NCBI GenBank assembly: GCA_040006935.1
Contig: JBDTVZ010000001.1
Coordinates: 18,218-82,217 of the forward strand
Direction of reading: 5' to 3'
DNA from: Candidatus Dojkabacteria bacterium
GTDB lineage: Bacteria; Patescibacteriota; Dojkabacteria; J137
Length of the DNA: 64,000 bases
A program made the position numbers and the translations under genes. Numbering within the stretch: the first letter of the stretch is position 1; each line of letters begins with the position of its first letter. This document shows, piece after piece, positions 1-64,000 of the stretch. A model generated the notes under the pieces. That model saw only the letters and a program-made list of their open reading frames with translations, was not told the origin of the DNA and made no database searches.

Positions 1-795
1 GGTCTTCATAAATGCATTGGAAACTTGTAAGAAATTATTATAATCAACTTCCTTTCCCCAAATCGGATATATATAAACACCTAGAGTTATATTCTTAGTT
101 TTTAACTGATCTTTAAGAAGGTTAATTAAATTTAGATAATCTTTAATATATGTAAAGGAAGTGTCCAAATATATTTTCTTAGAACCAGAGGTTGTTGCAT
201 CATTCACTATTACATTTGTAAGCTTAATGTTATCGAAAGCTGAGGTCTCAGTTAATGTTTTTAAAGAAAAGAAATATATTGGCACAAAATCAGGGTTAGT
301 TTTGTCTGAATTTGGAATCGCATGATCGTCAATTGTTAAGTCTTTCGAAATTTCAAAAACCTTTGCTGTTCTATAATTAACAGAAGGATTTTGAACTTGT
401 TCAACTGCAATCGAAGAGTTATATCCAATGATTAATTGGGATTTATCCTTCTGTGCAGTTGCAACATTTTCTAGATTTCTACTTTCGGCTTCAGCTTTAG
501 AGATAGTGTCATCATTGACTGTTGCATTACTATCTACTTTGTTGATCGTAATATCCCTTCGAATAAAAAACACATATGCTAAAACCAGACTAAATGCTAC
601 AAGAACTAGAATTAATATAATTGTAAGAAATTTCAAAAAGGACTTTAATAAATCTCTTTTTTTAGATGTACTCTCAACCTCATTAACCTGTGGTGAAAAT
701 GGGTGTGGAAGAGTCTCTGGTACAGTTTTAACAATAGGAGCTGACACTGGCTCGTCAATAATAGATTGTATTTGTTTATTTTTAAACCCAAACAT
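1..795 (-). CDS. hypothetical membrane-anchored protein (start inside window, 3' end runs off the left edge)
   Basis: My own minus-strand translation. ATG at 795 (MFGFKNKQIQSIIDEP...), one hydrophobic helix (FLTIILILVLVAFSLVLAYVFFI), and the frame stays open for all 265 codons to position 1. Absent from the ORF track because it is open-ended. It starts 1 nt after the rnhA stop. Confidence 0.6.
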   Translation of the reverse strand, partial: MFGFKNKQIQSIIDEPVSAPIVKTVPETLPHPFSPQVNEVESTSKKRDLLKSFLKFLTIILILVLVAFSLVLAYVFFIRRDITINKVDSNATVNDDTISKAEAESRNLENVATAQKDKSQLIIGYNSSIAVEQVQNPSVNYRTAKVFEISKDLTIDDHAIPNSDKTNPDFVPIYFFSLKTLTETSAFDNIKLTNVIVNDATTSGSKKIYLDTSFTYIKDYLNLINLLKDQLKTKNITLGVYIYPIWGKEVDYNNFLQVSNAFMKT

Positions 796-796
796 T

Positions 797-1204
797 TTAT
801 TTTGATTCTATTGTATCTAAAATAGTATTAACTAATTTATCAGCGAATTTATTTTGTTCTCTTGGAACGTGTTTAAATTCAATCTTTTTAAAGTTTTTCT
901 CTAAATATTTCACCTCTTTATGTTGTTCTTTAATTGAATCACTAGATACTTTATAAATCCCAGTAATTTGTTTGATAGCAAGTTCACTATCCATGCAGAC
1001 TAATAAATCATCGATACCATTTTTCACAGCTAGCTTTAATCCATTGATCAATCCTGAGTACTCTGCATTATTATTAGTTACTGTTCCTAAAAATTCACCT
1101 CCAAAATCGGATAATTTCCCTTCGGAGTCCAAAAGAAAGTAAGCACAAGCAGAATTTCCCGGATTACCTCTTGAGCCACCATCTGTAAATAGAGTAAACA
1201 TCAA
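797..1204 (-). CDS. rnhA: ribonuclease HI family protein
   Basis: 135 aa. LFTDGGSRGNPGNSACAY, NNNAEYSGLINGL, MDSELAIKQ and VPREQNKFADKL fit the RNase H fold acidic-residue pattern. Confidence 0.85.
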   Translation of the reverse strand: MMFTLFTDGGSRGNPGNSACAYFLLDSEGKLSDFGGEFLGTVTNNNAEYSGLINGLKLAVKNGIDDLLVCMDSELAIKQITGIYKVSSDSIKEQHKEVKYLEKNFKKIEFKHVPREQNKFADKLVNTILDTIESK

Positions 1205-1207
1205 AGC

Positions 1208-1293
1208 TAGTTAATAATTAATAGTTAAGAGTTAATAATTGAATAAACAGTGAATCTGGACTGTTTAACTATTAACTTTTAGCTCTTAACTAA
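1208..1293. repeat. AT-rich 'TAATAGTTAA'-type hairpin element
   Basis: Core hairpin AAACAGT(1245-1251)/ACTGTTT(1260-1266), flanked by imperfectly complementary arms rich in AATAGTTAAGAGTTAA / TTAACTATTAAC. The same motif family occurs at 12205-12225, 12595-12616 and 55277-55389. Confidence 0.5.
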
Positions 1294-1295
1294 AT

Positions 1296-1967
1296 TTATA
1301 CTTGTGACATAAAGTAGGATACATTTCTTACCCATTGATCTTGATTATCAGATGGGCCTCCATACTTTCTTATTATACAATACAAGTCACCTTTGCAGGG
1401 TGCAATAAATCTTTGGGAAATAACACACGACAGTTTTGTTAAAGATTGTGACCAACCAGTGTATTGAACACCATCTAAATATCCAAAAGGATTATAGATC
1501 TTATACGGAACTTTCCCCAATCCGGATTCGTTTCCGGCTATTCCTACAAGAATTTTATAGTCTCCACCGCATTCAACTGCTTTCCTCACCATTATTCCAC
1601 CATAACCTTTCATTGGCGAGTCATAGCTATTAAAAAGATTTTCAACTCGAGCAGTCCATTCCTCTATATCAGCTTCCTGTTTTGCTTCTGCTACACGTTT
1701 TGCTTTTGCTACTTTTGCTTCTTCTATCTTCTCCTGAGAGGCTAAATGTAGTGCATTTACTACATCAGCTTCTGTTATTTTGATAGTAAATCCCTTATTT
1801 AATGCATTTAAATCCCCAATCCAAATTCCGGAGAGAATAATTAAAACTATAGAAATAGTTACAAGAGAGGAAGCGATAATGTGAGAATCGTAATAATTTA
1901 CGAAGTTCTTGATTTGCTTTACTAATTTCTTTTTATTAAATTTAACTCTGAACTTTATTCTAGCCAT
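1296..1967 (-). CDS. membrane-anchored hypothetical protein, possible lysozyme-like (glucosaminidase/SLT-like) domain
   Basis: 223 aa with an N-terminal TM helix (IIASSLVTISIVLIILSGIWI). GIAGNESGLGK loosely resembles the ESGWG motif of glucosaminidase-type muramidases. The functional call is weak. Confidence 0.45.
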   Translation of the reverse strand: MARIKFRVKFNKKKLVKQIKNFVNYYDSHIIASSLVTISIVLIILSGIWIGDLNALNKGFTIKITEADVVNALHLASQEKIEEAKVAKAKRVAEAKQEADIEEWTARVENLFNSYDSPMKGYGGIMVRKAVECGGDYKILVGIAGNESGLGKVPYKIYNPFGYLDGVQYTGWSQSLTKLSCVISQRFIAPCKGDLYCIIRKYGGPSDNQDQWVRNVSYFMSQV

Positions 1968-2272
1968 TTCAGACTTCCTAATTTAACAATTAGTTCACGA
2001 TCGTCATCTGGAGCTATTATACAGTATGTGAGCTTATTACACTTCCCACACCTGTAAACTATTTGATTTCGACTATTCTTAACTCTAAGTCCAATCGGTT
2101 TTAGTAAACCTTTACAATCATTCGCTCTGTCTCCTGGATTAATATCAACGTGTTGGCTATATAAGCAAAAAATACAATGGTCTCTTGAGCTTGATGGATG
2201 GGCAGGTGTGACTTTCCCACAATTTAAGCAAGTAAAGGACTTGTTGTTCTTTTGAAATTTCTTTTGATCCAT
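1955..2272 (-). CDS. RNHCP domain-containing zinc-ribbon protein
   Basis: 105 aa. CLNCG...SSRDHCIFCLYSQHVDINPGDRANDCKG...CGKC matches the RNHCP-family pattern (RNHCP-like RDHC, HVD..PGDRA). Confidence 0.65.
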   Translation of the reverse strand: MDQKKFQKNNKSFTCLNCGKVTPAHPSSSRDHCIFCLYSQHVDINPGDRANDCKGLLKPIGLRVKNSRNQIVYRCGKCNKLTYCIIAPDDDRELIVKLGSLKWLE

Positions 2273-3616
2273 TTAAATTAAATATATAACTAAACCAGCC
2301 AAGGCAGATCCCATAAGTCCAAGTGTTAAATACTTAGCATATTTTCTTGTTCCAATTGTATAAGCATAAATGCTCTTGGCAACAAAATTAACAAAATTAG
2401 TCAGTAAAAAGGCAATCAGTGCAGTATTAACATCAATAACCCCATTTGTAAGTAATCCGGCAATTGCAATTGTGGGTGCATCTACTCCTATAACTCCCGA
2501 TAAAGCAGTAACTATAATTACAAAACCTGTATTAATATTTATTAATTGCATTGCTTGCACAACTAAACTAAGTACAACAATAATAGAAACAAATTTTAAA
2601 GCTGGTACAACTGAAAAAGCTTGATATTCGACAGTAATGCTTTTGGAAGATCCTCCTCCATATAAAAATATTAATAAACTACCAGTTACAAATCCAAAGA
2701 TTAGAACTACTAAAGTAACTGGAAATGCTGCAATGAATAAATCTTTATTAATTATCAATAGAAGAGTTGTTACAACCACAAAACTTACGGCATTTGAAAC
2801 AATTGCAGCTCCAGATAGAAGGATATCTTCTTTCTTAGTCTCTTTTGACTTTGAAGCGAAAGAAATAATTCCCGAGGTAGAAGAAATAAAACCAGAGAAA
2901 ATTGATGTGAAAAATAATCCTAATTTTTCTCCCGTAAGTCTACTTAAAATATAACCTAAGAGATTAATGCCAGAAATTATTACTACTATTACCCAAATCT
3001 GAAAAGGATTTCCTAAACTAAAATTTTGTAAAGCAGTACTACCAATATTAGTTACTCCAATAAGTGAAAAGAAATCTCCAAGCGTAAATACATGATCGGG
3101 GAAGACAGGTAGAATTACTAATGCAATTAATCCAAAACTAAAAACATCAATAACTTCACGGTGTTGAATTTTCTTAATAAATTTTCCAAAGCCTCTTTTC
3201 TGTGAAAGGAAAAAAGCCATTAAAACTAAAATAACCAACACAACTTCCAATTTTATTATTGAAGATGTTGTTAGAAATCCTAAAACGAAAGTAATTATTA
3301 CTGCGATTTCTGTTGTTATTCCAAAAGCTTCCTTCAATTTTACATTCATAAAGTAAGCTATTAGTAAAAATCCAGCTAATGCAAGAATTAGAAAAAAACT
3401 TAATATTTCTAAATGATTTACAAAAAGAATCCCAGCAATCCCACCCATCAACGATATTAAAGTATAAGTTCTAAATCCTCCAATTCTACTTTTCTCTTCT
3501 TTCTCTGCTTTTTCCACTCCATTTTCTTCAATTTCTCTAGTTTCGGTTTCCAGACCCAATATGGCACCAAATAGTACAGATAATAGAATCTTGGTAAAAA
3601 TATTAAGCTCAATCAT
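2273..3616 (-). CDS. MgtC/SapB family membrane protein with DUF4010-like C-terminal half
   Basis: 447-aa polytopic membrane ORF. The N-terminus LLSVLFGAILGLETETRE...GGFRTYTLISL fits the MgtC motif, followed by a long multi-TM extension. Confidence 0.7.
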   Translation of the reverse strand: MIELNIFTKILLSVLFGAILGLETETREIEENGVEKAEKEEKSRIGGFRTYTLISLMGGIAGILFVNHLEILSFFLILALAGFLLIAYFMNVKLKEAFGITTEIAVIITFVLGFLTTSSIIKLEVVLVILVLMAFFLSQKRGFGKFIKKIQHREVIDVFSFGLIALVILPVFPDHVFTLGDFFSLIGVTNIGSTALQNFSLGNPFQIWVIVVIISGINLLGYILSRLTGEKLGLFFTSIFSGFISSTSGIISFASKSKETKKEDILLSGAAIVSNAVSFVVVTTLLLIINKDLFIAAFPVTLVVLIFGFVTGSLLIFLYGGGSSKSITVEYQAFSVVPALKFVSIIVVLSLVVQAMQLININTGFVIIVTALSGVIGVDAPTIAIAGLLTNGVIDVNTALIAFLLTNFVNFVAKSIYAYTIGTRKYAKYLTLGLMGSALAGLVIYLI

Positions 3617-3668
3617 AAATCTATTATGTACTAATGTTAAAATAAAAAAGTCTTATATAATTTACCAT

Positions 3669-4553
3669 ATGGATAAAAAGAAAGTAATAGTTGTAGGTGG
3701 CCCTACAGCTACTGGTAAAACTCAAACAGCATTTGAAATAGCTAGGTCAATTGGAGGCGAGATAATAAGTGCAGACTCGCGACAAATATATAAATATTTA
3801 GATATTGGAACCAATAAGGAAATCCCAATAGATATTCCAATCCACTTAATAAATTTAATAAATCCTGATGAAAGATTCAATGTCTATGAATTCCAAACCA
3901 TGGCACTTAAAAAGATAGATGAAATTATAAGTAGAGGGAAAGTCCCAATCATTGTAGGAGGAACCGGGTTATATATAGATTCATTAATCAGAAGCTATGA
4001 ACTAAGAACTAAAGATGAGAACTATTCCGGGAGATCTCAATTTGAAACTTTAAGTGTAGCCGAACTTCAGCAACTTATAAATTCTTATGATTCATCAATT
4101 TTATCTCAATTAAACAATAGTGATAAAAATAATCCGCGTCGTCTAATCCGATTATTGGAAAAAACAAATGAAACTGTTGCCAATAATAGGTATAATAACC
4201 TGGATTTCCTTTTTCTTTATCCGGAATATGATTGGGAAAAGCTAAAAGAAAAAATAAATTCAAGAGTAGAAAAAATGTTTGAAAGTGGATTAATTGAAGA
4301 AACTAGGAGAGTTATCCAATTAGGATATTCTAAAAATTGCGATGGTTTAAATATAATGGGATATAAGCAAATAGTAGAATTTCTTGATTCCAAAATAAAT
4401 TTAACAGAGTGCATCGAACAAGTTAAGATTGCACATAAGCAATATGCTAAAAGACAACGAACTTGGTTTGAAGGCAAAGGCAGAGGGTATAAATTAACTA
4501 AGTATAATAATACAAATGAAGCTTTGGATGCTTCAATAAAATTTCTAAAATGA
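3669..4553 (+). CDS. miaA: tRNA dimethylallyltransferase
   Basis: VVGGPTATGKTQTAFEIA (P-loop), ISADSRQIYKYLDIGTNK, VGGTGLYIDSL, AKRQRTWF. ATG at 3669 chosen over the longer ORF-track start. The TGA stop overlaps the next ATG (ATGA). Confidence 0.9.
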   Translation: MDKKKVIVVGGPTATGKTQTAFEIARSIGGEIISADSRQIYKYLDIGTNKEIPIDIPIHLINLINPDERFNVYEFQTMALKKIDEIISRGKVPIIVGGTGLYIDSLIRSYELRTKDENYSGRSQFETLSVAELQQLINSYDSSILSQLNNSDKNNPRRLIRLLEKTNETVANNRYNNLDFLFLYPEYDWEKLKEKINSRVEKMFESGLIEETRRVIQLGYSKNCDGLNIMGYKQIVEFLDSKINLTECIEQVKIAHKQYAKRQRTWFEGKGRGYKLTKYNNTNEALDASIKFLK

Positions 4554-5848
4554 GAGTAGATATAAAAAGTATTTTAAGAAAACTTATTTATTTCTTTTCA
4601 ATCGCGATCACAACTTTAATTCTAGTCGAAATATCAGACAAATCTTTCTTCACCTCAATTAACAATTTCATCGCAAGAGTTTTAAATTTCTATCGAGTAA
4701 GCGAGATAAATATCGTTAGCTTAACTTCTATAAACATTCGGATTGCTAACTTTAGTACAGAAACTAGTTCAGTTATCCTCATTATCATTTTAGGCTTAAT
4801 TGCTGGAGTTATATATTTACTATCTCGAAATTTCATTGTTCAAACTACTTTCTATTTAGTCACACTATCCCTAAACTTGATGGTTTTTGTAATATCAATC
4901 AGCAGTGGGAACCTCTGGCCTTTCTTACAAATTATATTTCTTTCATCCGTAGGCTACATTGCAACAATTTTTCTTAATTACTTTGAGAAAATGCTTAAAA
5001 TCGTGCAAATGCAGCAAGCACTTGGCACATTCGTAAATAAAAAAGTAAGTGAGGATTTACTGAATGGATCAAAATTAAGAGTGAGTGGAGCTGAAAAAGA
5101 TATAAGTGTAATGTTTATAGATATTCGTGAATTTACCAGTTTGACTGAAAATATGAAGGCAAAAGATTTGATTAAATTTTTAAATGGTTATTTATCTTTT
5201 ATGAGTAACCTTATTATTAAAAATGGAGGAACAATAGATAAATATATAGGAGATTCTGTAATGGCACTTTGGAATGCACCAGAAGATATAAAATTTCATG
5301 CTTATAACTCTGTAATTGCAGCTTTAGAAATTGTTCAAAATATGAAGGAGTTTCAAAACAAAAATCCTGATCTGCCTAAAATTCAAATAGGGGTTGGTAT
5401 TAGTACAGGCAAAACAATTGTTGGAAATATTGGAACCGAAGTGAAGCTTAACTATACAGTAATTGGTGACAATGTAAATTTAGCTTCAAGAATAGAAGGT
5501 TTAACAAAAAAATATGGGTTGCCAATGTTACTTGCAGATACTACTTATGAAGAATGTGTAGGATGTCCACTACTTTTTAGGGAAGTGGATACTGTTTTAG
5601 TGAAAGGTCGTAAGAAATCATTAAAATTGTATGAGCCAATGATAAATAATTCAAAAAATAAGAAGATTAAAGAAATATACGAAAAAGCATTAAAGTATTA
5701 TTATCAGAAGAAATTTGACGAGGCTAGGGACCTATTTGTTAAAATAGAAGATAACGATGGTCCATCTAAAACAATGCATAGAAGAATCTTCGAACTTTCT
5801 AAAGACCCTTCCAGCTTTAAAGGAGTTTGGAAATGGAGCGATAAATAA
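4550..5848 (+). CDS. membrane-bound class III adenylate/guanylate cyclase
   Basis: N-terminal TM helices, then VMFIDIREFTSLTE, DKYIGDSVMALWNAP, GNIGTEVKLNYTVIGDNVNLASRIEGLTK. Confidence 0.85.
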   Translation: MRVDIKSILRKLIYFFSIAITTLILVEISDKSFFTSINNFIARVLNFYRVSEINIVSLTSINIRIANFSTETSSVILIIILGLIAGVIYLLSRNFIVQTTFYLVTLSLNLMVFVISISSGNLWPFLQIIFLSSVGYIATIFLNYFEKMLKIVQMQQALGTFVNKKVSEDLLNGSKLRVSGAEKDISVMFIDIREFTSLTENMKAKDLIKFLNGYLSFMSNLIIKNGGTIDKYIGDSVMALWNAPEDIKFHAYNSVIAALEIVQNMKEFQNKNPDLPKIQIGVGISTGKTIVGNIGTEVKLNYTVIGDNVNLASRIEGLTKKYGLPMLLADTTYEECVGCPLLFREVDTVLVKGRKKSLKLYEPMINNSKNKKIKEIYEKALKYYYQKKFDEARDLFVKIEDNDGPSKTMHRRIFELSKDPSSFKGVWKWSDK

Positions 5849-5864
5849 ATATTAATTAATAAAA

Positions 5865-6320
5865 ATGATAATTGAAGGAATAGACAAAGAAGAAATTGAT
5901 ACTGTTCTATATTCACTTAAACAATTAGTAGAAGATGATTATAGAGAAATAAGAGTAATCCACGTTCCTCTTGAAAACATTAATAGTGGTCTGTCAGATC
6001 TATTTCAACAAAATGATCAGCTGCAGGCAAAATACGGCTTTGAAATGAAGAAAGGAAGTATAAGTAATGACGCTAATGGTTTTATGGATCTTGTTGATTT
6101 CTGCAGAGCTATAATAGCTTCAATTGACCTAATGTATTTTGATGAAGGTAAAGTACAGTCTCAAATGAAATTGCAGATTGCCAATTATTTTTCAGGGAAA
6201 GGGAGTGCTATACATTTAACTCATTTAGCTCGCGAATACATTCAAACAACAGCAGATGCTGACCTCGAAGGGAAAATTGTACAACTTGCTTTATTAGTTG
6301 CAAGAAAGACTATAAATTAG
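5865..6320 (+). CDS. hypothetical protein
   Basis: 151-aa ORF with no recognisable motif. Its 3' end overlaps the convergent ORF 6310..6741 by 11 nt. Confidence 0.45.
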   Translation: MIIEGIDKEEIDTVLYSLKQLVEDDYREIRVIHVPLENINSGLSDLFQQNDQLQAKYGFEMKKGSISNDANGFMDLVDFCRAIIASIDLMYFDEGKVQSQMKLQIANYFSGKGSAIHLTHLAREYIQTTADADLEGKIVQLALLVARKTIN

Positions 6321-6741
6321 AGCTTTCAGATTCAAATAACAAGCTATATTGATCCTGAACAAAAGTATTGAAACCATCAAATTCAGGAAATCCATTTTTA
6401 ACCAAACTGTTGAGTATTTCTCTAATATCTATAAGATCAAGCACAGCATTGCTTTTTGCTCTTTCATAAATACTTTTACTGGATTCTGTTGTTCTATCTT
6501 TAAAAAATTCATAAAAGGATTCTGGTGCTCTACTTGAGAAAATAAAAGCAAATATTTCCATTAAAACACTCAGTTCATCCAAGCTTCTATTTCCCTGGAG
6601 AATTTCATAAAACCTATCTTTCAAGGTAAACTCCTTTTGATAAGCTAAATGTAGCAGCGAGTACTGAATGGCATTCATTTTCCTAGAACGTGGGATGTTA
6701 TCGACTGTATGGATATTTATGGCTGTAGCATGATCTGACAT
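6310..6741 (-). CDS. hypothetical protein
   Basis: 143-aa ORF with no recognisable motif. Confidence 0.45.
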   Translation of the reverse strand: MSDHATAINIHTVDNIPRSRKMNAIQYSLLHLAYQKEFTLKDRFYEILQGNRSLDELSVLMEIFAFIFSSRAPESFYEFFKDRTTESSKSIYERAKSNAVLDLIDIREILNSLVKNGFPEFDGFNTFVQDQYSLLFESESSNL

Positions 6742-6890
6742 ATAAAGATAATAAACTTATAAAAACACATGATCTTACCAAATTCACTAATAACTGTCTG
6801 TAAGTATAATATTCTAGGATACTAAATTCTAAAACCATATTAGAAATATTTAGGTATAATAGACTATAAATTAATAATTAATTAAAATTT

Positions 6891-8036
6891 ATGGATATTA
6901 ATCAATTACTTCTAATTGTTCTTATTTTAATACTCATCGTAGGGTTTATCTATATTGCTTCTAAAATAAGCAAACCTCCTGTAAAAGACGACGGAACAGA
7001 GAAACTTTTACAAATGATGATGGTTCAGATGAACAGCGAATCCTCTAAAAATCAAGAAAAGCTAGATAGAACAATCAAAGATTTAAACGACAGATTAAAT
7101 GATCAAAATAGAACTATAAACGATCAGATGAGCAAATCTCAAACAAATATTCTCCAACAGTTTGCAATGTCTCAAAAAAATATGAGAGAAACTAGTGATA
7201 GCGCAGCTAAAATTATTAAGGAAGTTACAGAAAAACTTACTAAACTCGATGATACTAATAAGCAAGTTGTTAATTTCGCAGAACAACTACAAAGTTTAGA
7301 AAATATTCTTAAAAACCCAAAACAAAGAGGAGTTTTAGGTGAATATTTTCTGGAAACTGTTCTTAAAAACGTACTTCCACCCAATGGTTATCAAATGCAG
7401 TATAAATTTTTAAATTCTGAAATAGTTGATGCTGCTGTATTTGTAGGGAAAAAGATAATTCCAATTGATGCAAAATTTTCATTAGAAAACTACAATAGAA
7501 TTCTAGAGGCTAAAGAAGTAGGTGCACGCGAGATTTTAGAGAAAGAATTTAAAAATGACTTGAAGAAAAGAATAGATGAGACTTCTAAATACATTCGACC
7601 AGAAGAAGGCACAATGAGCTTTGCCTTTATGTTTATCCCATCTGAAGGTATTTACTACGATTTATTAATAAACCAGGTTGGAAATGTAAAAACTAATACA
7701 CACGATTTAATTGAATACGCTTTTAAACAAAAGAGTGTGATTATTGTCTCTCCTACATCTTTCCTAGCTTATTTACAAACAGTATTACAAGGTTTAAATG
7801 CACTTAAAATTGAAGAAAAAGCAATTGAGATTAAGGAAAATGTAGAAAAACTGCAAAAGCATATTGCAAGTTTTGATATGAATTTTGCAAAACTTGGGAA
7901 AAATTTATCTACAGTAGTAACAGCTTACGGAGATGCTCGGAGCGAATATAAAAAGATAGATAAAGATTTATATAAAATCACAGATAATACAATAGCAATA
8001 ACCTCGGAAGATATTGAAAGACCTGTTTTAGATTAA
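6891..8036 (+). CDS. rmuC: DNA recombination protein RmuC
   Basis: N-terminal TM helix, long coiled-coil, then NPKQRGVLGEYFLETVL and FMFIPSEGIYYDL typical of RmuC. Confidence 0.85.
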   Translation: MDINQLLLIVLILILIVGFIYIASKISKPPVKDDGTEKLLQMMMVQMNSESSKNQEKLDRTIKDLNDRLNDQNRTINDQMSKSQTNILQQFAMSQKNMRETSDSAAKIIKEVTEKLTKLDDTNKQVVNFAEQLQSLENILKNPKQRGVLGEYFLETVLKNVLPPNGYQMQYKFLNSEIVDAAVFVGKKIIPIDAKFSLENYNRILEAKEVGAREILEKEFKNDLKKRIDETSKYIRPEEGTMSFAFMFIPSEGIYYDLLINQVGNVKTNTHDLIEYAFKQKSVIIVSPTSFLAYLQTVLQGLNALKIEEKAIEIKENVEKLQKHIASFDMNFAKLGKNLSTVVTAYGDARSEYKKIDKDLYKITDNTIAITSEDIERPVLD

Positions 8037-8053
8037 CGTGTTAAAATTAAAAC

Positions 8054-9262
8054 ATGAAAAGAGCTTATCTAATCTTACTAATTATACTTTCCTTGCTTAT
8101 TCCTGCAGAAGGAGTACTTGCTTATAACTTCTACAAAAACCCAGTAAAAGAGACTAGAGTAGAGCAGAATGTACATAAAACGTATATTTCTACAAAAAGA
8201 GATATTGATCTAGAATTTGCAAAATTGGATAAAGTTACTAAGCAACCAAAGAATTTAAATGATGTTTATGTAACTGGCTGGATTCCTGACTGGGACATTC
8301 CTAATGGTTTAACTACTTTAGAAGATCAAAAAGAAGTTTTTGATGGCATAAGTCCTGTTTGGTTTTATGTAAATGAGGATGGAACTTTAGAGGATACGAC
8401 TTATTCAAATGGACCTACGCTTAAATCTTTTGCGAGTGATAATAATCTGGAACTTGTACCTTCAATAGCATTATTTGATGCAGATACAATTAGCAAAGTA
8501 TTAAATTCAGAGGAAAATTTGAATAAGCATATCGACGCAATTGTAAATATGACTGTTGATAATAATTACAAAGGAATTGATTTAGATTATGAATCAGTTT
8601 TCCTTGCAGATAAGACTTTGTTTTTTAAATTTCTTCAAACAGTATCGACAAAGTTAAAGGAAAAAGGGAAACTTTTAAGCTTTACAGTTTTGCCAAAGTG
8701 GGGAGACTACATTGATTATCCTACTCTACCGCAAACCAGAAGAGTAGAGGATTACAAAAAAATTGCAGATCTAGTGGATGAGTTTAGAATCATGACATAT
8801 GACTTTAATGGTCGTGGAAGTAATACAGCTGGCCCAGTAGCGCCTTTGAAGTGGATGGAATCTACAATTAAATATGCTATCAGCTTAGGAATTCCAAGAA
8901 ATAAAATTCTACTGGGCATTCCAACCTACTCATACGATTGGGGTGAAAGACCTCTCGAACCGGACGACGTTGATATAATAAATTGGTACGGGAATTTGAT
9001 AACTGACACTCCGTTAGAGGCTGGTGTTGCTTACTTTAATAAGCAAATAAATCAAGTTAGAAATGGCTACACTTTAACTGAAACATTCAATAATGCTTGG
9101 GGAGAAGTTGTGGGAACTTATAATTATAAAGGAGAGAACAGAATAATAGTTTTTCCTAATGAAGAATCTTGGAAATTGAGAAAGCAACTAGCAGCAGATT
9201 ATGGATTAAAAGGAATTGCATACTGGAGAATTGGTGACGAAGATGGTTTAAAACTACAATAA
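8054..9262 (+). CDS. secreted glycoside hydrolase family 18 (chitinase-like) protein
   Basis: Signal peptide-like N-terminus. KGIDLDYES matches the GH18 DxxDxDxE catalytic motif. MTYDF and AYWRIGDED are also GH18-like. Confidence 0.8.
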   Translation: MKRAYLILLIILSLLIPAEGVLAYNFYKNPVKETRVEQNVHKTYISTKRDIDLEFAKLDKVTKQPKNLNDVYVTGWIPDWDIPNGLTTLEDQKEVFDGISPVWFYVNEDGTLEDTTYSNGPTLKSFASDNNLELVPSIALFDADTISKVLNSEENLNKHIDAIVNMTVDNNYKGIDLDYESVFLADKTLFFKFLQTVSTKLKEKGKLLSFTVLPKWGDYIDYPTLPQTRRVEDYKKIADLVDEFRIMTYDFNGRGSNTAGPVAPLKWMESTIKYAISLGIPRNKILLGIPTYSYDWGERPLEPDDVDIINWYGNLITDTPLEAGVAYFNKQINQVRNGYTLTETFNNAWGEVVGTYNYKGENRIIVFPNEESWKLRKQLAADYGLKGIAYWRIGDEDGLKLQ

Positions 9263-10327
9263 ATGAAAACTTGGCAACTTCTAAAACAAAACCCTGAGTT
9301 ATTCGAAAGATATTTTGTAAAAGAATATATAATAAAAGCCTGCAGAAAATTCTTCGAGAATAAAAATTATCATGAGCTTGAAAGCCCATTGTTAACTCCC
9401 TACTTACCTCAAGAAAGGTACATGGACCCAATGAGAGTCGATTTAGAATTGAAGGGACAGAAATTGAAAAAAGAAGTCTATATCACACCAACAACAGAAA
9501 GATATAATAAAGTTCTATTATCAGCTGGGTTTGGAGAGCATTTTGTAATTACAAAAGTTGCCAGAGATTTAGAGGACATTAGTCCAAATCATGGACCAGA
9601 ATTTACAATGTTGGAATGGTATCACCTAGATGCAAATTATAAAGACATGATGGATGATACTGAAGATTTAATAATAAGCATCTTAGATTATTTAAAAAAA
9701 CATTCAAAATTAGATAAATTCTCAAACGGTTATAAATTAACTTTTCAAGGGCAAGAAATAGATTTTTCAAAAGGTTGGGATAGACTTTCAGTTAGTGACG
9801 CTTTAGAAAAATTTGCAGGATTAAAATTAGAAAGTATTCAAACTTTGGAGCAAATTAAAGAAGCAGCAATTAAAAAAGGACATACTGTGGAAGGTGTGGA
9901 AGATTGGCAAGCTTTGTTTGAGCTTATTTTTATAACTGATATTGAACCTAATTTATCTAAAACAAAACCTACTTTCATTTATAATTATCCAAAAATTTTA
10001 GGACCTTTGACAAAACCAAATGTGGAAAACCCTTTAGTTTGTGAAAAGGTTGAGTTGTATATTGCAGGTAAGGAAATTGCTAATGGATATACAGAATTAA
10101 CCGATGGCAATCTTTTAGAACAAAATTTTAAAGAGGAAGAAGGAGCAAGGAAAAAATTAGGAAAAGACTCAATAACATTTGATAATGATTTAGTAGATGC
10201 TGTGAAATCTGGAATGCCAGAGGTTGGAGGAGTGGGAATGGGATTAGATAGATTGGCAATGATATTTACGGATGCAAAAAATATTGCAGAAGTAAATTTC
10301 TTTCCTGCGACGGAATGGTTTGAATAA
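9263..10327 (+). CDS. epmA: EF-P lysine-lysyltransferase (class II LysRS paralog, EpmA/PoxA/GenX)
   Basis: 354 aa with no anticodon-binding domain. HGPEFTMLEWY, KPTFIYNYP, EIANGYTELTD and GMGLDRLAM parallel E. coli EpmA motifs. Confidence 0.8.
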   Translation: MKTWQLLKQNPELFERYFVKEYIIKACRKFFENKNYHELESPLLTPYLPQERYMDPMRVDLELKGQKLKKEVYITPTTERYNKVLLSAGFGEHFVITKVARDLEDISPNHGPEFTMLEWYHLDANYKDMMDDTEDLIISILDYLKKHSKLDKFSNGYKLTFQGQEIDFSKGWDRLSVSDALEKFAGLKLESIQTLEQIKEAAIKKGHTVEGVEDWQALFELIFITDIEPNLSKTKPTFIYNYPKILGPLTKPNVENPLVCEKVELYIAGKEIANGYTELTDGNLLEQNFKEEEGARKKLGKDSITFDNDLVDAVKSGMPEVGGVGMGLDRLAMIFTDAKNIAEVNFFPATEWFE

Positions 10328-10357
10328 GATTAATAATTATCAATTACTAACTTAAAT

Positions 10358-10570
10358 ATGAATCTAAAAAATAAAATTGCCTTAGTTACGGGTTCTACAT
10401 CAGGTATAGGAAAAGCAGTAGCTCAAAAACTTATGAATGAAGGATGTGTTGTCATTGTTTCGTCAAACGAAAATCTTGATGAAACCACAGTGTTAAGTAT
10501 GTTTGAAAATAGTGATTCATCAAGTTACTTTAAATGTGATATTTCTAAGAGAGTTCATTGCAGACTCTAG
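10358..10570 (+). pseudogene. truncated short-chain dehydrogenase/reductase remnant
   Basis: The 70-aa ORF has only the SDR N-terminus (KIALVTGSTSGIGKAVAQKL...CDISK), paralogous to the N-terminus of the intact SDR at 10710. The rest of the fold is missing and the downstream frame (10503..10700) is not SDR-like. Confidence 0.6.
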
Positions 10571-10709
10571 CGTTGTGATGAAACAAGAAATCGAATTTTA
10601 TAGAAAATATTCACCTTCAATTTTTCATGAAAATACTTATAAAAATATAGAATCGGGTTTGAGAATTTATGATGAATTAGAAAAGTCTTTGAGTAGTTAA
10701 TATTATTTT

Positions 10710-11450
10710 ATGGAATTACAAAATAAGGTTGTACTAATAACAGGATCTTCCAGTGGGATTGGAAGGACAACGGCTATTAGATTTGCGAAAGAAGGCTGTA
10801 AAATAGTTATTAATTACCATATGAATAAAGAAGGTGCTGAAGAAGTAGAAAAAGAAATTAAAAAATTAGGAAATGAATGCATAGTGGTTCAAGCAGATGT
10901 ATCTAAACCCGAAGAGGTGAGAAAAATGTTTGATACAGTTACAGAGAAATTTAAAACAGTAGATATTTTAATAAATAATGCAGCAATTCCAAACGATCAA
11001 GTAGACTATTTTGAAGCAACACCTGATGATATTTCTACACTTGTAGCTACAGATTTAATTGCCCCAATGATTTGTTCTCAGCATGCAATTAAATTAATGC
11101 AGAAACAAGGTTACGGAAAAATTCTTAATACAAGTTCTATAAGAGGAGCTGAACATGGAGGAAGATCTGTGGTTTATGCAGCATCAAAAGCAGGACTAAA
11201 TAGTTTTACAAAAACACTTGCTAAAAAAGTAGCTCCCAATATTCAAGTAAACGCTGTTGCTCCAGGATTTGTAAAGACTAGAAATTATGACAAGATGCAA
11301 CCTGAACAACTTCAGAATTTTCTAGATCAAACATATTTAAAAAGATGGGTGACTGAAGATGAGATTGCAGACGCATTTATTTTTCTTGCTAAGAATGATG
11401 CTATGACAGGACAAGTAATTTATGTTGATGCTGGTTTTACTTTGAAATAA
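10710..11450 (+). CDS. SDR family oxidoreductase (FabG-like)
   Basis: LITGSSSGIGR (TGxxxGIG), NNAA, YAASKAGLNSFTK (YxxxK), PGFVKT. Confidence 0.9.
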   Translation: MELQNKVVLITGSSSGIGRTTAIRFAKEGCKIVINYHMNKEGAEEVEKEIKKLGNECIVVQADVSKPEEVRKMFDTVTEKFKTVDILINNAAIPNDQVDYFEATPDDISTLVATDLIAPMICSQHAIKLMQKQGYGKILNTSSIRGAEHGGRSVVYAASKAGLNSFTKTLAKKVAPNIQVNAVAPGFVKTRNYDKMQPEQLQNFLDQTYLKRWVTEDEIADAFIFLAKNDAMTGQVIYVDAGFTLK

Positions 11451-12208
11451 TGTCCAATCCAAACGATACTACTGCACAACTTTACGACATTATTTCTGCT
11501 CCGGTTAAAGGTCCAGATATAACAGATGAAGAAATCGCGTTAATTTCGAGTTTAGTGCTTCCAGGATCAAGTATCCTAGACATTGGAGCTGGAACTGGAA
11601 GGCATTTAGTTCCTTTAGTTGAACTTGGCTACAAAGTTACGGGAATTGATTCTTCGGAGAAAATGCTTAACGAGCTTCGCACTAAATTACGAATTAAGAA
11701 TGACGAATTACAAATAGAATCCCATGTGATTAATGCAAATATTTTAACTGATAACTCAAAACTGGAAACTTATAACTTGGTGATTCTTATGTGGAATGCT
11801 TTTAACGAAATTGCTCTCACTTTAGAGGGTGCACAACATCTCCTCGGAGTTTTGAGCAGAATCACAGCTTCAGGTGGTAAAGTCCTTATAAATTCTGATG
11901 ATCCTGAGCTGGAAGATATGAAAAGTAAAGACTTTGAGCTTAATTATTCTAAAGATAATATTGATTATAAAATGAAATGGAAAGTAATTAGTTACGATGA
12001 GGAAAGTAATACTTCGACTTCGGAAGAAATCGTTTCTTTTATGGATAATGACAAATTAGTAGAGCATAAAACTCAAATTACACAAAGATGGTGGAGTGAA
12101 GATGAATATAGAAAACTTGCAGAACAAAATGGATTTAAATTTGAAAGAATGAAACTGAAGAGAAATAGTGAGATGTATTTGGTGTTGAATAAAGTGTCAA
12201 GTGCTTAG
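11450..12208 (+). CDS. class I SAM-dependent methyltransferase
   Basis: ILDIGAGTGRH motif I. The start overlaps the previous stop (TAATG). Confidence 0.8.
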   Translation: MSNPNDTTAQLYDIISAPVKGPDITDEEIALISSLVLPGSSILDIGAGTGRHLVPLVELGYKVTGIDSSEKMLNELRTKLRIKNDELQIESHVINANILTDNSKLETYNLVILMWNAFNEIALTLEGAQHLLGVLSRITASGGKVLINSDDPELEDMKSKDFELNYSKDNIDYKMKWKVISYDEESNTSTSEEIVSFMDNDKLVEHKTQITQRWWSEDEYRKLAEQNGFKFERMKLKRNSEMYLVLNKVSSA

Positions 12209-12225
12209 TGTGTAGTGAATAGTTA
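12205..12225. repeat. left inverted-repeat arm bracketing the four-helix-bundle ORF
   Basis: TTAGTGTGTAGTGAATAGTTA is the imperfect reverse complement of 12595..12616 (TAACTATTTCACTTAACACTAA). It overlaps the stop codons of the methyltransferase and of the four-helix-bundle gene. Confidence 0.6.
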
Positions 12226-12582
12226 TTTAAGTCTTTTGATTAGTGTAACTATCATTTTAGATATTTCAATCATATCATTTAAAAGTTCTTCGTATTGTTT
12301 CTCATTGAGGTAGTTTATTTTGAAAGAAATCAATGTTTGTGTTTCCAATTCTGAGAGTGAACCTAATGAAATCCTTAAGAAGTTTATGAAATCTTTAGTA
12401 GTTCTTCTGGATCCTTCCGCAATATTTGAAGGAATCGAAACAGAGGATCTTCTTAATTGGTTTGTAATTCCGTAAACTTCTTTTGCAGGAAAATTTTCTG
12501 TATATTGATAAATTTTTACAGATAAATTAATACTTTTTTTCCAAATAGATAAATCTTTATATGAGGATATTTTGTTTTCCAT
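12223..12582 (-). CDS. four-helix-bundle protein (23S rRNA intervening-sequence protein family)
   Basis: YKDLSIWKKSINLSVKIYQYTENFP..E..GITNQLRRSSVSIPSNIAEGS.R.T.KDFINFL.IS.GSL.ELETQ is the hallmark pattern of this family. ATG at 12582 preferred over GTG at 12591. Confidence 0.85.
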   Translation of the reverse strand: MENKISSYKDLSIWKKSINLSVKIYQYTENFPAKEVYGITNQLRRSSVSIPSNIAEGSRRTTKDFINFLRISLGSLSELETQTLISFKINYLNEKQYEELLNDMIEISKMIVTLIKRLK

Positions 12583-12594
12583 ACTATTCACTAT

Positions 12595-12616
12595 TAACTA
12601 TTTCACTTAACACTAA
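12595..12616. repeat. right inverted-repeat arm bracketing the four-helix-bundle ORF
   Basis: See 12205..12225. It overlaps the efp stop codon. Confidence 0.6.
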
Positions 12617-13173
12617 TTCGCTTTTGAGAAGTATTCCCCGTCCTCGGTGTTTACAATAATCTTTTCTCCTTGTTTTATGAATAATGGAACTTTTACAACA
12701 ACACCTGTTTCTAAGGTAGCGTCTTTTTTAGCACCGGTTGCAGTATCGCCTTTTACAGCATCGTAAGTTTCTGTGATTTCTAGAGTGATTTTTGGTGGTA
12801 ATTGAAGGTAAATAACTTCGTCCTCGTAAACTTTTGCAACATATTTAGCATCTCCATGAAGCCAATCAGTTTTCCCTGGAATTAAATCAAGAGAAATACT
12901 TGTTTGTTCGTATGTGTTTGGATCCATAAAAACAGCATTATTTCCATCTACATAAATAAATTGAACATTTTTTGTAGAAACATCAATTTCCTCAACTTTT
13001 ACACCAGAAGTAATGGTTAAGTTAAAAAATTTACCTGTTTTAATACTTTGAAGTCGAACTCTATTAAATCCCGACCCCTTTCCCATTGATGCGAACTCTT
13101 TCTCAACCATAATGTGAGGTTCTCCATTGTGTTTTATAATCATTCCTCGATACAAATCTGATGTCATTGCCAT
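12613..13173 (-). CDS. efp: elongation factor P
   Basis: MAMTSDLYRGMIIKHNGEP...SMGKGSGFNRVRLQSIKTG parallels E. coli EF-P, including the Lys in the GKG loop (K34 equivalent). ATG at 13173 preferred over GTG at 13179. Confidence 0.9.
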   Translation of the reverse strand: MAMTSDLYRGMIIKHNGEPHIMVEKEFASMGKGSGFNRVRLQSIKTGKFFNLTITSGVKVEEIDVSTKNVQFIYVDGNNAVFMDPNTYEQTSISLDLIPGKTDWLHGDAKYVAKVYEDEVIYLQLPPKITLEITETYDAVKGDTATGAKKDATLETGVVVKVPLFIKQGEKIIVNTEDGEYFSKAN

Positions 13174-13257
13174 ATACACGAACTAATAATTACGAGTAAT
13201 AAGAACCTGAATAACTAAGTATAATAGCATAAATGAAGCAAAGTGAGAAGTTAAAAT

Positions 13258-13749
13258 TTACGCTTCTAGGTTTACACTATCACTTAAATCGTACATAATT
13301 TCCAAAATAATATTAATGGCTGTATTTGTTTTTTCATACATATTAGTTCTACCTAAATAAGGAGTTCTTCTATTCTCATACTCAAGAAAATTATCATTAT
13401 CAGATATGGCTAATGAGATTGACCTAAGATGACTTAGAAAAGTATCAAGAATGTATTTCCTTGTTTCACTTGTAAAAGTTAAATTTCCTATCAATTCTAA
13501 AAAGCCCCTTTCTAAATCACAACTAAACATAGTTATAAACCATGGTGTTATAACTGACTTAGTAGTCTGTGTTGGACTTAAATGATCAGGTGGATTAATT
13601 ATTTTACGGCTAGTAAATTCAGCTAAATTTCTTCTATATGGGTCAGTGATTAGGTTAAGAAGCATTTGAGTTCCAACTTCACTTTTACTAATTTTTGGTA
13701 ATTCTGCATAATTTCCATCACATCCTTGTGTAGGTCCATTTATTTCCAT
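13258..13749 (-). CDS. hypothetical protein, tandem paralog C
   Basis: 163 aa. Shares LLNLITDPYRRNLAEFTSRK and VITPWFITMFSCDLERGF blocks with the two upstream ORFs. Confidence 0.6.
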   Translation of the reverse strand: MEINGPTQGCDGNYAELPKISKSEVGTQMLLNLITDPYRRNLAEFTSRKIINPPDHLSPTQTTKSVITPWFITMFSCDLERGFLELIGNLTFTSETRKYILDTFLSHLRSISLAISDNDNFLEYENRRTPYLGRTNMYEKTNTAINIILEIMYDLSDSVNLEA

Positions 13750-13817
13750 ATATTTTAGAAATAAAAAATATTTACTAAATAATAAAAAATATCCAAAAGA
13801 GAGAAATTTATAGCTGC

Positions 13818-14318
13818 TTAATTTAATATATCTCTACAATTATACAATAGGTTAACTAACTCTTCTAAATATTGCTGAATACAATCATACTTATACTCAA
13901 GTAATAAAAAACTATCTAATTTTACATTTCCACTGTGTTTTATATCTTCTATCTCTTTAACATAAATACTTATGGTATCTACTAGGAATATAAATTGTTC
14001 TAATGTTTGCTTATCAGTAAAGTTTTTGAAAACTAAATATCTTTTTTTAAATCCTTCAATTAAATCTGCAGCAAATTCATTTATAAATTCTGGAGTGATT
14101 ACTTGAGTAATATATTTTAAATAAAAGATCTTCTCTGGTTCGCTTTCTTTAGTTACGATTGAGGTAAGGGGTTTTCTTGTAAATATCTCAGCTCCCAGTT
14201 TTCTCTTTGGATCATTTATCAAATTGAAAAAGAGTTCTATTGAAGAGTAAGCATAGAAACTAACTTCACCATATTTCTTAAAATCATCTGCTCCTTTAGG
14301 GAAGAAGTTATATTCCAT
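13818..14318 (-). CDS. hypothetical protein, tandem paralog B
   Basis: 166 aa. FFNLINDPKRKLGAEIFTRK and VITPEFINEFAADLIEGF blocks. Confidence 0.6.
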   Translation of the reverse strand: MEYNFFPKGADDFKKYGEVSFYAYSSIELFFNLINDPKRKLGAEIFTRKPLTSIVTKESEPEKIFYLKYITQVITPEFINEFAADLIEGFKKRYLVFKNFTDKQTLEQFIFLVDTISIYVKEIEDIKHSGNVKLDSFLLLEYKYDCIQQYLEELVNLLYNCRDILN

Positions 14319-14329
14319 GCAATAAATAT

Positions 14330-14800
14330 TTAATCTAACTCGGAACTATATTCTTTAAGTTCAAATAATATGTGTAAAAGAGGATTTATGATTTTATTGT
14401 CAGCTTTTATTATTAAATCCTTATCTTTAGGTAAACTTAAACTTCCTTCTTCAAACCCATCACTTAATAATCTTGCTGATAAAAGAAATTCATTTACTAG
14501 AGATATTTTGTCTTTTTGTTCACCAGGTTGGAGATTTGTTTTTTTTATAAATTCTATAAATCCATTCTCTATATCCTTGCTAAACGCAGCAATAAACCAA
14601 ACTGTAATTTGATTGTGAAATTTGTATGTAGTTGGTCCTTCAGAAAGCGAAACCATTTGACGACTGCTTAATTCTGCTAGACGCCTTCTTTGCTTATCAG
14701 CAATAAGGGCAACTAGCATTCTAGATCCAACATCTGCCTCTGTTAATTCTGGAAACCTTATATCGTCATCATAACCTTGGTAGATTTCTGTTCTGCTCAT
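14330..14800 (-). CDS. hypothetical protein, tandem paralog A
   Basis: 156 aa. LVALIADKQRRRLAELSSRQ and ITVWFIAAFSKDIENGF blocks. Starts 2 nt after the pheS-fusion stop. Confidence 0.6.
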   Translation of the reverse strand: MSRTEIYQGYDDDIRFPELTEADVGSRMLVALIADKQRRRLAELSSRQMVSLSEGPTTYKFHNQITVWFIAAFSKDIENGFIEFIKKTNLQPGEQKDKISLVNEFLLSARLLSDGFEEGSLSLPKDKDLIIKADNKIINPLLHILFELKEYSSELD

Positions 14801-14802
14801 TC

Positions 14803-16602
14803 TTAATTAGGCTTATAAGCTAAGTTGCCTCCAAGCAATGTTCTAATATCTGTAATTTTATATTTTGCCATCGCCCATCTATCCAGCCCCATTCCAAATG
14901 CATAACCTTGCCATTTACTAGGATCTAATCCACCCATCTTCAAAACATTAGGATGAATAATTCCTGCGCCTCCCATTTCAATCCAACCTCTTCCTTTACA
15001 AATTGCGCAACCTTCACCATGACAGTTAAAGCATCTTAAATCTGGTCCAACTCCTGGTTCAACTTCAGGATAGTATTTACATCTGAATCTTATTTCTACA
15101 TCATCTCCTAAGAAAGTTTTAAACATGTAATTAATAATAGCGAATAATTCAGCCATACTAACCTTCTCTTTCACTGCTGTCATTTGGTATTGATGGAATG
15201 TGAAGTGGTTTGTTCTATTAACTTTCTCATTTCTATAAACTCTTCCTGGCATAACAACTTTGAATGGAGGTTTGAAATCTTCTATAACATGCGCCTCGAT
15301 TGAGGATGTTTGGGTTCTCAATAGAATATTGGGTTCTTCTACAAAAATAGAATCTAATAGATCTCTAGCCGGATGATCCATCGGCAAATTTAGCCTTTGG
15401 AAACTATACTCATCTGTTTCTAACTCCGGTCCATCCATTACGCTAAAACCAATACTTCGAAAAATCGCGTTTAAATCCAGTTCTGTTTGAGTTAAAGGAT
15501 GAAGATGACCTACTTTAGCTTTAGAAAAATTTAATTCTGACTGAGGAATACTTAAGTAACCCTTATTATCAGAATTTTGAATATTTTCTTTTGCCCCATT
15601 AATTAATGCATCGATTGAAGCTTTTAGATTATTAATTGACTGGCCAAAATCTTTTCTTTTATCGTTTGGAACATCTTTAATTGTTTTCATTAATTCAGTT
15701 ACAATACCTTCTTTCCCTAAATACTTTCTCCAAAGATTTGTAAGTTCATCTAATGATGCCGCTTTAGCTACTTCATCATTTACTGTACTTATAATTTCTG
15801 TTTCGTTAACGTATTCAGATTCTACATGTGGCTGTATTTCCTTGACTGTTTTCTCACTCATTTCCTGATTTTTATTAATAGAATAGGACACTTTTAAAGT
15901 ATCTCCTTCTTTTATAATTTCTTCAATAGTAATTCCACCAACTTCAGAAGTTTTTTGCACAATAGTTCCACCATCTGCAAATGACCCAACTCCTTCAAGT
16001 TTCAGCATTCGCAAAGGTTTATTAGAAGGAAGATTTGGTTGTAAATATACTGCTTCTTTAGAAAGCTCATCTAATGTAACAAATCCCCAACTAAATTTTA
16101 AATCTGAGTTTATAAGATCATTTGTAGTGTTTTGAATTTTTTCTTTAAGCTCATTTAAATCACCAACATCTTTTAAAATACTGTATAGGATAAATGGCTT
16201 CTTACCATGATCTGCTTTTAAAGGACTAAGGGAATTAGGAACCAAACCTAATTTCACTAAAGAACAATCAATAATATGTCCTGCAGAATGCATTTTCATG
16301 TTTTGGTACCTTCTTTCCCAATTTATTTCTGCATCAACTTCATCTCCTACTTTTAATTGATTTGTTTTTATACTATGCCAAATTTCTCCATCCTTGATTT
16401 GTACTTGGAAAACTTCAACAAAAGATCCATCGCTAAGCATAAATTTACCTTGATCTGTAGGCTGACCGCCTCCCATAGGGTAAAATACAGTCTTGTCTAA
16501 AATTACTCGCGATTGGTTATCACCTTCTGTAAATACTTCCAAAACTTTAGCTTTGGTAGTTTTTATATATGGTTCTAGAAGGTAGATTGTTTCAGTCTTC
16601 AT
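14803..16602 (-). CDS. pheS: phenylalanine--tRNA ligase alpha subunit fused to an N-terminal AlaX-like (Ala/Thr-tRNA editing-type) domain
   Basis: The C-terminal ~340 aa is canonical PheS (MDHPARDLLDSIF, RTQTSSIE, PGRVYRNE, CHGEGCAICKGRGWIEMGGAGIIHPNVL, AFGMGLDRWAM). The N-terminal ~245 aa resembles AlaX (LDKTVFYPMGGGQPTDQG, W.RRYQNMKMHSAGHII). Confidence 0.85.
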   Translation of the reverse strand: MKTETIYLLEPYIKTTKAKVLEVFTEGDNQSRVILDKTVFYPMGGGQPTDQGKFMLSDGSFVEVFQVQIKDGEIWHSIKTNQLKVGDEVDAEINWERRYQNMKMHSAGHIIDCSLVKLGLVPNSLSPLKADHGKKPFILYSILKDVGDLNELKEKIQNTTNDLINSDLKFSWGFVTLDELSKEAVYLQPNLPSNKPLRMLKLEGVGSFADGGTIVQKTSEVGGITIEEIIKEGDTLKVSYSINKNQEMSEKTVKEIQPHVESEYVNETEIISTVNDEVAKAASLDELTNLWRKYLGKEGIVTELMKTIKDVPNDKRKDFGQSINNLKASIDALINGAKENIQNSDNKGYLSIPQSELNFSKAKVGHLHPLTQTELDLNAIFRSIGFSVMDGPELETDEYSFQRLNLPMDHPARDLLDSIFVEEPNILLRTQTSSIEAHVIEDFKPPFKVVMPGRVYRNEKVNRTNHFTFHQYQMTAVKEKVSMAELFAIINYMFKTFLGDDVEIRFRCKYYPEVEPGVGPDLRCFNCHGEGCAICKGRGWIEMGGAGIIHPNVLKMGGLDPSKWQGYAFGMGLDRWAMAKYKITDIRTLLGGNLAYKPN

Positions 16603-16686
16603 TACTGTTAATTAATATATGCAGTATTTTACCAGAGTTATTAAGTTTTTAGTATTTCTTAATAAAACATTTGAAATATTAACTGA

Positions 16687-17433
16687 ATGTTGGTATTATT
16701 TGGCAACATATTATTGAAAACACAAATGACTACTGCTATGCTTATTCCAAGAGAAGAAATTTTAACTCCAAAAGATTATGATATTGCTCTGACTTTGCTT
16801 CCATTAAATTATAAAGGTAGAGACGAAAGTATGAGAGAATTCTCAATTCATACAAGTTCAATAGCAGATAAATTATTTTCAGATGTACTAGACAAAGAAT
16901 CATTAGATATTCTTGTTAAAACTATTAATGATTGGATGTTTAAATCCAGAGATTTAGTTTTAAAAACTGAGGAAGGTTTTTATTCAGGATTACTAAATAG
17001 CAGGCTTTTTGCTTATAGATTAAATAGCATTTTAAGCCCATTATCAGACGGAAATAAGTACAGTAAAGATAGTTTCTCTACAAACTCTATTGAATTATTA
17101 ACTAAAATTTGTTCATTAACTAGACAGGGAGTAGATGAAATTCTATTGAGTGTTCAACCAGATTGCTTTCCATATTTAAACCCTCAAGGGATACCATATA
17201 GCAATGAAGATAAAATGATAGGATCGAATAGAATTATTAATCCAAACTATGACAATAGAAAAAGGAATATCTATATTGAACTAAACCTACTGAAAAATAC
17301 AACTAACAGACTTTTGTTACTTATCGGGAGACTAGGATCTAAAAAAGAACAAGAATACCTTTTGCACCCTCCTGTTGAAGGTTCACTTAATGGAGATTCT
17401 AATATCCTGCATCCAGGAAGTATAGAAGGTTAA
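16687..17433 (+). CDS. hypothetical protein
   Basis: 248-aa ORF with no recognisable family. Its 3' end overlaps the convergent tgt by ~50 nt. Confidence 0.5.
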   Translation: MLVLFGNILLKTQMTTAMLIPREEILTPKDYDIALTLLPLNYKGRDESMREFSIHTSSIADKLFSDVLDKESLDILVKTINDWMFKSRDLVLKTEEGFYSGLLNSRLFAYRLNSILSPLSDGNKYSKDSFSTNSIELLTKICSLTRQGVDEILLSVQPDCFPYLNPQGIPYSNEDKMIGSNRIINPNYDNRKRNIYIELNLLKNTTNRLLLLIGRLGSKKEQEYLLHPPVEGSLNGDSNILHPGSIEG

Positions 17434-18594
17434 GTTATGGATTGTTGCCAGTCTAAATCCAGCGGGCTCATTCATTCTAATTAAATGTCTAATGTAAGCT
17501 CTGGAATAATTAACGCAAGCTTCACACTTACAATTTTCGTCAATTGGCCTTGAATCCTTAGAATAAATTTCTTTTTTAATTCTCAAAACATCATGAGACA
17601 GCTTTTTATAAATTTTTGTTTCTTCACCTTGACCTTCACTTACATACAAATACCCATGCCTAGCATTTCTTGTTGGTAAAACAGTATCAAATAAATTCCA
17701 TCCAACATCAACACAGTAAGCAATGTCCGTAGGTTGGCCAACTCCCATCGCATATTTACACTTCTTGTCCGGAATTAGGTCGGAAACATATTTGAGCATA
17801 TCGTGAAAGAACCCTTCCTCAGATTCTGTTTTCCATGTCACAGGAGTATGAAGAGGAAGTCCTCCAAAATTATAAATATCAAAATCAAGTTCAACTAATT
17901 CTTCAGCACTTTGCTTTCTTAATTCATAATCATTACCACCTTGAATTACACAACCAAGTAGAGGTTGAACCCCTCTCATCCTCCCTTTTATTAAAGGTGA
18001 TGTGTCACGAAGTGACGAAGGGGTTGACAACTCATCGAATTTTTTCTTAGCTCTTTTTGCCCACACTGTATTAATTCTTACACATTCTTTCCTTTCAGCA
18101 AAACTAGCATCACCTAAAATTGGGTCGTCTAAGACAGTCATTAAGTCCGCTCCTAAGTTAAATTGAATTTGCATTGAAGATTCGGGAGTTAGTAAAAATT
18201 GCTGATTAGTTACTGGATCTAAAAAAGAACAACCTGCCTCCGTGATAAAGTTATCAGTCATCAGTTTTGAGTTTTCAGATCGTTGCTTTTTATCTGAAGA
18301 CTGATTACTGATAACTGACCTCTGTCTATTTATTAAACTAAATACTTGCCATCCACCACTATCTGTAAGAATTGGCCTGTCCCAACCAAAAAATTTATGA
18401 ATACCTCCAAATTCTTTTATGAACTCGCTACCTATATTTTGCTCAATGTGCATAGTCGTAGTCACAATTTCTTTAACACCAGCTGTCTCTGCATCTTTAA
18501 AGCTTATAGATTTAATAGATCCATAAGTTGCGTCGGGCATGAAGGCAGGAAGTAGAATGTCTCCGTGTTGTGTTTTTATTAGTTCTTTTACCAT
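17383..18594 (-). CDS. tgt: tRNA-guanine (queuine) transglycosylase with two insertions
   Basis: LPAFMPDATYGS, LTDSGGWQVFSL, GGLPL, AMGVGQPTDI, and Zn site CKCEACVNYSRAYIRHL. ATG at 18594 preferred over TTG at 18618. Confidence 0.85.
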   Translation of the reverse strand: MVKELIKTQHGDILLPAFMPDATYGSIKSISFKDAETAGVKEIVTTTMHIEQNIGSEFIKEFGGIHKFFGWDRPILTDSGGWQVFSLINRQRSVISNQSSDKKQRSENSKLMTDNFITEAGCSFLDPVTNQQFLLTPESSMQIQFNLGADLMTVLDDPILGDASFAERKECVRINTVWAKRAKKKFDELSTPSSLRDTSPLIKGRMRGVQPLLGCVIQGGNDYELRKQSAEELVELDFDIYNFGGLPLHTPVTWKTESEEGFFHDMLKYVSDLIPDKKCKYAMGVGQPTDIAYCVDVGWNLFDTVLPTRNARHGYLYVSEGQGEETKIYKKLSHDVLRIKKEIYSKDSRPIDENCKCEACVNYSRAYIRHLIRMNEPAGFRLATIHNLTFYTSWMQDIRISIK

Positions 18595-18775
18595 ATGTAA
18601 AACTCTAAACAAATTCAAAATACAAATTTCAAAGTTTAAAACATTTGAGAATTGGTTGATTAGATATTATTTAGTTTTTTTGATATTAGAATTTTAAGAT
18701 TAAATAAAGTTATTTGGAAATGATAATTATTTTCTGATAGACTATTCCTCGCACTTAAACTATTTATTACACCAA

Positions 18776-20416
18776 ATGAAATCTCGTTCAAAAACTTCAT
18801 TTCTTAAATTAGTTATCCCAGTTGTAATTATAGCAGGGATAATGCTTTTTATAACCAAAAGCAGAGCCGAAAACGACTTCAATATTCCAAGTAAGCCGAA
18901 TATTTTACAAGGCTCAGAATGGTGGAATAATGACTTTGCTTTCCGTAAAAAAGTTATTACTTCAAGTGAAATAGATCAGGTAATTAAAATCAATCATTCC
19001 CAAATGGTTATAGATAATAAATCTATCCAGGACGGCAGTGATTTAAGAGTGGTTGCATATGAAGGAACCGAATCAAAAGAAGTTCCAATGGATATTACAA
19101 ACCCAGATACATCCGAAACTTTAATAAATTTCTCAAAATCTAAAAATGTAACAGATGTATATTTATACTATGGTAATAAATCAGATTTACCTGAACCAAC
19201 GATTAGAAGCGAAGACCTCTCAACCTTAAAAGAAAATGCAAGTTTATCGGAAGAAGAAACTCCTGAGTTGCTGGTGACTACTCAAAAAAAATGGAATTTA
19301 AAGGAAAAAGATTCACAGTTAATTCTTCAAGTTGCAGACCAATTAAAGCAAGGAGATACCATTTATTATTATCTTCTTGATAATGAACAAACTCCACGGA
19401 ACATGGAAGTTCAAAATGGTTTTTCGACTATAAATCCAATTGATATTCAGCCTGGTGACCACAATATATTTCTAATCAAAAAATCAGGAGTAAATATTAC
19501 ACGTAGCAATTCTTCTAGATTTATTCTTTCCGAACCTATATATATTGCATGGACTGTTGATTGGGAAGGAATAGACCCAGGAAAACCAAATATAGAAAAT
19601 ATTTCTAAAACTGCTGTTGAGTTTAAAATTCCGATTACACATTTTTTTAGTCCAAGAACAATTATTAGTACAAAAATAACAGAACCAAGAAAAAAGGAAA
19701 TTATAAATTGGATAAAAGATAGAGTAAATAATTTTGGTGATGATCTAGCAATGAATTTACATTTTCAATTTGATTTAGTCGATGCTGCAGGAGTTGACCC
19801 AAAATATTCTGAAAAAACTTGGGATAATGGTATAAGTGGTTACGATATGCCTGGAACAGTTTACGATTATAATGAATATTTAAAAATACTAAATTGGGGA
19901 AAGCAAAAATTAATAGATGCTGGATTACCATCACCAAAAGGTTTTAGAGCAGGCGGTTGGTTTATAAATGATGATAATTTAAGAGCTGTTAAAGATGCAG
20001 GTTTTGTTTATGATTCCTCAGCAATTAAACCCACTGAGCTTGGTGAGAATAAAATGATGCAGGATTGGGAAACAACAAGTATAACCCAACCCTATAAAAT
20101 TTCTCAAAAAGATAAAAATTCTAGCGATGACCCAACCCTAGGAATTCTAGAAGTACCTATAAATGGAGGTGATACCTATATAAATTCTGCTGAGGAAATT
20201 TTACAAAATTTCAAAGATAATTATAGTTACAATACTTACTCGAATACATCGAAATTAATTGTTTATTCTTCAAGCCCAGATTGGTTTGATACTAGTAAAG
20301 ATGGTGTAGAGAATTTATTTGCAACAGTGTCAAATTACAGATATGATAGAGATAGGGGACCAGTTAAATTTATCACGCTAAATGAATGGCTTGATAAAAG
20401 TAATACAGGTAAATAG
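18776..20416 (+). CDS. secreted/anchored protein, possible DUF2341-like N-terminal and polysaccharide-deacetylase-like C-terminal regions
   Basis: N-terminal hydrophobic anchor (FLKLVIPVVIIAGIMLFI). WWNNDFAFRKKVI resembles DUF2341 starts. GFRAGGWFINDDNLRAVKDAGFVYDSS resembles CE4-type deacetylases. Both domain calls are weak. Confidence 0.5.
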   Translation: MKSRSKTSFLKLVIPVVIIAGIMLFITKSRAENDFNIPSKPNILQGSEWWNNDFAFRKKVITSSEIDQVIKINHSQMVIDNKSIQDGSDLRVVAYEGTESKEVPMDITNPDTSETLINFSKSKNVTDVYLYYGNKSDLPEPTIRSEDLSTLKENASLSEEETPELLVTTQKKWNLKEKDSQLILQVADQLKQGDTIYYYLLDNEQTPRNMEVQNGFSTINPIDIQPGDHNIFLIKKSGVNITRSNSSRFILSEPIYIAWTVDWEGIDPGKPNIENISKTAVEFKIPITHFFSPRTIISTKITEPRKKEIINWIKDRVNNFGDDLAMNLHFQFDLVDAAGVDPKYSEKTWDNGISGYDMPGTVYDYNEYLKILNWGKQKLIDAGLPSPKGFRAGGWFINDDNLRAVKDAGFVYDSSAIKPTELGENKMMQDWETTSITQPYKISQKDKNSSDDPTLGILEVPINGGDTYINSAEEILQNFKDNYSYNTYSNTSKLIVYSSSPDWFDTSKDGVENLFATVSNYRYDRDRGPVKFITLNEWLDKSNTGK

Positions 20417-20440
20417 TTTTAAACATTTATCGTTGAAAAG

Positions 20441-20899
20441 GTGATGATTAAATTTATATCAGAATCAAATATATTCGATCTTTTAAACCTGGGCAATCTT
20501 GACGAGGAGAAAAAAAACGACTTATTGCAAAACATGTTAACGATAACTCTAACGAAGAGTGTTTATAATTTCTTCGATGATACAGAGACCTCAATTGCAG
20601 AGTTAAATAGAATAGAAAAGAAAATGGATGAGGCTAAAGACGTAATTAAATTCCAAGAATTCCTACTAAAAAAATACCCTCAATTAAACGACTATATTGC
20701 AGAAGGTACCTACAGCTTTAAAAGAGATGCGTTAGTAAAACAAGTCGAGGCATATATACAAGAGTTGAAACAAGGAGAGCAAAATGAAGATACGACTTAT
20801 AAATTAAAATCTGCGGAGGATTTAGTAAAGTCCATTGATACAGAAAACGAAGAGGAATTCGAAAAGAGTTATCAAATTTATAAACAAGTAAGAAAATAA
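20441..20899 (+). CDS. small acidic helical hypothetical protein (first small gene of giant-protein operon)
   Basis: 152-aa ORF (GTG 20441 or ATG 20444). Lies 24 nt after the upstream gene and 6 nt before the giant ORF. Confidence 0.55.
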   Translation: MMIKFISESNIFDLLNLGNLDEEKKNDLLQNMLTITLTKSVYNFFDDTETSIAELNRIEKKMDEAKDVIKFQEFLLKKYPQLNDYIAEGTYSFKRDALVKQVEAYIQELKQGEQNEDTTYKLKSAEDLVKSIDTENEEEFEKSYQIYKQVRK

Positions 20900-20905
20900 A
20901 ATAAC

Positions 20906-23900
20906 ATGAATAGTGCAATTGCAAAAGCTATCGCAGGACAAGACACTCTTGTTACTCCAGCTAGATTTGATAATAATCAGCAAAAAGACAGAATGAGAAA
21001 TAAAAATGGAGCTGATGGTCGTGGTCTTGTACAAAAGTACGGTATTAATCCTACTGATTTAGCAGCGCTTGAAGCCTATGTTGATGGAAACCTACAACAA
21101 GTACAAATTATAGACCAAGACGCAAATACAATGGAAGCTGATAGATTAAATCAGTCCAGTGGTGGTGAGCAATGGCTTAGAAAACATAAAATTACTAAAT
21201 TTATTGGTAAATTTGGTAAATTTATAGCACCACAAATTGCAGGAATGGGCGTAAGAGCAGCTTTTGGAACAGTAGGTGCAACAGGTGGTCCATTAGTTGC
21301 AGGGGCAATTGGAGGACTTACAGGTGGTTTAAAAGCTGCAGTTGATATTACATTGGCAGGAAGGAATAACACAGACATTGTCGAGTTCTTTGGTAAGAAT
21401 GTAAACGTGGCTGGAGTATTTGAGCAACAGAATAGAGATAAATGGAAAGTAGATAAATTGGCAAGAGGCTGGTTTAATTGGGGAAAAAATTGGGCATTAG
21501 AACCAGTTTATAAATATCAAGAGAGAGAAGATAGGATTTTAAATTTCTTAAGCGATAAAAGGCTAGATTTTTCTAGAGAGGGATATTTCAGAGATCCAAT
21601 GACGGTATTCCCTGTAATGAAGAATCTCCCACTTTCAGATATCCAATTATTTTTGAAAGATTTGTATATACAAGGTACTCTCCTTAGTGCTGTAGGGAGC
21701 AGAAAGGATTTAACACCAGAAGTTAGAAGGATAATCCAAAATTGGATAGACTCATTTTGTGAATTACAACTAATGCTAAATGCTATTTTGTTGAATAGAG
21801 GTTTGCCTTTAACACAAATAGAAGGGATTAGGACTGATGCAACGAAAGAAATAACTTCGTTTAGATCTGCCAAAGGAGAGGCTGCATATGCTCTCAGAAG
21901 AGGCACAACTAATGCAATTCAAAGTGCTGTTTATAATGTAGCATTCCAAACCTTAGTAACAGGTGTTCAAAAATTAGTTACACACTATCAAGGTCTAGTT
22001 ACAATTAATAGAGAGTTAGTTCCAATAAATAACAATGTGGATGCAATGAGGGCAGCTAATCCTCGTTTGGATCAAATAGATCAACAGGTACAGAATTTAC
22101 AGACCCAATTACAACAGACAAACGTAGCTGGTGGGGTTACTAATGTAACCAATCAAGTAGTGCAAAATGTGGCAGGGACTGCAAGAGATAGAGCCCTTTC
22201 ACTCTTTGGTGCAGATTACTTAAATAATGCCGGAATGGGAGAAATGGGAAGGTGGGCAAGAGTTGCAGCAATACAAACTTTTCAAAATCAATATACACCT
22301 CAAGTTGAGAATTTGATTGGAACTTTATCAAGAAACACACACTTAAGCAGAGATGATATCTTAGCCTGGATAATGAATAGAGGGTCTATTGATGGAGCTT
22401 ATCAAGTAGTTGGCGGAGCTTCTATAGTAAATTTAAACGTAACTGATTTACTAACAAGAGCCATAAATGGTCAGTATAATGTTGCATCAATTATTCAAGG
22501 TGCAAATGCAAATGTAGATGCTAGGTGGTTAGATTTAATGAAAAATGGAATGGGACAAATAATTAATCAAGTAACTACTACTAATGTTGCAGGTGCTGGA
22601 TTAACAGATGCTGCACGAGCAAATATTTTTGAGCAAATTGCGAGATTATTAGCTGAGAAAGCTTTAATTGGAGAGAATATTGGGGGAGCTGAATTGCAAA
22701 GAGCAGTAGCTGCTATGGATCCTAACATTTTAAGACAGATATCAGAAGGAAGTGTAAATGTTTTGGATTACTTAATCGATACTGGGTTAATTGTTGCTGG
22801 CGGTGCAATTGGGTTTATAGGTGTTGCAGGTTCTTGGGCAGCAGAAAGTGGGGAATTAGGCACAAGAAGAACTGTTGAAGTTAGAAGAAATATCCCTAAT
22901 CCAAATACTCCTATGCCGCCACCGGTTGGGCCAAATGGTAGACCTTATCCTCAGCCTAACGCGCAACGTGCAGCAGTTTATAATGCAACGCCATATCCAC
23001 AACAAGCTGCGAATCAGCAGCCAGGATTAGCTCCTGTTCCGCAAGGAGGATTAGGTTCAGGTGTTCCAGTTTCAAGCGATGAAACGCTTCATGGTGTCAG
23101 AGCATTGGATGATGCTTCAGCTCAAACAGTCCCATCTGATTTTTTTGCTAACACAAGGCAAAATACCTCCACTCAGCCTATATTAAATAATGCTGTGCCT
23201 CAACAAAATCAACCAGTAGATCAAAATAATCTTGTAGCTAAGATTAATCAAATTATGACTGAGAATTATGACTTGCCTAGAATTATTAATGAGATAATTA
23301 ACAATCCTAGAACAATTACTTTGGACGCTGTTATCCATAACGATAATATATCGAGGCTTTTTGACAAAGCCTTGATCTCGAATTTAGGTATTAAAGAGAA
23401 AGTCTACTATTTAGGAAATGATGGACTAAAAAAAGAAAAAGATATTATGAAATTGATTATTATTAATGACCAATACAATGATATTGTGAAGGATCTAGAC
23501 GCTTGGGGATTAAGTAAAGATCAAATTATCCTTAGACGTATTGTTAATAAACCAGGTGGAGGTGAGGAGGAAGTATTCTACAATATGAAAATAAATAATA
23601 GAAATTATACAATTGAGGAAATAACTGATTCAGGTGTTGAAGTAGGTGGTATTCAATATGGAACACCAAAAGTCACTGACTTAGGCATTGGATTCAATTT
23701 ACTTAGTCAAATAGAAGAAACACAGAAATCTACATCAGTAGGAGAAAATCAAGTAGAAAATAAGGACGAAGATATTATTGCGAGATTTAATATTCCTGAT
23801 TATCCTACTGGAGCTTCTCAGGGTTATCCCGAATCTATAGCAGGAAAAGAAGCAATTATTAATAAAAATTATAAAGAGGAGTATAAATTGCAGCCATATG

Positions 23901-26900
23901 ATGGAGAAGTAGAAAAATATCCACTATTTGATAATGATTACAATGAATTTGACGGAATAATGTTACATAGATTTGAAATTGAAGGTCAAAAATTTGATTT
24001 ATTTATAACTAAAGAAGGTGCAATTTGGTATTTCGATAAAGATAATAATTTTATGAGATTAGAAAATCCTGCAAATGTAGGAGGAACTATTACTTTAGAT
24101 AACGGTGAAGCTTATGAAATAAAATTAGATGCAAATCATAATGTAAGAGTTAAGAAGAACGAAGTTGTTGCAGCACCAGATGTAATTGGTGAGAAGATAA
24201 TTGTAGATGGAGATGAAGTTATCATTAACTCATCAGAAAATTTAAGATTACTTGGCTCTGGAAATAGCTCTATCCCACTTGAATCTTTTGCGATTAAAGA
24301 TGGTAAAGGGAAAATAGAAGAAGACTCAAGGCTATTAGTAATTAATAACCAGAAGTATGTGTTCAGAGATGGGAAAATATATGAAATTAATGGAACAGAG
24401 GTAGTAGAAGATCAAGATGGAACTATCACTATTGAATCATCAAAAGAGCGAGATGTGAAAGTAAAATTATCTAACGGTAAAATAGAAGTATATGAAATTA
24501 TAAAGGGTGATCTTAAATTACCAAAATTGGAAAGAAGAGAATTCCAAGCTAACAGTGTCGAAACGAAGAAACTAAGTTCAGAAGAAAGATTGCAATCACT
24601 AAATGATCAATTAAAAGATAAAAAAATCACTATAGAAAACAAAAATGAGAGTGCAATTACTATTAGTGATTTAGAATTAACACCAGATGAAAAGGCTTTA
24701 CTCCAAGGAAGATTATCTTTGTGGTACGACAGAATTCAAGAAATCAACCCTTTAATCTTAACTGGTCCGTATGATAAAACTTTCAATTTTCAAGAGTATG
24801 GTAATGGTGAAAGTATAGCTGCTGCAATTGTAGAATCTGGTTTTGAAGGAAATAATAATAGTTTAAATCTAGTTGATTTTATAAATAACCCTGACAAATT
24901 GGATATAGCTGATGTAGAAAGAGCTTTGATTAACAAATTTGGATGGAAAGAGGAAAAACAAGCAGAAAATAGAGTGGAAATTATGCTTTATGTTTACCAT
25001 TTAGTTCATGCTGTGGAAGGTGCATTAGGTGGATATTTCGGAGTATATAATCAATTAGAGGCTCTTGATGGTAAAGATATAAAAATTGATATTCAAAATG
25101 ATTCTGGGGCAAATGCTATTCGTTTTGTAGGTAAAGATAATATTAAAGAATTAACACCAGAGAACAAGGCCTTCATTGGCGGTAGAATTACTAAATTATT
25201 TGATATTTCTAGGAAGTTGAATCCTGATATTAGCCCTGAAGACCATCAAACACTTCACTATGACTTTTCAAATGATGGTAATAGGATGCTTAATGCTATT
25301 AGAAAAATTGTTTCTAAAGAGAACGCGGGACCAATATCCTTGTTTAATCTATTAAATGAGATCGAGATTATTGATTTCGGAGAATTATTCCCAACGTTGT
25401 TTATGGAGGGTTGGAAAGACGACAACATGAATGATAATAGAGCAGCAGTTGGTTTAATGCTTTGGCATTTAGCAAATGCAATTGAGGGACAGCTAAGTGA
25501 TAATGAAGTAAAGGGCGAAGACAAAATTTTGGATGTTGACACTGAAATAAAAAAAGACAAGGAATTTGTTGTCAGATTAATCTCTAGCATAAAAGATGTC
25601 ACACCTAAATCTACCTCTGAAGAACGGCTATTCCCGATGGTATTTGAAGCGATTGGCTATAATACTGGAAATAGAGATAACCCAGATTTGCTTGTAACAG
25701 CAATTATTATGGATTCTATTGAGCATTATGCACTTCCAGGATTAGTAAATAGAATAATAGACTTAATGGATATTGATGATGTCGATAGAGAATCCGTGCG
25801 ATTAGGAATTTATACATTTATAGAGGAAAAATTATTAACTAACGATATTGCTGTAGTTCATAAGGACGATGCAAAGACTGCTTTAATTGGACTTGAATCC
25901 AGGAAAACTCTAGAGACACTAGATATTGCTTTAAGTGTCGAAGAAATAAGTAAATTAAATAAAGAAAGTAATGAAGATGAACAAACTAATAATTTAGAAG
26001 TTAACAAGTTCCCGGAGAGTATGGAACTAAACAAGGCATATGAAACTTTAATTCAATGGGATAGAAATCCTTTAAAAGTTGAAATCCCAGTAACTAATGA
26101 GCAAGGGGTAAGTTTTCAGATAAGTTTTAACCATAAAGAATTAGTACCAGCACTTAATGCAGAAGGTCGAATAATGCATAGGGAATTTAACGTTAAGAAC
26201 TCCCAAAATGTTAAGGATTATCCTACTGAGTCTGGGGAATACACGTTGATTTATTCTTTTAGTAAGGTTAAAACATCGGGAGAGGGGATTGAAAGTTTAT
26301 TAATAGAGTATAAAGTTTTAAAGAAAGAAACTCCCGATTCTAAAAATATAGATAAAGTTAAGCTACTAAGAACGATTGAAGAAAAAGAGAAAAACTTAGG
26401 AGAATTACAAGAACAATTACAATCTAATCTAATAAGTAGAGAACTTTATAATGTCAAGAGGAGAGATTTAATGTTTAAAGTAGGAAATGATTGGTTATTA
26501 GTGGGGTTAAAACGATGGCATCTTCATCATCCTGAAAAAGCAGGTACCAAGGACGAATGGGAAATAATTAACCCATACCAAAGGTATCAATTAGAGAGGC
26601 CTATTATTAAAACTAAAGATATTAATGAACCAGACTTTCTTGCCAGCCTAAGTGAGGGTAATGATCAGGTAATCAGAAATCTAGATGCTGAGAAAATAAT
26701 TGGAGAACTTAAGCCAGGAAGACAGTTTGAATCGGATGATAATATCTTTACAGTTATAGAGATTACCCCAAACGGAGTATTTAGAACAAAAAGGCAATCA
26801 AGGAAAGGGGGAATAGAAGTATCTCTAAATTTTGCAAGAGAAAATCTATTGGAATATTTTACAGAAGGAAGGTTGAGAACTATTGAAAATATTAATGTAA

Positions 26901-27463
26901 ACGAAAATAAAAAGAAAGTAGATGAAATTGTTATCTCATTAGAAAAAAATAAAGAACTAATTGAAAGATTAACTATCAATGACAGATTCAGAAGAAAAAC
27001 CACAAATACTACTTACACAATCGAAGATAATGATGGTGATAGTTTGGTAGTAATAGAAAGCACTGCTCGAACAGAAACTCCTATGTTTTTAAGAAAAAGC
27101 ATTTTGCTTGAATGGTTGCTTAACGATGATGTGGAGATGTTAGAGCCAGAAGATAATTCTGAATATGAAAAAACTGTTGAAAACTTAAAGAAAGGGGATG
27201 AATTTACCTACAACGGAAACAAGTACGTGGTTTTACCTAGTATCTCAGGTTATCGTGGGATAGTTGGCGGTAACATAGATAAGCGAAGCGATGTGAAGAG
27301 ATTTCCATCTGGGACCTTTATGAGATTTTTAAAGGAAGGAGTAGTTAAGATTGAAAGTACGAATGAAGAGATAACGCAACAAGTTGCAAAAGGAGTAAAG
27401 GAAGCTCAGAGAAGTCCAACAGCTATTCTAAAGGAAATAGCAGATACTTATGAAGATTTATAA
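20906..27463 (+). CDS. giant protein 1 (2185 aa), unknown family
   Basis: Uninterrupted 6.5-kb ORF. Gly-rich hydrophobic segments at 21221..21362 and 22772..22853, a Pro/Gln-rich linker at ~22885..23230, then a K/E/I/N-rich body with internal duplications (24780-25030 vs 25255-25500) and three C-terminal ~60-aa repeats (26702..27357). Confidence 0.8.
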   Translation: MNSAIAKAIAGQDTLVTPARFDNNQQKDRMRNKNGADGRGLVQKYGINPTDLAALEAYVDGNLQQVQIIDQDANTMEADRLNQSSGGEQWLRKHKITKFIGKFGKFIAPQIAGMGVRAAFGTVGATGGPLVAGAIGGLTGGLKAAVDITLAGRNNTDIVEFFGKNVNVAGVFEQQNRDKWKVDKLARGWFNWGKNWALEPVYKYQEREDRILNFLSDKRLDFSREGYFRDPMTVFPVMKNLPLSDIQLFLKDLYIQGTLLSAVGSRKDLTPEVRRIIQNWIDSFCELQLMLNAILLNRGLPLTQIEGIRTDATKEITSFRSAKGEAAYALRRGTTNAIQSAVYNVAFQTLVTGVQKLVTHYQGLVTINRELVPINNNVDAMRAANPRLDQIDQQVQNLQTQLQQTNVAGGVTNVTNQVVQNVAGTARDRALSLFGADYLNNAGMGEMGRWARVAAIQTFQNQYTPQVENLIGTLSRNTHLSRDDILAWIMNRGSIDGAYQVVGGASIVNLNVTDLLTRAINGQYNVASIIQGANANVDARWLDLMKNGMGQIINQVTTTNVAGAGLTDAARANIFEQIARLLAEKALIGENIGGAELQRAVAAMDPNILRQISEGSVNVLDYLIDTGLIVAGGAIGFIGVAGSWAAESGELGTRRTVEVRRNIPNPNTPMPPPVGPNGRPYPQPNAQRAAVYNATPYPQQAANQQPGLAPVPQGGLGSGVPVSSDETLHGVRALDDASAQTVPSDFFANTRQNTSTQPILNNAVPQQNQPVDQNNLVAKINQIMTENYDLPRIINEIINNPRTITLDAVIHNDNISRLFDKALISNLGIKEKVYYLGNDGLKKEKDIMKLIIINDQYNDIVKDLDAWGLSKDQIILRRIVNKPGGGEEEVFYNMKINNRNYTIEEITDSGVEVGGIQYGTPKVTDLGIGFNLLSQIEETQKSTSVGENQVENKDEDIIARFNIPDYPTGASQGYPESIAGKEAIINKNYKEEYKLQPYDGEVEKYPLFDNDYNEFDGIMLHRFEIEGQKFDLFITKEGAIWYFDKDNNFMRLENPANVGGTITLDNGEAYEIKLDANHNVRVKKNEVVAAPDVIGEKIIVDGDEVIINSSENLRLLGSGNSSIPLESFAIKDGKGKIEEDSRLLVINNQKYVFRDGKIYEINGTEVVEDQDGTITIESSKERDVKVKLSNGKIEVYEIIKGDLKLPKLERREFQANSVETKKLSSEERLQSLNDQLKDKKITIENKNESAITISDLELTPDEKALLQGRLSLWYDRIQEINPLILTGPYDKTFNFQEYGNGESIAAAIVESGFEGNNNSLNLVDFINNPDKLDIADVERALINKFGWKEEKQAENRVEIMLYVYHLVHAVEGALGGYFGVYNQLEALDGKDIKIDIQNDSGANAIRFVGKDNIKELTPENKAFIGGRITKLFDISRKLNPDISPEDHQTLHYDFSNDGNRMLNAIRKIVSKENAGPISLFNLLNEIEIIDFGELFPTLFMEGWKDDNMNDNRAAVGLMLWHLANAIEGQLSDNEVKGEDKILDVDTEIKKDKEFVVRLISSIKDVTPKSTSEERLFPMVFEAIGYNTGNRDNPDLLVTAIIMDSIEHYALPGLVNRIIDLMDIDDVDRESVRLGIYTFIEEKLLTNDIAVVHKDDAKTALIGLESRKTLETLDIALSVEEISKLNKESNEDEQTNNLEVNKFPESMELNKAYETLIQWDRNPLKVEIPVTNEQGVSFQISFNHKELVPALNAEGRIMHREFNVKNSQNVKDYPTESGEYTLIYSFSKVKTSGEGIESLLIEYKVLKKETPDSKNIDKVKLLRTIEEKEKNLGELQEQLQSNLISRELYNVKRRDLMFKVGNDWLLVGLKRWHLHHPEKAGTKDEWEIINPYQRYQLERPIIKTKDINEPDFLASLSEGNDQVIRNLDAEKIIGELKPGRQFESDDNIFTVIEITPNGVFRTKRQSRKGGIEVSLNFARENLLEYFTEGRLRTIENINVNENKKKVDEIVISLEKNKELIERLTINDRFRRKTTNTTYTIEDNDGDSLVVIESTARTETPMFLRKSILLEWLLNDDVEMLEPEDNSEYEKTVENLKKGDEFTYNGNKYVVLPSISGYRGIVGGNIDKRSDVKRFPSGTFMRFLKEGVVKIESTNEEITQQVAKGVKEAQRSPTAILKEIADTYEDL

Positions 27464-27465
27464 CT

Positions 27466-28485
27466 ATGGATCAACCACCTCAAGATTTGGTCAAAAAAAA
27501 GGGGAAAGTACTAGCTAGCCTTAACTTGTATCCAGAGCTTCTAAATCATCCTGATATGCAGGAGGATCGGCTAGCTACATTGAACCAAATTGGAGAAACT
27601 CTTTTAGGTTTGTTTCAAAAATTATTTAGTAACCCTGAGTACTACGGCGATGTATTTTTCATTGGTGGAATAGAAAAATGGCTTTCCGATTTAGAGAATA
27701 TTGAGATATTTGAAGCAGTAGTTCAACAACTTCGAACACTGGAGGAGATAGGGTCTGATCAAGCAGAATGGCATATTAGAAACTTTTTAAATAATGTAGC
27801 AAAAAGAGTTAAAAGTAATGGAGGTCAGTTATCACTACAAACAAATGATAAGTTAGGAATTACGGAAGCCGAAGCTGTTTTTAAGCAAATGGATAAAATT
27901 AGTGCAGAAAGAATTCATATCCCTGAGAATTTAAATATTTTATTGGACCAAAGATTTATAATTTCTGCACGCGAACTAGAAATAGATATGCAAAAGGTTT
28001 TAGCGCGTCCAAAAGTTACAGAAGTATCCTTTTTAGATCAGCCTAGAGCAGATTTCCAAAAAGAGATTGAGATGTACGATAATGATAGCGAAATTGATGG
28101 AGTTCTTTTGTTTATTCTTTCCAACTTAACAGGAGATGCTATGCAATATGTTATCAATCAAATGGTAAATAAATTAAAAAGAACTACTCAAACAGTTGTG
28201 GCAGTTCTTGAAAGGTATAGAACTTCGTTTGAAAGCAGAGTTTTGAGAGGAGAACAAATCTCGGTCTATGGATCGCCAATACGAGATTATGAATTAATTA
28301 TAAATGAAATACTTGATCTTATTAAAGAACAAGAGAAAAAGAATGGAGAGTATTTATTCGGTGCAGTAGATCTACTTAGAACCAAATCACCAGACGGGTT
28401 TGTAGGTATAACTAAAATGTCACAAATACTATTAACCACACATAGAGCAAGGTATAAAAGTAAAATTATAGCCTTACTAAAATAA
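27466..28485 (+). CDS. hypothetical protein between the giant genes
   Basis: 339-aa ORF, 2 nt after giant 1 and 20 nt before giant 2. No recognisable motif. Confidence 0.6.
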   Translation: MDQPPQDLVKKKGKVLASLNLYPELLNHPDMQEDRLATLNQIGETLLGLFQKLFSNPEYYGDVFFIGGIEKWLSDLENIEIFEAVVQQLRTLEEIGSDQAEWHIRNFLNNVAKRVKSNGGQLSLQTNDKLGITEAEAVFKQMDKISAERIHIPENLNILLDQRFIISARELEIDMQKVLARPKVTEVSFLDQPRADFQKEIEMYDNDSEIDGVLLFILSNLTGDAMQYVINQMVNKLKRTTQTVVAVLERYRTSFESRVLRGEQISVYGSPIRDYELIINEILDLIKEQEKKNGEYLFGAVDLLRTKSPDGFVGITKMSQILLTTHRARYKSKIIALLK

Positions 28486-28505
28486 ATCTCTTCTATAGTT
28501 CTAAA

Positions 28506-31500
28506 ATGCAGTACGATGAGATTAAACAAACACAAAATAATAATCTTACCGAAATTCAAAGAGAACGTGAATTAAAAGCTGCACAACTTCGAGCACAAAA
28601 TGCTTCTACAATTTTAAACAAAAAAATTAATCGGTCTTCATTTTCTAATTCTGCTAAAGAAGTTAAACCATTTGATTATCTTGAACGGCTAGAATGTTCC
28701 ATGACATTAGATAGAGTTGATTCAGAAAGAAATGGTACTAATATCAATACTCAAATTATAAATTGTGATTACTCTACAGAAATAGATTCTAAAGGTAGAG
28801 AAATAATTAAAATGACAGTGCCCCATCGGCTGGATTTTTTAGCACTAAATTTAAACCCAGGATCAGTTTTTATTTTTGATAGGTCTAACTATAGATTGCT
28901 ATCTATAGAACAAAAAGATCAGCAGAAAGTAGTAAATTCTGTTGAAGTTTGGCCTCATGTTGAAATACTATCTATAGATAAAATACTTTTCACATTCTCA
29001 GATTTACTTAATAAAGAGAAAATCGTAGCCTTTGAAAGTTTAGAAAATAATGTAATGCGTCTCAAAAAAGGTCCTTTTGATGGCTTCCCAAATAAAATTT
29101 ATTTCCAAAAATATAACCTTGAGAACCCAATATTTATTGAAGACTATGATGAAATTAAAAAAGCCTACCATGCTCCTGGGCAAGGGTCTTTTATTGATGT
29201 TGATTATAATATGGCTATTAAAGCGTTTAACCAAGCATCGAACATATTAGAAACCGAAGACAGAACTGCTGATTTTCAATACCCAGAAGTATTAAGATTA
29301 TTTTCTAAATTAAAAATAGCATTTGCTAAAGATTTAATTCCTAATGAAAATCCTCATGACACTGTTTTTGAATTGAGATTAAGAAACGAATTAAATATTG
29401 ATGGTGTACATATTTACGCAGGGGCAGTAATGAAAATTGATGTGAATGATCCAGAATTTTTTACAATAAAGTATCCTCCTCAAAATGGTGTCCAGATTGA
29501 GTTTATAGAAATAAATGGCACAAAATTATATGCACCAGGGGAAATTTTGTGTAGAAATACCTCCGAAGATCTCCAAATAACCTCAATAAATGGTGGCCAA
29601 CTCGAGAATATGGGAAGCGAAAGAGTTATTAAAATTATAAAAGCAAATAATGGATTTATTGGCTTGGTAGCAAATGATGAAGTAATTAAATTCACGAAAG
29701 ATCATAAAGTTTTAACTTTACTAAGTAATGTGGACCCATCAGTACAAATACTAATAAGTGATATTATGAAAAATAGATACTTTTTACATGATATTTACTC
29801 TGATAATTACCTAGAAGGGGCAATTGAACTTGTAAGTAATCACACAGGTTCTCTTGCTACAATAATATTTGAAGATGAACAACCTGGGAATATAATTATT
29901 CCAAACTATCCAAACATTCATCCATCGTTACACGGTCTTGCAATAGGCCAATTTGACAGATTAATTTTAGATAAAAAAGGTGAATTTGCAATCTTTGGCG
30001 TTGCTACTGAAAGATACGATATGCATTTTCGTGGAGTATGGTACGAAAGAATAGAACGAATTTTTATAAATTTTCGAACTGGAGAGGTTAGGTTTAGGTG
30101 TGATAGCTATTTTGAAGGTGGCAAAAGATACGGTCAAACTAAGTACAGTGAGAATACTTATATTATTGTCGATAATTTAGGCCTTAAACAAACAGGAGAT
30201 GGTATATTTTCTGAAGTCGAAAACAATGTGCCAAAGGGAGATGATTATAAGGACCACATTTCAAGGACGCTTAAAATTAAAGAAATAAGAATAGGAGATA
30301 TGAGACAGTTAAATGAAGATAGGATTGATATAACTGCATCATTTGACTCAATAGTATTAAATAACCAAGAAAACCCCACATTACATAACTGGATATACGC
30401 ACAGGCTCCATTTGGAAGTATTGTTAACTTTAATAGTAAAAATTCTATAATTGAAAGCATTGAAGTACCCTACGATACCTATATAAAATCTGGTGGGATA
30501 CGCGCATCACTAGGATCTAGCTTTAAAATAAGTGGTATAAGAAAAGTTTTATTTGAGGAAGATTCTCAGAATTTTCCATTAGATGTAAAGGAATTAAAAG
30601 GTGAAATTACTATTACATTAAATAATAAAATTTATAGGGCAAAAGATATTAGTGTTAATAGTTTAGGTTTAAAATTGGACAAATTCCCTTTAATTACTTG
30701 GGAGGTTATTTACAATGGTGCTACAGAATTACCTGATGAGTTATTAGTGGAAAATAATAGTGTAAATATACCAACAAAGAACGAAATTCTTTATCTTGCA
30801 AATCGATTAACTGTGCAGGTTAATAATAGGAAACCTGAAGATGACTTTGATCTAGAACAAAATGTAAATAGTTTAATCGGGCTAACAAGATGGCTATATG
30901 AATCTGCAAATAAATTAGGTGGCCCATTCAATCTAGCGGAATGGGTTACAATCTATAAACCATTACTTTATTATTACTATAACGACCCTGAGGCAGTAAT
31001 ATTGCTAATAATGGGCTTTATACCTAATTCAAACGGTAATATAGATCCAATAGATTACATGTTTCTTTATGCAACATACCTTGAGATTTTTAAACAAAGA
31101 TATCCGGAGGTAGAAAGTGAATTAATTTTACTATTGAGTAGTTTAAACCCCGATCTTAAATTTATATATAAGAATGAAATTAAAGATATTATAAGTAATT
31201 TTGAAATACTCGAAGATGAGAATAAGCAACATTTCCTAGACGAGTTAGATAGCATAAATATGGATACGCCTAGTCATATCCCAGTCCCAGTAAGTCACTC
31301 TCAAGTAGAAGGCTTCAAAGCAGACCAATTCTCAATAGAAAAAGGTTTTCTCAAATTTAATGAAGAACCTAAAGCAATCGATCTTTTACAAAGAATAGGT
31401 AACCTTCGAGAACTTTCAACTAGCTCTGAGCTTGACAAGCAAATAGAAATAATTAAAGAAAACGGTTCGAGAATTGATATGAATGTTGTTGGTCAGATTT

Positions 31501-33941
31501 CTCAAATCCTTGAAACAATAATAGGCTTTAAGATCGAAGGTTTAGATCTAGCTAAGAACTTTGTTGTATTTGGAATGATAATAAACTTTGCAAATAACTT
31601 ACGCGAATTAAAGAACAAAAGGTCTAAAGACTCTCAAGAAGAAATAAATATTGCTATAACTGAACTGCAGAATAAAATAAATAGAATTAAATCTGGCGAA
31701 TTAACAGAAGAAGAAATGCAATTTGAAATGTCTAATGAAAATGTATTGAAGATTTTAATGCACATGACCTCCGGAACTTTACCCAAAGAATATCTAGTAT
31801 TTACAATATTGATGTTGATTACTTCTGGTGTTGAAATTGCTGGAGTTAGAAACGTTTTAAAACTTGATCAAATTATAAAAAACCAAAGAGGAGATGATAT
31901 TGGAGTTCCGTATTTAAAGTATAGAGAGGAAATACTTGAAGTAAAAGCCACAGGAAATGTGATGGCACTACAAGAAGTTATTATAAAAAACGTAAGCATG
32001 TTAATCAACTACATGAGAAATTTTCATAATTACGAGGATTACTCCGAAGATTTTTTAGTAATGTGTAAATTATTGAACCTTAAAGAAGGTGAGTTCTCTA
32101 CCAACTGTTTTGGTATAGGGCTAATTTATCAAGCCATACTTGACTTAATGATTGGTGATATTTGTGAGATTAATTATGCAACTCTCCATCACGAATTAGG
32201 TAATGATATTGAAGACTGGTTTAAAAATCTGGGTGAAATAGTTATGGCGGGTCATGCTGTATTCATTATTAAACTTCCACTTATAGATGGAGAGGAAAAT
32301 AAATATATCATTGGAGATCCACTAAGTGTGATTAACAGCTTAGCTCAAAAAAATAAAAGAAAACCTTTAGACAAACATCATAATTGCATGGTTGTAAAGG
32401 AGTCCGAACTTATGCTAGACAATGAGATTAATTCTGTTCTTGAAAATACAAAATTCGTTACTATAGATCCTAATAAAAAAATCCGAATAGTTCAGAAAGA
32501 TAATAAAGAAATACAAATGAAGATAGATCCTAATGATGTTTATCAAGTATATAAAGACAGGAATTCTATTTTAACCTATGCAATGATTAGTTCCTTCAGA
32601 GATTTAAATGGCTACTTAACAACCATAGCGCCAGATGAAGGTGAAGTATTAATGGATATGATTACAGATTCAAAATATAAAGGAGATAGAAACAAAGCAT
32701 TTGAGAAGTATATGCTTTTATATAATAGATATTCAGGATTTGAATATAGATCTACAAACTCTAATCAAGTAATAGCATCGAATATAATATTATTAAATTT
32801 TGCTCTTGAAAATGATTATTATATTGAAGCTTTGTTCCTGGCCAATGTAAATAAAATAAAATTAGCCAAACTATATCCAGACAAAGACGACTACGATGAA
32901 TCTTTAATTTTCGATACGCAAAAAGCATTTATACTTACAAAAATAGCCAATCTCGATGAGACAGAAATCCTAAAATTAATTGAAGATAAAAAATATCTTT
33001 TAAGAAAAGAAGATATTACACTTATCTGGGAAAATGTCTCCTTTATAAATTTAACATTGCGTTTATTTAATGAAACAAAAGAGGATCAAAAAAGAACTCT
33101 AAAATTACTATCTTCTGAGTCACTTTACTATTTGATTTTTGATCCACTAAGATACAATAATATCCAGGAAATGAAAGACTTATGTAAAGAGATATTAAAA
33201 GTTGCTTTGGAAAATGATTATTTACCATATTCAGCTTATATTATAGAAAAACTAGTTAAGTTAAGTCCCGAAGACGAAACTCTGAAATTAGTAGAAGATA
33301 AGATTATAAAATTCATTGCTAAAACCGATAACTATATAATACTTACACAACTAAATCCACATTTAATTTTCTCAAAATTTATAGACAAAATTCATAAAGT
33401 TTTAGAAGTTAGTTTTGAGATACCAACTATCCAATCAATTTTAAACATATTGAATGGAGTGAAGGATGATAAAGTTATTGATGATCAATACGAAAGTCTT
33501 CACAAAGTATTAAGTAGTAATCACACTGCACTTGATAGAGCTGCTTATCGACATAAAGTTGAAGAAGAAAAAAGAATAGTTGCAGCTGTAGAGGCAAACA
33601 CTCATAGAATTGAGGAGATAAATAATCAAGTAAAAACTGAAGTGAGGTCAGGAGGGCAATCCTACCAATCCCTGCATCAAGAAGAAAAACCCCTTGAACT
33701 TGGAGACAACTATATAAAAATAACTGAAGAGGCTGTTTTCGGATCGATTGATCTACTCGTGAGTAAATATGGTGAACTCTCAGGAGACATAATGGCTCTA
33801 TTTCTTCGAGGAGCTGATGAAACAGTAATTCGTCTAGCAGAGAATAATTTGAGGAAGAAAGGAATATTACTTCCATCACCCGAAAATGCAGCTAAAAGGT
33901 TACAAGGACAAAATCTCCCATTGTTACAATCGAATTCTTAA
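28506..33941 (+). CDS. giant protein 2 (1811 aa), unknown family, no obvious TM or signal peptide
   Basis: Uninterrupted 5.4-kb ORF. Candidate papain-like Cys..His..Asp arrangement at ~32100..32335. C-terminal helical repeats (ALENDYYIEALF / ALENDYLPYSAYI). Confidence 0.8.
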   Translation: MQYDEIKQTQNNNLTEIQRERELKAAQLRAQNASTILNKKINRSSFSNSAKEVKPFDYLERLECSMTLDRVDSERNGTNINTQIINCDYSTEIDSKGREIIKMTVPHRLDFLALNLNPGSVFIFDRSNYRLLSIEQKDQQKVVNSVEVWPHVEILSIDKILFTFSDLLNKEKIVAFESLENNVMRLKKGPFDGFPNKIYFQKYNLENPIFIEDYDEIKKAYHAPGQGSFIDVDYNMAIKAFNQASNILETEDRTADFQYPEVLRLFSKLKIAFAKDLIPNENPHDTVFELRLRNELNIDGVHIYAGAVMKIDVNDPEFFTIKYPPQNGVQIEFIEINGTKLYAPGEILCRNTSEDLQITSINGGQLENMGSERVIKIIKANNGFIGLVANDEVIKFTKDHKVLTLLSNVDPSVQILISDIMKNRYFLHDIYSDNYLEGAIELVSNHTGSLATIIFEDEQPGNIIIPNYPNIHPSLHGLAIGQFDRLILDKKGEFAIFGVATERYDMHFRGVWYERIERIFINFRTGEVRFRCDSYFEGGKRYGQTKYSENTYIIVDNLGLKQTGDGIFSEVENNVPKGDDYKDHISRTLKIKEIRIGDMRQLNEDRIDITASFDSIVLNNQENPTLHNWIYAQAPFGSIVNFNSKNSIIESIEVPYDTYIKSGGIRASLGSSFKISGIRKVLFEEDSQNFPLDVKELKGEITITLNNKIYRAKDISVNSLGLKLDKFPLITWEVIYNGATELPDELLVENNSVNIPTKNEILYLANRLTVQVNNRKPEDDFDLEQNVNSLIGLTRWLYESANKLGGPFNLAEWVTIYKPLLYYYYNDPEAVILLIMGFIPNSNGNIDPIDYMFLYATYLEIFKQRYPEVESELILLLSSLNPDLKFIYKNEIKDIISNFEILEDENKQHFLDELDSINMDTPSHIPVPVSHSQVEGFKADQFSIEKGFLKFNEEPKAIDLLQRIGNLRELSTSSELDKQIEIIKENGSRIDMNVVGQISQILETIIGFKIEGLDLAKNFVVFGMIINFANNLRELKNKRSKDSQEEINIAITELQNKINRIKSGELTEEEMQFEMSNENVLKILMHMTSGTLPKEYLVFTILMLITSGVEIAGVRNVLKLDQIIKNQRGDDIGVPYLKYREEILEVKATGNVMALQEVIIKNVSMLINYMRNFHNYEDYSEDFLVMCKLLNLKEGEFSTNCFGIGLIYQAILDLMIGDICEINYATLHHELGNDIEDWFKNLGEIVMAGHAVFIIKLPLIDGEENKYIIGDPLSVINSLAQKNKRKPLDKHHNCMVVKESELMLDNEINSVLENTKFVTIDPNKKIRIVQKDNKEIQMKIDPNDVYQVYKDRNSILTYAMISSFRDLNGYLTTIAPDEGEVLMDMITDSKYKGDRNKAFEKYMLLYNRYSGFEYRSTNSNQVIASNIILLNFALENDYYIEALFLANVNKIKLAKLYPDKDDYDESLIFDTQKAFILTKIANLDETEILKLIEDKKYLLRKEDITLIWENVSFINLTLRLFNETKEDQKRTLKLLSSESLYYLIFDPLRYNNIQEMKDLCKEILKVALENDYLPYSAYIIEKLVKLSPEDETLKLVEDKIIKFIAKTDNYIILTQLNPHLIFSKFIDKIHKVLEVSFEIPTIQSILNILNGVKDDKVIDDQYESLHKVLSSNHTALDRAAYRHKVEEEKRIVAAVEANTHRIEEINNQVKTEVRSGGQSYQSLHQEEKPLELGDNYIKITEEAVFGSIDLLVSKYGELSGDIMALFLRGADETVIRLAENNLRKKGILLPSPENAAKRLQGQNLPLLQSNS

Positions 33942-35911
33942 ACTTGCGGTGGAACAGCTGAAACTTCTGTAGTAACAGGTTGTTCAATAGGCTGTGCTTG
34001 AGGAGTTACATTATCTGTTGGTAGAACTGTTCCTGGTTGTTCTAATGGTGGAGCCGAAGAAATATCTAACTGATCTCCTTCTTCATTTTCTACTTTCTGT
34101 TGAAGTAACTCATTAGGGTTTGTAGTTATCAAATTATGCTCATTTTGACTTGCAACAATTTGTATAGCAACATGATTAGCCCCAGCAAAAAATAATCCTT
34201 GTCCAATTCCTGCAGACATTAAAAAAGACTTTTCACCATCTGTAAGATAGAATACTTTCTTTAATTTATCTATCGCAGCTGGTGCTTGCTTCAATAATAT
34301 CTGCATGGATGAGTTATTAATTATTGCTTTACCATAATCTGAAGCTAAGAAGTCATCAACATCTTGTGTAATAGTTGTTAGACCTAATGCATATTTTCTA
34401 GCTCTCTTAGCAATTGAGTATACAAACTTGGCAGCATCTTCGTATTGCATCATAATCCAAGCTTCATCAATTATTAATAATCTTTTCCTCTTATCTCTTT
34501 TAATCTTGGTCCAAATGTAATCAAGCATTACATACATGGCCATTGGTCTTAAATCATCAGCTAAATCACGAATTGAAAATACTGTAAATGTATTGTGAAT
34601 GTTAACCGTGGATTTCCTATCAAACACACCAGATGCGGAACCTTTTAAATATTTTTCTAATCTACGAGCCATTGAATGGGATTCATCTTCCGACATTGCA
34701 TTTAAAATCTTATACAAATCTTCTAACAAAGGAGCTTCGTTTGAATGTGTTGATGGATCGGGTGTGATACCTTTTTCTTTGTACGTTAATATTAAAGCTC
34801 TATCTAAAATTGCTGCTTCCTCTGCAGTTACTGTTCCACCCAACATCATTCTAATTAATCCAGAGAGAGTTAAAATTTTAAATCGGAGTTCATCTTCATC
34901 AGCGTTAAATATCCCAGATAATTCAAAGGGATTCAATTTCTGAGCACCGTCTTGCGAGAATGATATATATTCTCCACCAACTGCATCACATAATCTATCA
35001 AATTCTTTTTCTGGGTCTATAATAATAATGTCAATTCCAAGCATTAAGGACCTCACAGCTTCCAATTTAACTGCATAGGATTTACCAGCTCCGGATGTAG
35101 CCAAAACGACTGAGTTAGCATTAGGAAGTGAAAATCTATCGAAAATAACTAAAGAATTATTATGAAGATTAACCCCATATAAAACTCCTTTATCCATTGT
35201 TAACTCACTACTGACGAATGGGAAAGTTGTAGCAATGGCAGTAGTATCCAAGTTTCTGGTCATATTTATTTTATCAAGACCATATGGAATTGTGCTTTGG
35301 AAACATTCTTCTTGTTGAAGTGTAGCAACTTTAATAATAATTCCAATCGTTGCCATTGTGCTCTCCAGATTCTTTGAAATTTTATCTAACTCTTCCATAG
35401 TATCTGCATGCAATGTTACGTACAAGGCATATTGGAAGAATTTTTCGTTCCCAGCGGCAAGCTGTTCTTGCAAAGTTAATGCATCTTTAAGTTGTACTGC
35501 AACAATAGGATCTCCTTGTCTACCTGCTTCAATTTCAATATTTATTGTTGCCTGAAACTCTGCAATTTTTCTTTTTAAGATTTTTAATATTTCACCAGTT
35601 TCAAAAGGATAATAATAAGTGCTGATGTCTACGGGATATTCAAAGTTAATTAATGGTTCTAACCAACTAGGAGAAACAACACTAGGAAAGCCGATAGCAA
35701 AATATGATCTAAAATACTTATTCCCTATTATTAAATTACTGAAGTTAACCTCAATGGCACTTGGTGCAATAATGTCTTTAACATCAATTAATCCTTGAGC
35801 AAATTTCTGAATAGATTGGTTCTCTCGAGCCAAAGCAGCAGCTTCTTGAGGGTTTATAGGTTTTGTACCTTTTTTAGGTTTTGCGTCTGGTATTAATCCG
35901 AATAAAGCCAT
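33938..35911 (-). CDS. virB4: VirB4/TrbE-class type IV secretion ATPase (C-terminal ~3/4 of a typical VirB4)
   Basis: YFRSYFAIGFPSVVSPSWLEPL, Walker A VVLATSGAGKSYAVK, IIIDPEKEF, NPFEL, Walker B RLLIIDEAWIMM, RKYALGLTTITQDVDDF, NSSMQILLKQ. Pro/Gln-rich C-terminal tail. Confidence 0.85.
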   Translation of the reverse strand: MALFGLIPDAKPKKGTKPINPQEAAALARENQSIQKFAQGLIDVKDIIAPSAIEVNFSNLIIGNKYFRSYFAIGFPSVVSPSWLEPLINFEYPVDISTYYYPFETGEILKILKRKIAEFQATINIEIEAGRQGDPIVAVQLKDALTLQEQLAAGNEKFFQYALYVTLHADTMEELDKISKNLESTMATIGIIIKVATLQQEECFQSTIPYGLDKINMTRNLDTTAIATTFPFVSSELTMDKGVLYGVNLHNNSLVIFDRFSLPNANSVVLATSGAGKSYAVKLEAVRSLMLGIDIIIIDPEKEFDRLCDAVGGEYISFSQDGAQKLNPFELSGIFNADEDELRFKILTLSGLIRMMLGGTVTAEEAAILDRALILTYKEKGITPDPSTHSNEAPLLEDLYKILNAMSEDESHSMARRLEKYLKGSASGVFDRKSTVNIHNTFTVFSIRDLADDLRPMAMYVMLDYIWTKIKRDKRKRLLIIDEAWIMMQYEDAAKFVYSIAKRARKYALGLTTITQDVDDFLASDYGKAIINNSSMQILLKQAPAAIDKLKKVFYLTDGEKSFLMSAGIGQGLFFAGANHVAIQIVASQNEHNLITTNPNELLQQKVENEEGDQLDISSAPPLEQPGTVLPTDNVTPQAQPIEQPVTTEVSAVPPQV

Positions 35912-35926
35912 ATTTTTAATTCTTAA

Positions 35927-36601
35927 TTAGCTGGATCTAACAATTCCAGTAGAAACATCAGAATCTCTAAGATTAAGTATCTCAAGACCCAATTTATCTG
36001 GTTCGTACACAGAGTAATATAGTTTTATTAATTCATCATTTGTTAATTGTTTTGCTGCTACACCCATATTCTGATATTGTTTAATTATCGAATCCCTTTT
36101 TGGATATAACTCCTCTTTAGCCTTTTCTACAATTCTTGTTACATGGGCAATTCTTTCAGGTGTTCCAAAAGTTTCTTTAAACCAGTTATTTTTTATAACA
36201 GGTAAATTTAAACTTGGAATCACAGTATAAAATCTTTTATCTAGAATCTGAGTTGTTTGTGTTAGGTTATTTATGAAGTCCTGGTACAAAGAAACCTGTT
36301 CTGTTACAGCAGTCGAAGTAATTTTCGATTTATAACTTTCTAGAAGTTTTAAATAATTTGCAATGTCAGTTCTTTGAGTTTTAATTACAATTTGTACTGG
36401 GAAATTTGTAGCATTTAAAAATGCAGCAAAAGATCCGATTTTAGCATCTTGTTCCGGTCCATCAAGTAAATCAAAATTAAGCGAAGTAGTTTCTATCACA
36501 ATAGACACTTTTCCACTTTTCAGTACAACCATATCATCTTTAATATCTGCGATATCTAAATGCTCCTGCGTGCTAATTCTTTTTGGATCGAAAATACCCA
36601 T
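35927..36601 (-). CDS. stand-alone VirB4 N-terminal-domain-like protein (apparent split VirB4, part 1)
   Basis: TQEHLDIADIKDDMVVLKSGKVSIVIETTSLNFDLLDGPEQDAKIGSFAAFLNATNFPVQIVIKTQRTDIANYL follows my recollection of the N-terminal pattern of Gram-positive VirB4 homologues. Lies 15 nt upstream of the ATPase ORF. ATG 36601 preferred over TTG 36622. Confidence 0.5.
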   Translation of the reverse strand: MGIFDPKRISTQEHLDIADIKDDMVVLKSGKVSIVIETTSLNFDLLDGPEQDAKIGSFAAFLNATNFPVQIVIKTQRTDIANYLKLLESYKSKITSTAVTEQVSLYQDFINNLTQTTQILDKRFYTVIPSLNLPVIKNNWFKETFGTPERIAHVTRIVEKAKEELYPKRDSIIKQYQNMGVAAKQLTNDELIKLYYSVYEPDKLGLEILNLRDSDVSTGIVRSS

Positions 36602-36761
36602 AATACAATTAAAAGTTCTCAATTAAAAATTAAAAGATTTCTCCTTCAACTATAACAGTATATAGTAAATAGCTGAAAGGATACAATAGGAAATTATTAA
36701 GGACCTATAGCATTAGTCAATAGAAGTTAATCAAAGAATCTAAAAATTTGGGACTGGTTAT

Positions 36762-36789
36762 TTGCCATTGGTTATTATAAGGGTATAAT
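36762..36789 (+). promoter_or_regulatory. sigma70-like promoter (TTGCCA-16-TATAAT)
   Basis: TTGCCA at 36762-36767, a 16-nt spacer, and TATAAT at 36784-36789, upstream of the HD-domain gene. Confidence 0.5.
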
Positions 36790-36800
36790 CCTTTAAGCAT

Positions 36801-36825
36801 ACCTGATGGCGCAGGTTATTTTTTT
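36801..36825 (+). terminator. short hairpin plus T-tract between promoter and HD gene (possible attenuator)
   Basis: ACCTG(36801-36805)/CAGGT(36812-36816) followed by TTATTTTTTT. The stem is only 5 bp. Confidence 0.3.
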
Positions 36826-36834
36826 AATTTTTAA

Positions 36835-37383
36835 TTGAAATGTATGCCTTCTCCAGAAGAATCAGAAAAATTATTATTAGAATATATACAAAATGAGTCA
36901 TTGTTGAATCATTGCAGAATGGTTGCGAAAGCAATGGGAGCTTATGCAAAATCTTTAAATCTTTCCGAAAATGAAGTAGAGGAATGGTACACAGCAGGAT
37001 TATTACACGACTTAGATTGGGAAAAATTTCCTGATGAACACCCGAATAAGGCTGTAAACGAAATACTTCCAGCAAAAGGTTATCCTGAGAATGTAATTCT
37101 TGCTGTTAAAGCACACGGACCTCAAAGAACTGGTAAATATCCAGAAACTAAAATCGAAAAATACTTATTTGCATGCGATGAACTATCTGGATTTCTAAAT
37201 GCATCGTCCTTAATGAGGCCTACAAAATTCGAAGGTATGGAAGTTAAATCGGTAAAGAAAAAATTAAAAGATAAGCATTTTGCAGCTAATGTAAGCAGAG
37301 AGGATATAGAAGAAGGAGCAAGATTAATTGAGAGACCAATTGAGGAGCATATTCAGTTTTTGATAAATGTGTTTAATAATTAA
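36835..37383 (+). CDS. HD domain-containing phosphohydrolase
   Basis: NHCRMVAKAM...AGLLHDLDWEKFPDEHP (H..HD motif), then KAHGP. Confidence 0.75.
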   Translation: MKCMPSPEESEKLLLEYIQNESLLNHCRMVAKAMGAYAKSLNLSENEVEEWYTAGLLHDLDWEKFPDEHPNKAVNEILPAKGYPENVILAVKAHGPQRTGKYPETKIEKYLFACDELSGFLNASSLMRPTKFEGMEVKSVKKKLKDKHFAANVSREDIEEGARLIERPIEEHIQFLINVFNN

Positions 37384-37392
37384 AACTATTAT

Positions 37393-37463
37393 GGACCGCC
37401 GAACTATTGCGCGAGAATTGGCGGTATGACCTCACCCTAACCCTCTCCTTGAAAGGAGAGGGA
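37393..37463 (+). repeat. GC-rich two-hairpin dispersed repeat, copy A
   Basis: GGACCGCC-loop-GGCGGTATGACCTCACCCTAACCCTCTCCTTGAAAGGAGAGGG. Homologous copies at 46885..46956 and 62216..62288 (opposite orientation) and a diverged copy at 63673..63764. Confidence 0.8.
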
Positions 37464-37700
37464 ATTGGTCCCTCTTGTAATGACAAGTGCACCTGAGATT
37501 CATAAGGTACACAGATTTACCCTGTCGAAGGCATGGTCTGCGCCCCTGTTATTCGTATGGGGTCCAGCCACCTGCCTGACTGCGCACACAGGCACGGTGA
37601 CTGGACCTTCATTAAGTGCCAAGTTAAAGAGTGTTGTAACATCATGCAGTAATAAACTGCCACGATCAAAAGATGAGGTGGTAAGGTCAACATAAAACTA
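37464..37700. ncRNA. GC-rich structured non-coding block (candidate RNA or element remnant, unknown class)
   Basis: Visibly GC-rich in an AT-rich genome. Near-perfect long hairpin GGTCCAGCCACCTGCCTG-actgcgcaca-CAGGCACGGTGACTGGACC, plus smaller hairpins (CCCC...GGGG, GGTA...TACC). The 76-aa ORF here has no protein-like features. Confidence 0.3.
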
Positions 37701-37742
37701 AAGCTAATAAATTCGCTAAGATTTATAGCAGTATAGCAATAA

Positions 37743-37770
37743 CAAAAAAAACTGGATTTTACTCCAGTCT
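37743..37770 (-). terminator. Rho-independent terminator of 37791..38156
   Basis: Minus strand reads GACTGGAgtaaaaTCCAGT followed by TTTTTTTT. Confidence 0.75.
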
Positions 37771-37790
37771 TTTAAACTTCTAAAAAGAAA

Positions 37791-38156
37791 TTATGCAGTC
37801 ACAGGTGTTTTTCCTTTGGTAGCTTCTGCTCTTGGAACTAGGAAGTAAATCAAGATTCCAATAATATTAAAGAAGAAACATAATACTGCCCATAATCCAG
37901 CGTTTTCAATTTTATGCTTAGTAGCATCTTTGTAAACCAAATAAGCTATTACAGAATCGATTAGTAATGGAACACAACAAACGCAAAGTAACCAAACAAA
38001 GCTAAACCCTAAACCTGCTGCACTTGCTGCTGCTGCATCTGCTGCTGTAGTCGTAGTGTATGGATAGTATGTTTGTGCAAATGCTGGTGTTGCAAGAAGT
38101 GTGAATCCAACAACTGCTGTTATCGCTGCAAGCGCTCTTGAGAAAATTTTTCTCAT
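37791..38156 (-). CDS. small membrane protein with signal peptide
   Basis: 121 aa. Signal-like N-terminus (...LLATPAFAQ), an Ala/Thr-rich stretch, then two TM helices with YKDATKHKIENAGLWAVLCFFFNIIGILIYFLV. Confidence 0.6.
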   Translation of the reverse strand: MRKIFSRALAAITAVVGFTLLATPAFAQTYYPYTTTTAADAAAASAAGLGFSFVWLLCVCCVPLLIDSVIAYLVYKDATKHKIENAGLWAVLCFFFNIIGILIYFLVPRAEATKGKTPVTA

Positions 38157-38287
38157 ATTGAATAAAAATAAAAAATAATAGATATACCGAAATAAGGTTT
38201 ACTTATAATATAACCATATAAGTAATTCCATGTCAAAAAAAACTGCACCCATAAATGAGTGCAGTATAATATCATATTCAATTGTAC

Positions 38288-38599
38288 TTAGCCTATCATT
38301 TTCTTTCTTTTAGAAATGATTTGCGATTTAAGCTTATGGGCAGCTGTTCCTATAGCTTTTCTCAAATCATGATCCTTAATGATAACAACAGGATTCTCTC
38401 TTTTAAAGTCTAGTACTTCTACATTTATTCTAAATATATTCCCGTGACCTTCTTTGGAGACTGAGATCTTAATTGTGCATTCAGTTTCATTAATTTTTTT
38501 TAGAATTTCTTCAACTTTCTTGAACATCCTAAAGCTAACTTCTTGAAGTGTTTCGAATGTAGGCTGTGTTAAATTTGGTGCGACAAATAAATATCTCAT
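38288..38599 (-). CDS. ribosome hibernation/ribosome-associated inhibitor (HPF/RaiA-like)
   Basis: 103 aa. The beta-alpha-beta pattern and C-terminal AIGTAAHKLKSQIISKRKK resemble the S30EA/RaiA family. Moderate confidence. Confidence 0.5.
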   Translation of the reverse strand: MRYLFVAPNLTQPTFETLQEVSFRMFKKVEEILKKINETECTIKISVSKEGHGNIFRINVEVLDFKRENPVVIIKDHDLRKAIGTAAHKLKSQIISKRKKMIG

Positions 38600-38908
38600 G
38601 GTATCGTCATTAAAAATTAAAATACCGTTTGAGAAGCTCCTCTAAATTAAGTATACTACCGAGTACTATATCGGGCAAATATAATCTCTATCATCAGTGT
38701 AGTATTAAGGATAGAAAAAATAGAGAGTTCGTGAAATCTGATCGTGAAAACATAGAGCCAGTAATCTTTAGTTGATTTAGCTAACATTCATCGGAAATTC
38801 ACAAATGCTAAAAAACTATAATGTTTAAAGTTACAAAGTTTGAATAACCTTTTAACATTTTAACTTTTGAGCATTGCAACATATTTCTTAATTTTTAATT
38901 AATTTATA

Positions 38909-39295
38909 ATGAGTAACACAAAAAACGATGACTTATTAACAAATGAGAATCTGGATAAAGTAGAGGAATACTTTAAACTTAAAGGAGTTATTAAGACTTT
39001 GAGAAACGACTTAAAAGATATTAAAGACTCTTTAGAAGCTCAAATAGAATTAGAAAAGATAAATAAGAAAGTAAAAGAACTTAGAGATAAAGTAAAAGGA
39101 GACGAGACTGTTTTTGAACTATCCGAAAAGCTTTCCACTACAAGAGAAAGATTAGATTTAATTAAAGAATTAATCAGAATTGATTTAATTGAAACTGCTC
39201 AAGAAGAAGTAAAACGAGATGGGAAAAAATTAAAGTTAGTACATGTTTTAAAAGAAGTCAAAGACGATGGGAAAGATGAGAAAAAGAAATCCTAA
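38909..39295 (+). CDS. coiled-coil hypothetical protein
   Basis: 128 aa, K/E/L-rich heptad-like sequence. Confidence 0.5.
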   Translation: MSNTKNDDLLTNENLDKVEEYFKLKGVIKTLRNDLKDIKDSLEAQIELEKINKKVKELRDKVKGDETVFELSEKLSTTRERLDLIKELIRIDLIETAQEEVKRDGKKLKLVHVLKEVKDDGKDEKKKS

Positions 39296-39409
39296 GCACT
39301 AAACTCTAAATCCTAAACAAATTATAATAACCAAATGTTTTAAATTTAAAATATTTGAATTTTGGAAATTGTTTAGTATTTAGTAATTAGATTTTATAGC
39401 TTAATTAAT

Positions 39410-40207
39410 ATGCGTAAATTCACTCCTTACGAAATTAATCAATTAATAAAATTTGGATTTGATCCATTTGAACTAGCTTCCGAAGTAGATGCAAATATTC
39501 CTGTAGAATACATAACTGGTAAAGCAGAATTTCGAGGGGAAATCTATGAAGTATCAAAAGATGTATTAATTCCAAGAGTAGAGACAGAAGGAATTATTAA
39601 TATTGCATTAAATAAAATTGAAGATCGAAGTCGTAAATACGAAAAAATTACTTTTGCTGATGTAGGAACTGGTTCTGGTGCAATAGGAATTAGTTTTGCA
39701 CTTGAGTTAGAAAAATTAATTATTCCATACAATTGCTACTTATCAGATAAATCACAAAAAGCACTTGATGTTGCGAGAAAGAATGTTGAAGAAATGCTGG
39801 TTAAAAGAAAAGTAAATTGTTTTACATATCAAAAAGAAGAAAGTTCTGTAAAGATTGTAGAGTCAGATTTGTTAAGTAATTACCCAAAGAAAATCCAGTT
39901 TGATGTTATCTTTGCTAATCTTCCGTATATTCCTTCTTCACGAATAGATACGTTAGATTCCAGTGTAAAAGATTATGAACCTATGATTGCTCTTGATGGC
40001 GGAACAGATGGTTTAAAGTTTATAAGAGAACTATTACAACAGGCAGAGTTAAAATTAGCCAATCACGGAATCATACTTCTTGAAGTTGATGATAATCATG
40101 ATGAAGAATTTTTAAAGTCTCAAGAATCTATTCTTCATAAATTTAATACCGAACTAAAGAAAGATCAATTCGGAAGAACTAGATTCTGGATCTGTACTCT
40201 AAAATAA
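39410..40207 (+). CDS. prmC: release-factor glutamine N5-methyltransferase (PrmC/HemK family)
   Basis: VLIPRVETE, DVGTGSGAIGISFA, ANLPYIP (NPPY variant), YEPMIALDGGTDGL. Confidence 0.8.
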   Translation: MRKFTPYEINQLIKFGFDPFELASEVDANIPVEYITGKAEFRGEIYEVSKDVLIPRVETEGIINIALNKIEDRSRKYEKITFADVGTGSGAIGISFALELEKLIIPYNCYLSDKSQKALDVARKNVEEMLVKRKVNCFTYQKEESSVKIVESDLLSNYPKKIQFDVIFANLPYIPSSRIDTLDSSVKDYEPMIALDGGTDGLKFIRELLQQAELKLANHGIILLEVDDNHDEEFLKSQESILHKFNTELKKDQFGRTRFWICTLK

Positions 40208-40208
40208 C

Positions 40209-40964
40209 TTACTCGAGAAACGTAAGTGCATACATCAGTGCAAACCCTATCACAAACATTGATATCTCAATCACATATTTTTTTACTCCAGACTTTTCGT
40301 GTATTTCAGGTAAAAGATCAGCCAATGCAATATAAATAAATTGGCCAGCAGCTAAAGGGATTAGAAACTTCTGTGCACCTTGAACATAATTACTTAATAT
40401 TAAAGTGAACACGGCTCCGGCCACAGCTGTTAACGCAGTCAGAAAATTTACTATTAAAACTTTCTTTTTAGACCAGCCAGAATACAAAAGGATTCCGACA
40501 TCAGCAAATTCTTGTGGAATCTCATGAACAATAATGGCAATAGTACTTGCTACTCCAGCAATCGGACTTACCAAAAAACTTGCTGCAATTGCAATTCCAT
40601 CTAAAAAATTATGTATTCCATCTCCAAATGTATTTAAATTTGCTAAAACTGATTTTTTAACATGCTCATGCTTATATTCATCTGAAGTATCATGGCTACA
40701 ATGAAAATATGCCTCTATCACTAACATTAATAAAATTCCTGCAAAAACAAAAACCATTGCTTCAATACTATAGCCATTTTCCGAAATACTTTCTCCTATC
40801 AAATGAAGGAAAGCGTCACCCAACAAGGCTCCCGCAGCAAATGCAATTAAAGAAGTTATAAAATTACTTTTTTCAGAAATTTTTCTAAAAAATAATAAAA
40901 CGCCTACAAATGAGATTAAACTCACAATAAAAGTTGCAAGCAGAGAATATAATAAAGTTTCCAT
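40209..40964 (-). CDS. zupT: ZIP family zinc/metal transporter (ZupT-like)
   Basis: Polytopic. HNFLDGIAIA, HEIPQEFADVGILL, and a His-rich loop SHDTSDEYKHEH. ATG 40964 preferred over the longer ORF. Confidence 0.8.
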   Translation of the reverse strand: METLLYSLLATFIVSLISFVGVLLFFRKISEKSNFITSLIAFAAGALLGDAFLHLIGESISENGYSIEAMVFVFAGILLMLVIEAYFHCSHDTSDEYKHEHVKKSVLANLNTFGDGIHNFLDGIAIAASFLVSPIAGVASTIAIIVHEIPQEFADVGILLYSGWSKKKVLIVNFLTALTAVAGAVFTLILSNYVQGAQKFLIPLAAGQFIYIALADLLPEIHEKSGVKKYVIEISMFVIGFALMYALTFLE

Positions 40965-41002
40965 ATTACAATTTAATAAATAAATTTCTTTCCTGCCTAC
41001 CA

Positions 41003-41359
41003 TTAGGCATGGCAATCTTCACATTTTCCTTTTAAATTAAGTTCAAAATTTTCAAGACTAGCACCATTAGGAATAACTTGTTTTAAGAATTTATCATCTA
41101 CTTCTACATGCACAACCTTTTCGCAATTATTACAAATAAAATGTTGATGATGATCTCCAATTTTGCTTAATTCATAACTCATAACACCTTTTTTTACATT
41201 AACTTCCCTCAAAATGCCTTGCTCTACAAATAAAGATAAGTTTCTATAAATAGTTGCCCTGTCTATATCTGGAATTAAACCACAGACTTGGCTAGCTGTT
41301 AAAAGGAAACCATTAGAAAATAATTTTAATATTCTGTCTCTTTTCTTCGAATTTTTCAT
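41003..41359 (-). CDS. zur: Fur family transcriptional regulator (Zur-like)
   Basis: 118 aa. Winged helix (ATIYRNLSLFVEQGIL), HHQHFICNNCEKV...CEDC metal sites. Directly upstream of the ZIP transporter. Confidence 0.8.
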   Translation of the reverse strand: MKNSKKRDRILKLFSNGFLLTASQVCGLIPDIDRATIYRNLSLFVEQGILREVNVKKGVMSYELSKIGDHHQHFICNNCEKVVHVEVDDKFLKQVIPNGASLENFELNLKGKCEDCHA

Positions 41360-41389
41360 ATATAAATGCGATTAAGTTGCGAAGATAAT

Positions 41390-41408
41390 AATGCAACATT
41401 GTCGCATT
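41390..41408. promoter_or_regulatory. candidate Fur/Zur operator palindrome
   Basis: AATGCAACATTGTCGCATT is an imperfect 8-3-8 palindrome, 31 nt upstream of the zur start. A related half-site-like TGCGA-N6-TGCGA lies at 41367-41383. Confidence 0.4.
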
Positions 41409-41498
41409 GTCAAATATTACTTATAGTTATTTTTAATTGAGTAAAATTGTTCTCTGTATACAATTATTTATCACGAAACTACAGCATATAGTATTTCC

Positions 41499-41527
41499 TT
41501 GACTTACTTATCACAACTTTCTAAAGT
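41499..41527 (+). promoter_or_regulatory. sigma70-like promoter (TTGACT-17-TAAAGT)
   Basis: TTGACT 41499-41504, a 17-nt spacer, and TAAAGT 41522-41527. Heads the long leader of 41867..43858. Confidence 0.4.
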
Positions 41528-41555
41528 ATAAGTTACAGCATTCTAAATATTTAGA

Positions 41556-41790
41556 AATTGGGAAAGAGGAGTAACTCAATTAAAAATTATAAATTTAAAG
41601 ATGAATAGCAAATGAGATTCTCTTTAATTGATTACTTTTAATTTTTAATTGTAAAATCTCCCACTGTGCCGCAACTGTGATGAGAGAGCTTGAGTTTATG
41701 AGAGGATAAGTTACGAATGAAAAATTCCCGTAACACAATTACTCATCATCTCATTCTCTATCTAAGTCAGAAAACCAATCTGTGCCTACA
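41556..41790 (+). promoter_or_regulatory. cobalamin-riboswitch-like aptamer (candidate)
   Basis: GTAAAATCTCCCACTGTGCCGCAACTGTGA (41651-41680) resembles the conserved GGTGAAAATCC...GCCCGCCACTGTGA core. AAGTCAGAAAACC (41764-41776) resembles the B12 box. TGGGAAAGAGGAGTAACTC is at 41559. Intervening hairpins TGATGAG/CTCATCA and GTTACG/CGTAAC. Confidence 0.4.
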
Positions 41791-41834
41791 AAGAATTTCT
41801 TTGGAGTCTACGAGCAATAGACATTAGTTTTTAG

Positions 41835-41861
41835 CAGTTGTACGCTCACAGCTGTTTTTTT
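41835..41861 (+). terminator. leader terminator (putative riboswitch expression platform)
   Basis: CAGTTGT-acgctc-ACAGCTG followed by TTTTTTT, ending 6 nt before the TTG start at 41867. Confidence 0.6.
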
Positions 41862-41866
41862 ACAAT

Positions 41867-43858
41867 TTGGAAGAGTTATTAGGTACAATAAATATAGATA
41901 GTCTAGAAGGAGAAAACTTTAATCAGGAAATCTTTAGTATTCTTGAAAAATACAATTCTCTTATAAATACTCTTCAAACCGAAGGGTTAGAATCTATAGA
42001 AATTATAGGGCATGAAATGGCTACCGTAACACTTTACAAAAACCTCTTCCGCGTACAACTAGAAAAGTTGTTGCAAACTCTACTAATAAAAGAAATAGAT
42101 AAACTGAGTAATGTGAACGAAAGGCAATTGCTTTCATCTATTACATTAGAAAATATTTCCATATTTTTAGAAAATGATTTGTTTCTTGATGGAAGTTCTA
42201 TTTCGAATACACTCAAAAATATTGTGGTGAATATAATGAATAAAGTAAACATTATTTCGGAGAATTGGACTTTCCTTTTAAACACAGACACCAGCGTTAG
42301 CCCAATTTTAAATAATATAAATAAGGAAGTTGAGTATTTATTTGCAGATAATGTTAATACTTTCTTAGGTGAAAACTTAATTTTAAGAGAAGATTTGTTT
42401 AAGGATAAGTTAAAAAATTTTGGTGTTGACGATCAAATTAAATTAATGGACTTAATAAAAGTAAATGGAGCGAGAAAGATTGAGTTTGGTTATGACATGG
42501 ATTTTGGAATGATTAAATACCTTATTGATTCTGCAATTAGGTGTAAGAATCAATTACATAACGAAAGAGAAGATATTGAGCTATTCAATTTAATTACAAT
42601 TCTAATTACTTTTTTTAGAAATAATTTAGGTACTCAGAAAATATTAGATGAAGTAATTAATATTTATGAGGATAGGCCGGAAGTAATCGCTCATTTAAAA
42701 TATTTAATGAATCTGGAGTTATTACCAAAACTAATAATAGAAAATAGTCCTCCTATATACAAGAAAGTCCAAAAAAATTTGATGTTTAGAATTTATGAAC
42801 ATACCGATGGTGGAGTAAAAGTACATATTCATTCCATACCTTACAGCCAAATTGATGCAGAAAAATCTATTGATGATTTTATAATTAATAATGGATTAGA
42901 AATACAATCATTTCCTAATAGTGTGAATAGACAAACTGAAAATAAAATACTTTCAAGACTAGTTGCAACTAATTTAAGTTTTGAAGAGGCCGTTAAGATG
43001 CACACAAGTATAAGTAAAATAGGGTTACAAACCATTAAAAATAACGACTCTTTATTAGATCCAATTCTCGAAAAACTAAACCATTCATTAAAACCTTTTG
43101 TAAAAGAGGTAGCACAAATACTTCCACAATTAATTAATGATCAACGACTAAGAGCACAGTATGTGGATCAATACGAAAGCAGAATTAAAGGAATTCATTT
43201 TCACCATGCACCAAAATCTAGTATTGAAACAGATTTAAGCGAAGCAGAACTCACGGATCTTCAAGAAAAAATTATGAAAAGAGTTATGGAAGGGCAAAGT
43301 TTCGAAGCAGCAATTGGAGATATTGTAGATAGAGAGGATTTTAATTTAAGAGTGGGATCTCAAGGGGATTGTGTTCAATTTGAGACAAAAATTGAGCAGG
43401 TCGCAGTAGTAGCACAAAAAAGTGAGGATTTATCTGGATATAAAGATGGCACAGTCCTAACTAGCAAGAAAGTGGAAGGAAATGGTTTTCAAAGTACAAT
43501 TAGAGAAAAGGTAATTGATGGGAAGAAGATTAATACAGTAACTTGTCTAGTTTGCCAAAAAGAATTTGATACTTGTAATGACAAATGCCCTGAATGTGAT
43601 ACATCTAGAGAAATGCAATATAACGCTATCTATAACGGGAATACTAGATTAGGGAAGGAGGCTATTAAGACTATTCAGGAAAGAATAGATCAAAAGAGAT
43701 CAGAAGTTGAGTCTCAACTAAATGACAATGTTGTAAAAGAAACTAACCAATCTATGGACCCTTGGCTTGGGAAAAAAGTTGAAGGAGTTTTTAGCCAGTT
43801 AATTTCTGTAGTAACATTTGGTGCTGTGAAGGAAAGCCCTAAATATTATGAGAATTAA
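41867..43858 (+). CDS. hypothetical protein with C-terminal zinc ribbon
   Basis: 663-aa ORF (TTG start in the track; first in-frame ATG ~50 codons in). CLVCQKEFDTCNDKCPECD near the C-terminus. No recognisable family. Confidence 0.55.
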   Translation: MEELLGTINIDSLEGENFNQEIFSILEKYNSLINTLQTEGLESIEIIGHEMATVTLYKNLFRVQLEKLLQTLLIKEIDKLSNVNERQLLSSITLENISIFLENDLFLDGSSISNTLKNIVVNIMNKVNIISENWTFLLNTDTSVSPILNNINKEVEYLFADNVNTFLGENLILREDLFKDKLKNFGVDDQIKLMDLIKVNGARKIEFGYDMDFGMIKYLIDSAIRCKNQLHNEREDIELFNLITILITFFRNNLGTQKILDEVINIYEDRPEVIAHLKYLMNLELLPKLIIENSPPIYKKVQKNLMFRIYEHTDGGVKVHIHSIPYSQIDAEKSIDDFIINNGLEIQSFPNSVNRQTENKILSRLVATNLSFEEAVKMHTSISKIGLQTIKNNDSLLDPILEKLNHSLKPFVKEVAQILPQLINDQRLRAQYVDQYESRIKGIHFHHAPKSSIETDLSEAELTDLQEKIMKRVMEGQSFEAAIGDIVDREDFNLRVGSQGDCVQFETKIEQVAVVAQKSEDLSGYKDGTVLTSKKVEGNGFQSTIREKVIDGKKINTVTCLVCQKEFDTCNDKCPECDTSREMQYNAIYNGNTRLGKEAIKTIQERIDQKRSEVESQLNDNVVKETNQSMDPWLGKKVEGVFSQLISVVTFGAVKESPKYYEN

Positions 43859-44901
43859 TTATTTATCTCATACTTAATCTTATCTTTCAAAGTATCAATT
43901 ATAGATTTCTTTCCTTTAGTTTCAGTAGACTTTAAGGATTCTAAGATACTCTTTTTATTTAAATCTTTCCCAAGAATCAAAAGTGCAGTTATTTTTTCTT
44001 CACCATTATCCCATTCTTTATAAGTGTAATCTTTTCTAGATACAACATATTGAAGAAGGTATTTCTTTGAATTATTCCTAGTATCTTTAATAGGTGCATT
44101 GTCAAAATATAAAAACCCTTTTGCCCTAATAACGTTTTTTGGAAACTTTCTTAAGACTTCTTCAAATTTATAAAAATCTAAGGGTACTTCAGATTTAAAG
44201 AAAATTTCGTCAATATTTTCATGATGATGCTCCACTTCACCTTCATGATCATGCGATTCATGACCTCCTTCCTCAACAATCTTCTGAAACTCTTCCAAAG
44301 TTTTTAAATCACTCATAGATCTATCTATTAAAATGGACATATCTAAATCATCATTAATTTCGTAAACTAATGCTTTTGGATTTAAACTGGTGACCAAATC
44401 CTTCAGTTGCTCTATCTTTTCTGGTCTGGATTTATTTATCTTAGAAATAAGAATTATATTAGCAGTTGAGACTTGAATCCTTGCGATGTCGTAATTATCA
44501 AATTGTTCTTCAAAATTAACAGCGTCTACCACACAAATCACGGCATCTAATTTAAAATCTTTCTCAAGGCTGGGATTATAAAAGGTTAAACCTAAAGCTA
44601 GAGGATCCGATAAACCTGAGGCTTCAAGAATAATATAGTTAGTTTCTGGATTTGCTTTCATTACTTTATTAAAAGCTGAAATTAAATCTCCTCTTGCAAC
44701 ACAGCAAACGCAACCATTGCTTAGTTCCACGACTTCATCTTCAGTTGGCACAAGAAATTGGCTTTCTAGCGAAACATCGCCGAATTCGTTTAAAATAACT
44801 CCTAGCTTTAAGTCCTTGTTATTTTCAATTATTTTGTTTAAAAAAGAGGTTTTACCTGCTCCTAAGAACCCTGTTATTAATGTTATTGGAATTCTAGACA
44901 C
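43855..44901 (-). CDS. COG0523/CobW-family GTPase metallochaperone (ZigA/YeiR-like)
   Basis: ITGFLGAGKTSFLNKI (P-loop), NGCVCCVARGDL (CxCC), EASGLSDP, His-rich HESHDHEGEVEHHHEN. Confidence 0.85.
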   Translation of the reverse strand: MSRIPITLITGFLGAGKTSFLNKIIENNKDLKLGVILNEFGDVSLESQFLVPTEDEVVELSNGCVCCVARGDLISAFNKVMKANPETNYIILEASGLSDPLALGLTFYNPSLEKDFKLDAVICVVDAVNFEEQFDNYDIARIQVSTANIILISKINKSRPEKIEQLKDLVTSLNPKALVYEINDDLDMSILIDRSMSDLKTLEEFQKIVEEGGHESHDHEGEVEHHHENIDEIFFKSEVPLDFYKFEEVLRKFPKNVIRAKGFLYFDNAPIKDTRNNSKKYLLQYVVSRKDYTYKEWDNGEEKITALLILGKDLNKKSILESLKSTETKGKKSIIDTLKDKIKYEINN

Positions 44902-45085
44902 GAAAAACTATTAAAAATTAAAAGAGATAATAGAATTATTATACATTATTAAAAATAGTCAAAAAAATAACTAATTACTAAATATGAAAACTTACGGATT
45001 GATTATTGGCTATTTGTTATTCGGCATTAATTAGCACTCGGGCTAACCTCTTGCTAAAATTAAAATCTGGTGATATTATGTCTGA

Positions 45086-46837
45086 ATGCGTAAAAAAGAT
45101 TCATCTCAAAAAGATACAACTAAAAAGCAGGATTCAACATTTAAGAATTTCCTACAAACTCTAAAGCCATATACTTTATATTTAGTAATTATCTTGGCGT
45201 TAACAGCTGCTTTGAATAGTTATAACTTAGAAATACCTAAGGTAATTTCTAGGGCTATTGATGCTTACGCAAGAGGTACCTATAATCAAAACACAACTTT
45301 AAACGAGTTTATAGTGATTGTTGCTGCTGTGTTAATACTTTCAATTCTTCAAGTAGTAATTGGAAGTTACACTGCTGAAAGAGTTGCAAAAGATTTAAGA
45401 TTAAAATTATCAAGAAAAATTGCTGGAGGTTCATTTAGATTTGTACAAGATCAAACTTCATCTAAATTATTAACTAATATAACTTCTGATGTAGATGGAG
45501 TTAAAACATTTGTTTCTCAAGCAGCACCAACTTTATTCTCATCCATCTACCTAGCAATTGGAGCTGCGTGGAATATGTTTCAGTTAAATGGAAGTTTAGC
45601 TTTATTCACAATTGCATTTATCCCTGTAATAATTTTTGCATTTACTTATATTTTCGGGAAAATTCAAAAATTATTTACAAAAGGACAGGAAAATATTGAT
45701 GCCTTAAACAAAAAAATATCTGAGACAATCGAAGGAAGTGCATTAATAAGAGTTCTAAATTCACAAAAATACGAAACTGCAAGATTTGATGTTTTAAATA
45801 TAGTTACAAGAGATATAGGGAAAGGAATTCTTACAGGATTTGCGACTATATTCCCTTTAATAGGAGTTCTATTTAATGCAATGATTATTGGAATTATATG
45901 GTTTGGTGGGAATCAAGTTATTACAGGTGATTTATCAATTGGTAATTTTGGAGCATTTTACTCCTATGTTGCTATTTTAATAATGCCCATTATTACCTTA
46001 GGATTCATTAGTACATTAATTTCTAGATCTTTCTCAACATTTGTTAGAGTTTCTAGTGTCCTAAGTTCTAAAGACGAGGGACCTCAAGGAACGATTGTAA
46101 AAGATATTAAAGGTGATATTGAATTTAAGAAAGTACACTTAAAAATAGGTGAAAAAGAAATATTAAAGGATATTAACCTTAAAATTAAAGCTGGTACACG
46201 AAATGCAATAGTTGGACCAACAGCCTCAGGAAAAACTCAATTACTTTATATAATAGCTGGATTAGTGGAGCCAACAGATGGAGAAGTATTAGTTGATGGA
46301 GAAAATATTGAAAAGATAGAACCTAAAAGTCTTTATGGACAAATGGGTATCGTTTTTCAGGACAGCATTATCTTTAATACAACTTTAGAAGAGAATATAG
46401 CATTTAATAGCGAGGTAGATAAAGAATCTACAGATAAAGCAATTAATACAGCAGAGCTTGACGAATTTATTTCCAAACAACCAGAAGGTTTGAAAACGCA
46501 AGTTTCAGAAAGAGGAACAAGCTTATCCGGAGGACAAAAACAGAGATTGACTTTGGCAAGAGCTTTAACTTTAAATCCTAAAATATTACTACTAGACGAC
46601 TTTACTGCGAGAGTGGATCAACGGACAGAAAAATCAATTTCTGATAATCTAGTTAAGAATTATCCTGATACTACAGTTATTTCTATTACACAGAAAGTAA
46701 ATTCAATCACTGATTACGATCAAATATTTTTAATTATGGAAGGAGAATTACTAGCAAGTGGAACTCATCAAGAATTATTAAAGAATAGTTTCGAATATAA
46801 ACAAATTTTTGAATCACAAAAATCAACTGATAGATAA
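45086..46837 (+). CDS. ABC transporter permease/ATP-binding protein (type I exporter half, partner 1)
   Basis: Six-TM domain followed by GPTASGKTQ (Walker A), LSGGQKQRLTLARAL (signature), LLLDDFTARVD (Walker B with degenerate catalytic position). Confidence 0.85.
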   Translation: MRKKDSSQKDTTKKQDSTFKNFLQTLKPYTLYLVIILALTAALNSYNLEIPKVISRAIDAYARGTYNQNTTLNEFIVIVAAVLILSILQVVIGSYTAERVAKDLRLKLSRKIAGGSFRFVQDQTSSKLLTNITSDVDGVKTFVSQAAPTLFSSIYLAIGAAWNMFQLNGSLALFTIAFIPVIIFAFTYIFGKIQKLFTKGQENIDALNKKISETIEGSALIRVLNSQKYETARFDVLNIVTRDIGKGILTGFATIFPLIGVLFNAMIIGIIWFGGNQVITGDLSIGNFGAFYSYVAILIMPIITLGFISTLISRSFSTFVRVSSVLSSKDEGPQGTIVKDIKGDIEFKKVHLKIGEKEILKDINLKIKAGTRNAIVGPTASGKTQLLYIIAGLVEPTDGEVLVDGENIEKIEPKSLYGQMGIVFQDSIIFNTTLEENIAFNSEVDKESTDKAINTAELDEFISKQPEGLKTQVSERGTSLSGGQKQRLTLARALTLNPKILLLDDFTARVDQRTEKSISDNLVKNYPDTTVISITQKVNSITDYDQIFLIMEGELLASGTHQELLKNSFEYKQIFESQKSTDR

Positions 46838-46840
46838 GTT

Positions 46841-46861
46841 TCTCCCCTTCATAAGGGGAGA
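46841..46861. repeat. GC-rich hairpin TCTCCCCTTCATAAGGGGAGA
   Basis: Perfect 8-bp stem immediately after the ABC gene stop. Adjoins repeat copy B. Confidence 0.6.
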
Positions 46862-46884
46862 TGGCGAAGCCGAGGGGTTTGGCT

Positions 46885-46956
46885 CCCTCTCCTTTTAAGG
46901 AGAGGGTTGGGGTGAGGTCATACCGCCGCAAAACCACGTACTAGTTAGGGCGGTCC
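46885..46956 (-). repeat. GC-rich two-hairpin dispersed repeat, copy B
   Basis: CCCTCTCCTTTTAAGGAGAGGGTTGGGGTGAGGTCATACCGCC-loop-GGCGGTCC is the reverse-complement orientation of copy A. It sits between the two ABC half-transporter genes. Confidence 0.8.
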
Positions 46957-46975
46957 AAATTAATATACAACAAAT

Positions 46976-48742
46976 ATGAGATACAAATTAACTCAAAAAA
47001 AAGAAGGTGAAGTTGAGAAAAAAAGTAATATACTTTCTATCCTTATAGCATTCTCTCCTTTTTTAAGAACAGAGAAATTAAGAATTACCTTAGGCTTTAT
47101 TGCTATTGTAATCAACTCAGCAGTATCCATAGTTGCACCTTTTATTTTAGGATCAGTAATCGATGATTATATTCTTAAGAGAGATGTGGATGGTTTACTA
47201 CGCATTGTACTAGTTTTAATTGCCATGTACGCTGTTGCTTTCGTAACTAGCTACTTGCAAATATATTTAATGGGTATTGTAGGCCAGAACGTATTGTTTA
47301 AATTAAGAGATAAAATATTTAGAAAAATACAATCACTTCCCCTAGAGTTCTTTAACGATAATAAATCCGGAGATTTGATCTCAAGAATTAATAATGATAC
47401 AGACAAGCTAAATCAATTATTTTCAGAAGTTTTAGTAAGGCTTACAGGTAGTGTATTTACAATTGTAGGAATTGGTATTTTTATAATTTTTGTTAATGCA
47501 AAACTTGCCGCTGCTACATTAATTGGAGTTGTAGCCTTGTTTGTTATTACAACACTACTGGGACCGCTAATTAGGAAAGCAAATAAGAAAAGTTTAGATG
47601 CTTTGGGTAATTTCTCAGCGGAAATACAAGAAAGTTTAAGCAACTTTAAAGTTATCATAGCTTTTAATAGAAGAGATTATTTTAAAGAGAAATTTCAAGA
47701 AGCTCAACAGAAGAACTACTTGGCAGCAGTTTGGGCAGCAGTAGCAAATGGAGTAATTGCGCCAATCTATGATTTCGCTGGGAATATTGCTCAATTATTG
47801 ATATTGATTTACGGTATCTACTTAATTGGAACTGGAGAAGTTACAATAGGTTTATTAATAAGTTTTATTTCATATGCCGATAGATTCTATCAACCATTAA
47901 GAATTATGGCTTCTTTAATTGCGACCCTACAGTCTTCTTTGGCAGCATGGACTAGAGTAAATGAAATCTTAACGGCAGAAAGTAATTTAATAGAAGCAGA
48001 CGAAAAAACTATTGATGAGAAGAAATCTATTTTAAAATTCGATAATGTTTCTTTTGGTTATTTAGAAGGGTCAGATGTGCTTAAAGATATAAATATTGAT
48101 TTAGATTACGGTAAAACATACGCATTGGTAGGGCCAACTGGGGGAGGAAAAAGTACATTAGCATCTTTAATTGCAAGACTTTTTGACGCGAGAGCAGGAG
48201 AAATATATTTAGAAGGGAAAAATCTAAAATCTATAGCACCATCAGAAATAGCTAAAGAAATAGGGTTTATTTTACAAGATCCTTACCTGTTTGGTGGTAC
48301 CTTAGCAGACAATATTAAATATGGTAACGATGAGTTGCAAAATCTAAACTCAGAAGAATTAGCAACTAGAATAAAAGAATTAGGCTTAGAGAAAGTTCTA
48401 GAAAGATTCAATTCAGGTTTGGATGTTAAAGTAAGTTCAGATTCTGAAAATATTAGTCTTGGACAAAAGCAACTAATTGCATTCTTAAGAACTATTTTAA
48501 GAAAGCCGAAGTTACTAATATTAGATGAGGCTACTGCCAACATAGATACAATTACTGAGGCACTGCTTGAGGAAATTATTGATAAGCTTCCAAAAGATAC
48601 TACAAAAATTATCATTGCACACAGGCTTAATACCATTAAGAAAGCTGATCAAATCTTCTTTATTGCTAATGGGGAAGTTACACAAGCTAAAAACCTAAAA
48701 GGAGCTGTGGAAATGATTGAAAATGTTAAACGAAGCTCCTAA
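46976..48742 (+). CDS. ABC transporter permease/ATP-binding protein (type I exporter half, partner 2)
   Basis: TM domain followed by GPTGGGKST, SLGQKQLIAFLRTIL, LILDEATANID, AHRL. Confidence 0.85.
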   Translation: MRYKLTQKKEGEVEKKSNILSILIAFSPFLRTEKLRITLGFIAIVINSAVSIVAPFILGSVIDDYILKRDVDGLLRIVLVLIAMYAVAFVTSYLQIYLMGIVGQNVLFKLRDKIFRKIQSLPLEFFNDNKSGDLISRINNDTDKLNQLFSEVLVRLTGSVFTIVGIGIFIIFVNAKLAAATLIGVVALFVITTLLGPLIRKANKKSLDALGNFSAEIQESLSNFKVIIAFNRRDYFKEKFQEAQQKNYLAAVWAAVANGVIAPIYDFAGNIAQLLILIYGIYLIGTGEVTIGLLISFISYADRFYQPLRIMASLIATLQSSLAAWTRVNEILTAESNLIEADEKTIDEKKSILKFDNVSFGYLEGSDVLKDINIDLDYGKTYALVGPTGGGKSTLASLIARLFDARAGEIYLEGKNLKSIAPSEIAKEIGFILQDPYLFGGTLADNIKYGNDELQNLNSEELATRIKELGLEKVLERFNSGLDVKVSSDSENISLGQKQLIAFLRTILRKPKLLILDEATANIDTITEALLEEIIDKLPKDTTKIIIAHRLNTIKKADQIFFIANGEVTQAKNLKGAVEMIENVKRSS

Positions 48743-48752
48743 ATCTACAATT

Positions 48753-48788
48753 GTCATTGCGAGCGAACGAAGTGAGCGTGGCAATCCC
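48753..48788. repeat. GC-rich 'GTCATTGCGAGCGAACGAAGTGAGCGTGGCAATCC' element
   Basis: A GC-rich island just after the ABC stop. A related GTCATTCGTAGGGTCCGTCGATCGACGAACC lies at 63609..63639. Confidence 0.4.
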
Positions 48789-49007
48789 GTATTAAAAGCA
48801 AATCTATTAAAGATACACGACGAAATCTGTATGGCAGGCAGGTTAAAAAGAGGGGAATGAATAACAACTCATAGCAATAACACTTTTCATTATTTGAAAA
48901 TTAAATACTGATTATTTGTCAGTGGTTATTATAAAAACCTATAACATTTTTTTTCTTGCAGTCTGTTTACGAATTTATTAAACTGGACTCATTTGGTAAA
49001 TTTTTCT

Positions 49008-50681
49008 ATGAAGACAAAGTATATTTTTATATCAGGGGGTGTGATCTCGGGCATTGGCAAGGGAGTAACCGCATCCTCTTTAGGACTTCTTCTCAAATCC
49101 CGCGGATTTAAAATTAGTGTCATTAAGTGTGAAACCTATCTAAATGTAGACTCCGGAACCATTAACCCCATTGAACATGGGGATCCTTTTTTATGCGCGG
49201 ATGGGCTAGAAGCTGACATGGATTTAGGAACATATGAAAGATTTCTTGAAATAGAAGTGGGACATAAAAATTTCTGTACAATGGGACAGGTGTACAAGAC
49301 CATTATTGATAAGGAAAGATCTATGGGTTACCATGGGAAAACCGTGGATGCTATACCAGAAATTCCAAATGAAATAATAAGAAGAATAAAGGAAGCAGGA
49401 AAAGGTTCAGAAATATGTTTGGTAGAACTGGGTGGCACAGCAGGTGAATATCAAAATATTTACAACTACGAGGCAGCTAGAATGATGAAGTTAGAAATGC
49501 CTGATGATTGTGTACATATTCATATTAGTTATGTTCCAATTCCAGAACACATTGGTGAGCCTAAAACAAAACCTACGCAGTTATCTATGAGATTTTTGAA
49601 CATGGCTGGAATACAGCCTGATTTTCTAGTTTTAAGAAGCAGCAAAGTTGTTGATTCGCTCAGGCTATCTAAAGTTGCAATTCAATGCAATATCCATCCT
49701 GATAGAATAATAATGAATTCTAATGTTAAGAGTATTTACGAACTACCTTTAAAATTTCAGTCACAAAATATGGATATTAAGGTTTTAAGTCTACTTAAGC
49801 TTAAAAGGAAGCCCTTAAATCTAAAAAGATGGCAGAAATTGGTAAAAATTATTACTACTGAAAGAAAAAAACGTGTTCTAATAGCTGTTGTTGGCAAATA
49901 TATTGCAACTGGATCTTTCCAATTACCTGACTCTTATAATTCTTTATCACACGCTCTAAAACATGCAAGTTGGGGTACGAATATTGGAGTAGACATAATG
50001 TTTATAAACGCAGAAGACCTTGAGGATAGCCACAAAGCCAGTGATCTACTCAAGCACGCAAATGGAATAATTGTTCCAATTGGATGGGGTAGCAGAGGAG
50101 TAGAAGGTAAAATTAAAGCAATAGAGTATGCTAGAAAGAATAAAGTTCCATATTTAGGTCTTTGTTATGGTATGCAACTTGCATGCGTAGAATTTGCAAG
50201 AGATGTTTTGGGTTGGAAGGATGCTAATTCTGAAGAAGTTAATCCTAAAACGAATCATAAAATAATACATACGATCCCTTTTGATCCAAAATACCAAACA
50301 ATAAAAGGAGAAGGCACTTCGATGAGGCTAGGAACTTACCCTTGTGTTGTAAAGAAAGGAAGCCTAGCATACGATATATATTCTAAAGACGCGCAATTGC
50401 GCGTCTCAAAAAAGAACAAAGATATGATTGTTTATGAGAGACATCGTCATAGGTTTGAATTTAATAATGAATATAGAAAAGCCTTAGAAGATAAAGGAAT
50501 GGTATTTAGTGGAACTTCACCTGATGACTTTTTTGTAGAAATTATAGAACTTCCAAAGAAACTACATCCATTTTTTATTGCTACACAAGCGCATCCAGAA
50601 TATAAATCTAAGCCTTTGGAACCTCATCCAGTTTTCGTAGAATTTGTTAAAGCCTCTATGAAATTCACTCCAAAAAAATAA
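49008..50681 (+). CDS. pyrG: CTP synthase
   Basis: KYIFISGGVISGIGKGVTASSLG, DSGTINPIEHGDPF, glutaminase domain GLCYGMQLA and HRHRFEFN. ATG 49008 preferred over TTG 48993. Confidence 0.9.
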   Translation: MKTKYIFISGGVISGIGKGVTASSLGLLLKSRGFKISVIKCETYLNVDSGTINPIEHGDPFLCADGLEADMDLGTYERFLEIEVGHKNFCTMGQVYKTIIDKERSMGYHGKTVDAIPEIPNEIIRRIKEAGKGSEICLVELGGTAGEYQNIYNYEAARMMKLEMPDDCVHIHISYVPIPEHIGEPKTKPTQLSMRFLNMAGIQPDFLVLRSSKVVDSLRLSKVAIQCNIHPDRIIMNSNVKSIYELPLKFQSQNMDIKVLSLLKLKRKPLNLKRWQKLVKIITTERKKRVLIAVVGKYIATGSFQLPDSYNSLSHALKHASWGTNIGVDIMFINAEDLEDSHKASDLLKHANGIIVPIGWGSRGVEGKIKAIEYARKNKVPYLGLCYGMQLACVEFARDVLGWKDANSEEVNPKTNHKIIHTIPFDPKYQTIKGEGTSMRLGTYPCVVKKGSLAYDIYSKDAQLRVSKKNKDMIVYERHRHRFEFNNEYRKALEDKGMVFSGTSPDDFFVEIIELPKKLHPFFIATQAHPEYKSKPLEPHPVFVEFVKASMKFTPKK

Positions 50682-50723
50682 TTATCTGCTAAAATAGATT
50701 TCTAAGATTGTTTCCATAAACTG

Positions 50724-51158
50724 ATGTTACTTCAAATTGATAAAGCTTTTACCCGTTTTGCTTATAAACTAGGGGTTGAATCTGCATATATTGCTGCGAA
50801 AGGGAAAAAGAACGCTCTGGAATCCTCAAATGATTTACCTATCTCAATGGCAGTTCTTGTAGATAAATGCAATAGTTTCAATCAACTCCCAGCAAACAGA
50901 GCAATTTACTTTATAGCTTTATTAGAGCAGCTCCAAAAACAAAACTATAGTGGATTTATTATTTCCAGTGAGAATTATAATTACTTTTTATCAAACTCTA
51001 ATAGCCCTTATCTTTCCAAAGATATTCAAATACTAAATAACTGGAAAAGCATAGATACGGAGACAGTCACTAAAGCCTATATTAGGACTTTAATGACTGT
51101 TAAATACGGCGAGAATCATCATGGAAGAGAGTTCCGAGTTGTTATATCAGAGTCTTAA
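50724..51158 (+). CDS. hypothetical protein
   Basis: 144-aa ORF with no recognisable motif. Confidence 0.45.
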   Translation: MLLQIDKAFTRFAYKLGVESAYIAAKGKKNALESSNDLPISMAVLVDKCNSFNQLPANRAIYFIALLEQLQKQNYSGFIISSENYNYFLSNSNSPYLSKDIQILNNWKSIDTETVTKAYIRTLMTVKYGENHHGREFRVVISES

Positions 51159-51164
51159 GAGTAA

Positions 51165-51587
51165 TTACTTAATTGCTATCTTTTTAGGCATTATTTCAGG
51201 TTGTTTTGGAAGTTTAAGAGTCAATACTCCACTGTCCAGAGTAGCTTCAACACTATCTGTGTCCACTTTCCCAGGAAGGGCCACACTTCTTTTAAAACTA
51301 CCTTCTCTGTATTCTTGCATTACAAAATTATTTTCTTCTGTATTTGATTTCTCGCTCATTTTTCCCTCCAAAATAAGCATATTTTCTTGAAAAGCAATTT
51401 CAATATTTTCCTTTGTATAACCTGGAACTTGTGCAGTAACTTCAAATCTATCTGGAAGGTCTTTAATATTCACGCTTATGGATGATCCTAGATTCGGCAT
51501 TCCAACGTCACTTATAAAGTTTGACATAGAATCTTCAAAAACTCTAAACATCTCCGATGGTCTTACTAATGTTATTTTTCTAGTCAT
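51165..51587 (-). CDS. Hsp20/alpha-crystallin family small heat-shock protein
   Basis: FEVTAQVPGYTKENIEIAFQENMLILEGK...GSFKRSVALPGKVDTDSVEATLDSGVLTLKLPK. Confidence 0.85.
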   Translation of the reverse strand: MTRKITLVRPSEMFRVFEDSMSNFISDVGMPNLGSSISVNIKDLPDRFEVTAQVPGYTKENIEIAFQENMLILEGKMSEKSNTEENNFVMQEYREGSFKRSVALPGKVDTDSVEATLDSGVLTLKLPKQPEIMPKKIAIK

Positions 51588-51702
51588 AAATTTATTTTTA
51601 ATAAATATTTGGCAGACTCTTATTTACTCTGCTAATAGTATTTTATTACCTAAGTAGTTTTTCTGTCAAGAATTAGTATAATTACTTAATAATATTTAGT
51701 AA

Positions 51703-52110
51703 ATGACCATGGCAGAACTAAAAACAAAAGCTACAACTGTAAGCGTAGCTGACTTTATAAATTCAATAGAAGATGAAATAAAAAAGAATGATTGTAAAGA
51801 AATCTTAAAAATGATGGCAGAAGTTACAGGTGATAAAGGTAAAATGTGGGGATCAAGCATAGTTGGATTTGTTGATGTACATTTAAAATACGAAAGTGGA
51901 AGAGAGCTAGACTGGTTTAAAATTGGATTTTCTCCTAGAAAACAGAACCTGACTCTTTATGGTTTATTAAACAACTTAGGTGACTCTTCAAATTTGCTAG
52001 ATAAACTAGGAAAATACACAACAAGTAAAGGATGTTTATACATCAAAAAACTTTCGGAAGTAAATAAAGATATCTTAAAAGAAATCATAAAGAAGGCTTT
52101 AACAGTATAG
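51703..52110 (+). CDS. DUF1801 (YdhG-like) domain protein
   Basis: 135 aa. VADFINSIEDE...MWGSSIVGF...FSPRKQNLTLY pattern. Confidence 0.6.
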   Translation: MTMAELKTKATTVSVADFINSIEDEIKKNDCKEILKMMAEVTGDKGKMWGSSIVGFVDVHLKYESGRELDWFKIGFSPRKQNLTLYGLLNNLGDSSNLLDKLGKYTTSKGCLYIKKLSEVNKDILKEIIKKALTV

Positions 52111-52200
52111 CTTTATAAGAATTAAATGTTTTACTAATTTGTTATAATAATTTCCTAAAAATATCTAGTCATAATTTTTACGATGTGACATAATTGTCAC

Positions 52201-53220
52201 ATGGACAAAAATGAACAAAAAAATATCAAATATTTCCAGTTAGCTTCTATAATATTTAGTATTATCTTTTTCATATTAGTTTTTCAAGCAATTTACCCGC
52301 ACTACATATTTGGTGTTTGTGACTATACTCGGTGGTTGACAATTCCGATGGTTCTTTTTGCCATACTAAGTTTCTTAACATTTTTACCTAACTTTATTAT
52401 CCGATTTAAACAAAGATCACAAACTAAATTATTTTTAGTTAATCTAATCTTCATTTTGCTTACAGTTTCTATACTGTTTATTTCAATTTTAAGTAACCTT
52501 TGTGGTGGTTCTACAGGTATAACTGGAGCCACTGGTTTAAACGGGACAATTGGAGTATCAGGGAATATTGGTGGAACGGGTGAACAAGGAAAACCAGGAT
52601 CAACTGGATCAAAAGGGATTTCTGGGCAAACTGGTACCCAGGGTAACTCCGGTGAAGCAGGTGCAGTTGGAGCTGGTGGAACACCTGGATCTGTAGGATC
52701 TACTGGAAGCAATGGGATACCCGGAACAAACGGTTTAGTTGGAGGTTTAGGGTTACAAGGGCCACCAGGTCCACAGGGAGATCCAGGAGCTGCTGGTACT
52801 CCAGGAACAAGTGCTAATATTAACTATGGGTACATTTATAATACTGGTGCCCAATCAGTAGCAATTGATGCTCCTATTCTTTTCAGCTCGTCCGGACCAA
52901 TGGTTGGAGTCACACATACTGCTGGAACATCTACAATTACTATTACTAATGCTGGAGTATATTCAATTAATTTTTCAGTATCAGGGGCAGAAGCTAATCA
53001 ATTTACTGTATATATAAATGGCACACCATCTCCTACAACTACTTATGGCTCAGCAGCTGGTATCCAACAGAATAATGGACAAGCAATTCTTATACTCGGT
53101 GCTGGTGATGTTTTAACTGTTGTAAATCATTCTTCTGCAGCTGCTGTAACTCTTACAGCTCTAGTTGGAGGGACACAATCAACAGTAAGTGCTTCAGTAC
53201 TTATTAGACGATTAGATTAA
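52201..53220 (+). CDS. membrane-anchored collagen-like triple-helix repeat protein with BclA/C1q-like C-terminal domain
   Basis: Three N-terminal TM helices, ~34 uninterrupted G-X-Y triplets (52504..52810), then a beta-rich C-terminal domain (YIYNTGAQSVAIDAPILF...ITNAGVYSINFSVSG...VLTVVNHS). Confidence 0.8.
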   Translation: MDKNEQKNIKYFQLASIIFSIIFFILVFQAIYPHYIFGVCDYTRWLTIPMVLFAILSFLTFLPNFIIRFKQRSQTKLFLVNLIFILLTVSILFISILSNLCGGSTGITGATGLNGTIGVSGNIGGTGEQGKPGSTGSKGISGQTGTQGNSGEAGAVGAGGTPGSVGSTGSNGIPGTNGLVGGLGLQGPPGPQGDPGAAGTPGTSANINYGYIYNTGAQSVAIDAPILFSSSGPMVGVTHTAGTSTITITNAGVYSINFSVSGAEANQFTVYINGTPSPTTTYGSAAGIQQNNGQAILILGAGDVLTVVNHSSAAAVTLTALVGGTQSTVSASVLIRRLD

Positions 53221-53630
53221 GGTATAGGTTTAGTATACTTTTCAATTGCTACTTCTAAATGTTTCTTAATCCAAGGTTGTAGCTCTTCTTTCGCAAGATC
53301 TTGGAAAGCAACCCATTTATAACCTTCATGTTCATAAGATAATTTAACCTCACCGCTCTTATAGTCAAGAATATAAAAAAGTGCTAAAGCTGGCTCACCT
53401 TTTCTCTCAAAAATTGTATTCGACATTAAAGCAGAGTTTTCAACTTCCAAGCCAGTTTCCTCTTGAACTTCTCTTAAAACAGCATCGTCAGGAAGCTCAT
53501 TATCATCAACTAAACCACCCGGTAAATCCCAGGTTAAAGGAAAAGTAGGAGCAGTGGACCCACGTTTAACAAGAAGGATTTTGCCTTCTTTTAAAATTAA
53601 AGCTTTTACACCAAGTAGAAATTTGTTCAT
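53217..53630 (-). CDS. NUDIX hydrolase
   Basis: GGLVDDNELPDDAVLREVQEETGLE matches the Nudix box GX5EX7REUXEEXGU. Confidence 0.85.
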   Translation of the reverse strand: MNKFLLGVKALILKEGKILLVKRGSTAPTFPLTWDLPGGLVDDNELPDDAVLREVQEETGLEVENSALMSNTIFERKGEPALALFYILDYKSGEVKLSYEHEGYKWVAFQDLAKEELQPWIKKHLEVAIEKYTKPIP

Positions 53631-53646
53631 AAATATATATAAATAA

Positions 53647-54217
53647 TTATTTACTAATCTTCTTTATCATCCCCTCTATTTTTGGTAATAGATCAGTGTC
53701 TATAAATTTGATTAATTCAGATCCTTTATCCGGTGAATTCGATACGTCTATTGTGCAGGCATATTTAATACCATATTCAGCACCCGGAGGAAGTTTAGAT
53801 AGGTAATCTGCTAATTCAGACTCCTTAAGTGTGATAACTTCTACAGGTCGATCTAAGTGGGAGAGCTCAATTAGAATTTTATAACCTGGTAAATCTTTAA
53901 AAAACCTTGCCAAAAATCGTGTTGGAGTCTTCAGTTCAGTCTTTGAAGGTATAAATATTTGATCATGAAGAATTAACCCTTTCAGATTATTTAATCCTAA
54001 AGATATATCCTCCAGTGTATTTATTAGTTTATCCTTAGTAGGTGCAAATGTGGATCCTAACAATACTTCTTCATATAGCCCCCCCAAAGTGAAACTGTGC
54101 CCGATCTTCTACTGTATTAATTACCATATTTAGCCCCGGAGAGAGAGTAACAGATAGCGTATCCTTGCCTAGACTGCCGATTTTTTCAATTATAGGAGTA
54201 AATAATGTTGGGTTCAT
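53647..54217 (-). pseudogene. hypothetical gene split by a frameshift at a G7 (plus-strand C7) homopolymer
   Basis: ATG at 54217 opens a 48-codon frame (MNPTLFTPIIEKIGSLGKD...AQFHFGGAI*). The 146-aa ORF 53647..54087 continues in the adjacent frame. The frames meet at CCCCCCC 54079-54085, and loss of one G would fuse them. Confidence 0.55.
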
Positions 54218-54241
54218 AATTTAGAGTTAAAATTTATATAT

Positions 54242-54592
54242 TTAGTAAGTTAACATTTTATTAATCAATCCAGACAGCATCTTCCCTATTATAACTAATG
54301 AACTATAAATATTGCTATACTCGATTTCGTTTATTTTATCTTCGATCTTTAGAAGCTTTATTATTGCTACACATTCCTGCGTGGAACCACGAGCTATTAT
54401 ATAAAAGTTCTTCTTATCTTTACTACTATATTTACCAGCTCCCTCTGCAATATTTAACAAAATACTTGAAGACGCACGATATAACTGGTCTCTTAGGCTA
54501 TTATGTATCAATCTATTTTTTAGAAAAGGTTGTAGAGAAGTTATTAAGTCTTCAGTTTTCAAATACACAGGAAATTTTTCGAAATCAAACAT
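54242..54592 (-). CDS. four-helix-bundle protein (23S rRNA intervening-sequence protein family)
   Basis: MFDFEKFPVYLKTEDL...LRDQLYRASSSILLNIAEGAGKYSSKDKKNFYIIARGSTQECVAIIKL. Confidence 0.85.
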   Translation of the reverse strand: MFDFEKFPVYLKTEDLITSLQPFLKNRLIHNSLRDQLYRASSSILLNIAEGAGKYSSKDKKNFYIIARGSTQECVAIIKLLKIEDKINEIEYSNIYSSLVIIGKMLSGLINKMLTY

Positions 54593-54725
54593 TACTATTA
54601 TGGTAAATGTTTGATTATAGCAAAAAGAGAAATCTTGAAAAAGAAATTCCTAAATTCTTAATCTTTGCCTTTATCTTAATTCTTAGAATTTAGATAAAGA
54701 ATTGAGTATTAGAATTAAGAAGAAT

Positions 54726-54969
54726 AGCAGGTAGGGGGAATCGAACCCCCCTCATCAGTTTGCCTGCCCGCCTAAGGTAAAGTCAGGTTGCAATAAAGAA
54801 TGTGAATACAGCGGGTAGAGGGAATCGAACCCTCCTCTTCAGTTTGGAAAACTGACATAATAACCGATATACTATACCCGCTGTATTCACACTAATTATT
54901 TTTAATACCAGTTAAGTTTACTATGGCAGGCGGGGGAAACTGGCATAATAACCGATATACTATACCTGC
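54726..54969 (-). tRNA. tRNA-Gly(CCC) gene interrupted in the anticodon loop by a 172-nt insert (exon 1 54934..54969, exon 2 54726..54761)
   Basis: Joined halves give a 71-nt cloverleaf plus U73: GCAGGTA TA GTAT ATCGGTTA TTAT G CCAGT TTCCC|AA ACTGA TGAG GGGGG TTCGATT CCCCC TACCTGC T. All stems pair except C27.A43. Confidence 0.7.
54810..54881 (-). tRNA. tRNA-Gly(UCC), located inside the interruption of tRNA-Gly(CCC)
   Basis: GCGGGTA TA GTAT ATCGGTTA TTAT G TCAGT TTTCCAA ACTGA AGAG GAGGG TTCGATT CCCTC TACCCGC T. Clean cloverleaf with a 7-bp acceptor stem, U8, A14, GG in the D loop, U33 and a TTCGATT T loop; the D stem has a G10.U25 wobble and a U13/U22 mismatch. No encoded CCA. Confidence 0.95.
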
Positions 54970-54984
54970 ATTAATTACTCCACA

Positions 54985-55012
54985 ATTATAGCAAGTAACT
55001 CAAAATTTTCAA
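54985..55012 (-). promoter_or_regulatory. promoter of the tRNA transcription unit (TTGAAA-16-TATAAT)
   Basis: On the minus strand, TTGAAA (55012-55007), a 16-nt spacer, and TATAAT (54990-54985), 15 nt upstream of the outer tRNA 5' end. Confidence 0.65.
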
Positions 55013-55149
55013 GAATAACAATAATGGCTATGCTACTCATAAACCGACATTTTGAAAAGGCCGTGCCACCTCCTATTCAGTTTTCCGTCAAACTTTAGCG
55101 ACACATCGAATTATCGTTACCAGGTAAGCACTTAGATGTATTCTGATGA

Positions 55150-55178
55150 TTGACAAAAGTATATTTCTGTTATATAAT
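55150..55178 (+). promoter_or_regulatory. perfect consensus sigma70 promoter (TTGACA-17-TATAAT)
   Basis: TTGACA 55150-55155, exactly 17 nt of spacer, and TATAAT 55173-55178. Divergent from the tRNA promoter, ~530 nt upstream of the next ORF. Confidence 0.7.
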
Positions 55179-55276
55179 TAAATAGTTAAAAATCAATTAC
55201 AGATCGCGTGTTTACAAGACGGGATGGTCAAGGGAAAGTACGTGAGTCCCAAAACAACCACAAAACTCCCCAACCC

Positions 55277-55389
55277 TAGTTAATAGTTAAAAATTAATAG
55301 TTAAAAGAAGGAAATATCTTCTTGTTCAATTTCAATAAATGGTTATTAATAGTGCACTTAACTCTTCACTATTAAATCTTAACTATTTA
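55277..55389. repeat. 'TAATAGTTAA'-type inverted repeat pair forming a large hairpin with no ORF in the loop
   Basis: The left arm TAGTTAATAGTTAAAAATTAATAGTTAAAAG (55277-55307) pairs imperfectly with the right arm CTTAACTCTTCACTATTAAATCTTAACTATTTA (55357-55389). Confidence 0.5.
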
Positions 55390-55573
55390 TGGGCATTGAA
55401 CCATCTTATTTTCGTAAGAATTTAAGACTCATGCTTAATTCTACTTTATTGTAGAAGAACCTTAAAAACTCAAAAGAAGAAATTCTTTTGGGTTTCGTGA
55501 TTAACAATACACATGCTAACGCTGTGTGTTAATTGCAAAAACCCAATAGAAAGCTTAATAATTCGATTTAACT

Positions 55574-55641
55574 CTAGTTTACAACTGGACGCATATTGCC
55601 TATAAAATTTGTAGGTAATATGCGTATTCAGTTGTAACTAG
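55574..55641 (+). promoter_or_regulatory. long near-perfect hairpin in the leader of 55707..56696
   Basis: CTAGTTTACAACTGGACGCATATTGCCTA (55574-55602) pairs with TAGGTAATATGCGTATTCAGTTGTAACTAG (55612-55641), ~25 bp of pairing. Confidence 0.55.
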
Positions 55642-55706
55642 GGTGCACGTAGATGCAACTGAAGAAAGAAGTCCCGATACGCTAGGGCAATATAGGAGGG
55701 TCTTAA

Positions 55707-56696
55707 ATGACCGCAACTACAACAAGCCCTGTAACCCGGGCTTCCAATTCGGGTTGGTTCTGGATATATTTGATACTTTTTATGTTCGCTTGTATTGGTT
55801 TAAGCGGTCTCGCGCTACGATACACCAATGGCAACGGAGCAATCAAGAACAGTGCAGCAAGCGTAAGCTTGACAATGCAGCCACTGAACACTAACTACGG
55901 AGCCGGTGGTGTAAATGATTCACCAACGGCAACGCCTTATTGGCAACCTTCGACTATTTCGACGCAGACAGCAGTTCCAAACACATTGATTAACGACTCG
56001 ACATTCGGTTGGGTATATCAAAGTGATGTAACATGTATTCGCAATACATTTGAAGCAATGCATGTTACTCGCATCGTCAACATCGGACAGTCTGTCGGAA
56101 CTGACGGTTCGCCTTCACCAACCCTTGCTTTAATTGGCGTAATCAGCGAAGGCTCTTTTGTGTCTGAATTTGACAACACCAATGGACGGTCATTGACCTT
56201 TCGAGGTGGCGAGGAAGAACAAATCACTCCTACAAGTCCGACACAAATTATCCTCGTAATACTCAATCAAAATGTGGTCAATTTCGCAAATTTCTACTCA
56301 CAACCCTTGCAAGGGGTTGTTGCTGAAGGCGGAGTACCGCTGCTGTCTGTGGGTATAGAAATTAATCAAGGTCAAGGGAATGTTAGCGAAAATCTCTACT
56401 GGGGTAATTCTCTTATTGGTTACGTTAACGGACCTGTAACAATTGTACAGGATATTGGATCAGTATTCACCAACTACACTATGTCGGAGCTGGGCAATCA
56501 CTTGACTTTCAATGACTTTTCTCCTGATAACCTCAGAGGAATCGGTATACCTGTTGAAATGCTTGGAAATGACTGCTGGTCAATCAGCCTAGCTGTCACA
56601 GTCCCAACAAATCAAATACTCAGCTTTGGTGTGGGAACTTTTCAGTATCCACACTATACAGCTATCGCAGACTACCTGATGGTTCACAGCCAGTAA
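55707..56696 (+). CDS. N-terminally anchored extracytoplasmic hypothetical protein in a higher-GC island
   Basis: 329 aa. AGGAGG Shine-Dalgarno 8 nt upstream. TM anchor WFWIYLILFMFACIGLSGLAL. T/S/N/G-rich, beta-looking body. Composition is visibly more GC-rich than the neighbours. Confidence 0.7.
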   Translation: MTATTTSPVTRASNSGWFWIYLILFMFACIGLSGLALRYTNGNGAIKNSAASVSLTMQPLNTNYGAGGVNDSPTATPYWQPSTISTQTAVPNTLINDSTFGWVYQSDVTCIRNTFEAMHVTRIVNIGQSVGTDGSPSPTLALIGVISEGSFVSEFDNTNGRSLTFRGGEEEQITPTSPTQIILVILNQNVVNFANFYSQPLQGVVAEGGVPLLSVGIEINQGQGNVSENLYWGNSLIGYVNGPVTIVQDIGSVFTNYTMSELGNHLTFNDFSPDNLRGIGIPVEMLGNDCWSISLAVTVPTNQILSFGVGTFQYPHYTAIADYLMVHSQ

Positions 56697-56724
56697 ATCG
56701 CCATGTTAAGCTTCTATTGGCTCT

Positions 56725-56767
56725 TTGCCCCGACCCTCAAAAAGTCGGGGCAAATCCCTTTTTTTTC
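56725..56767 (+). terminator. Rho-independent terminator
   Basis: TTGCCCCGAC (56725-56734) / GTCGGGGCAA (56744-56753) followed by a T8 run. Confidence 0.85.
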
Positions 56768-56841
56768 AGATCAAATTTAATAAGATAACACATTGTCTTA
56801 ATAAATTTGCTTTGTATACAAATTTATAGAACAATATATTT

Positions 56842-58764
56842 ATGTTTAGATACAGAATACTAACAACTCTCATACAAATCGCAGTACTTTCTCTAATTCT
56901 TTTTTTAGGGTTTACTAATCCAAATTATTCTACAAATTACTTTATTATTGGCTACATTTGGCTAATCCTATTCACTTTCCCAAGCTTACTTTCTAAAATT
57001 ATTTTTAATAAGTCTTATTTTAGTTTAACTTCCGCACTTTGCTTTCTTTATTATCCAATTACTTATCTATTTGTATTTTTTGTAGCAAAGGTCTTTGCAA
57101 TTGATATAAATATATTAATACTTACATTGAGTATATTAGTAGTTCTACTTTGGAACCTTGCATTAATTAGTATTACTTTTACTCAAAAGGCTCATGAAAC
57201 CAGGCAAATAATCACGTTTGCACTTGGAGTACTAATTTTGAGTGTAACGTTATTTGGATTTTTAACAATTGCAGGTAGGTCTGTAAATTCAGTAGTAGCA
57301 AACGATTACCTTGTACACAAAACAGTTGTCTTCCCCATGGCTAATAGCGCAGAAACACTTTGCTTTCTACCAAGCCAGTGTTCAAATTTATTTCTATTAG
57401 ATTCCTATACAAGCTTTTACCATACTTTCATAATAATTCCTCTTGGAGGATTTAAATTTGATCCTATAATCTCAAGTTATATCTTAGACATTGTTTTTTC
57501 ATCTTTTATTATAATTTTAAGCTACATAACAGCCAGAAAGTTTGGCCTAAAAGTCAATTATGCAATTTTTGCAGGATTAATTTCACTAGTGGTTTTCGAT
57601 TCTGGAGCATTTACCGCCACAATATTCATTCCTCAAACTATGGCCTTTATGCTTACATTGTTTATTATTAACTCTCAAAAGCTAAATTTAAAATCACTCC
57701 TAATATCACTTATAGTGCTAATTCCAATACATTTTATAATGGGAATTTATTGTTTTGGAATTATGCTGCTTTACTATTTAATTGTAGAAAAAGAAATTTT
57801 AGAAAAATTTGAAATTAGAAAAAGATTACTAATAATACTGTCACTTTCAGCTACTTTATTAGTTTTATTGCTCAGTATTTCAGGCTTTGGAATAGAAAAG
57901 ATCTTTCAAGCAGAAGAAATTAAAAAACTTGGGTTTGCTACAAACTACTACTTTCCTGACAATTTAAAATTTCTATTCGAAATGGTCGGTTTAGGGAGTT
58001 TTATTTTTATAGCATGTCTTATTTATTACTATATCAAGGGAAAAGAAGATAAATATAATAATTTCCTAATAACAATAATTACTTGTGAACTGGTAGCATT
58101 TTTACTTGCACCAATATATGCAAATAAGTTTTTAATTGGCATTGGTGTATTTTTAGCAATTTTTATAATCAAAATTATTGCTAACCTAAAACAAAATGAA
58201 ATTAATAAATTATTTTATTGTTTTTATACCCTAATTTTAATCGCAATAAGTTTTGTTACACAATATAGATTCTTTCTTCTATTTTATACTCAGAGTAATG
58301 GTGAAACTTCGGCAATAGTTCAGAAAGACTTACCTATGGTTAACTTTGTAAAAAATAGCAAATTAAATTGCTTTTATGTTTCAGACCCACAAACACAACT
58401 CACAATCAGTGCTTTAGGCGATAAAATAACAGCAAGTGGGCACTATATGAGCTTAGACTCTCGAAGAGTATTATTTGAATTAATAAAATCTCCAAACGAT
58501 TTAAGGCTAAGTAAATTATATTCATTAGAAGAGTTCAAAGGAGTACGAACAGATATCTGCTTTGTTTACTCTGCAAGGTTAAAGGAATACGTAGCAAATG
58601 ATAACCAAAACTGGACGTTTAATATCTACAACTATATTGTAGATTATCAAAGAGAGATTGACCCAACAGACAATATTGAGAGGTATATGGTAAGTAAAAA
58701 TATCCACAGTGTCTACAATGACAAATACTATTCAATATACTTACTTCCTAAAAGTAGTAACTAA
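56842..58764 (+). CDS. large polytopic membrane protein (possible GT-C-type glycosyltransferase or polymerase-like)
   Basis: 640 aa with more than 12 predicted TM helices and a C-terminal soluble domain. Sits next to GT4/GT2/flippase genes. The functional call rests on context only. Confidence 0.5.
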   Translation: MFRYRILTTLIQIAVLSLILFLGFTNPNYSTNYFIIGYIWLILFTFPSLLSKIIFNKSYFSLTSALCFLYYPITYLFVFFVAKVFAIDINILILTLSILVVLLWNLALISITFTQKAHETRQIITFALGVLILSVTLFGFLTIAGRSVNSVVANDYLVHKTVVFPMANSAETLCFLPSQCSNLFLLDSYTSFYHTFIIIPLGGFKFDPIISSYILDIVFSSFIIILSYITARKFGLKVNYAIFAGLISLVVFDSGAFTATIFIPQTMAFMLTLFIINSQKLNLKSLLISLIVLIPIHFIMGIYCFGIMLLYYLIVEKEILEKFEIRKRLLIILSLSATLLVLLLSISGFGIEKIFQAEEIKKLGFATNYYFPDNLKFLFEMVGLGSFIFIACLIYYYIKGKEDKYNNFLITIITCELVAFLLAPIYANKFLIGIGVFLAIFIIKIIANLKQNEINKLFYCFYTLILIAISFVTQYRFFLLFYTQSNGETSAIVQKDLPMVNFVKNSKLNCFYVSDPQTQLTISALGDKITASGHYMSLDSRRVLFELIKSPNDLRLSKLYSLEEFKGVRTDICFVYSARLKEYVANDNQNWTFNIYNYIVDYQREIDPTDNIERYMVSKNIHSVYNDKYYSIYLLPKSSN

Positions 58765-59880
58765 CGTATAGTATTGCTCAAAGAGAACTTTATCTGAAAG
58801 CTTTTCAAAAGCCTTAGTCGAAACTTCTTGGTTTAATTTAAAGTTAGTTTTCTCACAAAGTTTAATTGCCTCAGAAACTTTATTAACTAAATCAACAATA
58901 TTTTTTCTTTCAAATACCAAATTATCAATTCCCAAAGTTTTAGCCATTTCAATATTACTTTCAGCATTAGAAAACACTCCTACATTGCCTAAAGCACTAG
59001 CTTCTTGATTAGCAAGAGAAAACCCCTCACTTAGTGAAGAATTGATGAAAATAGAGCTTGTAGAGAGCAAACTAAATACTTCCTCTTGCGGTAACAACCG
59101 ATTCTGAACTGATACATTGGAAGGGTAACTATAATCACCTGGTTTTATTTCAAAATCCCCTTTACCTATTAACTGAAACTTCCAATTTGGATATTTTGTA
59201 CTTAAAATTTCATATGCTTTTGCTACAGTTTCAGGATCCTTCACGATGGATATTCTAGATATGAAAGATATTGTTTTCTCTTTCTTTGTAATATCGTATT
59301 TACTGACTTTATCGCTATTAAAACCTGTATTTATCACAATAACTCTATCTTTAATCTTTGGATGAAGGTTAATTAATATGTTCTTAGTATATTCCGAAAT
59401 TGCAACGACAGCTTTTGCTTTAAATACTATGCTTCCAAATACAAATTTATCTAAAAAAGCCATCAATTTATTTGCACCTCCAGATTTGAAGATATTTGGC
59501 TGAAAACCACTATCAATATAGATGTAATTTATTCTCATTAATACACAAAGTACAAAAGCAATATAACTTGTAGTGAAATGCCTACCATTAATAATTACAA
59601 CTTTATTCTTAGTTTTAAGAAAAAACTTTAAAACAGTAAAAAAGAACTTTAAAGTTACAAATGGATATAACCCTCCAAAAAGCATCTTAGCCCTAATTGA
59701 CATTTTTAAAATCCCATTCTCTTGCCTGGTGTAATTTTCACTTGAACAAAAAATAGCAGTAGTTTTAATATGTGGCTTAGATACTAAAAAACTTAGTAAA
59801 TTATATGCAAAGGTTTCAACACCACCTACATGAGGAAGAAAAAGGTGGGAAATTGAGATTACATTTATTTCTTGTTCCAT
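58741..59880 (-). CDS. glycosyltransferase family 4
   Basis: PHVGGVETFAYNL N-terminus and C-terminal SLSEGFSLANQEASALGNVGV (the EX7E region of GT4). Confidence 0.8.
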   Translation of the reverse strand: MEQEINVISISHLFLPHVGGVETFAYNLLSFLVSKPHIKTTAIFCSSENYTRQENGILKMSIRAKMLFGGLYPFVTLKFFFTVLKFFLKTKNKVVIINGRHFTTSYIAFVLCVLMRINYIYIDSGFQPNIFKSGGANKLMAFLDKFVFGSIVFKAKAVVAISEYTKNILINLHPKIKDRVIVINTGFNSDKVSKYDITKKEKTISFISRISIVKDPETVAKAYEILSTKYPNWKFQLIGKGDFEIKPGDYSYPSNVSVQNRLLPQEEVFSLLSTSSIFINSSLSEGFSLANQEASALGNVGVFSNAESNIEMAKTLGIDNLVFERKNIVDLVNKVSEAIKLCEKTNFKLNQEVSTKAFEKLSDKVLFEQYYTLVTTFRK

Positions 59881-59913
59881 AACTTTGTAAAGTAATACAA
59901 TGATATTGTATAC

Positions 59914-60612
59914 TTATGCCTTCAAAGATGCGAATCTATTAGAGATTAACCAGCCTAAGTGACTTAAACCAGTTTTTAGATATTGTTGTTTAGAGTTACC
60001 TTTAGATCTTCTGTTTTGTCTAATTGAATACTCACCCATTTTCAAATCTTTATTTTTTGCAACGTTAATTTTTATTTGAGGGCTTAAGTTCCAATCTCCT
60101 TGAGTTAAATTAAGTTGAGATTTAACCTCTTTTCTAATAAACCACATACCGGAGAGTATGTCGTTAAAGTACTTTCCATAAAGTATAAAGGCAGTGATAT
60201 TAAGCACATAAACTCCTAACTTTTGTATAGCACTAATTTTAGAACCTTTAGCTGGAGGAAGTCTATGGCAATACATAAAGTCGTACTTAGAATCTATAAA
60301 TTTATCCAACATTACGGTTAAATTATCTAACGGGTGTTCTGCATCTCCGTCTATAGAAAGAATTATATCTCCCGTAGCTTTTTCTATACCAGTCATATGG
60401 GCAAAACCATAACCTATTCCATTTAACTCTCTGTCATCTTTGAATGCTTTAAATCCAAGCGATAAGGCTTTCTCATAGGTATCATCTGTAGATCTATTGC
60501 TTACCACAATAATCTCATCTACAAAACTAGGTATAGAAGATTTAATCGTTTCCAGATTATTAGATTCATTCCTACAAGGAATATAGATTGTTACTTTGTT
60601 ATTTCTATACAT
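59914..60612 (-). CDS. glycosyltransferase family 2 (polyprenol-phosphate sugar transferase-like)
   Basis: VTIYIPCRNESNNL, IIVVSNRSTDDT, ILSIDGDAEHP (DxD-type motif). Confidence 0.8.
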   Translation of the reverse strand: MYRNNKVTIYIPCRNESNNLETIKSSIPSFVDEIIVVSNRSTDDTYEKALSLGFKAFKDDRELNGIGYGFAHMTGIEKATGDIILSIDGDAEHPLDNLTVMLDKFIDSKYDFMYCHRLPPAKGSKISAIQKLGVYVLNITAFILYGKYFNDILSGMWFIRKEVKSQLNLTQGDWNLSPQIKINVAKNKDLKMGEYSIRQNRRSKGNSKQQYLKTGLSHLGWLISNRFASLKA

Positions 60613-60718
60613 ATGATGCTATTAGTATATACTAATTATATCATAAATAGAGCAAAAACTCAATTTTGAGGAGACCAACAATGCTTTACTGTAGATCCAA
60701 TCGAAGAGATTACTAGAA

Positions 60719-60997
60719 TTATTGTACGCTGCTGACTTCCAGTCCCTTATCTTCTAAACACAATTGATAAAGGTAAGTAGAAGGTTCCGTTCTAGTCACT
60801 CCATTGGCAGTATTAGTTACTGTTGCACTCTTAAAACAGCCGTCAATTGCATCGTTTTTTGTCTTTTGTACTTCAAGAGAGTACGTATCTTGAGCTATTT
60901 TTAGGTAATCTGCTGACCTTATGAATGCAACATAAGCAAGGATACCTATAGCTATAATGAATGCGATTCCTAGTAGAAAATTTATAAATACCTTCAT
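60719..60997 (-). CDS. small membrane-anchored hypothetical protein
   Basis: 92 aa with an N-terminal TM helix and two Cys in the exported part. Confidence 0.5.
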   Translation of the reverse strand: MKVFINFLLGIAFIIAIGILAYVAFIRSADYLKIAQDTYSLEVQKTKNDAIDGCFKSATVTNTANGVTRTEPSTYLYQLCLEDKGLEVSSVQ

Positions 60998-61054
60998 AGT
61001 GATAACTTAATAAATATATGATGATTATATATTAAGGATGAATTTATCTCAAAT

Positions 61055-61086
61055 AAAAAGGCGACAATTTATATTGCCGCCTTTTA
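61055..61086 (-). terminator. bidirectional-looking Rho-independent terminator
   Basis: AAAAAGGCGACAATttatATTGCCGCCTTTT. On the minus strand the stem is followed by TTTTTATTT, downstream of 61110..61388. Confidence 0.7.
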
Positions 61087-61109
61087 AATACTTTAGAAGT
61101 TCTGTAAAC

Positions 61110-61388
61110 TTACTTTTTAAGTTTGTTCTTAATATATTTACCGTTTAGTATAAGTACTAAGCCCGCATTGAATGCTGCTCCAATAGCTATTACATCAAAT
61201 GCTCCTATCTGACCGGGATTATCATCTTGAAAAATAATACCAGTATTTGCGCATGTAGTAATACCATATGCTCCAACTGTACAAGTTTGACCACCAGCTG
61301 CTGAAACAGTATTTATATTACTAAATACAAATGTAAATAGGAACATTGATATTGCTACTATTATTAATTTTATTATATTTTTTGTCAT
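61110..61388 (-). CDS. small secreted protein with C-terminal hydrophobic segment plus basic tail (candidate sortase substrate)
   Basis: 92 aa. Signal peptide ending VSA|AGG, a two-Cys core (CTVGAYGITTC), then NPGQIG, AFDVIAIGAAFNAGLVLIL and KYIKNKLKK. Confidence 0.6.
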   Translation of the reverse strand: MTKNIIKLIIVAISMFLFTFVFSNINTVSAAGGQTCTVGAYGITTCANTGIIFQDDNPGQIGAFDVIAIGAAFNAGLVLILNGKYIKNKLKK

Positions 61389-61456
61389 ATTATTTTTATA
61401 TAAAACTATTGTTTTAATATATAAGCATTATACACTCAATATACCAATTTGTCAAG

Positions 61457-62134
61457 TTATCTAATCAAAGTGGCATAGACAATTATCCTTTCTGGTGAAT
61501 AATAATCTATACATGTGTACATTATTAAGTCTGCTAATTTTGAGACATGATTAGAAGTCTCAATTGCATTAACCTGATACCTATATTGTTTACCATTCCA
61601 ATTTATTGTGACTATTTCTCCACCTTTTAATTGATCGAATTCCGTGAATAAGTTGGCATTTCTCCAATCCCAAGATATGTTATTTTCACCCCATCTATGA
61701 GCTGCGAGAACAATAGGTAGCTCATTATTGTCTGGAGTACCATAATTCGGATCTCTCCAAACACCTGCAGCTAAAGCAGCCTCTTGGTTTGTAGATTCGT
61801 AGATTGTTGTATTTATTTTGATTCCGCTTACTTGTACAGTAGCACCTGTAGTAGTTACCGTATTCCCTACGACAAACTGTAATGGTTTTACCTTAGTTTC
61901 ATTAACAACTGTAGCTGTAAATGGATCTTTAAAGGTATATTTTGGAGTAGGTTTTACATCTGATTGTGCAAAAATAGCTGTTGATAGGATTTTATCTTCT
62001 TTTTGAGCCTCAAAAACATTAGTTTCAGCTTTAGGTGCAAAATTGATAAAAGACAAGAAAGCTATCGGGATTATCATCAGAATAATTCCGATCAAAATAT
62101 TTATATTGGCAAAGGTTTTTAGCACTTTTTTCAT
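61457..62134 (-). CDS. sortase family transpeptidase
   Basis: N-terminal TM anchor, LAAHRWG (His), LIMYTCIDY (TxxTC-type Cys), ERIIVYATL (Arg). Confidence 0.8.
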   Translation of the reverse strand: MKKVLKTFANINILIGIILMIIPIAFLSFINFAPKAETNVFEAQKEDKILSTAIFAQSDVKPTPKYTFKDPFTATVVNETKVKPLQFVVGNTVTTTGATVQVSGIKINTTIYESTNQEAALAAGVWRDPNYGTPDNNELPIVLAAHRWGENNISWDWRNANLFTEFDQLKGGEIVTINWNGKQYRYQVNAIETSNHVSKLADLIMYTCIDYYSPERIIVYATLIR

Positions 62135-62215
62135 ATACCAATTATATCACAAAACGAAGTGTTTTACGAGGCATCAGGATTGTGGATCATGCTAAGAGTG
62201 ATGTGAGAAGAAGTT

Positions 62216-62288
62216 CCCTCTCCTTTCAAGGAGAGGGCTAGGGTGAGGTCATACCGCCCCAAAACCATGACATACATCTGGGCGGTCC
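62216..62288 (-). repeat. GC-rich two-hairpin dispersed repeat, copy C
   Basis: CCCTCTCCTTTCAAGGAGAGGGCTAGGGTGAGGTCATACCGCC-loop-GGCGGTCC. Same orientation as copy B. Confidence 0.8.
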
Positions 62289-62313
62289 ATATTTAGATTT
62301 GCTTATTGATTGT

Positions 62314-63543
62314 TTACCGCCTTAACTCTAAATCTCTCAAACTAAATCTTAAGTTTAGTATATTCAAGAATAAGAAAAGTATATTAGCTAGAAGTAACAA
62401 AATCGGAAGTAATGAAATCCCAAATATATTTATTAAAAGTACTGAAAGCACTAGGAACGAAATACTTTGAATTAAAGCAGCATTTCTATATCTATTTTCG
62501 AAACCTAAAGCCATTAAAGCCGATAATATAGGTGAAGTAACAATGTAGATCAAAACACCCCCAAGAATAGGGTAAAAGTACTGTAAGCCATTATCTGCAA
62601 TTTCCTGGTTATAGACAATTCTTAGGGCTAACCCAGCTAGAGGAATACTTAAAAGGAAGATTGCGACACAGAATGCAGATAATATTTTTATATACCTAAA
62701 CATCGACTCAACAAGCTCTTTCATTTTACCCTGCGCAACTAAGTGACTAAATTCCGGTAAGAGTTTCGTTTGTAATATTACGGATAGCACTATTGGTACA
62801 GTTGCCAAAGTACTTACAGATTTATAAATTCCGTTTTCATAATTACCAGCATAGTTGGTCACAAGTATTGAATCCCATTGTCCCATAATCACATAGGCCA
62901 TTATAGAAATTAATACATTTGCTGCAAAAATAACAAAGCGCTTATCGTATTTAGCTTTTGAAAAGTCTATTAGCTTATCTTTAAATAACTTTTGAAGAGG
63001 AATTATTGAGAATAAGAGCCAAGCAAAGGCTCTACTTAATAGGAAAGCATTTATTACATCTGTGATTTTCAAGAAGTATAGAACAAAAGTAAGTCCAATA
63101 AATATTAATGAAGAAATTGTAAAGTAGAGACTGGTTCGAAAATCGTCTCTAAGTCCATTAAAAATGAGAATAAATACGTTGCTCGCAGAAAATATTAGTA
63201 TTAAAGCCATTTGCCAACCATAACCGAAGGAGATTCTATAACCAGTAGCCCAATCAAGTAGTAGAAACAAAACTCCACCAATTAAAACTAGCACAATCTC
63301 TGCATAAACCGAGAACGAAATTCTCTCAACTCTGTCTGTATTTTGAGCAACAAACTTTTGAGCAGCTTCTGGTAAGCCAAAATCCGTTAAAACTCCAACA
63401 ATAGTAATCAAAGCAATAAAGTAATTTAATAATCCTATCTCGTCTGTACGAGCAAATTTACTCAATACAAAAAGAATAATTACGGGACTTGTGCTTGATA
63501 GTACTCGAGAGATTCCGGGAAGAACAGATTTTATAAATTTCAT
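62314..63543 (-). CDS. oligosaccharide/polysaccharide flippase (Wzx/MOP superfamily-like)
   Basis: 409 aa with ~12 TM helices. N-terminal ...DEIGLLNYFIALITIVGVLTDFGLPEAAQKFVAQ resembles the polysaccharide biosynthesis protein family. Confidence 0.65.
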   Translation of the reverse strand: MKFIKSVLPGISRVLSSTSPVIILFVLSKFARTDEIGLLNYFIALITIVGVLTDFGLPEAAQKFVAQNTDRVERISFSVYAEIVLVLIGGVLFLLLDWATGYRISFGYGWQMALILIFSASNVFILIFNGLRDDFRTSLYFTISSLIFIGLTFVLYFLKITDVINAFLLSRAFAWLLFSIIPLQKLFKDKLIDFSKAKYDKRFVIFAANVLISIMAYVIMGQWDSILVTNYAGNYENGIYKSVSTLATVPIVLSVILQTKLLPEFSHLVAQGKMKELVESMFRYIKILSAFCVAIFLLSIPLAGLALRIVYNQEIADNGLQYFYPILGGVLIYIVTSPILSALMALGFENRYRNAALIQSISFLVLSVLLINIFGISLLPILLLLANILFLFLNILNLRFSLRDLELRR

Positions 63544-63672
63544 ATGTTTTAAGTTAAATAAGCTGCTTAATTATATATGAACCTCGAGGGAAGAGCTAGA
63601 AGGAAGATGTCATTCGTAGGGTCCGTCGATCGACGAACCTAGAGATTCATATTCATATGCAAAGCTAAACAA

Positions 63673-63764
63673 GGACCGCACAAAGAAATATCCTGCTTTC
63701 GGTGCGGTAGAAACCCCTCCGGCTACACCACCTCCCCTTTGATCAAAGGGGAGGGTGGGTGGAG
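63673..63764 (+). repeat. GC-rich two-hairpin dispersed repeat, diverged copy D
   Basis: GGACCGCA-loop-GGTGCGGTAG...CCACCTCCCCTTTGATCAAAGGGGAGGGTGG has the same two-hairpin architecture and orientation as copy A. A 20-nt palindrome GGTCCGTCGATCGACGAACC lies at 63620-63639. Confidence 0.55.
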
Positions 63765-63861
63765 TTAGTTATTCTCAACCCTTAATCACAAAATCCATTT
63801 TCTCATTCCTTCATTTTTCTGATAGAATATTTTTGCACAATAACTTTTACTAAATTCCTCA

Positions 63862-64000
63862 ATGGGAAAATTAAATTCTCTTTTTAATCCTAAAAGTGTA
63901 GCAATAGTCGGAGTTTCCGAAGATCCCGCAAAATTAGGTTCCGTAATGCTTTCTAATTTGAACGAAGGCAAATATAAAGGTGAAATCTACCCTGTAAATC
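63862..64000 (+). CDS. ADP-forming acetyl-CoA synthetase / CoA-binding domain protein (N-terminal fragment, runs off the window)
   Basis: My own translation from ATG 63862: MGKLNSLFNPKSVAIVGVSEDPAKLGSVMLSNLNEGKYKGEIYPVN, the typical N-terminus of the CoA-binding (succinyl-CoA-synthetase-like flavodoxin) domain family. Confidence 0.65.
   Translation, partial: MGKLNSLFNPKSVAIVGVSEDPAKLGSVMLSNLNEGKYKGEIYPVN

Follow-up and report, generated by a model that had tools for sequence, protein, structure and literature searches.

A probable two-gene VirB4 motor module of a type IV secretion system in a Candidatus Dojkabacteria genome

Overview

The 64,000 nucleotides of DNA analysed for this report (the window), from an ultra-small Candidatus Dojkabacteria bacterium, carry two adjacent, co-oriented genes that probably constitute the motor module of a chromosomal type IV secretion system (T4SS) of the Patescibacteria type, whose two products, taken 1:1, would rebuild a full VirB4, the one universal component of T4SSs. 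The first gene is predicted to encode a soluble 224-aa TrsD/TraD-like protein that represents, as a stand-alone unit, the N1 subdomain of a canonical ~800-aa VirB4, and the second a 657-aa short VirB4 that would retain the N2 subdomain and the ATPase domain with its Walker A and B motifs. This reading draws on the homology and collinearity of the two proteins with long forms of VirB4, the conservation of the split, purifying selection on both genes, the natural occurrence of fused versions and the equivalence in fold between such a fusion and TrwK. We infer that the two genes are probably co-transcribed and that their products associate physically in the cytoplasm, binding 1:1 and restoring the architecture of the full VirB4; the TrsD-like subunit would most likely dock the ATPase on the membrane translocon and/or mediate the pairing of protomers, and the short VirB4 ATPase would supply the energy.

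The two-gene arrangement of VirB4 is real, conserved and ordinary for Patescibacteria, and both the arrangement and the homology of the smaller protein to the VirB4 N-terminus were already known from work published in 2014 and 2025. Recognising a two-gene motor matters for annotation, where the small gene generally goes under 'hypothetical' and the ATPase may seem truncated. The natural fusions and the TrwK-like model of a fusion, described below, lead to a concrete and testable proposal, which equates TrsD with the N1 subdomain of VirB4.

The two genes and their spacer

An earlier note on this DNA had described two minus-strand ORFs of 231 (or 224) and 657 aa lying 15 nt apart, an arrangement that is borne out here (Table 1). 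The ATG at 36601 is favoured as the start of the TrsD-like gene because an MGxFDPK start is conserved in 27 relatives of the protein, and the NCBI call for an identical protein (P0001) is also 224 aa. In the window the two ORFs share one reading frame, with a single TAA and five codons between them. The spacer and its surroundings were searched for promoter-like and terminator-like sites and none were found. A promoter-like site that precedes the TrsD-like ATG by ~90 nt is a candidate for the promoter of a two-gene operon, in a region where the count of such sites is not above the shuffle expectation.

Table 1. Coordinates of the gene pair and associated features in the window
Feature	Coordinates	Strand	Description
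TrsD/TraD-like ('TraC-like', PF26593) gene	35927..36601	-	224 aa from ATG at 36601; TAA stop at 35927..35929
Mechanical ORF of the TrsD-like gene	35927..36622	-	231 aa, from upstream TTG at 36622
Spacer, 15 nt, TTAAGAATTAAAAAT	35912..35926	-	TrsD-like stop to VirB4 ATG
Short-form VirB4-like ATPase gene	33938..35911	-	657 aa; predicted N2 subdomain and C-terminal ATPase domain
Conserved N-terminal ATPase block	35684..35812	-	Residues 34-65 (IQKFAQGLIDVKDIIAPSAIEVNFSNLIIGNK), then YFRSYFAIGFP, residues 66-76
Walker A, ATSGAGKS	35078..35101	-	ATPase residues 271-278
Walker B, LLIIDEAW	34457..34480	-	ATPase residues 478-485
P/Q-rich low-complexity C-terminal tail	33941..34054	-	ATPase residues 620-657
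Promoter-like site: TTGACT, 16-nt spacer, AATAAT	36693..36720	-	10/12 matches; consensus scan only

Homology of the small protein to the VirB4 N-terminus

One line of evidence for the relationship is the NCBIfam model VirB4_plasma, which describes the fused VirB4 of Mycoplasma integrative elements (the Mbov_0397 family). Of the 894 positions of this model, 110-279 are matched by the small ORF (E 1e-9) and 281-893 by the 657-aa ORF, so that the two matches are collinear and do not overlap. The small ORF also matches the NCBIfam model for TrsD/TraD, NF041427, at positions 16-197 of 201 with 27.5 bits (E 2.5e-6), far short of the curated whole-protein cut-off of 200 bits, a result that shows profile-level homology over the full length and not membership by the NCBI threshold. 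The position of the gene, immediately upstream of a gene for a short VirB4-like ATPase with a gap of 15 nt, is the one expected of the TrsD/TraD family. A profile built from 27 proteins of the window family finds the annotated TrsD of Staphylococcus aureus (WP_000979860; locus L088) with an E-value of 2.6e-10, profile positions 5-200 aligning to residues 28-216 of 227. The precomputed annotation of P0001 and of all 120 homologues listed assigns them to PF26593 ('TraC-like'), while our local Pfam copy, which probably does not include that model, returned only noise and no PF26593. The family that the small protein resembles had already been named (TrsD/TraD; TraC-like in Pfam), a name that the earlier note did not give.

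Profile-profile comparison places this family on the long VirB4 proteins of Firmicutes. By hhalign, the family profile aligns with residues 48-234 of an 810-aa Streptococcus agalactiae VirB4 with an E-value of 5.4e-5 (1.1e-5 under other settings) and moderate hhalign probabilities of 66-82%, and the alignment of the 657-aa protein to the same VirB4 begins at about residue 240. The TrsD-like family corresponds to the N-terminal ~190 residues of a long VirB4, and the ATPase continues where that match ends. Between the TrsD-like family and the N-terminal region of the short ATPase itself hhalign found no similarity (E 0.41-0.44), which marks the small protein as the missing piece of VirB4 and not as a copy of the part that the ATPase has kept; a duplication in place of a split, with the small protein as a paralogue of the retained domain, is accordingly unsupported. 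Sequence searches of the PDB, first with the single small protein and then with a profile of it, gave nothing relevant, the one match (E 0.28) being a chance similarity to dynein.

As far as sequence comparison can tell, homology of the small ORF to the VirB4 N-terminus is backed by three independent profiles. The motif pattern of Gram-positive VirB4 proteins that the earlier note had recognised in the upstream ORF, running from DIADIKDD to QIVIKTQ, occupies residues 16-76 of the 224-aa protein, and the VirB4 match is beyond chance. Its suggestion that the upstream ORF is the N-terminal region of a ~800-aa VirB4 and the downstream ORF the rest agrees with the HMM coordinates, the profile-profile alignments, the natural fusions and the fusion model; aligned to full-length VirB4, as the note had proposed, both ORFs match collinearly and the upstream one is not unrelated.

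The short VirB4 ATPase

The 657-aa protein scores 395.5 bits (E 4.8e-118) against the NCBIfam model NF045971 (conju_CD1110), above the cut-off of 325 bits, but covers only positions 176-735 of its 752. The protein is without the complete N-terminal part of the model (positions 1-175), which is predicted to be supplied by the separate TrsD-like ORF. Pfam recognises P-loop_TraG, AAA_10 and DUF87 in the protein, and a comparison with the solved C-terminal domain of a VirB4 (PDB 4ag5) gives an E-value of 1.7e-45, with the Walker A motif aligned to the P-loop of that Thermoanaerobacter pseudethanolicus VirB4; Walker A and Walker B are both intact. The YFRSYFAIGFP block is not the beginning of the ATPase, as had been supposed, since this block forms residues 66-76 and is preceded by residues 34-65, which lie within the VirB4 match and are conserved among 74 relatives.

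The P/Q-rich tail reported for the C-terminus is present (residues 620-657), but the description of it as unusual did not hold up: in 74 VirB4 proteins of Patescibacteria the conserved core is followed by tails of anything between 0 and 315 aa, and the longer ones that were inspected are rich in P, Q, S, T, E and K. The tail sequence itself is not conserved and represents a common, variable feature of the clade. In 80 relatives, most of the complete VirB4 ORFs have lengths of 603-770 aa; a few are truncated and a few are of a size that would accommodate an intein.

Conservation of the gene pair

Three explanations for the pair had been offered in the earlier note: a genuine two-subunit VirB4, a recent nonsense split or a sequencing artefact. 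According to the latter two, a nonsense mutation or an error of sequencing or assembly would have cut a single virB4 of ~890 aa, leaving a pseudogene or an artefact, and the in-frame arrangement in the window, with one TAA and five codons, is one that a single base change could produce. The same arrangement might also allow translational readthrough of the TAA, across only 15 nt, to yield a single fused protein. Both ideas can be weighed against 80 related Patescibacteria genomes, distinct at the species level. TrsD-like and VirB4 are separate ORFs in all 80, the TrsD-like ORF ending at a stop codon, and the two are directly adjacent in 78 of them, at estimated distances of -23 to +181 nt and often with a -4 or -1 overlap. 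The relative reading frames fall into all three phases (35/34/11), and the stops and gaps vary. The in-frame arrangement in the window is a coincidence, because its phase is common to only 11 of the 80 relatives.

Other observations point in the same direction. The closest relatives (L008 and L009, 86-87% identity) carry the pair in split form as well, with no fused orthologues, and comparison with them gives dN/dS values of 0.04-0.07 for the TrsD-like gene and 0.04 for the ATPase gene, which indicate strong purifying selection on both sides of the putative break. A search of a collection of 5.8 billion proteins returned 160 matches to the small protein, and all of the 120 listed are stand-alone proteins of 212-257 aa. 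In addition, residues 34-47 of the ATPase, a conserved N-terminal extension of its own, are absent from the natural fusions described below. The split in every relative, the differing frames and the dN/dS values together refute a recent nonsense split or a sequencing error, to which we assign practically no probability, and a genuine two-subunit VirB4 is the option of the three that the data support. Readthrough is scarcely more credible: the genes are out of frame or overlap in 69 of the 80 relatives, which excludes it as a mechanism conserved across the group, most TrsD-like genes of the relatives end in TAA (59/80), and the ATPase gene begins with an ATG of its own and encodes a conserved N-terminus.

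Close homologues of the window pair all come from Patescibacteria, mostly from Dojkabacteria, and the same gene pairing is found in the loci L003 and L005. By sequence identity, the nearest VirB4 relatives examined were almost all from metagenome-assembled genomes of Patescibacteria, some of them mislabelled, with 53-93% identity, and the VirB4 of Firmicutes plasmids is at most 37% identical to that of the window. The word 'split' implies an evolutionary direction; in Patescibacteria, as in plasmids of the pGO1/pSK41 type, the two genes are commonly separate, and the fused forms may be derived.

Natural fusions and structural models

Fused TrsD-VirB4 proteins occur in a clade of Amesbacteria-like Patescibacteria, as exemplified by P0393 and by P0191 (787 aa), the latter found on contigs from independent samples. 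Among the 120 closest relatives of P0191, 43 are fused proteins of 738-897 aa (all but one 783-897 aa), and fused and short forms are interleaved, at identities of up to 88%. Residues 10-200 of the window TrsD-like protein correspond to residues 9-199 of the fusion, and residues 48-609 of the window VirB4 to residues 213-774. The fusions contain the same two modules in the same order and, as in the window, are chromosomal, but they form one ORF of 783-897 aa. In them a linker of ~13 residues stands where the window proteins have the last ~24 residues of TrsD-like and the first ~47 of VirB4. The main text of a recent survey of Patescibacteria T4SSs (PMC12102498) mentions neither TrsD-VirB4 fusions nor intein-bearing VirB4.

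A high-confidence AlphaFold model of a fusion, which is a homologue of the window pair (36% identical to its TrsD-like protein and 57% to its VirB4), superposes on the full-length TrwK/VirB4 of plasmid R388 with a TM score of 0.75, showing, for the modelled structure, equivalence in fold between the natural fusion and TrwK. VirB3-VirB4 fusions, known from some systems, represent the opposite rearrangement at the same end of VirB4.

An alternative view of the small protein is that it is an independent accessory factor which merely resembles the VirB4 N-terminus, for example a substrate adaptor similar to a secretion chaperone. Many of its homologues carry long, disordered, Q/N/P-rich C-terminal extensions, which bring the proteins to as much as 715 aa and might serve as interaction platforms, and the gene is not next to virB4 in 2 of the 80 genomes and in Gracilibacteria generally (PMC12102498). 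Type III chaperones are indeed matched by a model of the stand-alone protein, but that model has a pLDDT of 65, and the matches extend over only 78-95 residues of a common alpha/beta sandwich. Within the fusion model, which is of high confidence, the same domain is integral to the TrwK-like fold, its recurrent joining to VirB4 in nature in the order N1-N2-ATPase speaks for a constant structural part at 1:1, and the three profiles connecting it to the VirB4 N-terminus likewise stand against independence. We consider an accessory factor of this kind improbable, and a genuine N1 subunit of the motor remains the preferred reading.

A further, rather doubtful extension of the two-subunit interpretation, to which we give only slightly more weight than to the accessory factor, is that N1 is a detachable subunit of VirB4 whose separation is exploited for regulated docking or for the recruitment of substrates or adaptors, that N1 and N2 are ancient tandem duplicates and that the boundary between them is an evolutionary hinge. 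Its hints are the same order of secondary-structure elements in the two halves of the fusion model, a weak and indirect link between the N1 profile of long Firmicutes VirB4 and the N2 of short VirB4 (E 4e-4, probability 35%), the chaperone matches and the interleaving of fused and split forms. Recruitment would rely on a fold like that of secretion chaperones and on disordered tails of variable length and sequence, and the hinge would involve repeated fusion and fission at the N1/N2 boundary in Patescibacteria.

Genomic surroundings

The pair lies on the chromosome among housekeeping genes, its neighbours encoding an HD-domain protein, a ribosome hibernation factor, a methyltransferase, ZIP, Fur and CobW proteins, ABC transporters, CTP synthase, PheRS and TGT. 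When the ORFs on either side, at ~14.8-28.5 kb and 36.8-50.7 kb, were compared with Pfam, they matched housekeeping families or nothing, and no relaxase family. Searches of the whole window by tblastn with PrgI-domain, M23-peptidase, Mbov_0395 pilin, CagC and membrane proteins from related loci gave no match, and a hydrophobicity scan detected no adjoining polytopic protein of the VirB6 type. By these three approaches, which could have missed divergent members, no genes for VirB3/PrgI, VirB6, VirB2-like proteins or VirD4 were recognised. Patescibacteria-type T4SSs derive from the MPF-FATA class; of their features, a chromosomal location without an associated relaxase among the ORFs scanned is found in the window, and other T4SS components near virB4 were not recognised. 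The pair also stands alone in a complete Dojkabacteria genome (AP024679; L005), and a PrgI-domain gene lies upstream in L003 and L006.

The giant ORFs downstream were considered as conserved neighbours of virB4 and had no match in any of 87 loci compared. A GC-rich island upstream was not identified by Rfam, ARAGORN or a scan of metagenome contigs for exact 41-mers.

Comparison with known systems

The closest known parallels are the TrsD-VirB4 pairs of Patescibacteria, including that of Ca. Southlakia epibionticum ML1, of which the window locus is an instance (PMC12102498). No T4SS component is more abundant in these bacteria than TrsD, which has 2,272 homologues, 1,664 of them adjoining virB4, and is described as remotely homologous to the VirB4 N-terminus (PMC12102498, Quinonero-Coronel et al. 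2025); the essential genes listed for Ca. Southlakia epibionticum include a homologue (PMC12102498). These T4SSs are chromosomal and without a relaxase, and the single strain in which this was tested needs its T4SS to grow as an epibiont. The window shares with them a trsD-like gene directly upstream of virB4 on the chromosome with no relaxase nearby, but many classes of these systems have PrgI/VirB3, VirB6 or VirB2-like pilin genes near virB4, none of which was recognised around the window pair by the searches described above.

The Firmicutes plasmids pGO1/pSK41 (TrsD and TrsE) and pIP501 (TraD and TraE), of the MPF-FATA class, resemble the window in having a soluble protein of ~200-230 aa encoded directly upstream of a short ATPase. 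The same pairing is found on plasmids of Planococcus, Pontibacillus and S. aureus (L088; trsD and its ATPase gene), where the VirB4-like ATPase downstream of the TrsD-type gene is ~620-670 aa long. By tblastn the TrsD-type proteins of such plasmids are only ~22-29% identical to the window protein, and pGO1, pSK41 and pIP501 carry full conjugation operons with a relaxase, a coupling protein and a cell-wall hydrolase, whereas the window pair lies among housekeeping genes. The TraD of the pELF plasmids (PMC13492992), considered as a relative, is a coupling protein of the VirD4 type and is unrelated.

The long single-chain VirB4 proteins, such as TrwK of R388 and those of the CD1110/PrgJ and Mbov_0397 types, have the N1-N2-ATPase architecture that the window pair would reproduce from two chains, covering positions 110-893 of Mbov_0397, but in the window the chain is interrupted at the transition from N1 to N2. 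The similarity of the window N1 to Firmicutes VirB4 is at the level of profiles only, and that to TrwK is by structure only. In the R388 system, whose structure is solved, the N-terminal domains of VirB4 link the protomers to one another, are embedded in the inner membrane and touch both VirB3 and VirB8 (PMC12857230).

A split VirB4 homologue

In the window, the 657-aa VirB4 ATPase gene follows a co-oriented small ORF after a gap of 15 nt (TTAAGAATTAAAAAT); the coordinates of both, and of the other features discussed here, are collected in the table. The ATPase scores 395.5 bits, above the cut-off of 325, against the NCBIfam model for VirB4-like conjugal transfer ATPases of the CD1110 family, with a match limited to profile positions 176-735 of 752. 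It spans positions 281-893 of 894 in the Mycoplasma-ICE VirB4 model (Mbov_0397 family), and its Walker A (residues 271-278) and Walker B (residues 478-485) motifs are both intact. In the same Mbov_0397-family model, the small protein covers positions 110-279 (E 1e-9), and on the evidence of these profile matches the two ORFs are therefore collinear and non-overlapping on a single-chain VirB4.

Table. Positions of the features in the window
Feature	Position	Strand	Remarks
First of three consecutive ORFs	20906..27463	plus	2,185 aa
Second of three consecutive ORFs	27466..28485	plus	339 aa
Third of three consecutive ORFs	28506..33941	plus	1,811 aa
VirB4 ATPase ORF	35911 to 33938	minus	657 aa
P/Q-rich C-terminal tail of the ATPase	residues 620-657		sequence not conserved
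TrsD-like ORF	36622 (TTG) or 36601 (ATG) to 35927	minus	231 or 224 aa
GC-rich island	37390..37700		~300 nt intergenic, 50-57% G+C in a 31% G+C genome
Short GC-rich intergenic repeat	37390..37464, 46884..46957, 62214..62258	both orientations	contains a palindrome
121-aa protein	37791..38156	minus	signal-peptide-like N-terminus, then two hydrophobic helices

Further evidence on the small protein comes from an alignment of its family (A1), which was compared with the first 240 residues of a Streptococcus agalactiae VirB4 of 810 aa (L090) and its homologues (A2). In this profile-profile comparison, positions 5-217 of A1 correspond to residues 48-234 in the long VirB4 (E 5.4e-5, 66% probability; under other settings, E 1.1e-5 and 82%), and the alignment of the window ATPase to the same S. 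agalactiae protein starts at about residue 240. Compared profile to profile, A1 and the first 255 residues of the ATPase showed no similarity (E 0.41-0.44), and on this evidence the small protein is not a copy of the second N-terminal subdomain (N2) retained by the ATPase. As judged from these alignments, it is instead the missing first subdomain (N1) of VirB4. The A1 profile also matches the annotated Staphylococcus aureus TrsD at E 2.6e-10, and the small protein itself aligns with positions 16-197 of 201 in the model for TrsD/TraD family conjugative transfer proteins (E 2.5e-6, under the cut-off).

The earlier note, in assigning the N-terminal region of VirB4 to the upstream ORF, was thus right on its central point, as shown by the collinear model matches and the profile-profile alignment, and the motif that it quoted is found at residues 16-76 of the small protein. 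It erred in having the ATPase begin at YFRSYFAIGFP; this block occupies residues 66-76, and residues 34-65 are conserved in relatives and lie within the VirB4 match. The segment IQKFAQGLIDVKD of the short VirB4 N-terminus is likewise conserved and is absent from natural fusions of the two proteins. The ATG at 36601 is likely to be the start codon of the TrsD-like gene, because an alignment of 27 homologues begins at MGxFDPK; NCBI annotates the identical protein (P0001, from a Candidatus Dojkabacteria MAG) as 224 aa.

At the other end of the ATPase, the tails that follow the VirB4 core in relatives range from 0 to 315 aa, and the longer ones inspected resemble the window tail in composition. 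Long Q/N/P-rich tails sit instead on many TrsD-like proteins of other lineages. In other Patescibacteria, P0209 (715 aa), P0164 (575 aa), P0129 (372 aa) and many others consist of a TrsD-like domain and then a very long, low-complexity tail that is rich in Q, N, P, S and T and has no Pfam match; the low-complexity tail in the window is on the ATPase rather than on the TrsD-like protein.

Conservation of the split

The TrsD-like and VirB4 genes of the window share a reading frame, with only a TAA and five codons (LRIKN) between the stop of the former (35927..35929) and the start of the latter (35909..35911), an arrangement on which a recent nonsense mutation, a sequencing error or programmed readthrough might each have been proposed. 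The first two, both offered in the earlier note, were not borne out by the comparative data. A stop codon terminates the TrsD-like ORF in all 80 species-level genomes compared, and in 78 of them a VirB4 ORF begins within -23 to +181 nt downstream, frequently with an overlap of -4 or -1. The relative frames of the two genes are distributed 35/34/11 across the 80 relatives. Measured against the two nearest of these, dN/dS comes to 0.04-0.07 in the TrsD-like gene and 0.04 in the ATPase gene. We therefore reject nonsense mutation and sequencing error, and the differing frames lead us to reject readthrough of the in-frame TAA as well. The phase of the window pair, shared by only 11 of the 80 relatives, looks like a coincidence.

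Homologues of the small protein number 160 in a collection of 5.8 billion proteins, and the 120 that were listed are stand-alone proteins of 212-257 aa assigned to Pfam PF26593 ('TraC-like'). When 1.84 billion cluster representatives were searched with a profile, 2,533 proteins reached E <= 0.001, and nearly all of the best 150 of these have the domain at their N-terminus or close to it. Synteny of the pair is present on long contigs and in one complete genome. The pair of a TrsD-like protein and a short VirB4 is real, conserved and under selection. A promoter-like site ~90 nt upstream of the TrsD-like gene (a consensus match only) and a spacer in which no signals were found fit a two-gene operon.

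Natural fusions and a model of the joined protein

Of the 150 best representatives, one, P0191 (787 aa), has a TrsD-like domain fused to the ATPase. Residues 10-200 of the window TrsD align with its residues 9-199 (36% identity), and residues 48-609 of the window VirB4 with its residues 213-774 (57% identity). The contigs that encode P0191 come from independent samples, and its gene has a PrgI gene, an M23 peptidase gene and dnaA/dnaN as neighbours. The 120 proteins most closely related to it comprise 43 fusions (738-897 aa, or 783-897 aa with one exception; several bear the name Candidatus Amesbacteria), 68 short forms of 493-667 aa whose identity over the ATPase reaches 88%, and nine proteins with inteins. 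The fused clade (43 clusters: P0191, P0391-P0413 and P0430-P0506; loci L006 and L007) is interleaved with split forms at identities of up to 88%, which implies that fusion or fission at the N1/N2 boundary has been recent.

The inteins, which carry a homing-endonuclease domain (PF14528 plus PF14890), occur in some Patescibacteria VirB4 proteins of 1,158-1,215 aa (P0428, P0429, P0432, P0438, P0439, P0480, P0482, P0491 and P0507). VirB4 ORFs of 1,207-1,313 aa, possibly intein-bearing, occur in the genomes at three loci, which are most likely L047, L056 and L063.

An AlphaFold2 model of the P0191 fusion, built from a 70-sequence alignment, had a pLDDT of 86.5 (mostly ~85-95 over the first 200 residues) and a pTM of 0.75. 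Foldseek aligned it with TrwK in the assembled R388 machine (8rtd_O) at TM-scores of 0.75/0.74 (E 7.8e-33). If the first 200 residues were left out, at most 587 could be aligned and a TM-score of 0.75 would be unreachable; in the model, therefore, N1 holds a position equivalent to that in canonical VirB4. The two N-terminal subdomains of the model, residues 16-198 and 218-360, show their secondary-structure elements in the same succession (three strands, helix, strand, two helices, strand, helix, strand), and the N1 profile of the long Firmicutes VirB4 proteins aligns weakly with N2 of the short VirB4 (E 4e-4, 35% probability). Together, these two similarities are a hint that N1 and N2 arose by ancient tandem duplication. 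The reading in which N1 would be a detachable subunit, perhaps with a regulatory or adaptor role, and at the same time an ancient duplicate of N2 draws on weak hints and seems to us rather improbable.

In R388, each VirB4 dimer has its protomers linked through the N-terminal domains, which are also embedded in the inner membrane and touch VirB3 and VirB8 (PMC12857230). Most probably, the TrsD-like protein and the short VirB4 form a 1:1 complex equivalent to full-length VirB4; by analogy with R388, its TrsD-like subunit would serve to anchor the ATPase at the translocon or to pair it there.

Surroundings of the gene pair

The scanned neighbours with a Pfam match, in a window of ~31% G+C, are housekeeping genes (HD-domain protein, ribosome hibernation factor, methyltransferase, ZIP, Fur, CobW, ABC transporters, CTP synthase, PheRS and TGT), and searches on the window recognised no genes for PrgI/VirB3, VirB6, pilin or coupling protein. 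The TrsD-VirB4 pair is isolated likewise in the complete Dojkabacteria genome AP024679.

The three consecutive plus-strand ORFs, of which the third is convergent with the VirB4 gene and overlaps its 3' end by 4 nt, have no Pfam match. As tblastn found no match to them in 87 related TrsD-VirB4 loci, the giant ORFs were ruled out as conserved partners of the T4SS motor. The 121-aa membrane protein, whose gene shares the strand of the TrsD-like gene and lies 1.2 kb upstream of it, has a topology reminiscent of VirB2-type pilins; its Pfam family is PLDc_N (E 1.5e-6), not pilin, and its gene is kept at the same position in L008 and L009, the loci of the closest relatives.

Between this gene and that of the HD-domain protein lies the GC-rich island, which folds well on both strands (z -5.2 minus, -4.0 plus) and has no match in Rfam or ARAGORN; the metagenome contigs contain no exact copy of a 41-mer taken from it. 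The island is an insertion or variable region, since L008 and L009 keep its flanking genes around an unrelated spacer. The short repeat, which contains the palindrome CCCTCTCC-TTGAAA-GGAGAGGG and is present at three or more intergenic sites with 84-98% identity, could represent an element of the REP, MITE or terminator type.

Patescibacteria-type TrsD-VirB4 pairs also appear on contigs titled 'uncultured Gammaproteobacteria', 'uncultured Pseudomonadales' or 'Candidatus Nanoarchaeia archaeon' (L047, L049, L051-L058, L061, L063, L068, L073, L079, L081, L084 and L086); these titles are probably taxonomic mislabels or reflect mis-binned MAGs.

Comparison with known systems

The same arrangement is found as trsD-trsE on plasmids of the pGO1/pSK41 type (L088) and related Firmicutes plasmids, and has been explicitly described for Patescibacteria, where TrsD, a protein with no assigned function, was called 'the most abundant T4SS component', 1,664 of its 2,272 homologues adjoin virB4, and a homologue appears among the essential genes given for Ca. 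Southlakia epibionticum ML1 (PMC12102498, a survey of 2025). The window pair is thus an instance of a published and database-annotated arrangement, and is already known. The main text of that report makes no mention of TrsD-VirB4 fusions or inteins; the small additions made here are the clade of fusions and the TrwK-like model of the fused protein.

Follow-up and report, generated by a model that had tools for sequence, protein, structure and literature searches.

A BoxC-like three-arm module joined to a lineage-specific hairpin in dispersed GC-rich repeats of a Dojkabacteria genome

Four GC-rich elements (copies A to D) lie dispersed in a 64,000-nucleotide stretch of DNA (hereafter the window) from a Candidatus Dojkabacteria bacterium, a member of the Patescibacteria/CPR whose genome has a GC content of 31%. 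In copies A, B and C the portion that a first-pass annotation had described as a linker followed by a second hairpin is, as judged from its sequence, the motif variously named BoxC, PIT, TMECO and HPG1 in Escherichia coli, where BoxC/PIT/TMECO motifs have been known since the 1990s. What is new is the CPR host, an arm variant of eight triads plus one, a second family of three-arm modules, and the fact that a lineage-specific hairpin is always attached. We consider it probable that the elements are mosaic repeats of the BoxC/PIT class, structure-prone at the level of DNA and with no dedicated cellular function.

Organization of the elements

All four copies are found where the first-pass annotation had placed them, with coordinates and strands verified, two on the plus strand and two on the minus, and neither pattern scans nor a covariance model reveals any further copy in the 64-kb window. 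The pattern GGACCGC-N15-30-GCGGTA matches four times and CCCTCTCCTT-N4-GGAGAGGG is present at three loci, with none expected of either in 100 dinucleotide-preserving shuffles. The covariance model, built from copies A, B and C and run over the whole window with its filters off, returns these three and then copy D at 27.5 bits (E ~7e-6 in the 64-kb window), the rest of the window yielding only reverse-strand self-hits or noise. The elements have a GC content of 53-56%, compared with 29-36% for the window, and all lie between 37.4 and 63.8 kb. The first 37 kb contains no repeat elements; at 20906-35911 it holds two giant ORFs (2185 and 1811 aa) followed by a convergent gene (33938-35911) for a TraG/VirB4-like P-loop ATPase.

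Hairpin 1, the part present in every copy, has the form ACCGC..GCGGT with a variable loop. It reads GGACCGCC-(19 nt)-GGCGGT in copy A (37393..37425, plus strand), and has the same arms around 21 nt in copy B (46922..46956, minus strand) and 22 nt in copy C (62253..62288, minus strand), in agreement with the loop lengths of 19-22 nt given previously; the loop sequence TGGTTTTG is common to B and C, as had been claimed. Copy D carries a variant (63673..63708, plus strand), GGACCGCAC-(20 nt)-GTGCGGT, with one extra pair. Five stem pairs are invariant in A-D, while the sixth is C-G in A-C and A-T (A-U in RNA) in D, a double change, and further pairs are built from different bases in each copy. The stem of hairpin 1 is maintained through one double change and variable extensions, and the description of conserved stems and variable loops holds for this hairpin. 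Among A-C the stems, the linker or junction and the adjoining unit are 95-98% identical, whereas the loops are less than 50% identical; such strong conservation beside drifting loops could reflect selection for function and not recent spread.

The sequence following hairpin 1 is indeed ATGACCTCACCC(T/C)A(A/G)C as annotated, but reading it as a linker fails, as it forms the third arm of a three-arm motif. On the G-rich strand, "linker + hairpin 2" is CCCTCTCCT-TTCA-AGGAGAGGG-TTA-GGGTGAGGT, in which a pyrimidine arm precedes the purine arm that forms Watson-Crick pairs with it and a mirror copy of the latter. In copy A this unit occupies 37426..37464 (G-rich strand minus) and is followed by CAT, with 9/9 permitted purine-motif triads. 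The units of copy B (46883..46921, G-rich strand plus; CCCTCTCCT-TTTA-AGGAGAGGG-TTG-GGGTGAGGT-CAT) and copy C (62214..62252, G-rich strand plus; CCCTCTCCT-TTCA-AGGAGAGGG-CTA-GGGTGAGGT-CAT) differ from it only in their loops. The hairpin-2 loops had been listed as GAAA, TTAA and TCAA; the latter two are plus-strand readings of minus-strand copies, and in element orientation the loops of A, B and C are GAAA, AAAA and GAAA.

The window was scanned for pyrimidine-only arms of 8 nt or more followed by a perfect complement and by a mirror arm in which every triad is G*G, A*A or T*A. Exactly five loci in the 64 kb have this structure, each of them inside these elements: the units of A, B and C, 46841-46880, and 63711-63764. 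In all, 8 registers match, whereas 40 shuffles average 0.12. The units of A-C have at least eight perfect triads, or nine counting T-A*T, and loops of 4 and 3 nt; a degenerate form of the pattern can be written as CCCTCNCC[CT]-N3-6-[AG]GGNGAGGG-N3-GGGNGAGG.

The two remaining loci represent a second three-arm family, module 3, which is common to copies B and D and has the form (C)CTCCCCTT(T) / (A)AAGGGGAG(G) / (G)GAGGGGTT(T). Beside copy B, where an extra hairpin had been noted at 46841-46861 and is real, module 3 (46841..46880, plus strand) reads TCTCCCCTT-CAT-AAGGGGAGA, an 11-nt loop ATGGCGAAGCC with GCGAAGC, and a mirror arm GAGGGGTT(T); it lies in tandem with the BoxC-like unit and in identical orientation. 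In copy D, module 3 (63711..63764, minus strand) replaces the BoxC-like unit and reads CCTCCCCTTT-GATC-AAAGGGGAGG-(10 nt)-GGAGGGGTTT, with leftover bases CTCCACCCAC that lengthen the palindrome; its 10/10 permitted triads were read by eye, the scan having covered 8-nt arms only. Copy D thus unites hairpin 1 with a different module, and it is a recombinant and not simply a decayed copy.

The same layout is seen on the G-rich strand of every element: one or two three-arm modules, then CAT or CTAC, then hairpin 1. Copies A and C combine hairpin 1 with a BoxC-like unit, copy B has both modules in tandem, and copy D has hairpin 1 with module 3 only, so that three BoxC-like and two module-3 units are present within 27 kb, every one between ORFs. 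The sequences underlying the proposed two-hairpin architecture are real, a more apt description being that of hairpin 1 with one or two triplex-type modules. When folded as DNA the whole elements, with both hairpins, beat shuffles on either strand (z of -4.3 to -5.1), while RNA folding gives z of -1.3 to -4.6, the weakest being copy C. The order of the arms suggests that the unit could in principle also form an intrastrand triplex.

Relationship to BoxC and distribution in other organisms

When copy A is compared with all complete E. coli genomes (5426), only its positions 46-87 find a match, to dispersed repeats that are 81-95% identical and occur in 4276 of the genomes; the E-values of single matches are weak (0.2-3), yet the matches are consistent. 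The E. coli repeat is dispersed, with blastn matches at a median of 8 and up to 19 places per genome, and an instance between hrpB and mrcB reads ...CACCCTCACCCTAACCCTCTCCCTCAAGGGAGAGGGGA and has an inverted partner adjoining. Unit A was aligned with five K-12 copies of BoxC, and the window unit is identical to TMECO no. 2 (type A) at 30 of 35 positions (~86%). The order of the three arms is the same, GGAGAGGGTTAGGGTGAGG (19 nt) is shared exactly, and the second loop of copy A is TTA as in type A. The repeats are multi-copy, strictly intergenic and in either orientation in both organisms, and both have them within operons, between pstB and pstA in E. coli and between a pair of ABC genes in the window. 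The spurious ORFs with ...LTPTLSLKGEG... peptides noted previously are real; LTLTLSLKGEG and SPFKERVRVR peptides arise spuriously from the repeats of both organisms, and a protein-space search with those of A-C leads to ~195 short ORFs with ...TLTLTLSLKGEG... from many metagenomes and E. coli. We know of no function or way of spreading established for BoxC, nor of any enzyme that mobilises it.

TMECO nos. 1 and 2 are exactly these E. coli sequences and have been equated with BoxC and PIT (Holder et al. 2015, PMC4666352), the PIT elements of Hoyne & Maher 2000 being BoxC according to the account given there; the same G-rich core has been named HPG1/HPG2 (Kaplan et al. 2016, PMC5100583). The 2015 survey describes 3610 occurrences of a strict TMECO pattern in 262 proteobacterial genomes, always intergenic, with no strand bias and with no function demonstrated, reports the strict motif only in Proteobacteria, and finds BoxC not associated with mobile elements; it cites Hoyne and Maher as finding no part for BoxC in the regulation of E. 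coli genes (PMC4666352). The strict pattern is CCCTCNCCC-N3-6-GGGNGAGGG-N3-GGGNGAGGG, with one mismatched stem position allowed (PMC4666352), and CCCTCTCCT / AGGAGAGGG / GGGTGAGGT deviates from it by one position in each block, all in one triad. Because this one triad differs, the strict regular expression fails in the window units, and the failure is a near miss and not the sign of a different motif. The arms in the window have eight G/C-type triads and a terminal T-A*T, whereas those of E. coli have nine triads, the ninth being C-G*G; both versions are permitted in a purine-motif triplex. The apparent compensation could reflect AT drift, as the hairpin by itself dictates two of the three changes.

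There are other differences. Only two G3 tracts are left in the window units, giving a weaker potential for G-quadruplex formation, and the host is a Patescibacteria member with 31% GC and not a proteobacterium. The conserved 5′ flank of the E. coli copies (GCGCGGACGGTCC) is absent from the window copies, which carry a conserved hairpin on the other side, and the window has no inverted pairs of type A and type B.

The recommended search for the motif elsewhere succeeded for the BoxC-like unit and gave no match to hairpin 1 in E. coli genomes, plasmids, phages or viral contigs. The unit is present in contigs that are Bacteroidota-like, of which L073 (50% GC, with PF18962 Por_Secre_tail type IX secretion C-terminal domains) carries ATGACCTCACCCTAACCCTCTCCTTAAAAGGAGAGGGAAC, identical to copy A and to copy B at 38 of 40 positions. 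A second set (L074-76; 32% GC, Por_Secre_tail) contains four units in 10 kb, two in tandem, so that in L073-L076 the unit is alone or in tandem; two other contigs (L017 and L020) of 50-60% GC carry pairs of units. Hairpin 1 is absent from all of these. The tandem units of L074 (4941-5100; JGI 3300038679) are 51 nt apart with a GC-rich palindrome CCCCACCCCTGCCCCTCCCCGCAAGCAGGGAGGGG adjoining, and the fourth unit is 600 nt upstream of the pair; this contig shows that AT-rich genomes outside the CPR gather such GC islands too.

The junction with hairpin 1 was found elsewhere only in L003, part of the longer contigs L077/L078 (GC 40%), which was the one real relative recovered with exact patterns from JGI metagenomes, the others being chance matches. 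L077/L078 contain a repeat, 135 nt or longer, in three copies; it starts with a BoxC-like unit and TCATACC(A)GCCAAAC and continues with unrelated hairpins, one copy being 5′-truncated with loss of the pyrimidine arm. In L077 (2900-5500; GCA_044230155.1) and L078 the three repeats are located between small cassettes, one with a CdiA_C toxin domain, and a second GC-rich repeat, GACTTCCTGAGTCTGCGAAGGGCGTCATGCCGTTGTTGCAAGGCGTGTC, occurs four times, an arrangement like that of orphan toxin/immunity cassettes arrayed with recombination repeats.

Exact patterns gave only two matches among GTDB species representatives, both chance coding matches in GC-rich MAGs, and in phage and plasmid collections only the BoxC-like part was matched, mostly in proteobacterial plasmids. 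Viral contigs yielded no match to the junction, and all 47 matches to the hairpin-1 pattern in them were coding or due to chance. Searching at the peptide level with the junction peptides 'RYDLT' and 'VRSYR' likewise showed the BoxC-like unit to be widespread and never found the junction. Hairpin 1 is a lineage-specific partner module with a stem that is kept and a loop that drifts, and from the sequences compared the BoxC-like unit is a shared module with different partners in different lineages.

Genomic context and alternative explanations

All copies are intergenic, as claimed, each lying between ORFs, and their orientation relative to the flanking genes is mixed. Copy A is in the sense orientation 9 nt past the stop codon of an HD-domain gene, and the hairpin and T-run terminator of its convergent gene pair is ~280 nt further on, at 37746-37773. 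Copy C is also in sense, follows the stop of a polysaccharide-synthesis gene by 25 nt and has a sortase gene downstream; the positions of these two copies after stop codons would also suit a role in 3′-UTRs. Copy D is upstream of the start of a minus-strand gene. The product of a gene at 52201-53220, between copies B and C, has collagen triple-helix repeats and a BclA C-terminal domain of the exosporium type, unexpected in Patescibacteria.

Copy B was said to separate the two halves of an ABC exporter, and it is antisense between two ABC half-transporter genes (each ABC_membrane + ABC_tran), occupying 116 nt of a 138-nt gap. In L010 the two orthologous genes overlap by 20 nt, and in L012-14 they are separated by 78 nt, neither arrangement containing a GC island; at 56% identity, even the nearest ABC homologues do not come from close relatives. 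The lack of the element from the gap in relatives fits with insertion, by which we infer that copy B arrived, and the BoxC repeat between pstB and pstA in E. coli lies at an analogous junction. A GC-rich hairpin island that is unrelated, GTCATTGCGAGCGAACGAAGTGAGCGTGGCAATCC, is situated 10 nt past the stop of the second ABC gene (48753-48790), and has a motif that turns up as spurious peptides in many metagenomes.

The DNA directly 3′ of copy A (37464-37740) is non-coding and GC-rich, and includes an imperfect hairpin, GGTCCAGCCACCTGCCTG...CAGGCACGGTGACTGGACC, at 37561-37607. It has no Rfam match at E<=10, fold z-scores of -1.0 (plus) and -2.2 (minus), and as its sole ORF an implausible 76-aa frame with a TTG start. 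This frame is at the right spacing from AAGGAG in the 3′ arm of copy A; sequestration of a Shine-Dalgarno sequence was nonetheless rejected, there being no start codon at B or C and the frame spanning a GC-rich non-coding hairpin region. A closing helix GGACC...GGTCC around the whole element is a feature of copy A only.

Among the identities proposed by the first-pass annotation, a REP-like repeat comes closest, the 3′ two-thirds of the element belonging to the enterobacterial BoxC family, while the MITE half of the same suggestion is unsupported: in all four copies the ends of the element are not inverted copies of one another, the flanks have no target-site duplication or conserved target word, and scanning 30 window ORFs with Pfam identified no transposase, including of the Y1 type. 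The elements are like MITEs (Correia/NEMIS, ERIC, RUP) in being small, non-coding, dispersed, foldable and close to genes, but MITEs have terminal inverted repeats, target-site duplications and a transposase-family match. REP sequences are imperfect palindromes of 20-40 nt that follow a conserved GT[AG]G, usually as inverted doublets, in genomes with a RAYT gene; in the window there are no doublets, and the (C/A)TAC found 5′ on the G-rich strand is GTA(G/T) at the 3′ side on the other. The resemblance to BIMEs is closer, in that these are short GC-rich extragenic palindromes in varied order with other short motifs, in both orientations and often just downstream of genes, with no duplications or inverted termini; the elements lack any REP/PU similarity, a GTAG-type 5′ tetranucleotide or alternating inverted units, and no RAYT gene is seen among the 30 ORFs. 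The joining of modules to different partners nonetheless resembles the mosaic logic of BIMEs. There is also a likeness to motifs of Methanomicrobiaceae, repeated in non-coding DNA, that have G-rich tracts beside a partly complementary C-rich tract and choose between hairpin, antiparallel triplex and G4 (PMC8044849), although these have another sequence and archaeal hosts, with the C-rich arm 3′ of the G-tracts and not 5′ as in the window and E. coli.

Since hairpin 1 combines a conserved stem with a free loop, it, or the three-arm unit, might be a DNA site bound or cut by a RAYT, an IS200/IS605-type single-strand transposase, or a nucleoid or topoisomerase protein. Subterminal GC hairpins of this kind, with no target-site duplication or terminal inverted repeats, are a hallmark of systems that recognize single-strand hairpins, and such a site would also account for dispersal with no target duplications. 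The conserved (C/A)TAC is directly 5′ of the hairpin on the G-rich strand, and the near-identity of the 40-nt unit across phyla (to L073) suggests either a shared recognition constraint or a horizontal vehicle. Against this, there is no Y1 or other transposase among the ORFs scanned, no REPIN-like inverted doublet, no copy in viral contigs, and no association of BoxC with mobile elements in the survey noted above; the tetranucleotide of hairpin 1 is, moreover, on the opposite side from the GTAG of REPs. We therefore regard recognition by such a protein as unlikely.

The elements could also act as cis-acting RNA hairpins, their GC stems serving within mRNAs as 3′-end protectors, attenuators or processing sites, with copy B tuning the ratio of the ABC halves; some REP/BIME elements of E. 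coli act in this way. The positions of A and C are in keeping with this, as are the terminator past copy A, which implies that A would be transcribed, and the passing of a loose terminator scan by hairpin 2 of copy C; the palindromes would form in antisense copies too. But copy B is antisense within an operon, copy D precedes the start of a divergent gene, an RNA hairpin would make no use of the conserved mirror arm, and the RNA fold of copy C is unremarkable (z of -1.3). The suggestion of terminator modules fails for three of the four copies: A, B and D have no T-run or U-tract, and only hairpin 2 of copy C passes a loose terminator scan, with a tail of AACTTCTTCT. Taken together with the lack of a regulatory role for E. 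coli BoxC, as cited in PMC4666352 from Hoyne and Maher, these observations make a function as cis-acting RNA hairpins rather unlikely. Genuine hairpin and T-run sites occur elsewhere in the window, at 37746-37773 as noted above and at 56719-56770, the latter following a 329-aa ORF (55707-56696) that lacks a Pfam match and whose GC is unusually high by the standards of this genome; the region 55643-56770 is possibly foreign DNA.

That the elements are structured small RNAs is also unsupported, given their mixed orientation, a mirror repeat that is a feature of DNA triplexes or G-rich strands, and the lack of any Rfam match overlapping the element (37350-37800) even at E<=10. A specific version of this idea is a trans-acting guide RNA with a kink-turn-like base (GGA...UAUGA flanking CCGCC/GGCGG, of the box D′/C′ type) and the variable 19-22-nt loop specifying targets, in loose analogy to guide RNAs of parasitic bacteria, and copies A-C do fit, by eye, 5′-G-GA-[C helix]...[C helix]-UAU-GA-C-3′. 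The stems are constant from copy to copy and the loops are not, and a stretch within a giant ORF (27218-27236) matches the loop of copy B at 17 of 19 positions, but this match has no extension and is at about chance level for a search space of 128 kb, and the other three loops have no such match. Copy D has UAGAAA, from which tandem G.A pairs do not arise, and the non-canonical helix would contain just one Watson-Crick pair. The element is not flanked by a promoter and terminator, and the copies are dispersed and not arrayed, so that a guide function is very improbable indeed. TIGR-like arrays (PMC12045711) were rejected as a lead on three of these grounds: the absence of arrays, the broken motif in D, and the loop match that does not extend.

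The only Rfam family at gathering score in the window is tRNA-Gly. The match is to a complete tRNA-Gly(UCC) gene (54809-54882) held within a stretch of ~160 nt that splits a tRNA-Gly(CCC)-like gene (54722-54978, minus strand) in its anticodon loop. Pairing is possible between the two ends of the intervening stretch (CCCGCCTGCC / GGCGGGCAGG). Once the halves are joined in silico, ARAGORN recognizes a 72-nt tRNA-Gly(ccc), whereas only the inner tRNA is identified in the native sequence by ARAGORN and Rfam. The gene that follows (54242-54592, minus strand) encodes a 23S rRNA intervening-sequence protein (PF05635).

Mosaic repeats of the BoxC class in a reduced genome

We thus favor the interpretation of the elements as DNA-level mosaic repeats of the BoxC/PIT class. 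Each three-arm module, with its pyrimidine arm, short loop, purine arm, second loop and mirror purine arm, would form a GC hairpin when single-stranded and in principle could adopt a purine-motif intrastrand triplex or a weak G-quadruplex. The elements would be selfish or neutral structure-prone inserts that enter AT-rich stretches between genes, in either orientation, exchange modules by recombination and decay. They would be neither RNA genes nor dedicated regulatory sites, although hairpins within transcripts may incidentally influence mRNA 3′ ends. Both the mobility of the elements and the importance of hairpin or triplex formation in single-stranded DNA are features that we infer.

A bolder proposal is that the BoxC unit is a horizontally moving module with conserved machinery for its recognition or propagation, hairpin 1 being this lineage's handle, for example for a single-strand hairpin-specific transposase. 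It is suggested by the 38/40 identity to a Bacteroidota-like contig, set beside ~86% to E. coli, and by a different hairpin partner in each lineage; we consider it distinctly unlikely. If true, the small Dojkabacteria genome would be a tractable place to learn how BoxC spreads.

The comparisons show that the BoxC unit behaves as a portable module in mosaic repeats. Recognition of these elements explains one class of GC-rich island, and one of spurious '...LTLTLSLKGEG...' and '...SPFKERVRVR...' ORFs, in AT-rich metagenome-assembled genomes, and should be of use in their annotation. The presence of a near-identical unit in a reduced CPR genome of 31% GC and in Bacteroidota-like contigs widens the host range of BoxC, with the third arm kept as a permitted triad and, in the genome described here, the unit always welded to a lineage-specific hairpin; in genomes this small a partner protein, if there is any, should be easy to spot.

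Follow-up and report, generated by a model that had tools for sequence, protein, structure and literature searches.

A probable cobalamin riboswitch with two large loop insertions precedes an uncharacterised zinc-ribbon protein in Candidatus Dojkabacteria

The window that we analysed (the whole 64-kb stretch of Candidatus Dojkabacteria DNA) contains at positions 41499-41866 a leader that precedes a gene for an uncharacterised protein of 663 amino acids. The gene is followed by a convergent gene for a COG0523 GTPase, and genes for a Fur-family regulator and a ZIP zinc transporter diverge from the leader. The features of the locus, in which the RNA helices are predicted ones, are as follows.

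40209-41405, minus strand: divergent genes for a Fur-family regulator (41003-41359) and a ZIP zinc transporter (40209-41015)
41368-41380 and 41393-41405: two 6-3-6 operator-like boxes over the promoter of the Fur-family regulator and ZIP genes
41499-41527, plus strand: sigma-70-type promoter, TTGACT-17-TAAAGT (promoter scan, 9 of 12 matches)
41534-41538, plus strand: 5' strand of P1, UACAG, pairing with 41780-41784 (manual block alignment verified against the sequences)
41541-41556, plus strand: P2 hairpin, UUCUAA-AUAU-UUAGAA, with compensatory changes within the window clade (AA/UU, AG/CU, UA/UA)
41557-41566, plus strand: 5' strand of P3, AUUGG, pairing with 41775-41779, then J3/4 GAAAG (the GGGAA block)
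41568-41661, plus strand: P4, GGAG (41568-41571) with CUCC (41658-41661), enclosing an 86-nt inserted hairpin rather than a 7-nt L4 T-loop
41664-41673, plus strand: P5/L5 core CUGUGCCGCA, unchanged in 14 of 14 loci
41675-41770, plus strand: P6, CUG (41675-41677) with CAG (41768-41770), carrying an 83-nt variable hairpin extension (41681-41763)
41764-41784, plus strand: B12-box region AAGUCAGAAAA, then the 3' strands of P3 (CCAAU) and P1 (CUGUG)
41789-41803, plus strand: small linker hairpin CAAAGA...UCUUUG in J1/13, found in the window clade (other leaders have CCC..GGG hairpins instead)
41806-41822, plus strand: P13 regulatory hairpin, GUCUA-CGAGCAA-UAGAC, with a loop, CG(A)GCA, that can pair with L5 UGCCG if one A is bulged
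41833-41861, plus strand: intrinsic terminator with a 9-bp stem, a 6-nt loop and U7, its end 5 nt away from the TTG start
41867-43858, plus strand: putatively regulated gene, 663 aa, TTG start, no Shine-Dalgarno sequence (read from the sequence)
43855-44901, minus strand: convergent COG0523 (CobW/ZigA-like) GTPase gene, overlapping the 3' end of the preceding gene by 4 nt

A sequence-only reading of this stretch had described the leader as cobalamin-riboswitch-like. The core motif to which it pointed, GTAAAATCTCCCACTGTGCCGCAACTGTGA, is present at 41651-41680, as are the B12-box motif AAGTCAGAAAACC at 41764-41776 and, between the two, the nested hairpins TGATGAG/CTCATCA and GTTACG/CGTAAC. Our scans recover the proposed promoter at 41499-41527 and, where an intrinsic terminator had been claimed, a 9-bp stem and T-run at 41833-41856 plus tail; the 663-aa ORF is likewise there, with its TTG start. 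The GGGAA block, which had been placed at 41559, does exist, one base further on (41560-41564), and the gap of some 85 nt between this block and the core, which had been singled out as atypical, corresponds to the 86-nt hairpin inserted in the P4 loop (41572-41657). Transcription is predicted to start about 7 nt 3' of the promoter, at the 5' strand of P1. Note that the promoter match on its own is not above chance (8 promoter-like sites found, 17.6 expected in shuffles); the -35 element, the 17-nt spacing and a TAnnnT -10 element are kept in five orthologous loci (L001, L002, L004 and L005 among them). (A 36-aa ORF within the leader, at 41717-41827, was rejected as spurious, since its start falls within the variable P6 extension and relatives do not conserve it.)

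The core sequences of the cobalamin clan that we sought were GGGAA in J3/4, a core of the form ..CCGCAACUGU.. and a B12 box AGYCMGgAgaCC, and the window holds GGGAAAG at 41560-41566, CUGUGCCGCAACUGUGA at 41664-41680 and AAGUCAGAAAACC at 41764-41776. These motifs match the corresponding consensus columns of RF00174 and RF01689 by way of the orthologues, in which CUGUGCCGCA aligns with the RF00174 core GCuGCCCCCGCaACUGUAA and the B12-box region with the Rfam-model box AGCCAGGAGACC / AGUCcGAGcGCC. The box of the window is off consensus at J6/3, where it reads AAAA and its Rfam-positive relatives read GAUA. The L5 loop UGCCG (41666-41670) is the proposed partner in a kissing loop.

Failure of the leader to be conserved before orthologues had been named as a result that would speak against a riboswitch. 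What we found is the opposite: the element lies directly upstream of a homologue of the 663-aa protein in 14 of the 14 loci examined, the named records among which are Candidatus Dojkabacteria, and the association holds down to 24% protein identity (L008) and in the most distant profile match tested (L015, E=6e-6). Moreover, compensatory changes are seen in helices P1, P2, P3, P4, P6 and P13. P1 occurs in three subgroups (ACAG/CUGU, GUAG/CUAC or CAGAA/UUCUG), P3 as AUUGG/CCAAU, GUUGG/CCAAC, GCUGG/CCAGC and UCGG/CCGA, P4 as GGAG/CUCC, GAGG/CCUC, GAAG/CUUC, ACUG/CAGU and GCUG/CAGC, P6 as CUG/CAG, CGG/CCG and AGG/CCU, and the stem of P13, around a nearly invariant loop, as GUCUA/UAGAC, AUCUA/UAGAU, GUUCA/UGAAU and CCA/UGG. 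The P1/P2/P3/P4/P5/P6 junction architecture of the clan is thus supported by covariation (in the hand alignment, for P1, P2, P3, P4 and P6). Of the cells, 96.1% are paired, where shuffles give 82.6% and slid partners 33-45%; both sides change in 17 of 27 pairs; and the covariation score of 0.437, against 0.188, was attained in 0 of 500 shuffles. Conservation in 14 of 14 loci together with this covariation places the element above chance.

The covariation was also checked in a hand block alignment, itself compared base by base with the loci. Two MAFFT seeds misaligned P1 and P2, hence the use of a seed of only four sequences, from the distant leaders L003, L008, L009 and L010, for our own covariance model (R1). 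RNAalifold applied to the raw MAFFT alignment gave a fragmentary structure. The pairing that it proposed between ACAATTT in the promoter spacer and AAATTG at the start codon was rejected for three reasons: the 5' partner is upstream of the likely transcription start, it is the -10 box (TACAAT) in L003, L008, L009 and L010, and in the window this pairing is broken.

None of the models of the cobalamin clan CL00101 (RF00174, RF01482 and RF01689) matches the window at gathering score, and a search of 41300-42000 (701 nt) against Rfam at E<=10 returned no cobalamin-clan match and only noise (MIR828, snoRNAs). The lack of a significant Rfam score, which had also been set down in advance as counting against a riboswitch, therefore holds formally for the window; it fails as a refutation, since homologous leaders pass the thresholds. 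Against RF00174 (gathering score 31.5 bits), L009, L011 and L010 score 45.3, 43.0 and 38.5 bits, respectively, and against RF01689 (gathering score 36.5 bits), L008 and L014 score 42.4 and 44.3 bits. In five further leaders a sub-threshold match to the clan is the best match in that stretch, to RF01689 in L002, L013 and L007 (27.9-33.6 bits) and to RF00174 in L001 (19.8 bits) and L012 (27.6 bits). R1 matches the window at 41532-41825 with 41.8 bits (E 1e-7 to 3e-7); the alignment is full-length (model positions 1-157), flags no non-canonical pair and is the sole match in the 64 kb. Because the window is in this way homologous to Rfam-positive leaders, we assign it to the clan, and by its sequence the leader is a homologue of cobalamin riboswitches. 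That Rfam does not see it we ascribe to its two insertions of roughly 85 nt (the 86-nt L4 hairpin and the 83-nt P6 extension), and hence to a failure of sensitivity.

It might be argued, from the empty Rfam result for the window and the lack of enrichment of promoter-like hexamers, that the likeness arose by chance in an AT-rich intergenic region that holds a promoter, a terminator and Fur-type operators and no functional RNA. This explanation is barely credible: it is already refuted by the comparative data (14 of 14 loci conserved with covariation), and the independent R1 match (E ~1e-7) and the five relatives above Rfam thresholds speak against it as well.

The insertion in the P4 loop is absent from compact orthologues. 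Our covariance model places an 83-nt insertion at L4 of the window, and the inserted sequence folds as a hairpin of -15.0 kcal/mol, which splits L4 into a 5' UAACU and a 3' UAAAAU. A seven-nucleotide, T-loop-like L4 is retained in L008-L015 (UUCAAUU, UGAAAAU, UGAAAUU), and L4 is a tetraloop in the closest relatives, L001, L002 and L004. In class-II cobalamin riboswitches the L4 T-loop is highly conserved and directs global folding (PMC6158498). With L4 interrupted in the window and reduced to a tetraloop in these three relatives, tertiary packing must therefore differ. (The possibility that the L4 insertion is a mobile element was rejected; only a short AT-rich motif of it recurs elsewhere.) The P6 extension ranges from 0 nt in L008 through 10-32 nt in the other compact members to 77-93 nt in L001, L005 and the window itself; these extensions show no sequence similarity to one another and are not conserved, and the conserved peripheral P6 extension of class I (the P7-P11 region) was not found in these leaders.

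Two insertions, each 83-86 nt long, in L4 and L6, the loops of the class-II T-loop contact, in a leader for which Rfam has no match, are what one might see if the window copy were a decaying relic, that is, a leaky constitutive attenuator whose response to ligand was lost through them. We consider this improbable. Both insertions are predicted to form self-contained hairpins at loop apices, the usual site of tolerated expansions, every core nucleotide is kept across five species that share only about 50% protein identity, and pairing in P1-P4, P6 and P13 is maintained by compensatory changes within the clade (in P2, AA/UU, AG/CU and UA/UA; in P4, GGAG/CUCC, GAGG/CCUC and GAAG/CUUC).

Compared with known systems, the leader shares features with both major classes. 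With class II (RF01689 AdoCbl-II and the env8 hydroxocobalamin type) it has in common a compact four-way junction with GGGAA in J3/4, a P4 hairpin and a short P5/L5, a P6 closed by the AAGUC-G box, and a downstream P13 with a loop that complements L5 and leaves one base unpaired; L008 and L014 pass the RF01689 threshold. It differs in having a P2 hairpin, which the RF01689 model lacks, in the 86-nt insertion at the position of the L4 T-loop and the 83-nt hairpin in L6, in relying on an intrinsic terminator instead of burying a ribosome-binding site, and in receiving no RF01689 score. Just as P13 of env8 holds the ribosome-binding site, P13 of the relatives L015 and L011-L014 holds a start codon, of the main or an upstream ORF. 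With class I (RF00174; the E. coli btuB and Thermoanaerobacter types) the leader shares the P1-P2-P3 arrangement, the CUG..CCGCAACUGUAA core, a site at which P6 can be extended and an AGYCAGGAUACC-type B12 box; a GGUGAAAAUCC-type P4/L4 is present in its relatives, of which L009, L010 and L011 pass the RF00174 threshold. Transcription-terminator platforms are common in class-I cobalamin riboswitches. The differences from class I are that the P6 extension is here a plain variable hairpin (0-93 nt) with no conserved peripheral helices, that L5 is UGCCG instead of the C-rich consensus, and that the window has no RF00174 score. The atypical cobalamin riboswitches of the B. subtilis yvrC type (PMC7367189) and of M. 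tuberculosis metE/ppe2, with upstream-ORF coupling (PMC11260477), are reported precedents for aptamers that function despite an unusual periphery and for control through a short upstream ORF, such as L011 and L012 possess. (The literature searched yielded nothing relevant on such riboswitches in Patescibacteria, candidate phyla or Dojkabacteria.)

A ligand-stabilised L5-L13 kissing loop is known in other cobalamin riboswitches. In these leaders, L5 UGCCG and L13 CG(A)GCA can form five pairs with one bulge. These bases are the same in every leader, apart from one L13 base in L003 and L015, so the kissing loop gains no support from covariation. On the L13 side of a cobalamin kissing loop one or more nucleotides always stay unpaired, and L13 must be part of a stem-loop (PMC5028336); L13 of the window, which sits in a stem-loop and has one unpaired base relative to L5, fits this rule.

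We propose that window 41534-41825 is, with good probability, a cobalamin (corrinoid) riboswitch of clan CL00101 that acts as a terminator-OFF switch of a B12-related orphan gene. The riboswitch would be transcribed from the promoter at 41499-41527; it has the standard P1-P6 junction with its GGGAA, CUGUGCCGCAACUGU and B12-box core, and bears the lineage-specific 86-nt L4 hairpin and 83-nt P6 extension. Binding of a corrinoid would allow L5 (UGCCG) and L13 (CG-A-GCA) to make a ligand-stabilised kissing loop, which would lock P13, let the terminator at 41833-41861 form and turn the gene off. When ligand is absent, 41804-41815 (the 5' strand of P13 and L13) would pair with 41834-41847 (the 5' arm and loop of the terminator) and the gene would be transcribed. 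The terminator and P13 form in folds on which the aptamer helices are imposed, and in the unconstrained fold and a co-transcriptional snapshot the antiterminator (41804-15 with 41834-47) replaces the terminator. This antiterminator, which involves L13 and excludes the terminator, is the lowest-energy fold until the 3' arm of the terminator has been made. In the local fold without ligand, the combination of terminator and P13 (-17.0 kcal/mol) has a slight advantage in stability over the antiterminator (-14.8 kcal/mol); switching would therefore rest on kinetics. That the terminator is locally favoured even without ligand is also what a relic would show, but the gene would be silent if so strong a terminator acted constitutively 5 nt ahead of the start codon and no promoter followed it. 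The earlier proposal of a cobalamin-type aptamer and terminator platform controlling an uncharacterised protein is supported by the 14 of 14 loci and the R1 match of 41.8 bits.

The platforms of the leaders vary. The main ATG of L015 lies within P13, and in L011-L014 an upstream ORF of 4-7 codons starts there; in L011 and L012 this ORF has 7 codons and its stop abuts the main ATG. The series thus comprises a start codon in P13 (one locus), an upstream ORF starting there (four) and a terminator (the window).

The genes that flank the leader and its gene point to zinc, not to B12. The COG0523 GTPase contains a CxCC motif together with a stretch rich in His, its convergent arrangement recurs in L001, L002, L003, L004 and L008, the Fur-family repressor carries CxxC pairs, and in L001 a Fur-family regulator is followed by ZnuA, ZnuC and ZnuB. 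Zur regulon loci with a COG0523 zinc metallochaperone (ZigA/ZagA/YciC) similarly combine a Fur-family repressor, ZIP or ZnuABC importers and a COG0523 GTPase; the locus studied here differs in that operator-like boxes (GCRACnnnGTYGC) lie over the regulator's own promoter only, with none upstream of the COG0523 gene and none overlapping the riboswitch promoter. In L009, L013, L014 and L015 the pair of riboswitch and protein gene occurs without zinc neighbours.

This neighbourhood of Fur-family regulator, ZIP/ZnuABC importers and COG0523 GTPase counts in favour of the idea that the leader descends from a cobalamin riboswitch and is still a ligand-gated terminator switch, the ligand having changed in the window clade to something tetrapyrrole-like or metal-related and tied to zinc. 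Changes in the clade also affect sites of functional importance: the L4 T-loop is lost or interrupted, J6/3 reads AACA, AGCA or AAAA where others read GAUA, and the J1/2 stretch GCC(A/G)AA is gone. The Rfam scores of the clade are all sub-threshold or absent. Such a change of ligand is nonetheless unlikely, given that the cobalamin-core residues are intact in the clade (GGGAA, CUGUGCCGCAACUGU, AGUCAG..ACC and the L5 and L13 loops), that J6/3 and J1/3 vary naturally in class II (PMC6158498), and that canonical, Rfam-positive cobalamin aptamers control the same protein family elsewhere, which makes the same logic the simplest.

The 663-aa protein has a C-terminal cysteine cluster (C560/C563/C570/C574/C577). 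Its family, of about 520-720 aa, forms 26 clusters at 50% identity among 1.84 billion representatives and shares the motifs NEREDxE and IIExSPPxY and an invariant C-terminal 4-Cys zinc ribbon. The protein has no match in Pfam, NCBIfam or PADLOC, none of 29 family members matches Pfam, and a protein-profile search of the genome contigs returned the contig of L002 alone. Structure prediction, which had been suggested as a way to find a B12-binding fold, gave a confident AlphaFold2 model of pLDDT 86.5 for which a fold match in the PDB was not found. (This model used a 29-sequence input; that from six sequences was poor, with pLDDT 65, and its Foldseek matches are meaningless.) Foldseek matches to bacteriophytochromes were not significant (E 0.6, TM 0.07). 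NrdD, considered for the combination of a C-terminal zinc ribbon and then a conserved Gly, was rejected: its set of NRDD domain, ten-stranded alpha/beta barrel and glycyl-radical motif RxxGY was not found, there being neither a Pfam match nor a PDB fold match. MetE was weighed because B12 riboswitches target this zinc-dependent enzyme, and was rejected too; the Meth_synt_1 and Meth_synt_2 TIM-barrel domains are absent from the 29 members, and the PDB search yielded no fold match for the 663-aa protein. We therefore regard the protein as an orphan of Dojkabacteria type that combines a zinc ribbon with a fold that, on the predicted model, is new.

Since it is invariably coupled to the riboswitch, we take the protein to be B12-related and regard it as a candidate corrinoid-related protein, which might serve in uptake or binding or as a B12-independent substitute; most probably, the cell requires it under corrinoid scarcity. 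A more specific suggestion, which we offer tentatively and hold to be rather doubtful, is that this family of candidate-phyla bacteria is zinc-dependent and B12-sparing, made only without corrinoid and metallated by the convergently encoded COG0523 protein, or else a new cytoplasmic corrinoid-handling protein. If the zinc-dependent B12-sparing reading were true, the locus would wire B12 status, through the riboswitch, to zinc supply, through the Fur-family regulator and importers.

The riboswitch is of a known kind, cobalamin; the protein is the interesting uncharacterised part. Genes of unassigned function that are linked to riboswitches have proved fruitful starting points for new vitamin biology. 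In the present case, a single protein family with no known domain is riboswitch-coupled at every locus examined, which makes it a lead in B12 biology and the orphan family likely a new player in it. The leader further illustrates that lineage-specific loop insertions can hide a real riboswitch from all three curated cobalamin models, and riboswitch censuses of candidate phyla are therefore likely to undercount. The 14 leaders form a compact natural series for the evolution of expression platforms around a fixed kissing loop. The host organisms, with their minimal metabolism, presumably scavenge corrinoids, and the recurring Fur-family, zinc-importer and COG0523 neighbours suggest a testable link between their B12 and zinc economies.

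The features that the sequence-only reading had described (a promoter, cobalamin-riboswitch-like motifs, a terminator and the gene for a 663-aa protein) were all present in the window (G+C ~31%) where it had placed them:

41499-41527, promoter-like site TTGACT-17-TAAAGT
41560-41564, GGGAA
41651-41680, core GTAAAATCTCCCACTGTGCCGCAACTGTGA
41764-41776, AAGTCAGAAAACC
41833-41861, terminator with a 9-bp stem and T-run
41867-43858, ORF of 663 aa with a TTG start and a Cys cluster at the C-terminus

TTG is the start codon in every close orthologue of the 663-aa gene (window 41867; L001-L005 and L008, L numbers denoting DNA loci that encode homologues), and an A/U-rich stretch without a Shine-Dalgarno motif precedes it; among window ORFs, starts at TTG and GTG are common.

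At gathering thresholds, a tRNA-Gly was the sole Rfam match in the 64 kb, and with permissive filters (E<=10) the interval 41300-42000 yielded no match to the cobalamin families, just chance-level miRNA and snoRNA matches. Taken alone, this is the outcome for the window that the sequence-only reading had named as refuting its claim of a riboswitch. Judged by sequence comparison, however, the negative verdict of the direct Rfam test is overturned. The 663-aa protein has five close relatives (35-51% identity), and when 1.84 billion representatives were searched exhaustively with a profile, a family of only 26 clusters emerged. We retrieved the DNA of 13 further homologue loci for comparison of leaders. 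Conservation of the leader upstream of orthologues, a check for which the sequence-only reading had called, was found in 13 of 13: the element lies directly 5' of the gene even at L008, where protein identity is just 24%, and at L015, the weakest profile match tested (E=6e-6). Several of these leaders were matched by the Rfam cobalamin riboswitch families RF00174 and RF01689.

Rfam matches of leaders (locus, family, score, gathering threshold, outcome)
L009, RF00174, 45.3 bits, 31.5, pass
L011, RF00174, 43.0 bits, 31.5, pass
L010, RF00174, 38.5 bits, 31.5, pass
L008, RF01689, 42.4 bits, 36.5, pass
L014, RF01689, 44.3 bits, 36.5, pass
L013, RF01689, 33.6 bits, 36.5, sub-threshold
L002, RF01689, 31.4 bits, 36.5, sub-threshold
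L007 (sequence identical to L004), RF01689, 27.9 bits, 36.5, sub-threshold
L012, RF00174, 27.6 bits, 31.5, sub-threshold
L001, RF00174, 19.8 bits, 31.5, sub-threshold

The Rfam-blank leaders were those of the window, L003 and L005, precisely the three whose P4 loop holds an insertion. A covariance model made in this analysis (R1) was seeded with L003, L008, L009 and L010 only, and with none of the window clade (the window copy and its closest relatives L001, L002, L004 and L005). R1 matched the window once, in the leader (41532-41825, 41.8 bits, E 1e-7 to 3e-7), spanning all 157 model positions with no non-canonical pairs flagged and with insertions of 83 nt in L4 and 77 nt in L6. The R1 match, the presence of the leader in all relatives' loci and the five leaders above Rfam gathering support the cobalamin-riboswitch interpretation and place the window RNA, divergent and carrying insertions, in the cobalamin riboswitch clan, a known kind.

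A block alignment by hand, each base of which was verified against the loci, placed the helices in the window as follows:

41534-38 with 41780-84, P1
41541-56, P2
41557-61 with 41775-79, P3
41568-71 with 41658-61, P4
41675-77 with 41768-70, P6
41806-22, P13

In this alignment P1 takes three forms in three subgroups (ACAG/CUGU, GUAG/CUAC and CAGAA/UUCUG), and two-sided changes occur also in P3, P4, P6 and P13. In a model-derived alignment of 13 leaders, which is fitted to the structure so that pairing is somewhat inflated, standard pairs made up 96.1% of cells versus 82.6% in shuffles, and 33-45% were paired when partners were slid by 1-3 columns. Double changes were found in 17 of the 27 pairs, with a covariation score of 0.437 versus 0.188 (0 of 500 shuffles reached 0.437), and compensatory changes are still plain in the raw sequences.

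The atypical ~85-nt spacing of GGGAA from the core, remarked on from the sequence alone, is real and is explained by an 86-nt self-contained hairpin in L4 (41572-41657, -15.0 kcal/mol). P6 carries a hairpin extension of 83 nt (41681-41763, -21.0 kcal/mol); because it spans 0 to 93 nt among relatives and is unconserved, a class-I peripheral domain was ruled out. For class II, the L4 T-loop has been described as a highly conserved element that directs folding (PMC6158498). L008-L015 retain this T-loop, the window and L005 have it interrupted by insertions, and L001, L002 and L004 have a tetraloop in its place; the junction strand J6/3 is AAAA in the window versus GAUA in Rfam-positive members. 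These departures keep alive the idea that the window-clade element has changed its ligand, which we consider improbable, and the idea that the window copy is a relic, to which we give a slim chance. Decay is opposed by the window clade itself, within which P2 (AA/UU, AG/CU, UA/UA) and P4 (GGAG/CUCC, GAGG/CCUC, GAAG/CUUC) covary and the core is invariant although the proteins are just ~50% identical, a pattern that argues for continuing selection on the leader.

The stem of the L4 insertion consists of two inverted copies of a 17-nt A/T-rich motif, CTTTTAATTTTTAATTG, that has 13 window matches (<=3 mismatches) versus 4 expected (0 of 100 shuffles reached 13). Sites include 35913-35929, 36620-36636, 36821-36837, 38607-38623, 38885-38901 and 44908-44924, and also 41577-41593 and 41635-41651. 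In several genes the motif lies at or just 5' of the start codon, which its final TTG supplies twice; it may serve as an initiation region without a Shine-Dalgarno sequence or as a promoter of leaderless mRNAs.

The P13 hairpin lies 3' of P1. Its stem covaries (GUCUA/UAGAC, AUCUA/UAGAU, GUUCA/UGAAU, CCA/UGG), its loop CGAGCA is nearly invariant, and L5 (UGCCG) is invariant; L5 and L13 are able to form five pairs with one bulged base. Cobalamin kissing loops leave one or more nucleotides of L13 unpaired, and L13 must sit in a stem-loop (PMC5028336), a rule that the present leader fits with its stem-loop L13 and one unpaired base. We infer a putative L5-L13 contact, the pairing bases of which never vary. 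In L015 the main ATG lies inside the 3' strand of P13 (L015 2743), and in four loci short upstream ORFs start in L13 or the P13 3' strand:

L011 2975-3003, 7 codons, MNKYNSN*, stop directly abutting the main ATG
L012 2975-3003, 7 codons, MNKYNIK*, stop directly abutting the main ATG
L013 about 2960-2975, 4 codons, MNIC*
L014 about 2358-2372, 4 codons, MDNY*

This placement of start codons inside P13 supports a probable regulatory role for the hairpin. Within the window clade no start codon lies in P13, and the window is alone in having a canonical terminator. With the aptamer helices imposed, the computed fold forms P13 and the terminator (-69.2 kcal/mol). When folding was left unconstrained, the optimum was -76.5 kcal/mol, with the P1 5' strand paired to the terminator 3' arm, and 41804-15 (P13 5' strand and L13) paired to 41834-47 (terminator 5' arm and loop). 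This latter pairing, an antiterminator, is the lowest-energy local fold (-14.8 kcal/mol) until the 3' arm is transcribed, whereupon P13 together with the terminator gains a slight edge (-17.0 kcal/mol). The analysis shows the platform architecture; we infer the switching from these results and propose a kinetically controlled OFF switch in which corrinoid would bring about transcription termination.

The window terminator loop GUACGCUC (41835-41847) and an L003 hairpin loop GGUACGCUAAAA (~4984-5001) have GUACGCU in common. The L003 hairpin occupies the position of the window terminator and is a non-terminator; a hairpin at this position may be ancestral and have been lost in L001, L002, L004 and L005.

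A divergent Fur-family regulator and a ZIP or ZnuABC importer flank the gene in the window, L001-L003 and L008. A convergent COG0523 GTPase, the protein of which combines a CxCC motif with a His-rich stretch, overlaps the gene's 3' end in the window, L001, L002, L003, L004 and L008 (by 4 nt in the window, 43855-43858, and 24 nt in L008), an arrangement kept down to 24% protein identity. Fur and ZIP genes lie upstream in L012, and ZnuBC-like genes 2 kb away in L011. Since no Fur, zinc-importer or COG0523 neighbours occur within ~3 kb in L009, L013, L014 and L015, the riboswitch-protein pair is the constant unit. Operator-like boxes GCRACnnnGTYGC, 6-3-6 inverted repeats GCGATTAAGTTGC and GCAACATTGTCGC (consensus of orthologous loci TGCAACnnnGTTGCA), occur in the 64 kb at 41368-80 and 41393-405 only, where they overlap the Fur-family/ZIP operon's strong promoter on the minus strand (TTGACA-17-TATTAT, 41413..41385); the 64-kb search found none upstream of the COG0523 gene. 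An attractive reading is that the 663-aa protein would have a putative role in sparing B12 that depends on zinc and is served by the COG0523 protein.

Between the boxes and the riboswitch promoter, a block CTTATAGTTATTTT(T/C)AATTG (41399-41442) is kept in the window, L001, L002 and L004, and partly in L005 and L003. At the same place lies a second promoter-like site on the plus strand, TTGTCG-17-TATAGT (41399-41427; -35 overlapping the right box), which may be an upstream promoter under the regulator's control from which transcription runs into the riboswitch.

Other loci were noted in passing. Upstream of a glycyl-tRNA synthetase-like gene on a candidate-phyla contig, L013 65-173 matches the T-box leader family below threshold (51.1 bits versus a gathering score of 93, E=1.4e-8). 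In the window, 20906-35911 holds two very large ORFs (of 2185 and 1811 aa) that adjoin a TraG/VirD4-like P-loop ATPase (33938-35911, minus strand), and L003 has TraG-like and TraC-like genes at the equivalent position, which suggests a conserved type-IV-secretion-like cluster. The ORF at 52201-53220 encodes collagen triple-helix repeats and a BclA C-terminal domain (exosporium-type fibre protein), unexpected for a candidate-phyla genome.

Neither the 663-aa protein nor any of the 29 family members matched a family in Pfam, NCBIfam or PADLOC. R234, E238, E292, S294, P295, P296 and M306 are invariant across the family, and 90% or more of members keep C502, C560, C563, C574 and C577; sequence likeness in the PDB is restricted to the Cys cluster, where the matches are generic zinc ribbons. 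Read from its sequence, the protein lacks a signal peptide and a clear membrane span. A NrdD-like or MetE-like identity was weighed and rejected. The 718-aa ORF of L005 (585-2741, protein P0005) has a precomputed CobW_C match because its last ~75 residues match the COG0523 protein C-terminus, in the same orientation; either the fusion is real, or an inverted join at the contig end has produced it as an assembly artefact.

AlphaFold2 with the 29-sequence alignment gave a model of pLDDT 86.5 and pTM 0.73. The value of these findings is that curated models fail to detect this riboswitch, that its leaders form a natural series of expression platforms and, above all, that the regulated protein, which on its predicted structure is an orphan with a new fold, lies under this riboswitch in every locus examined.
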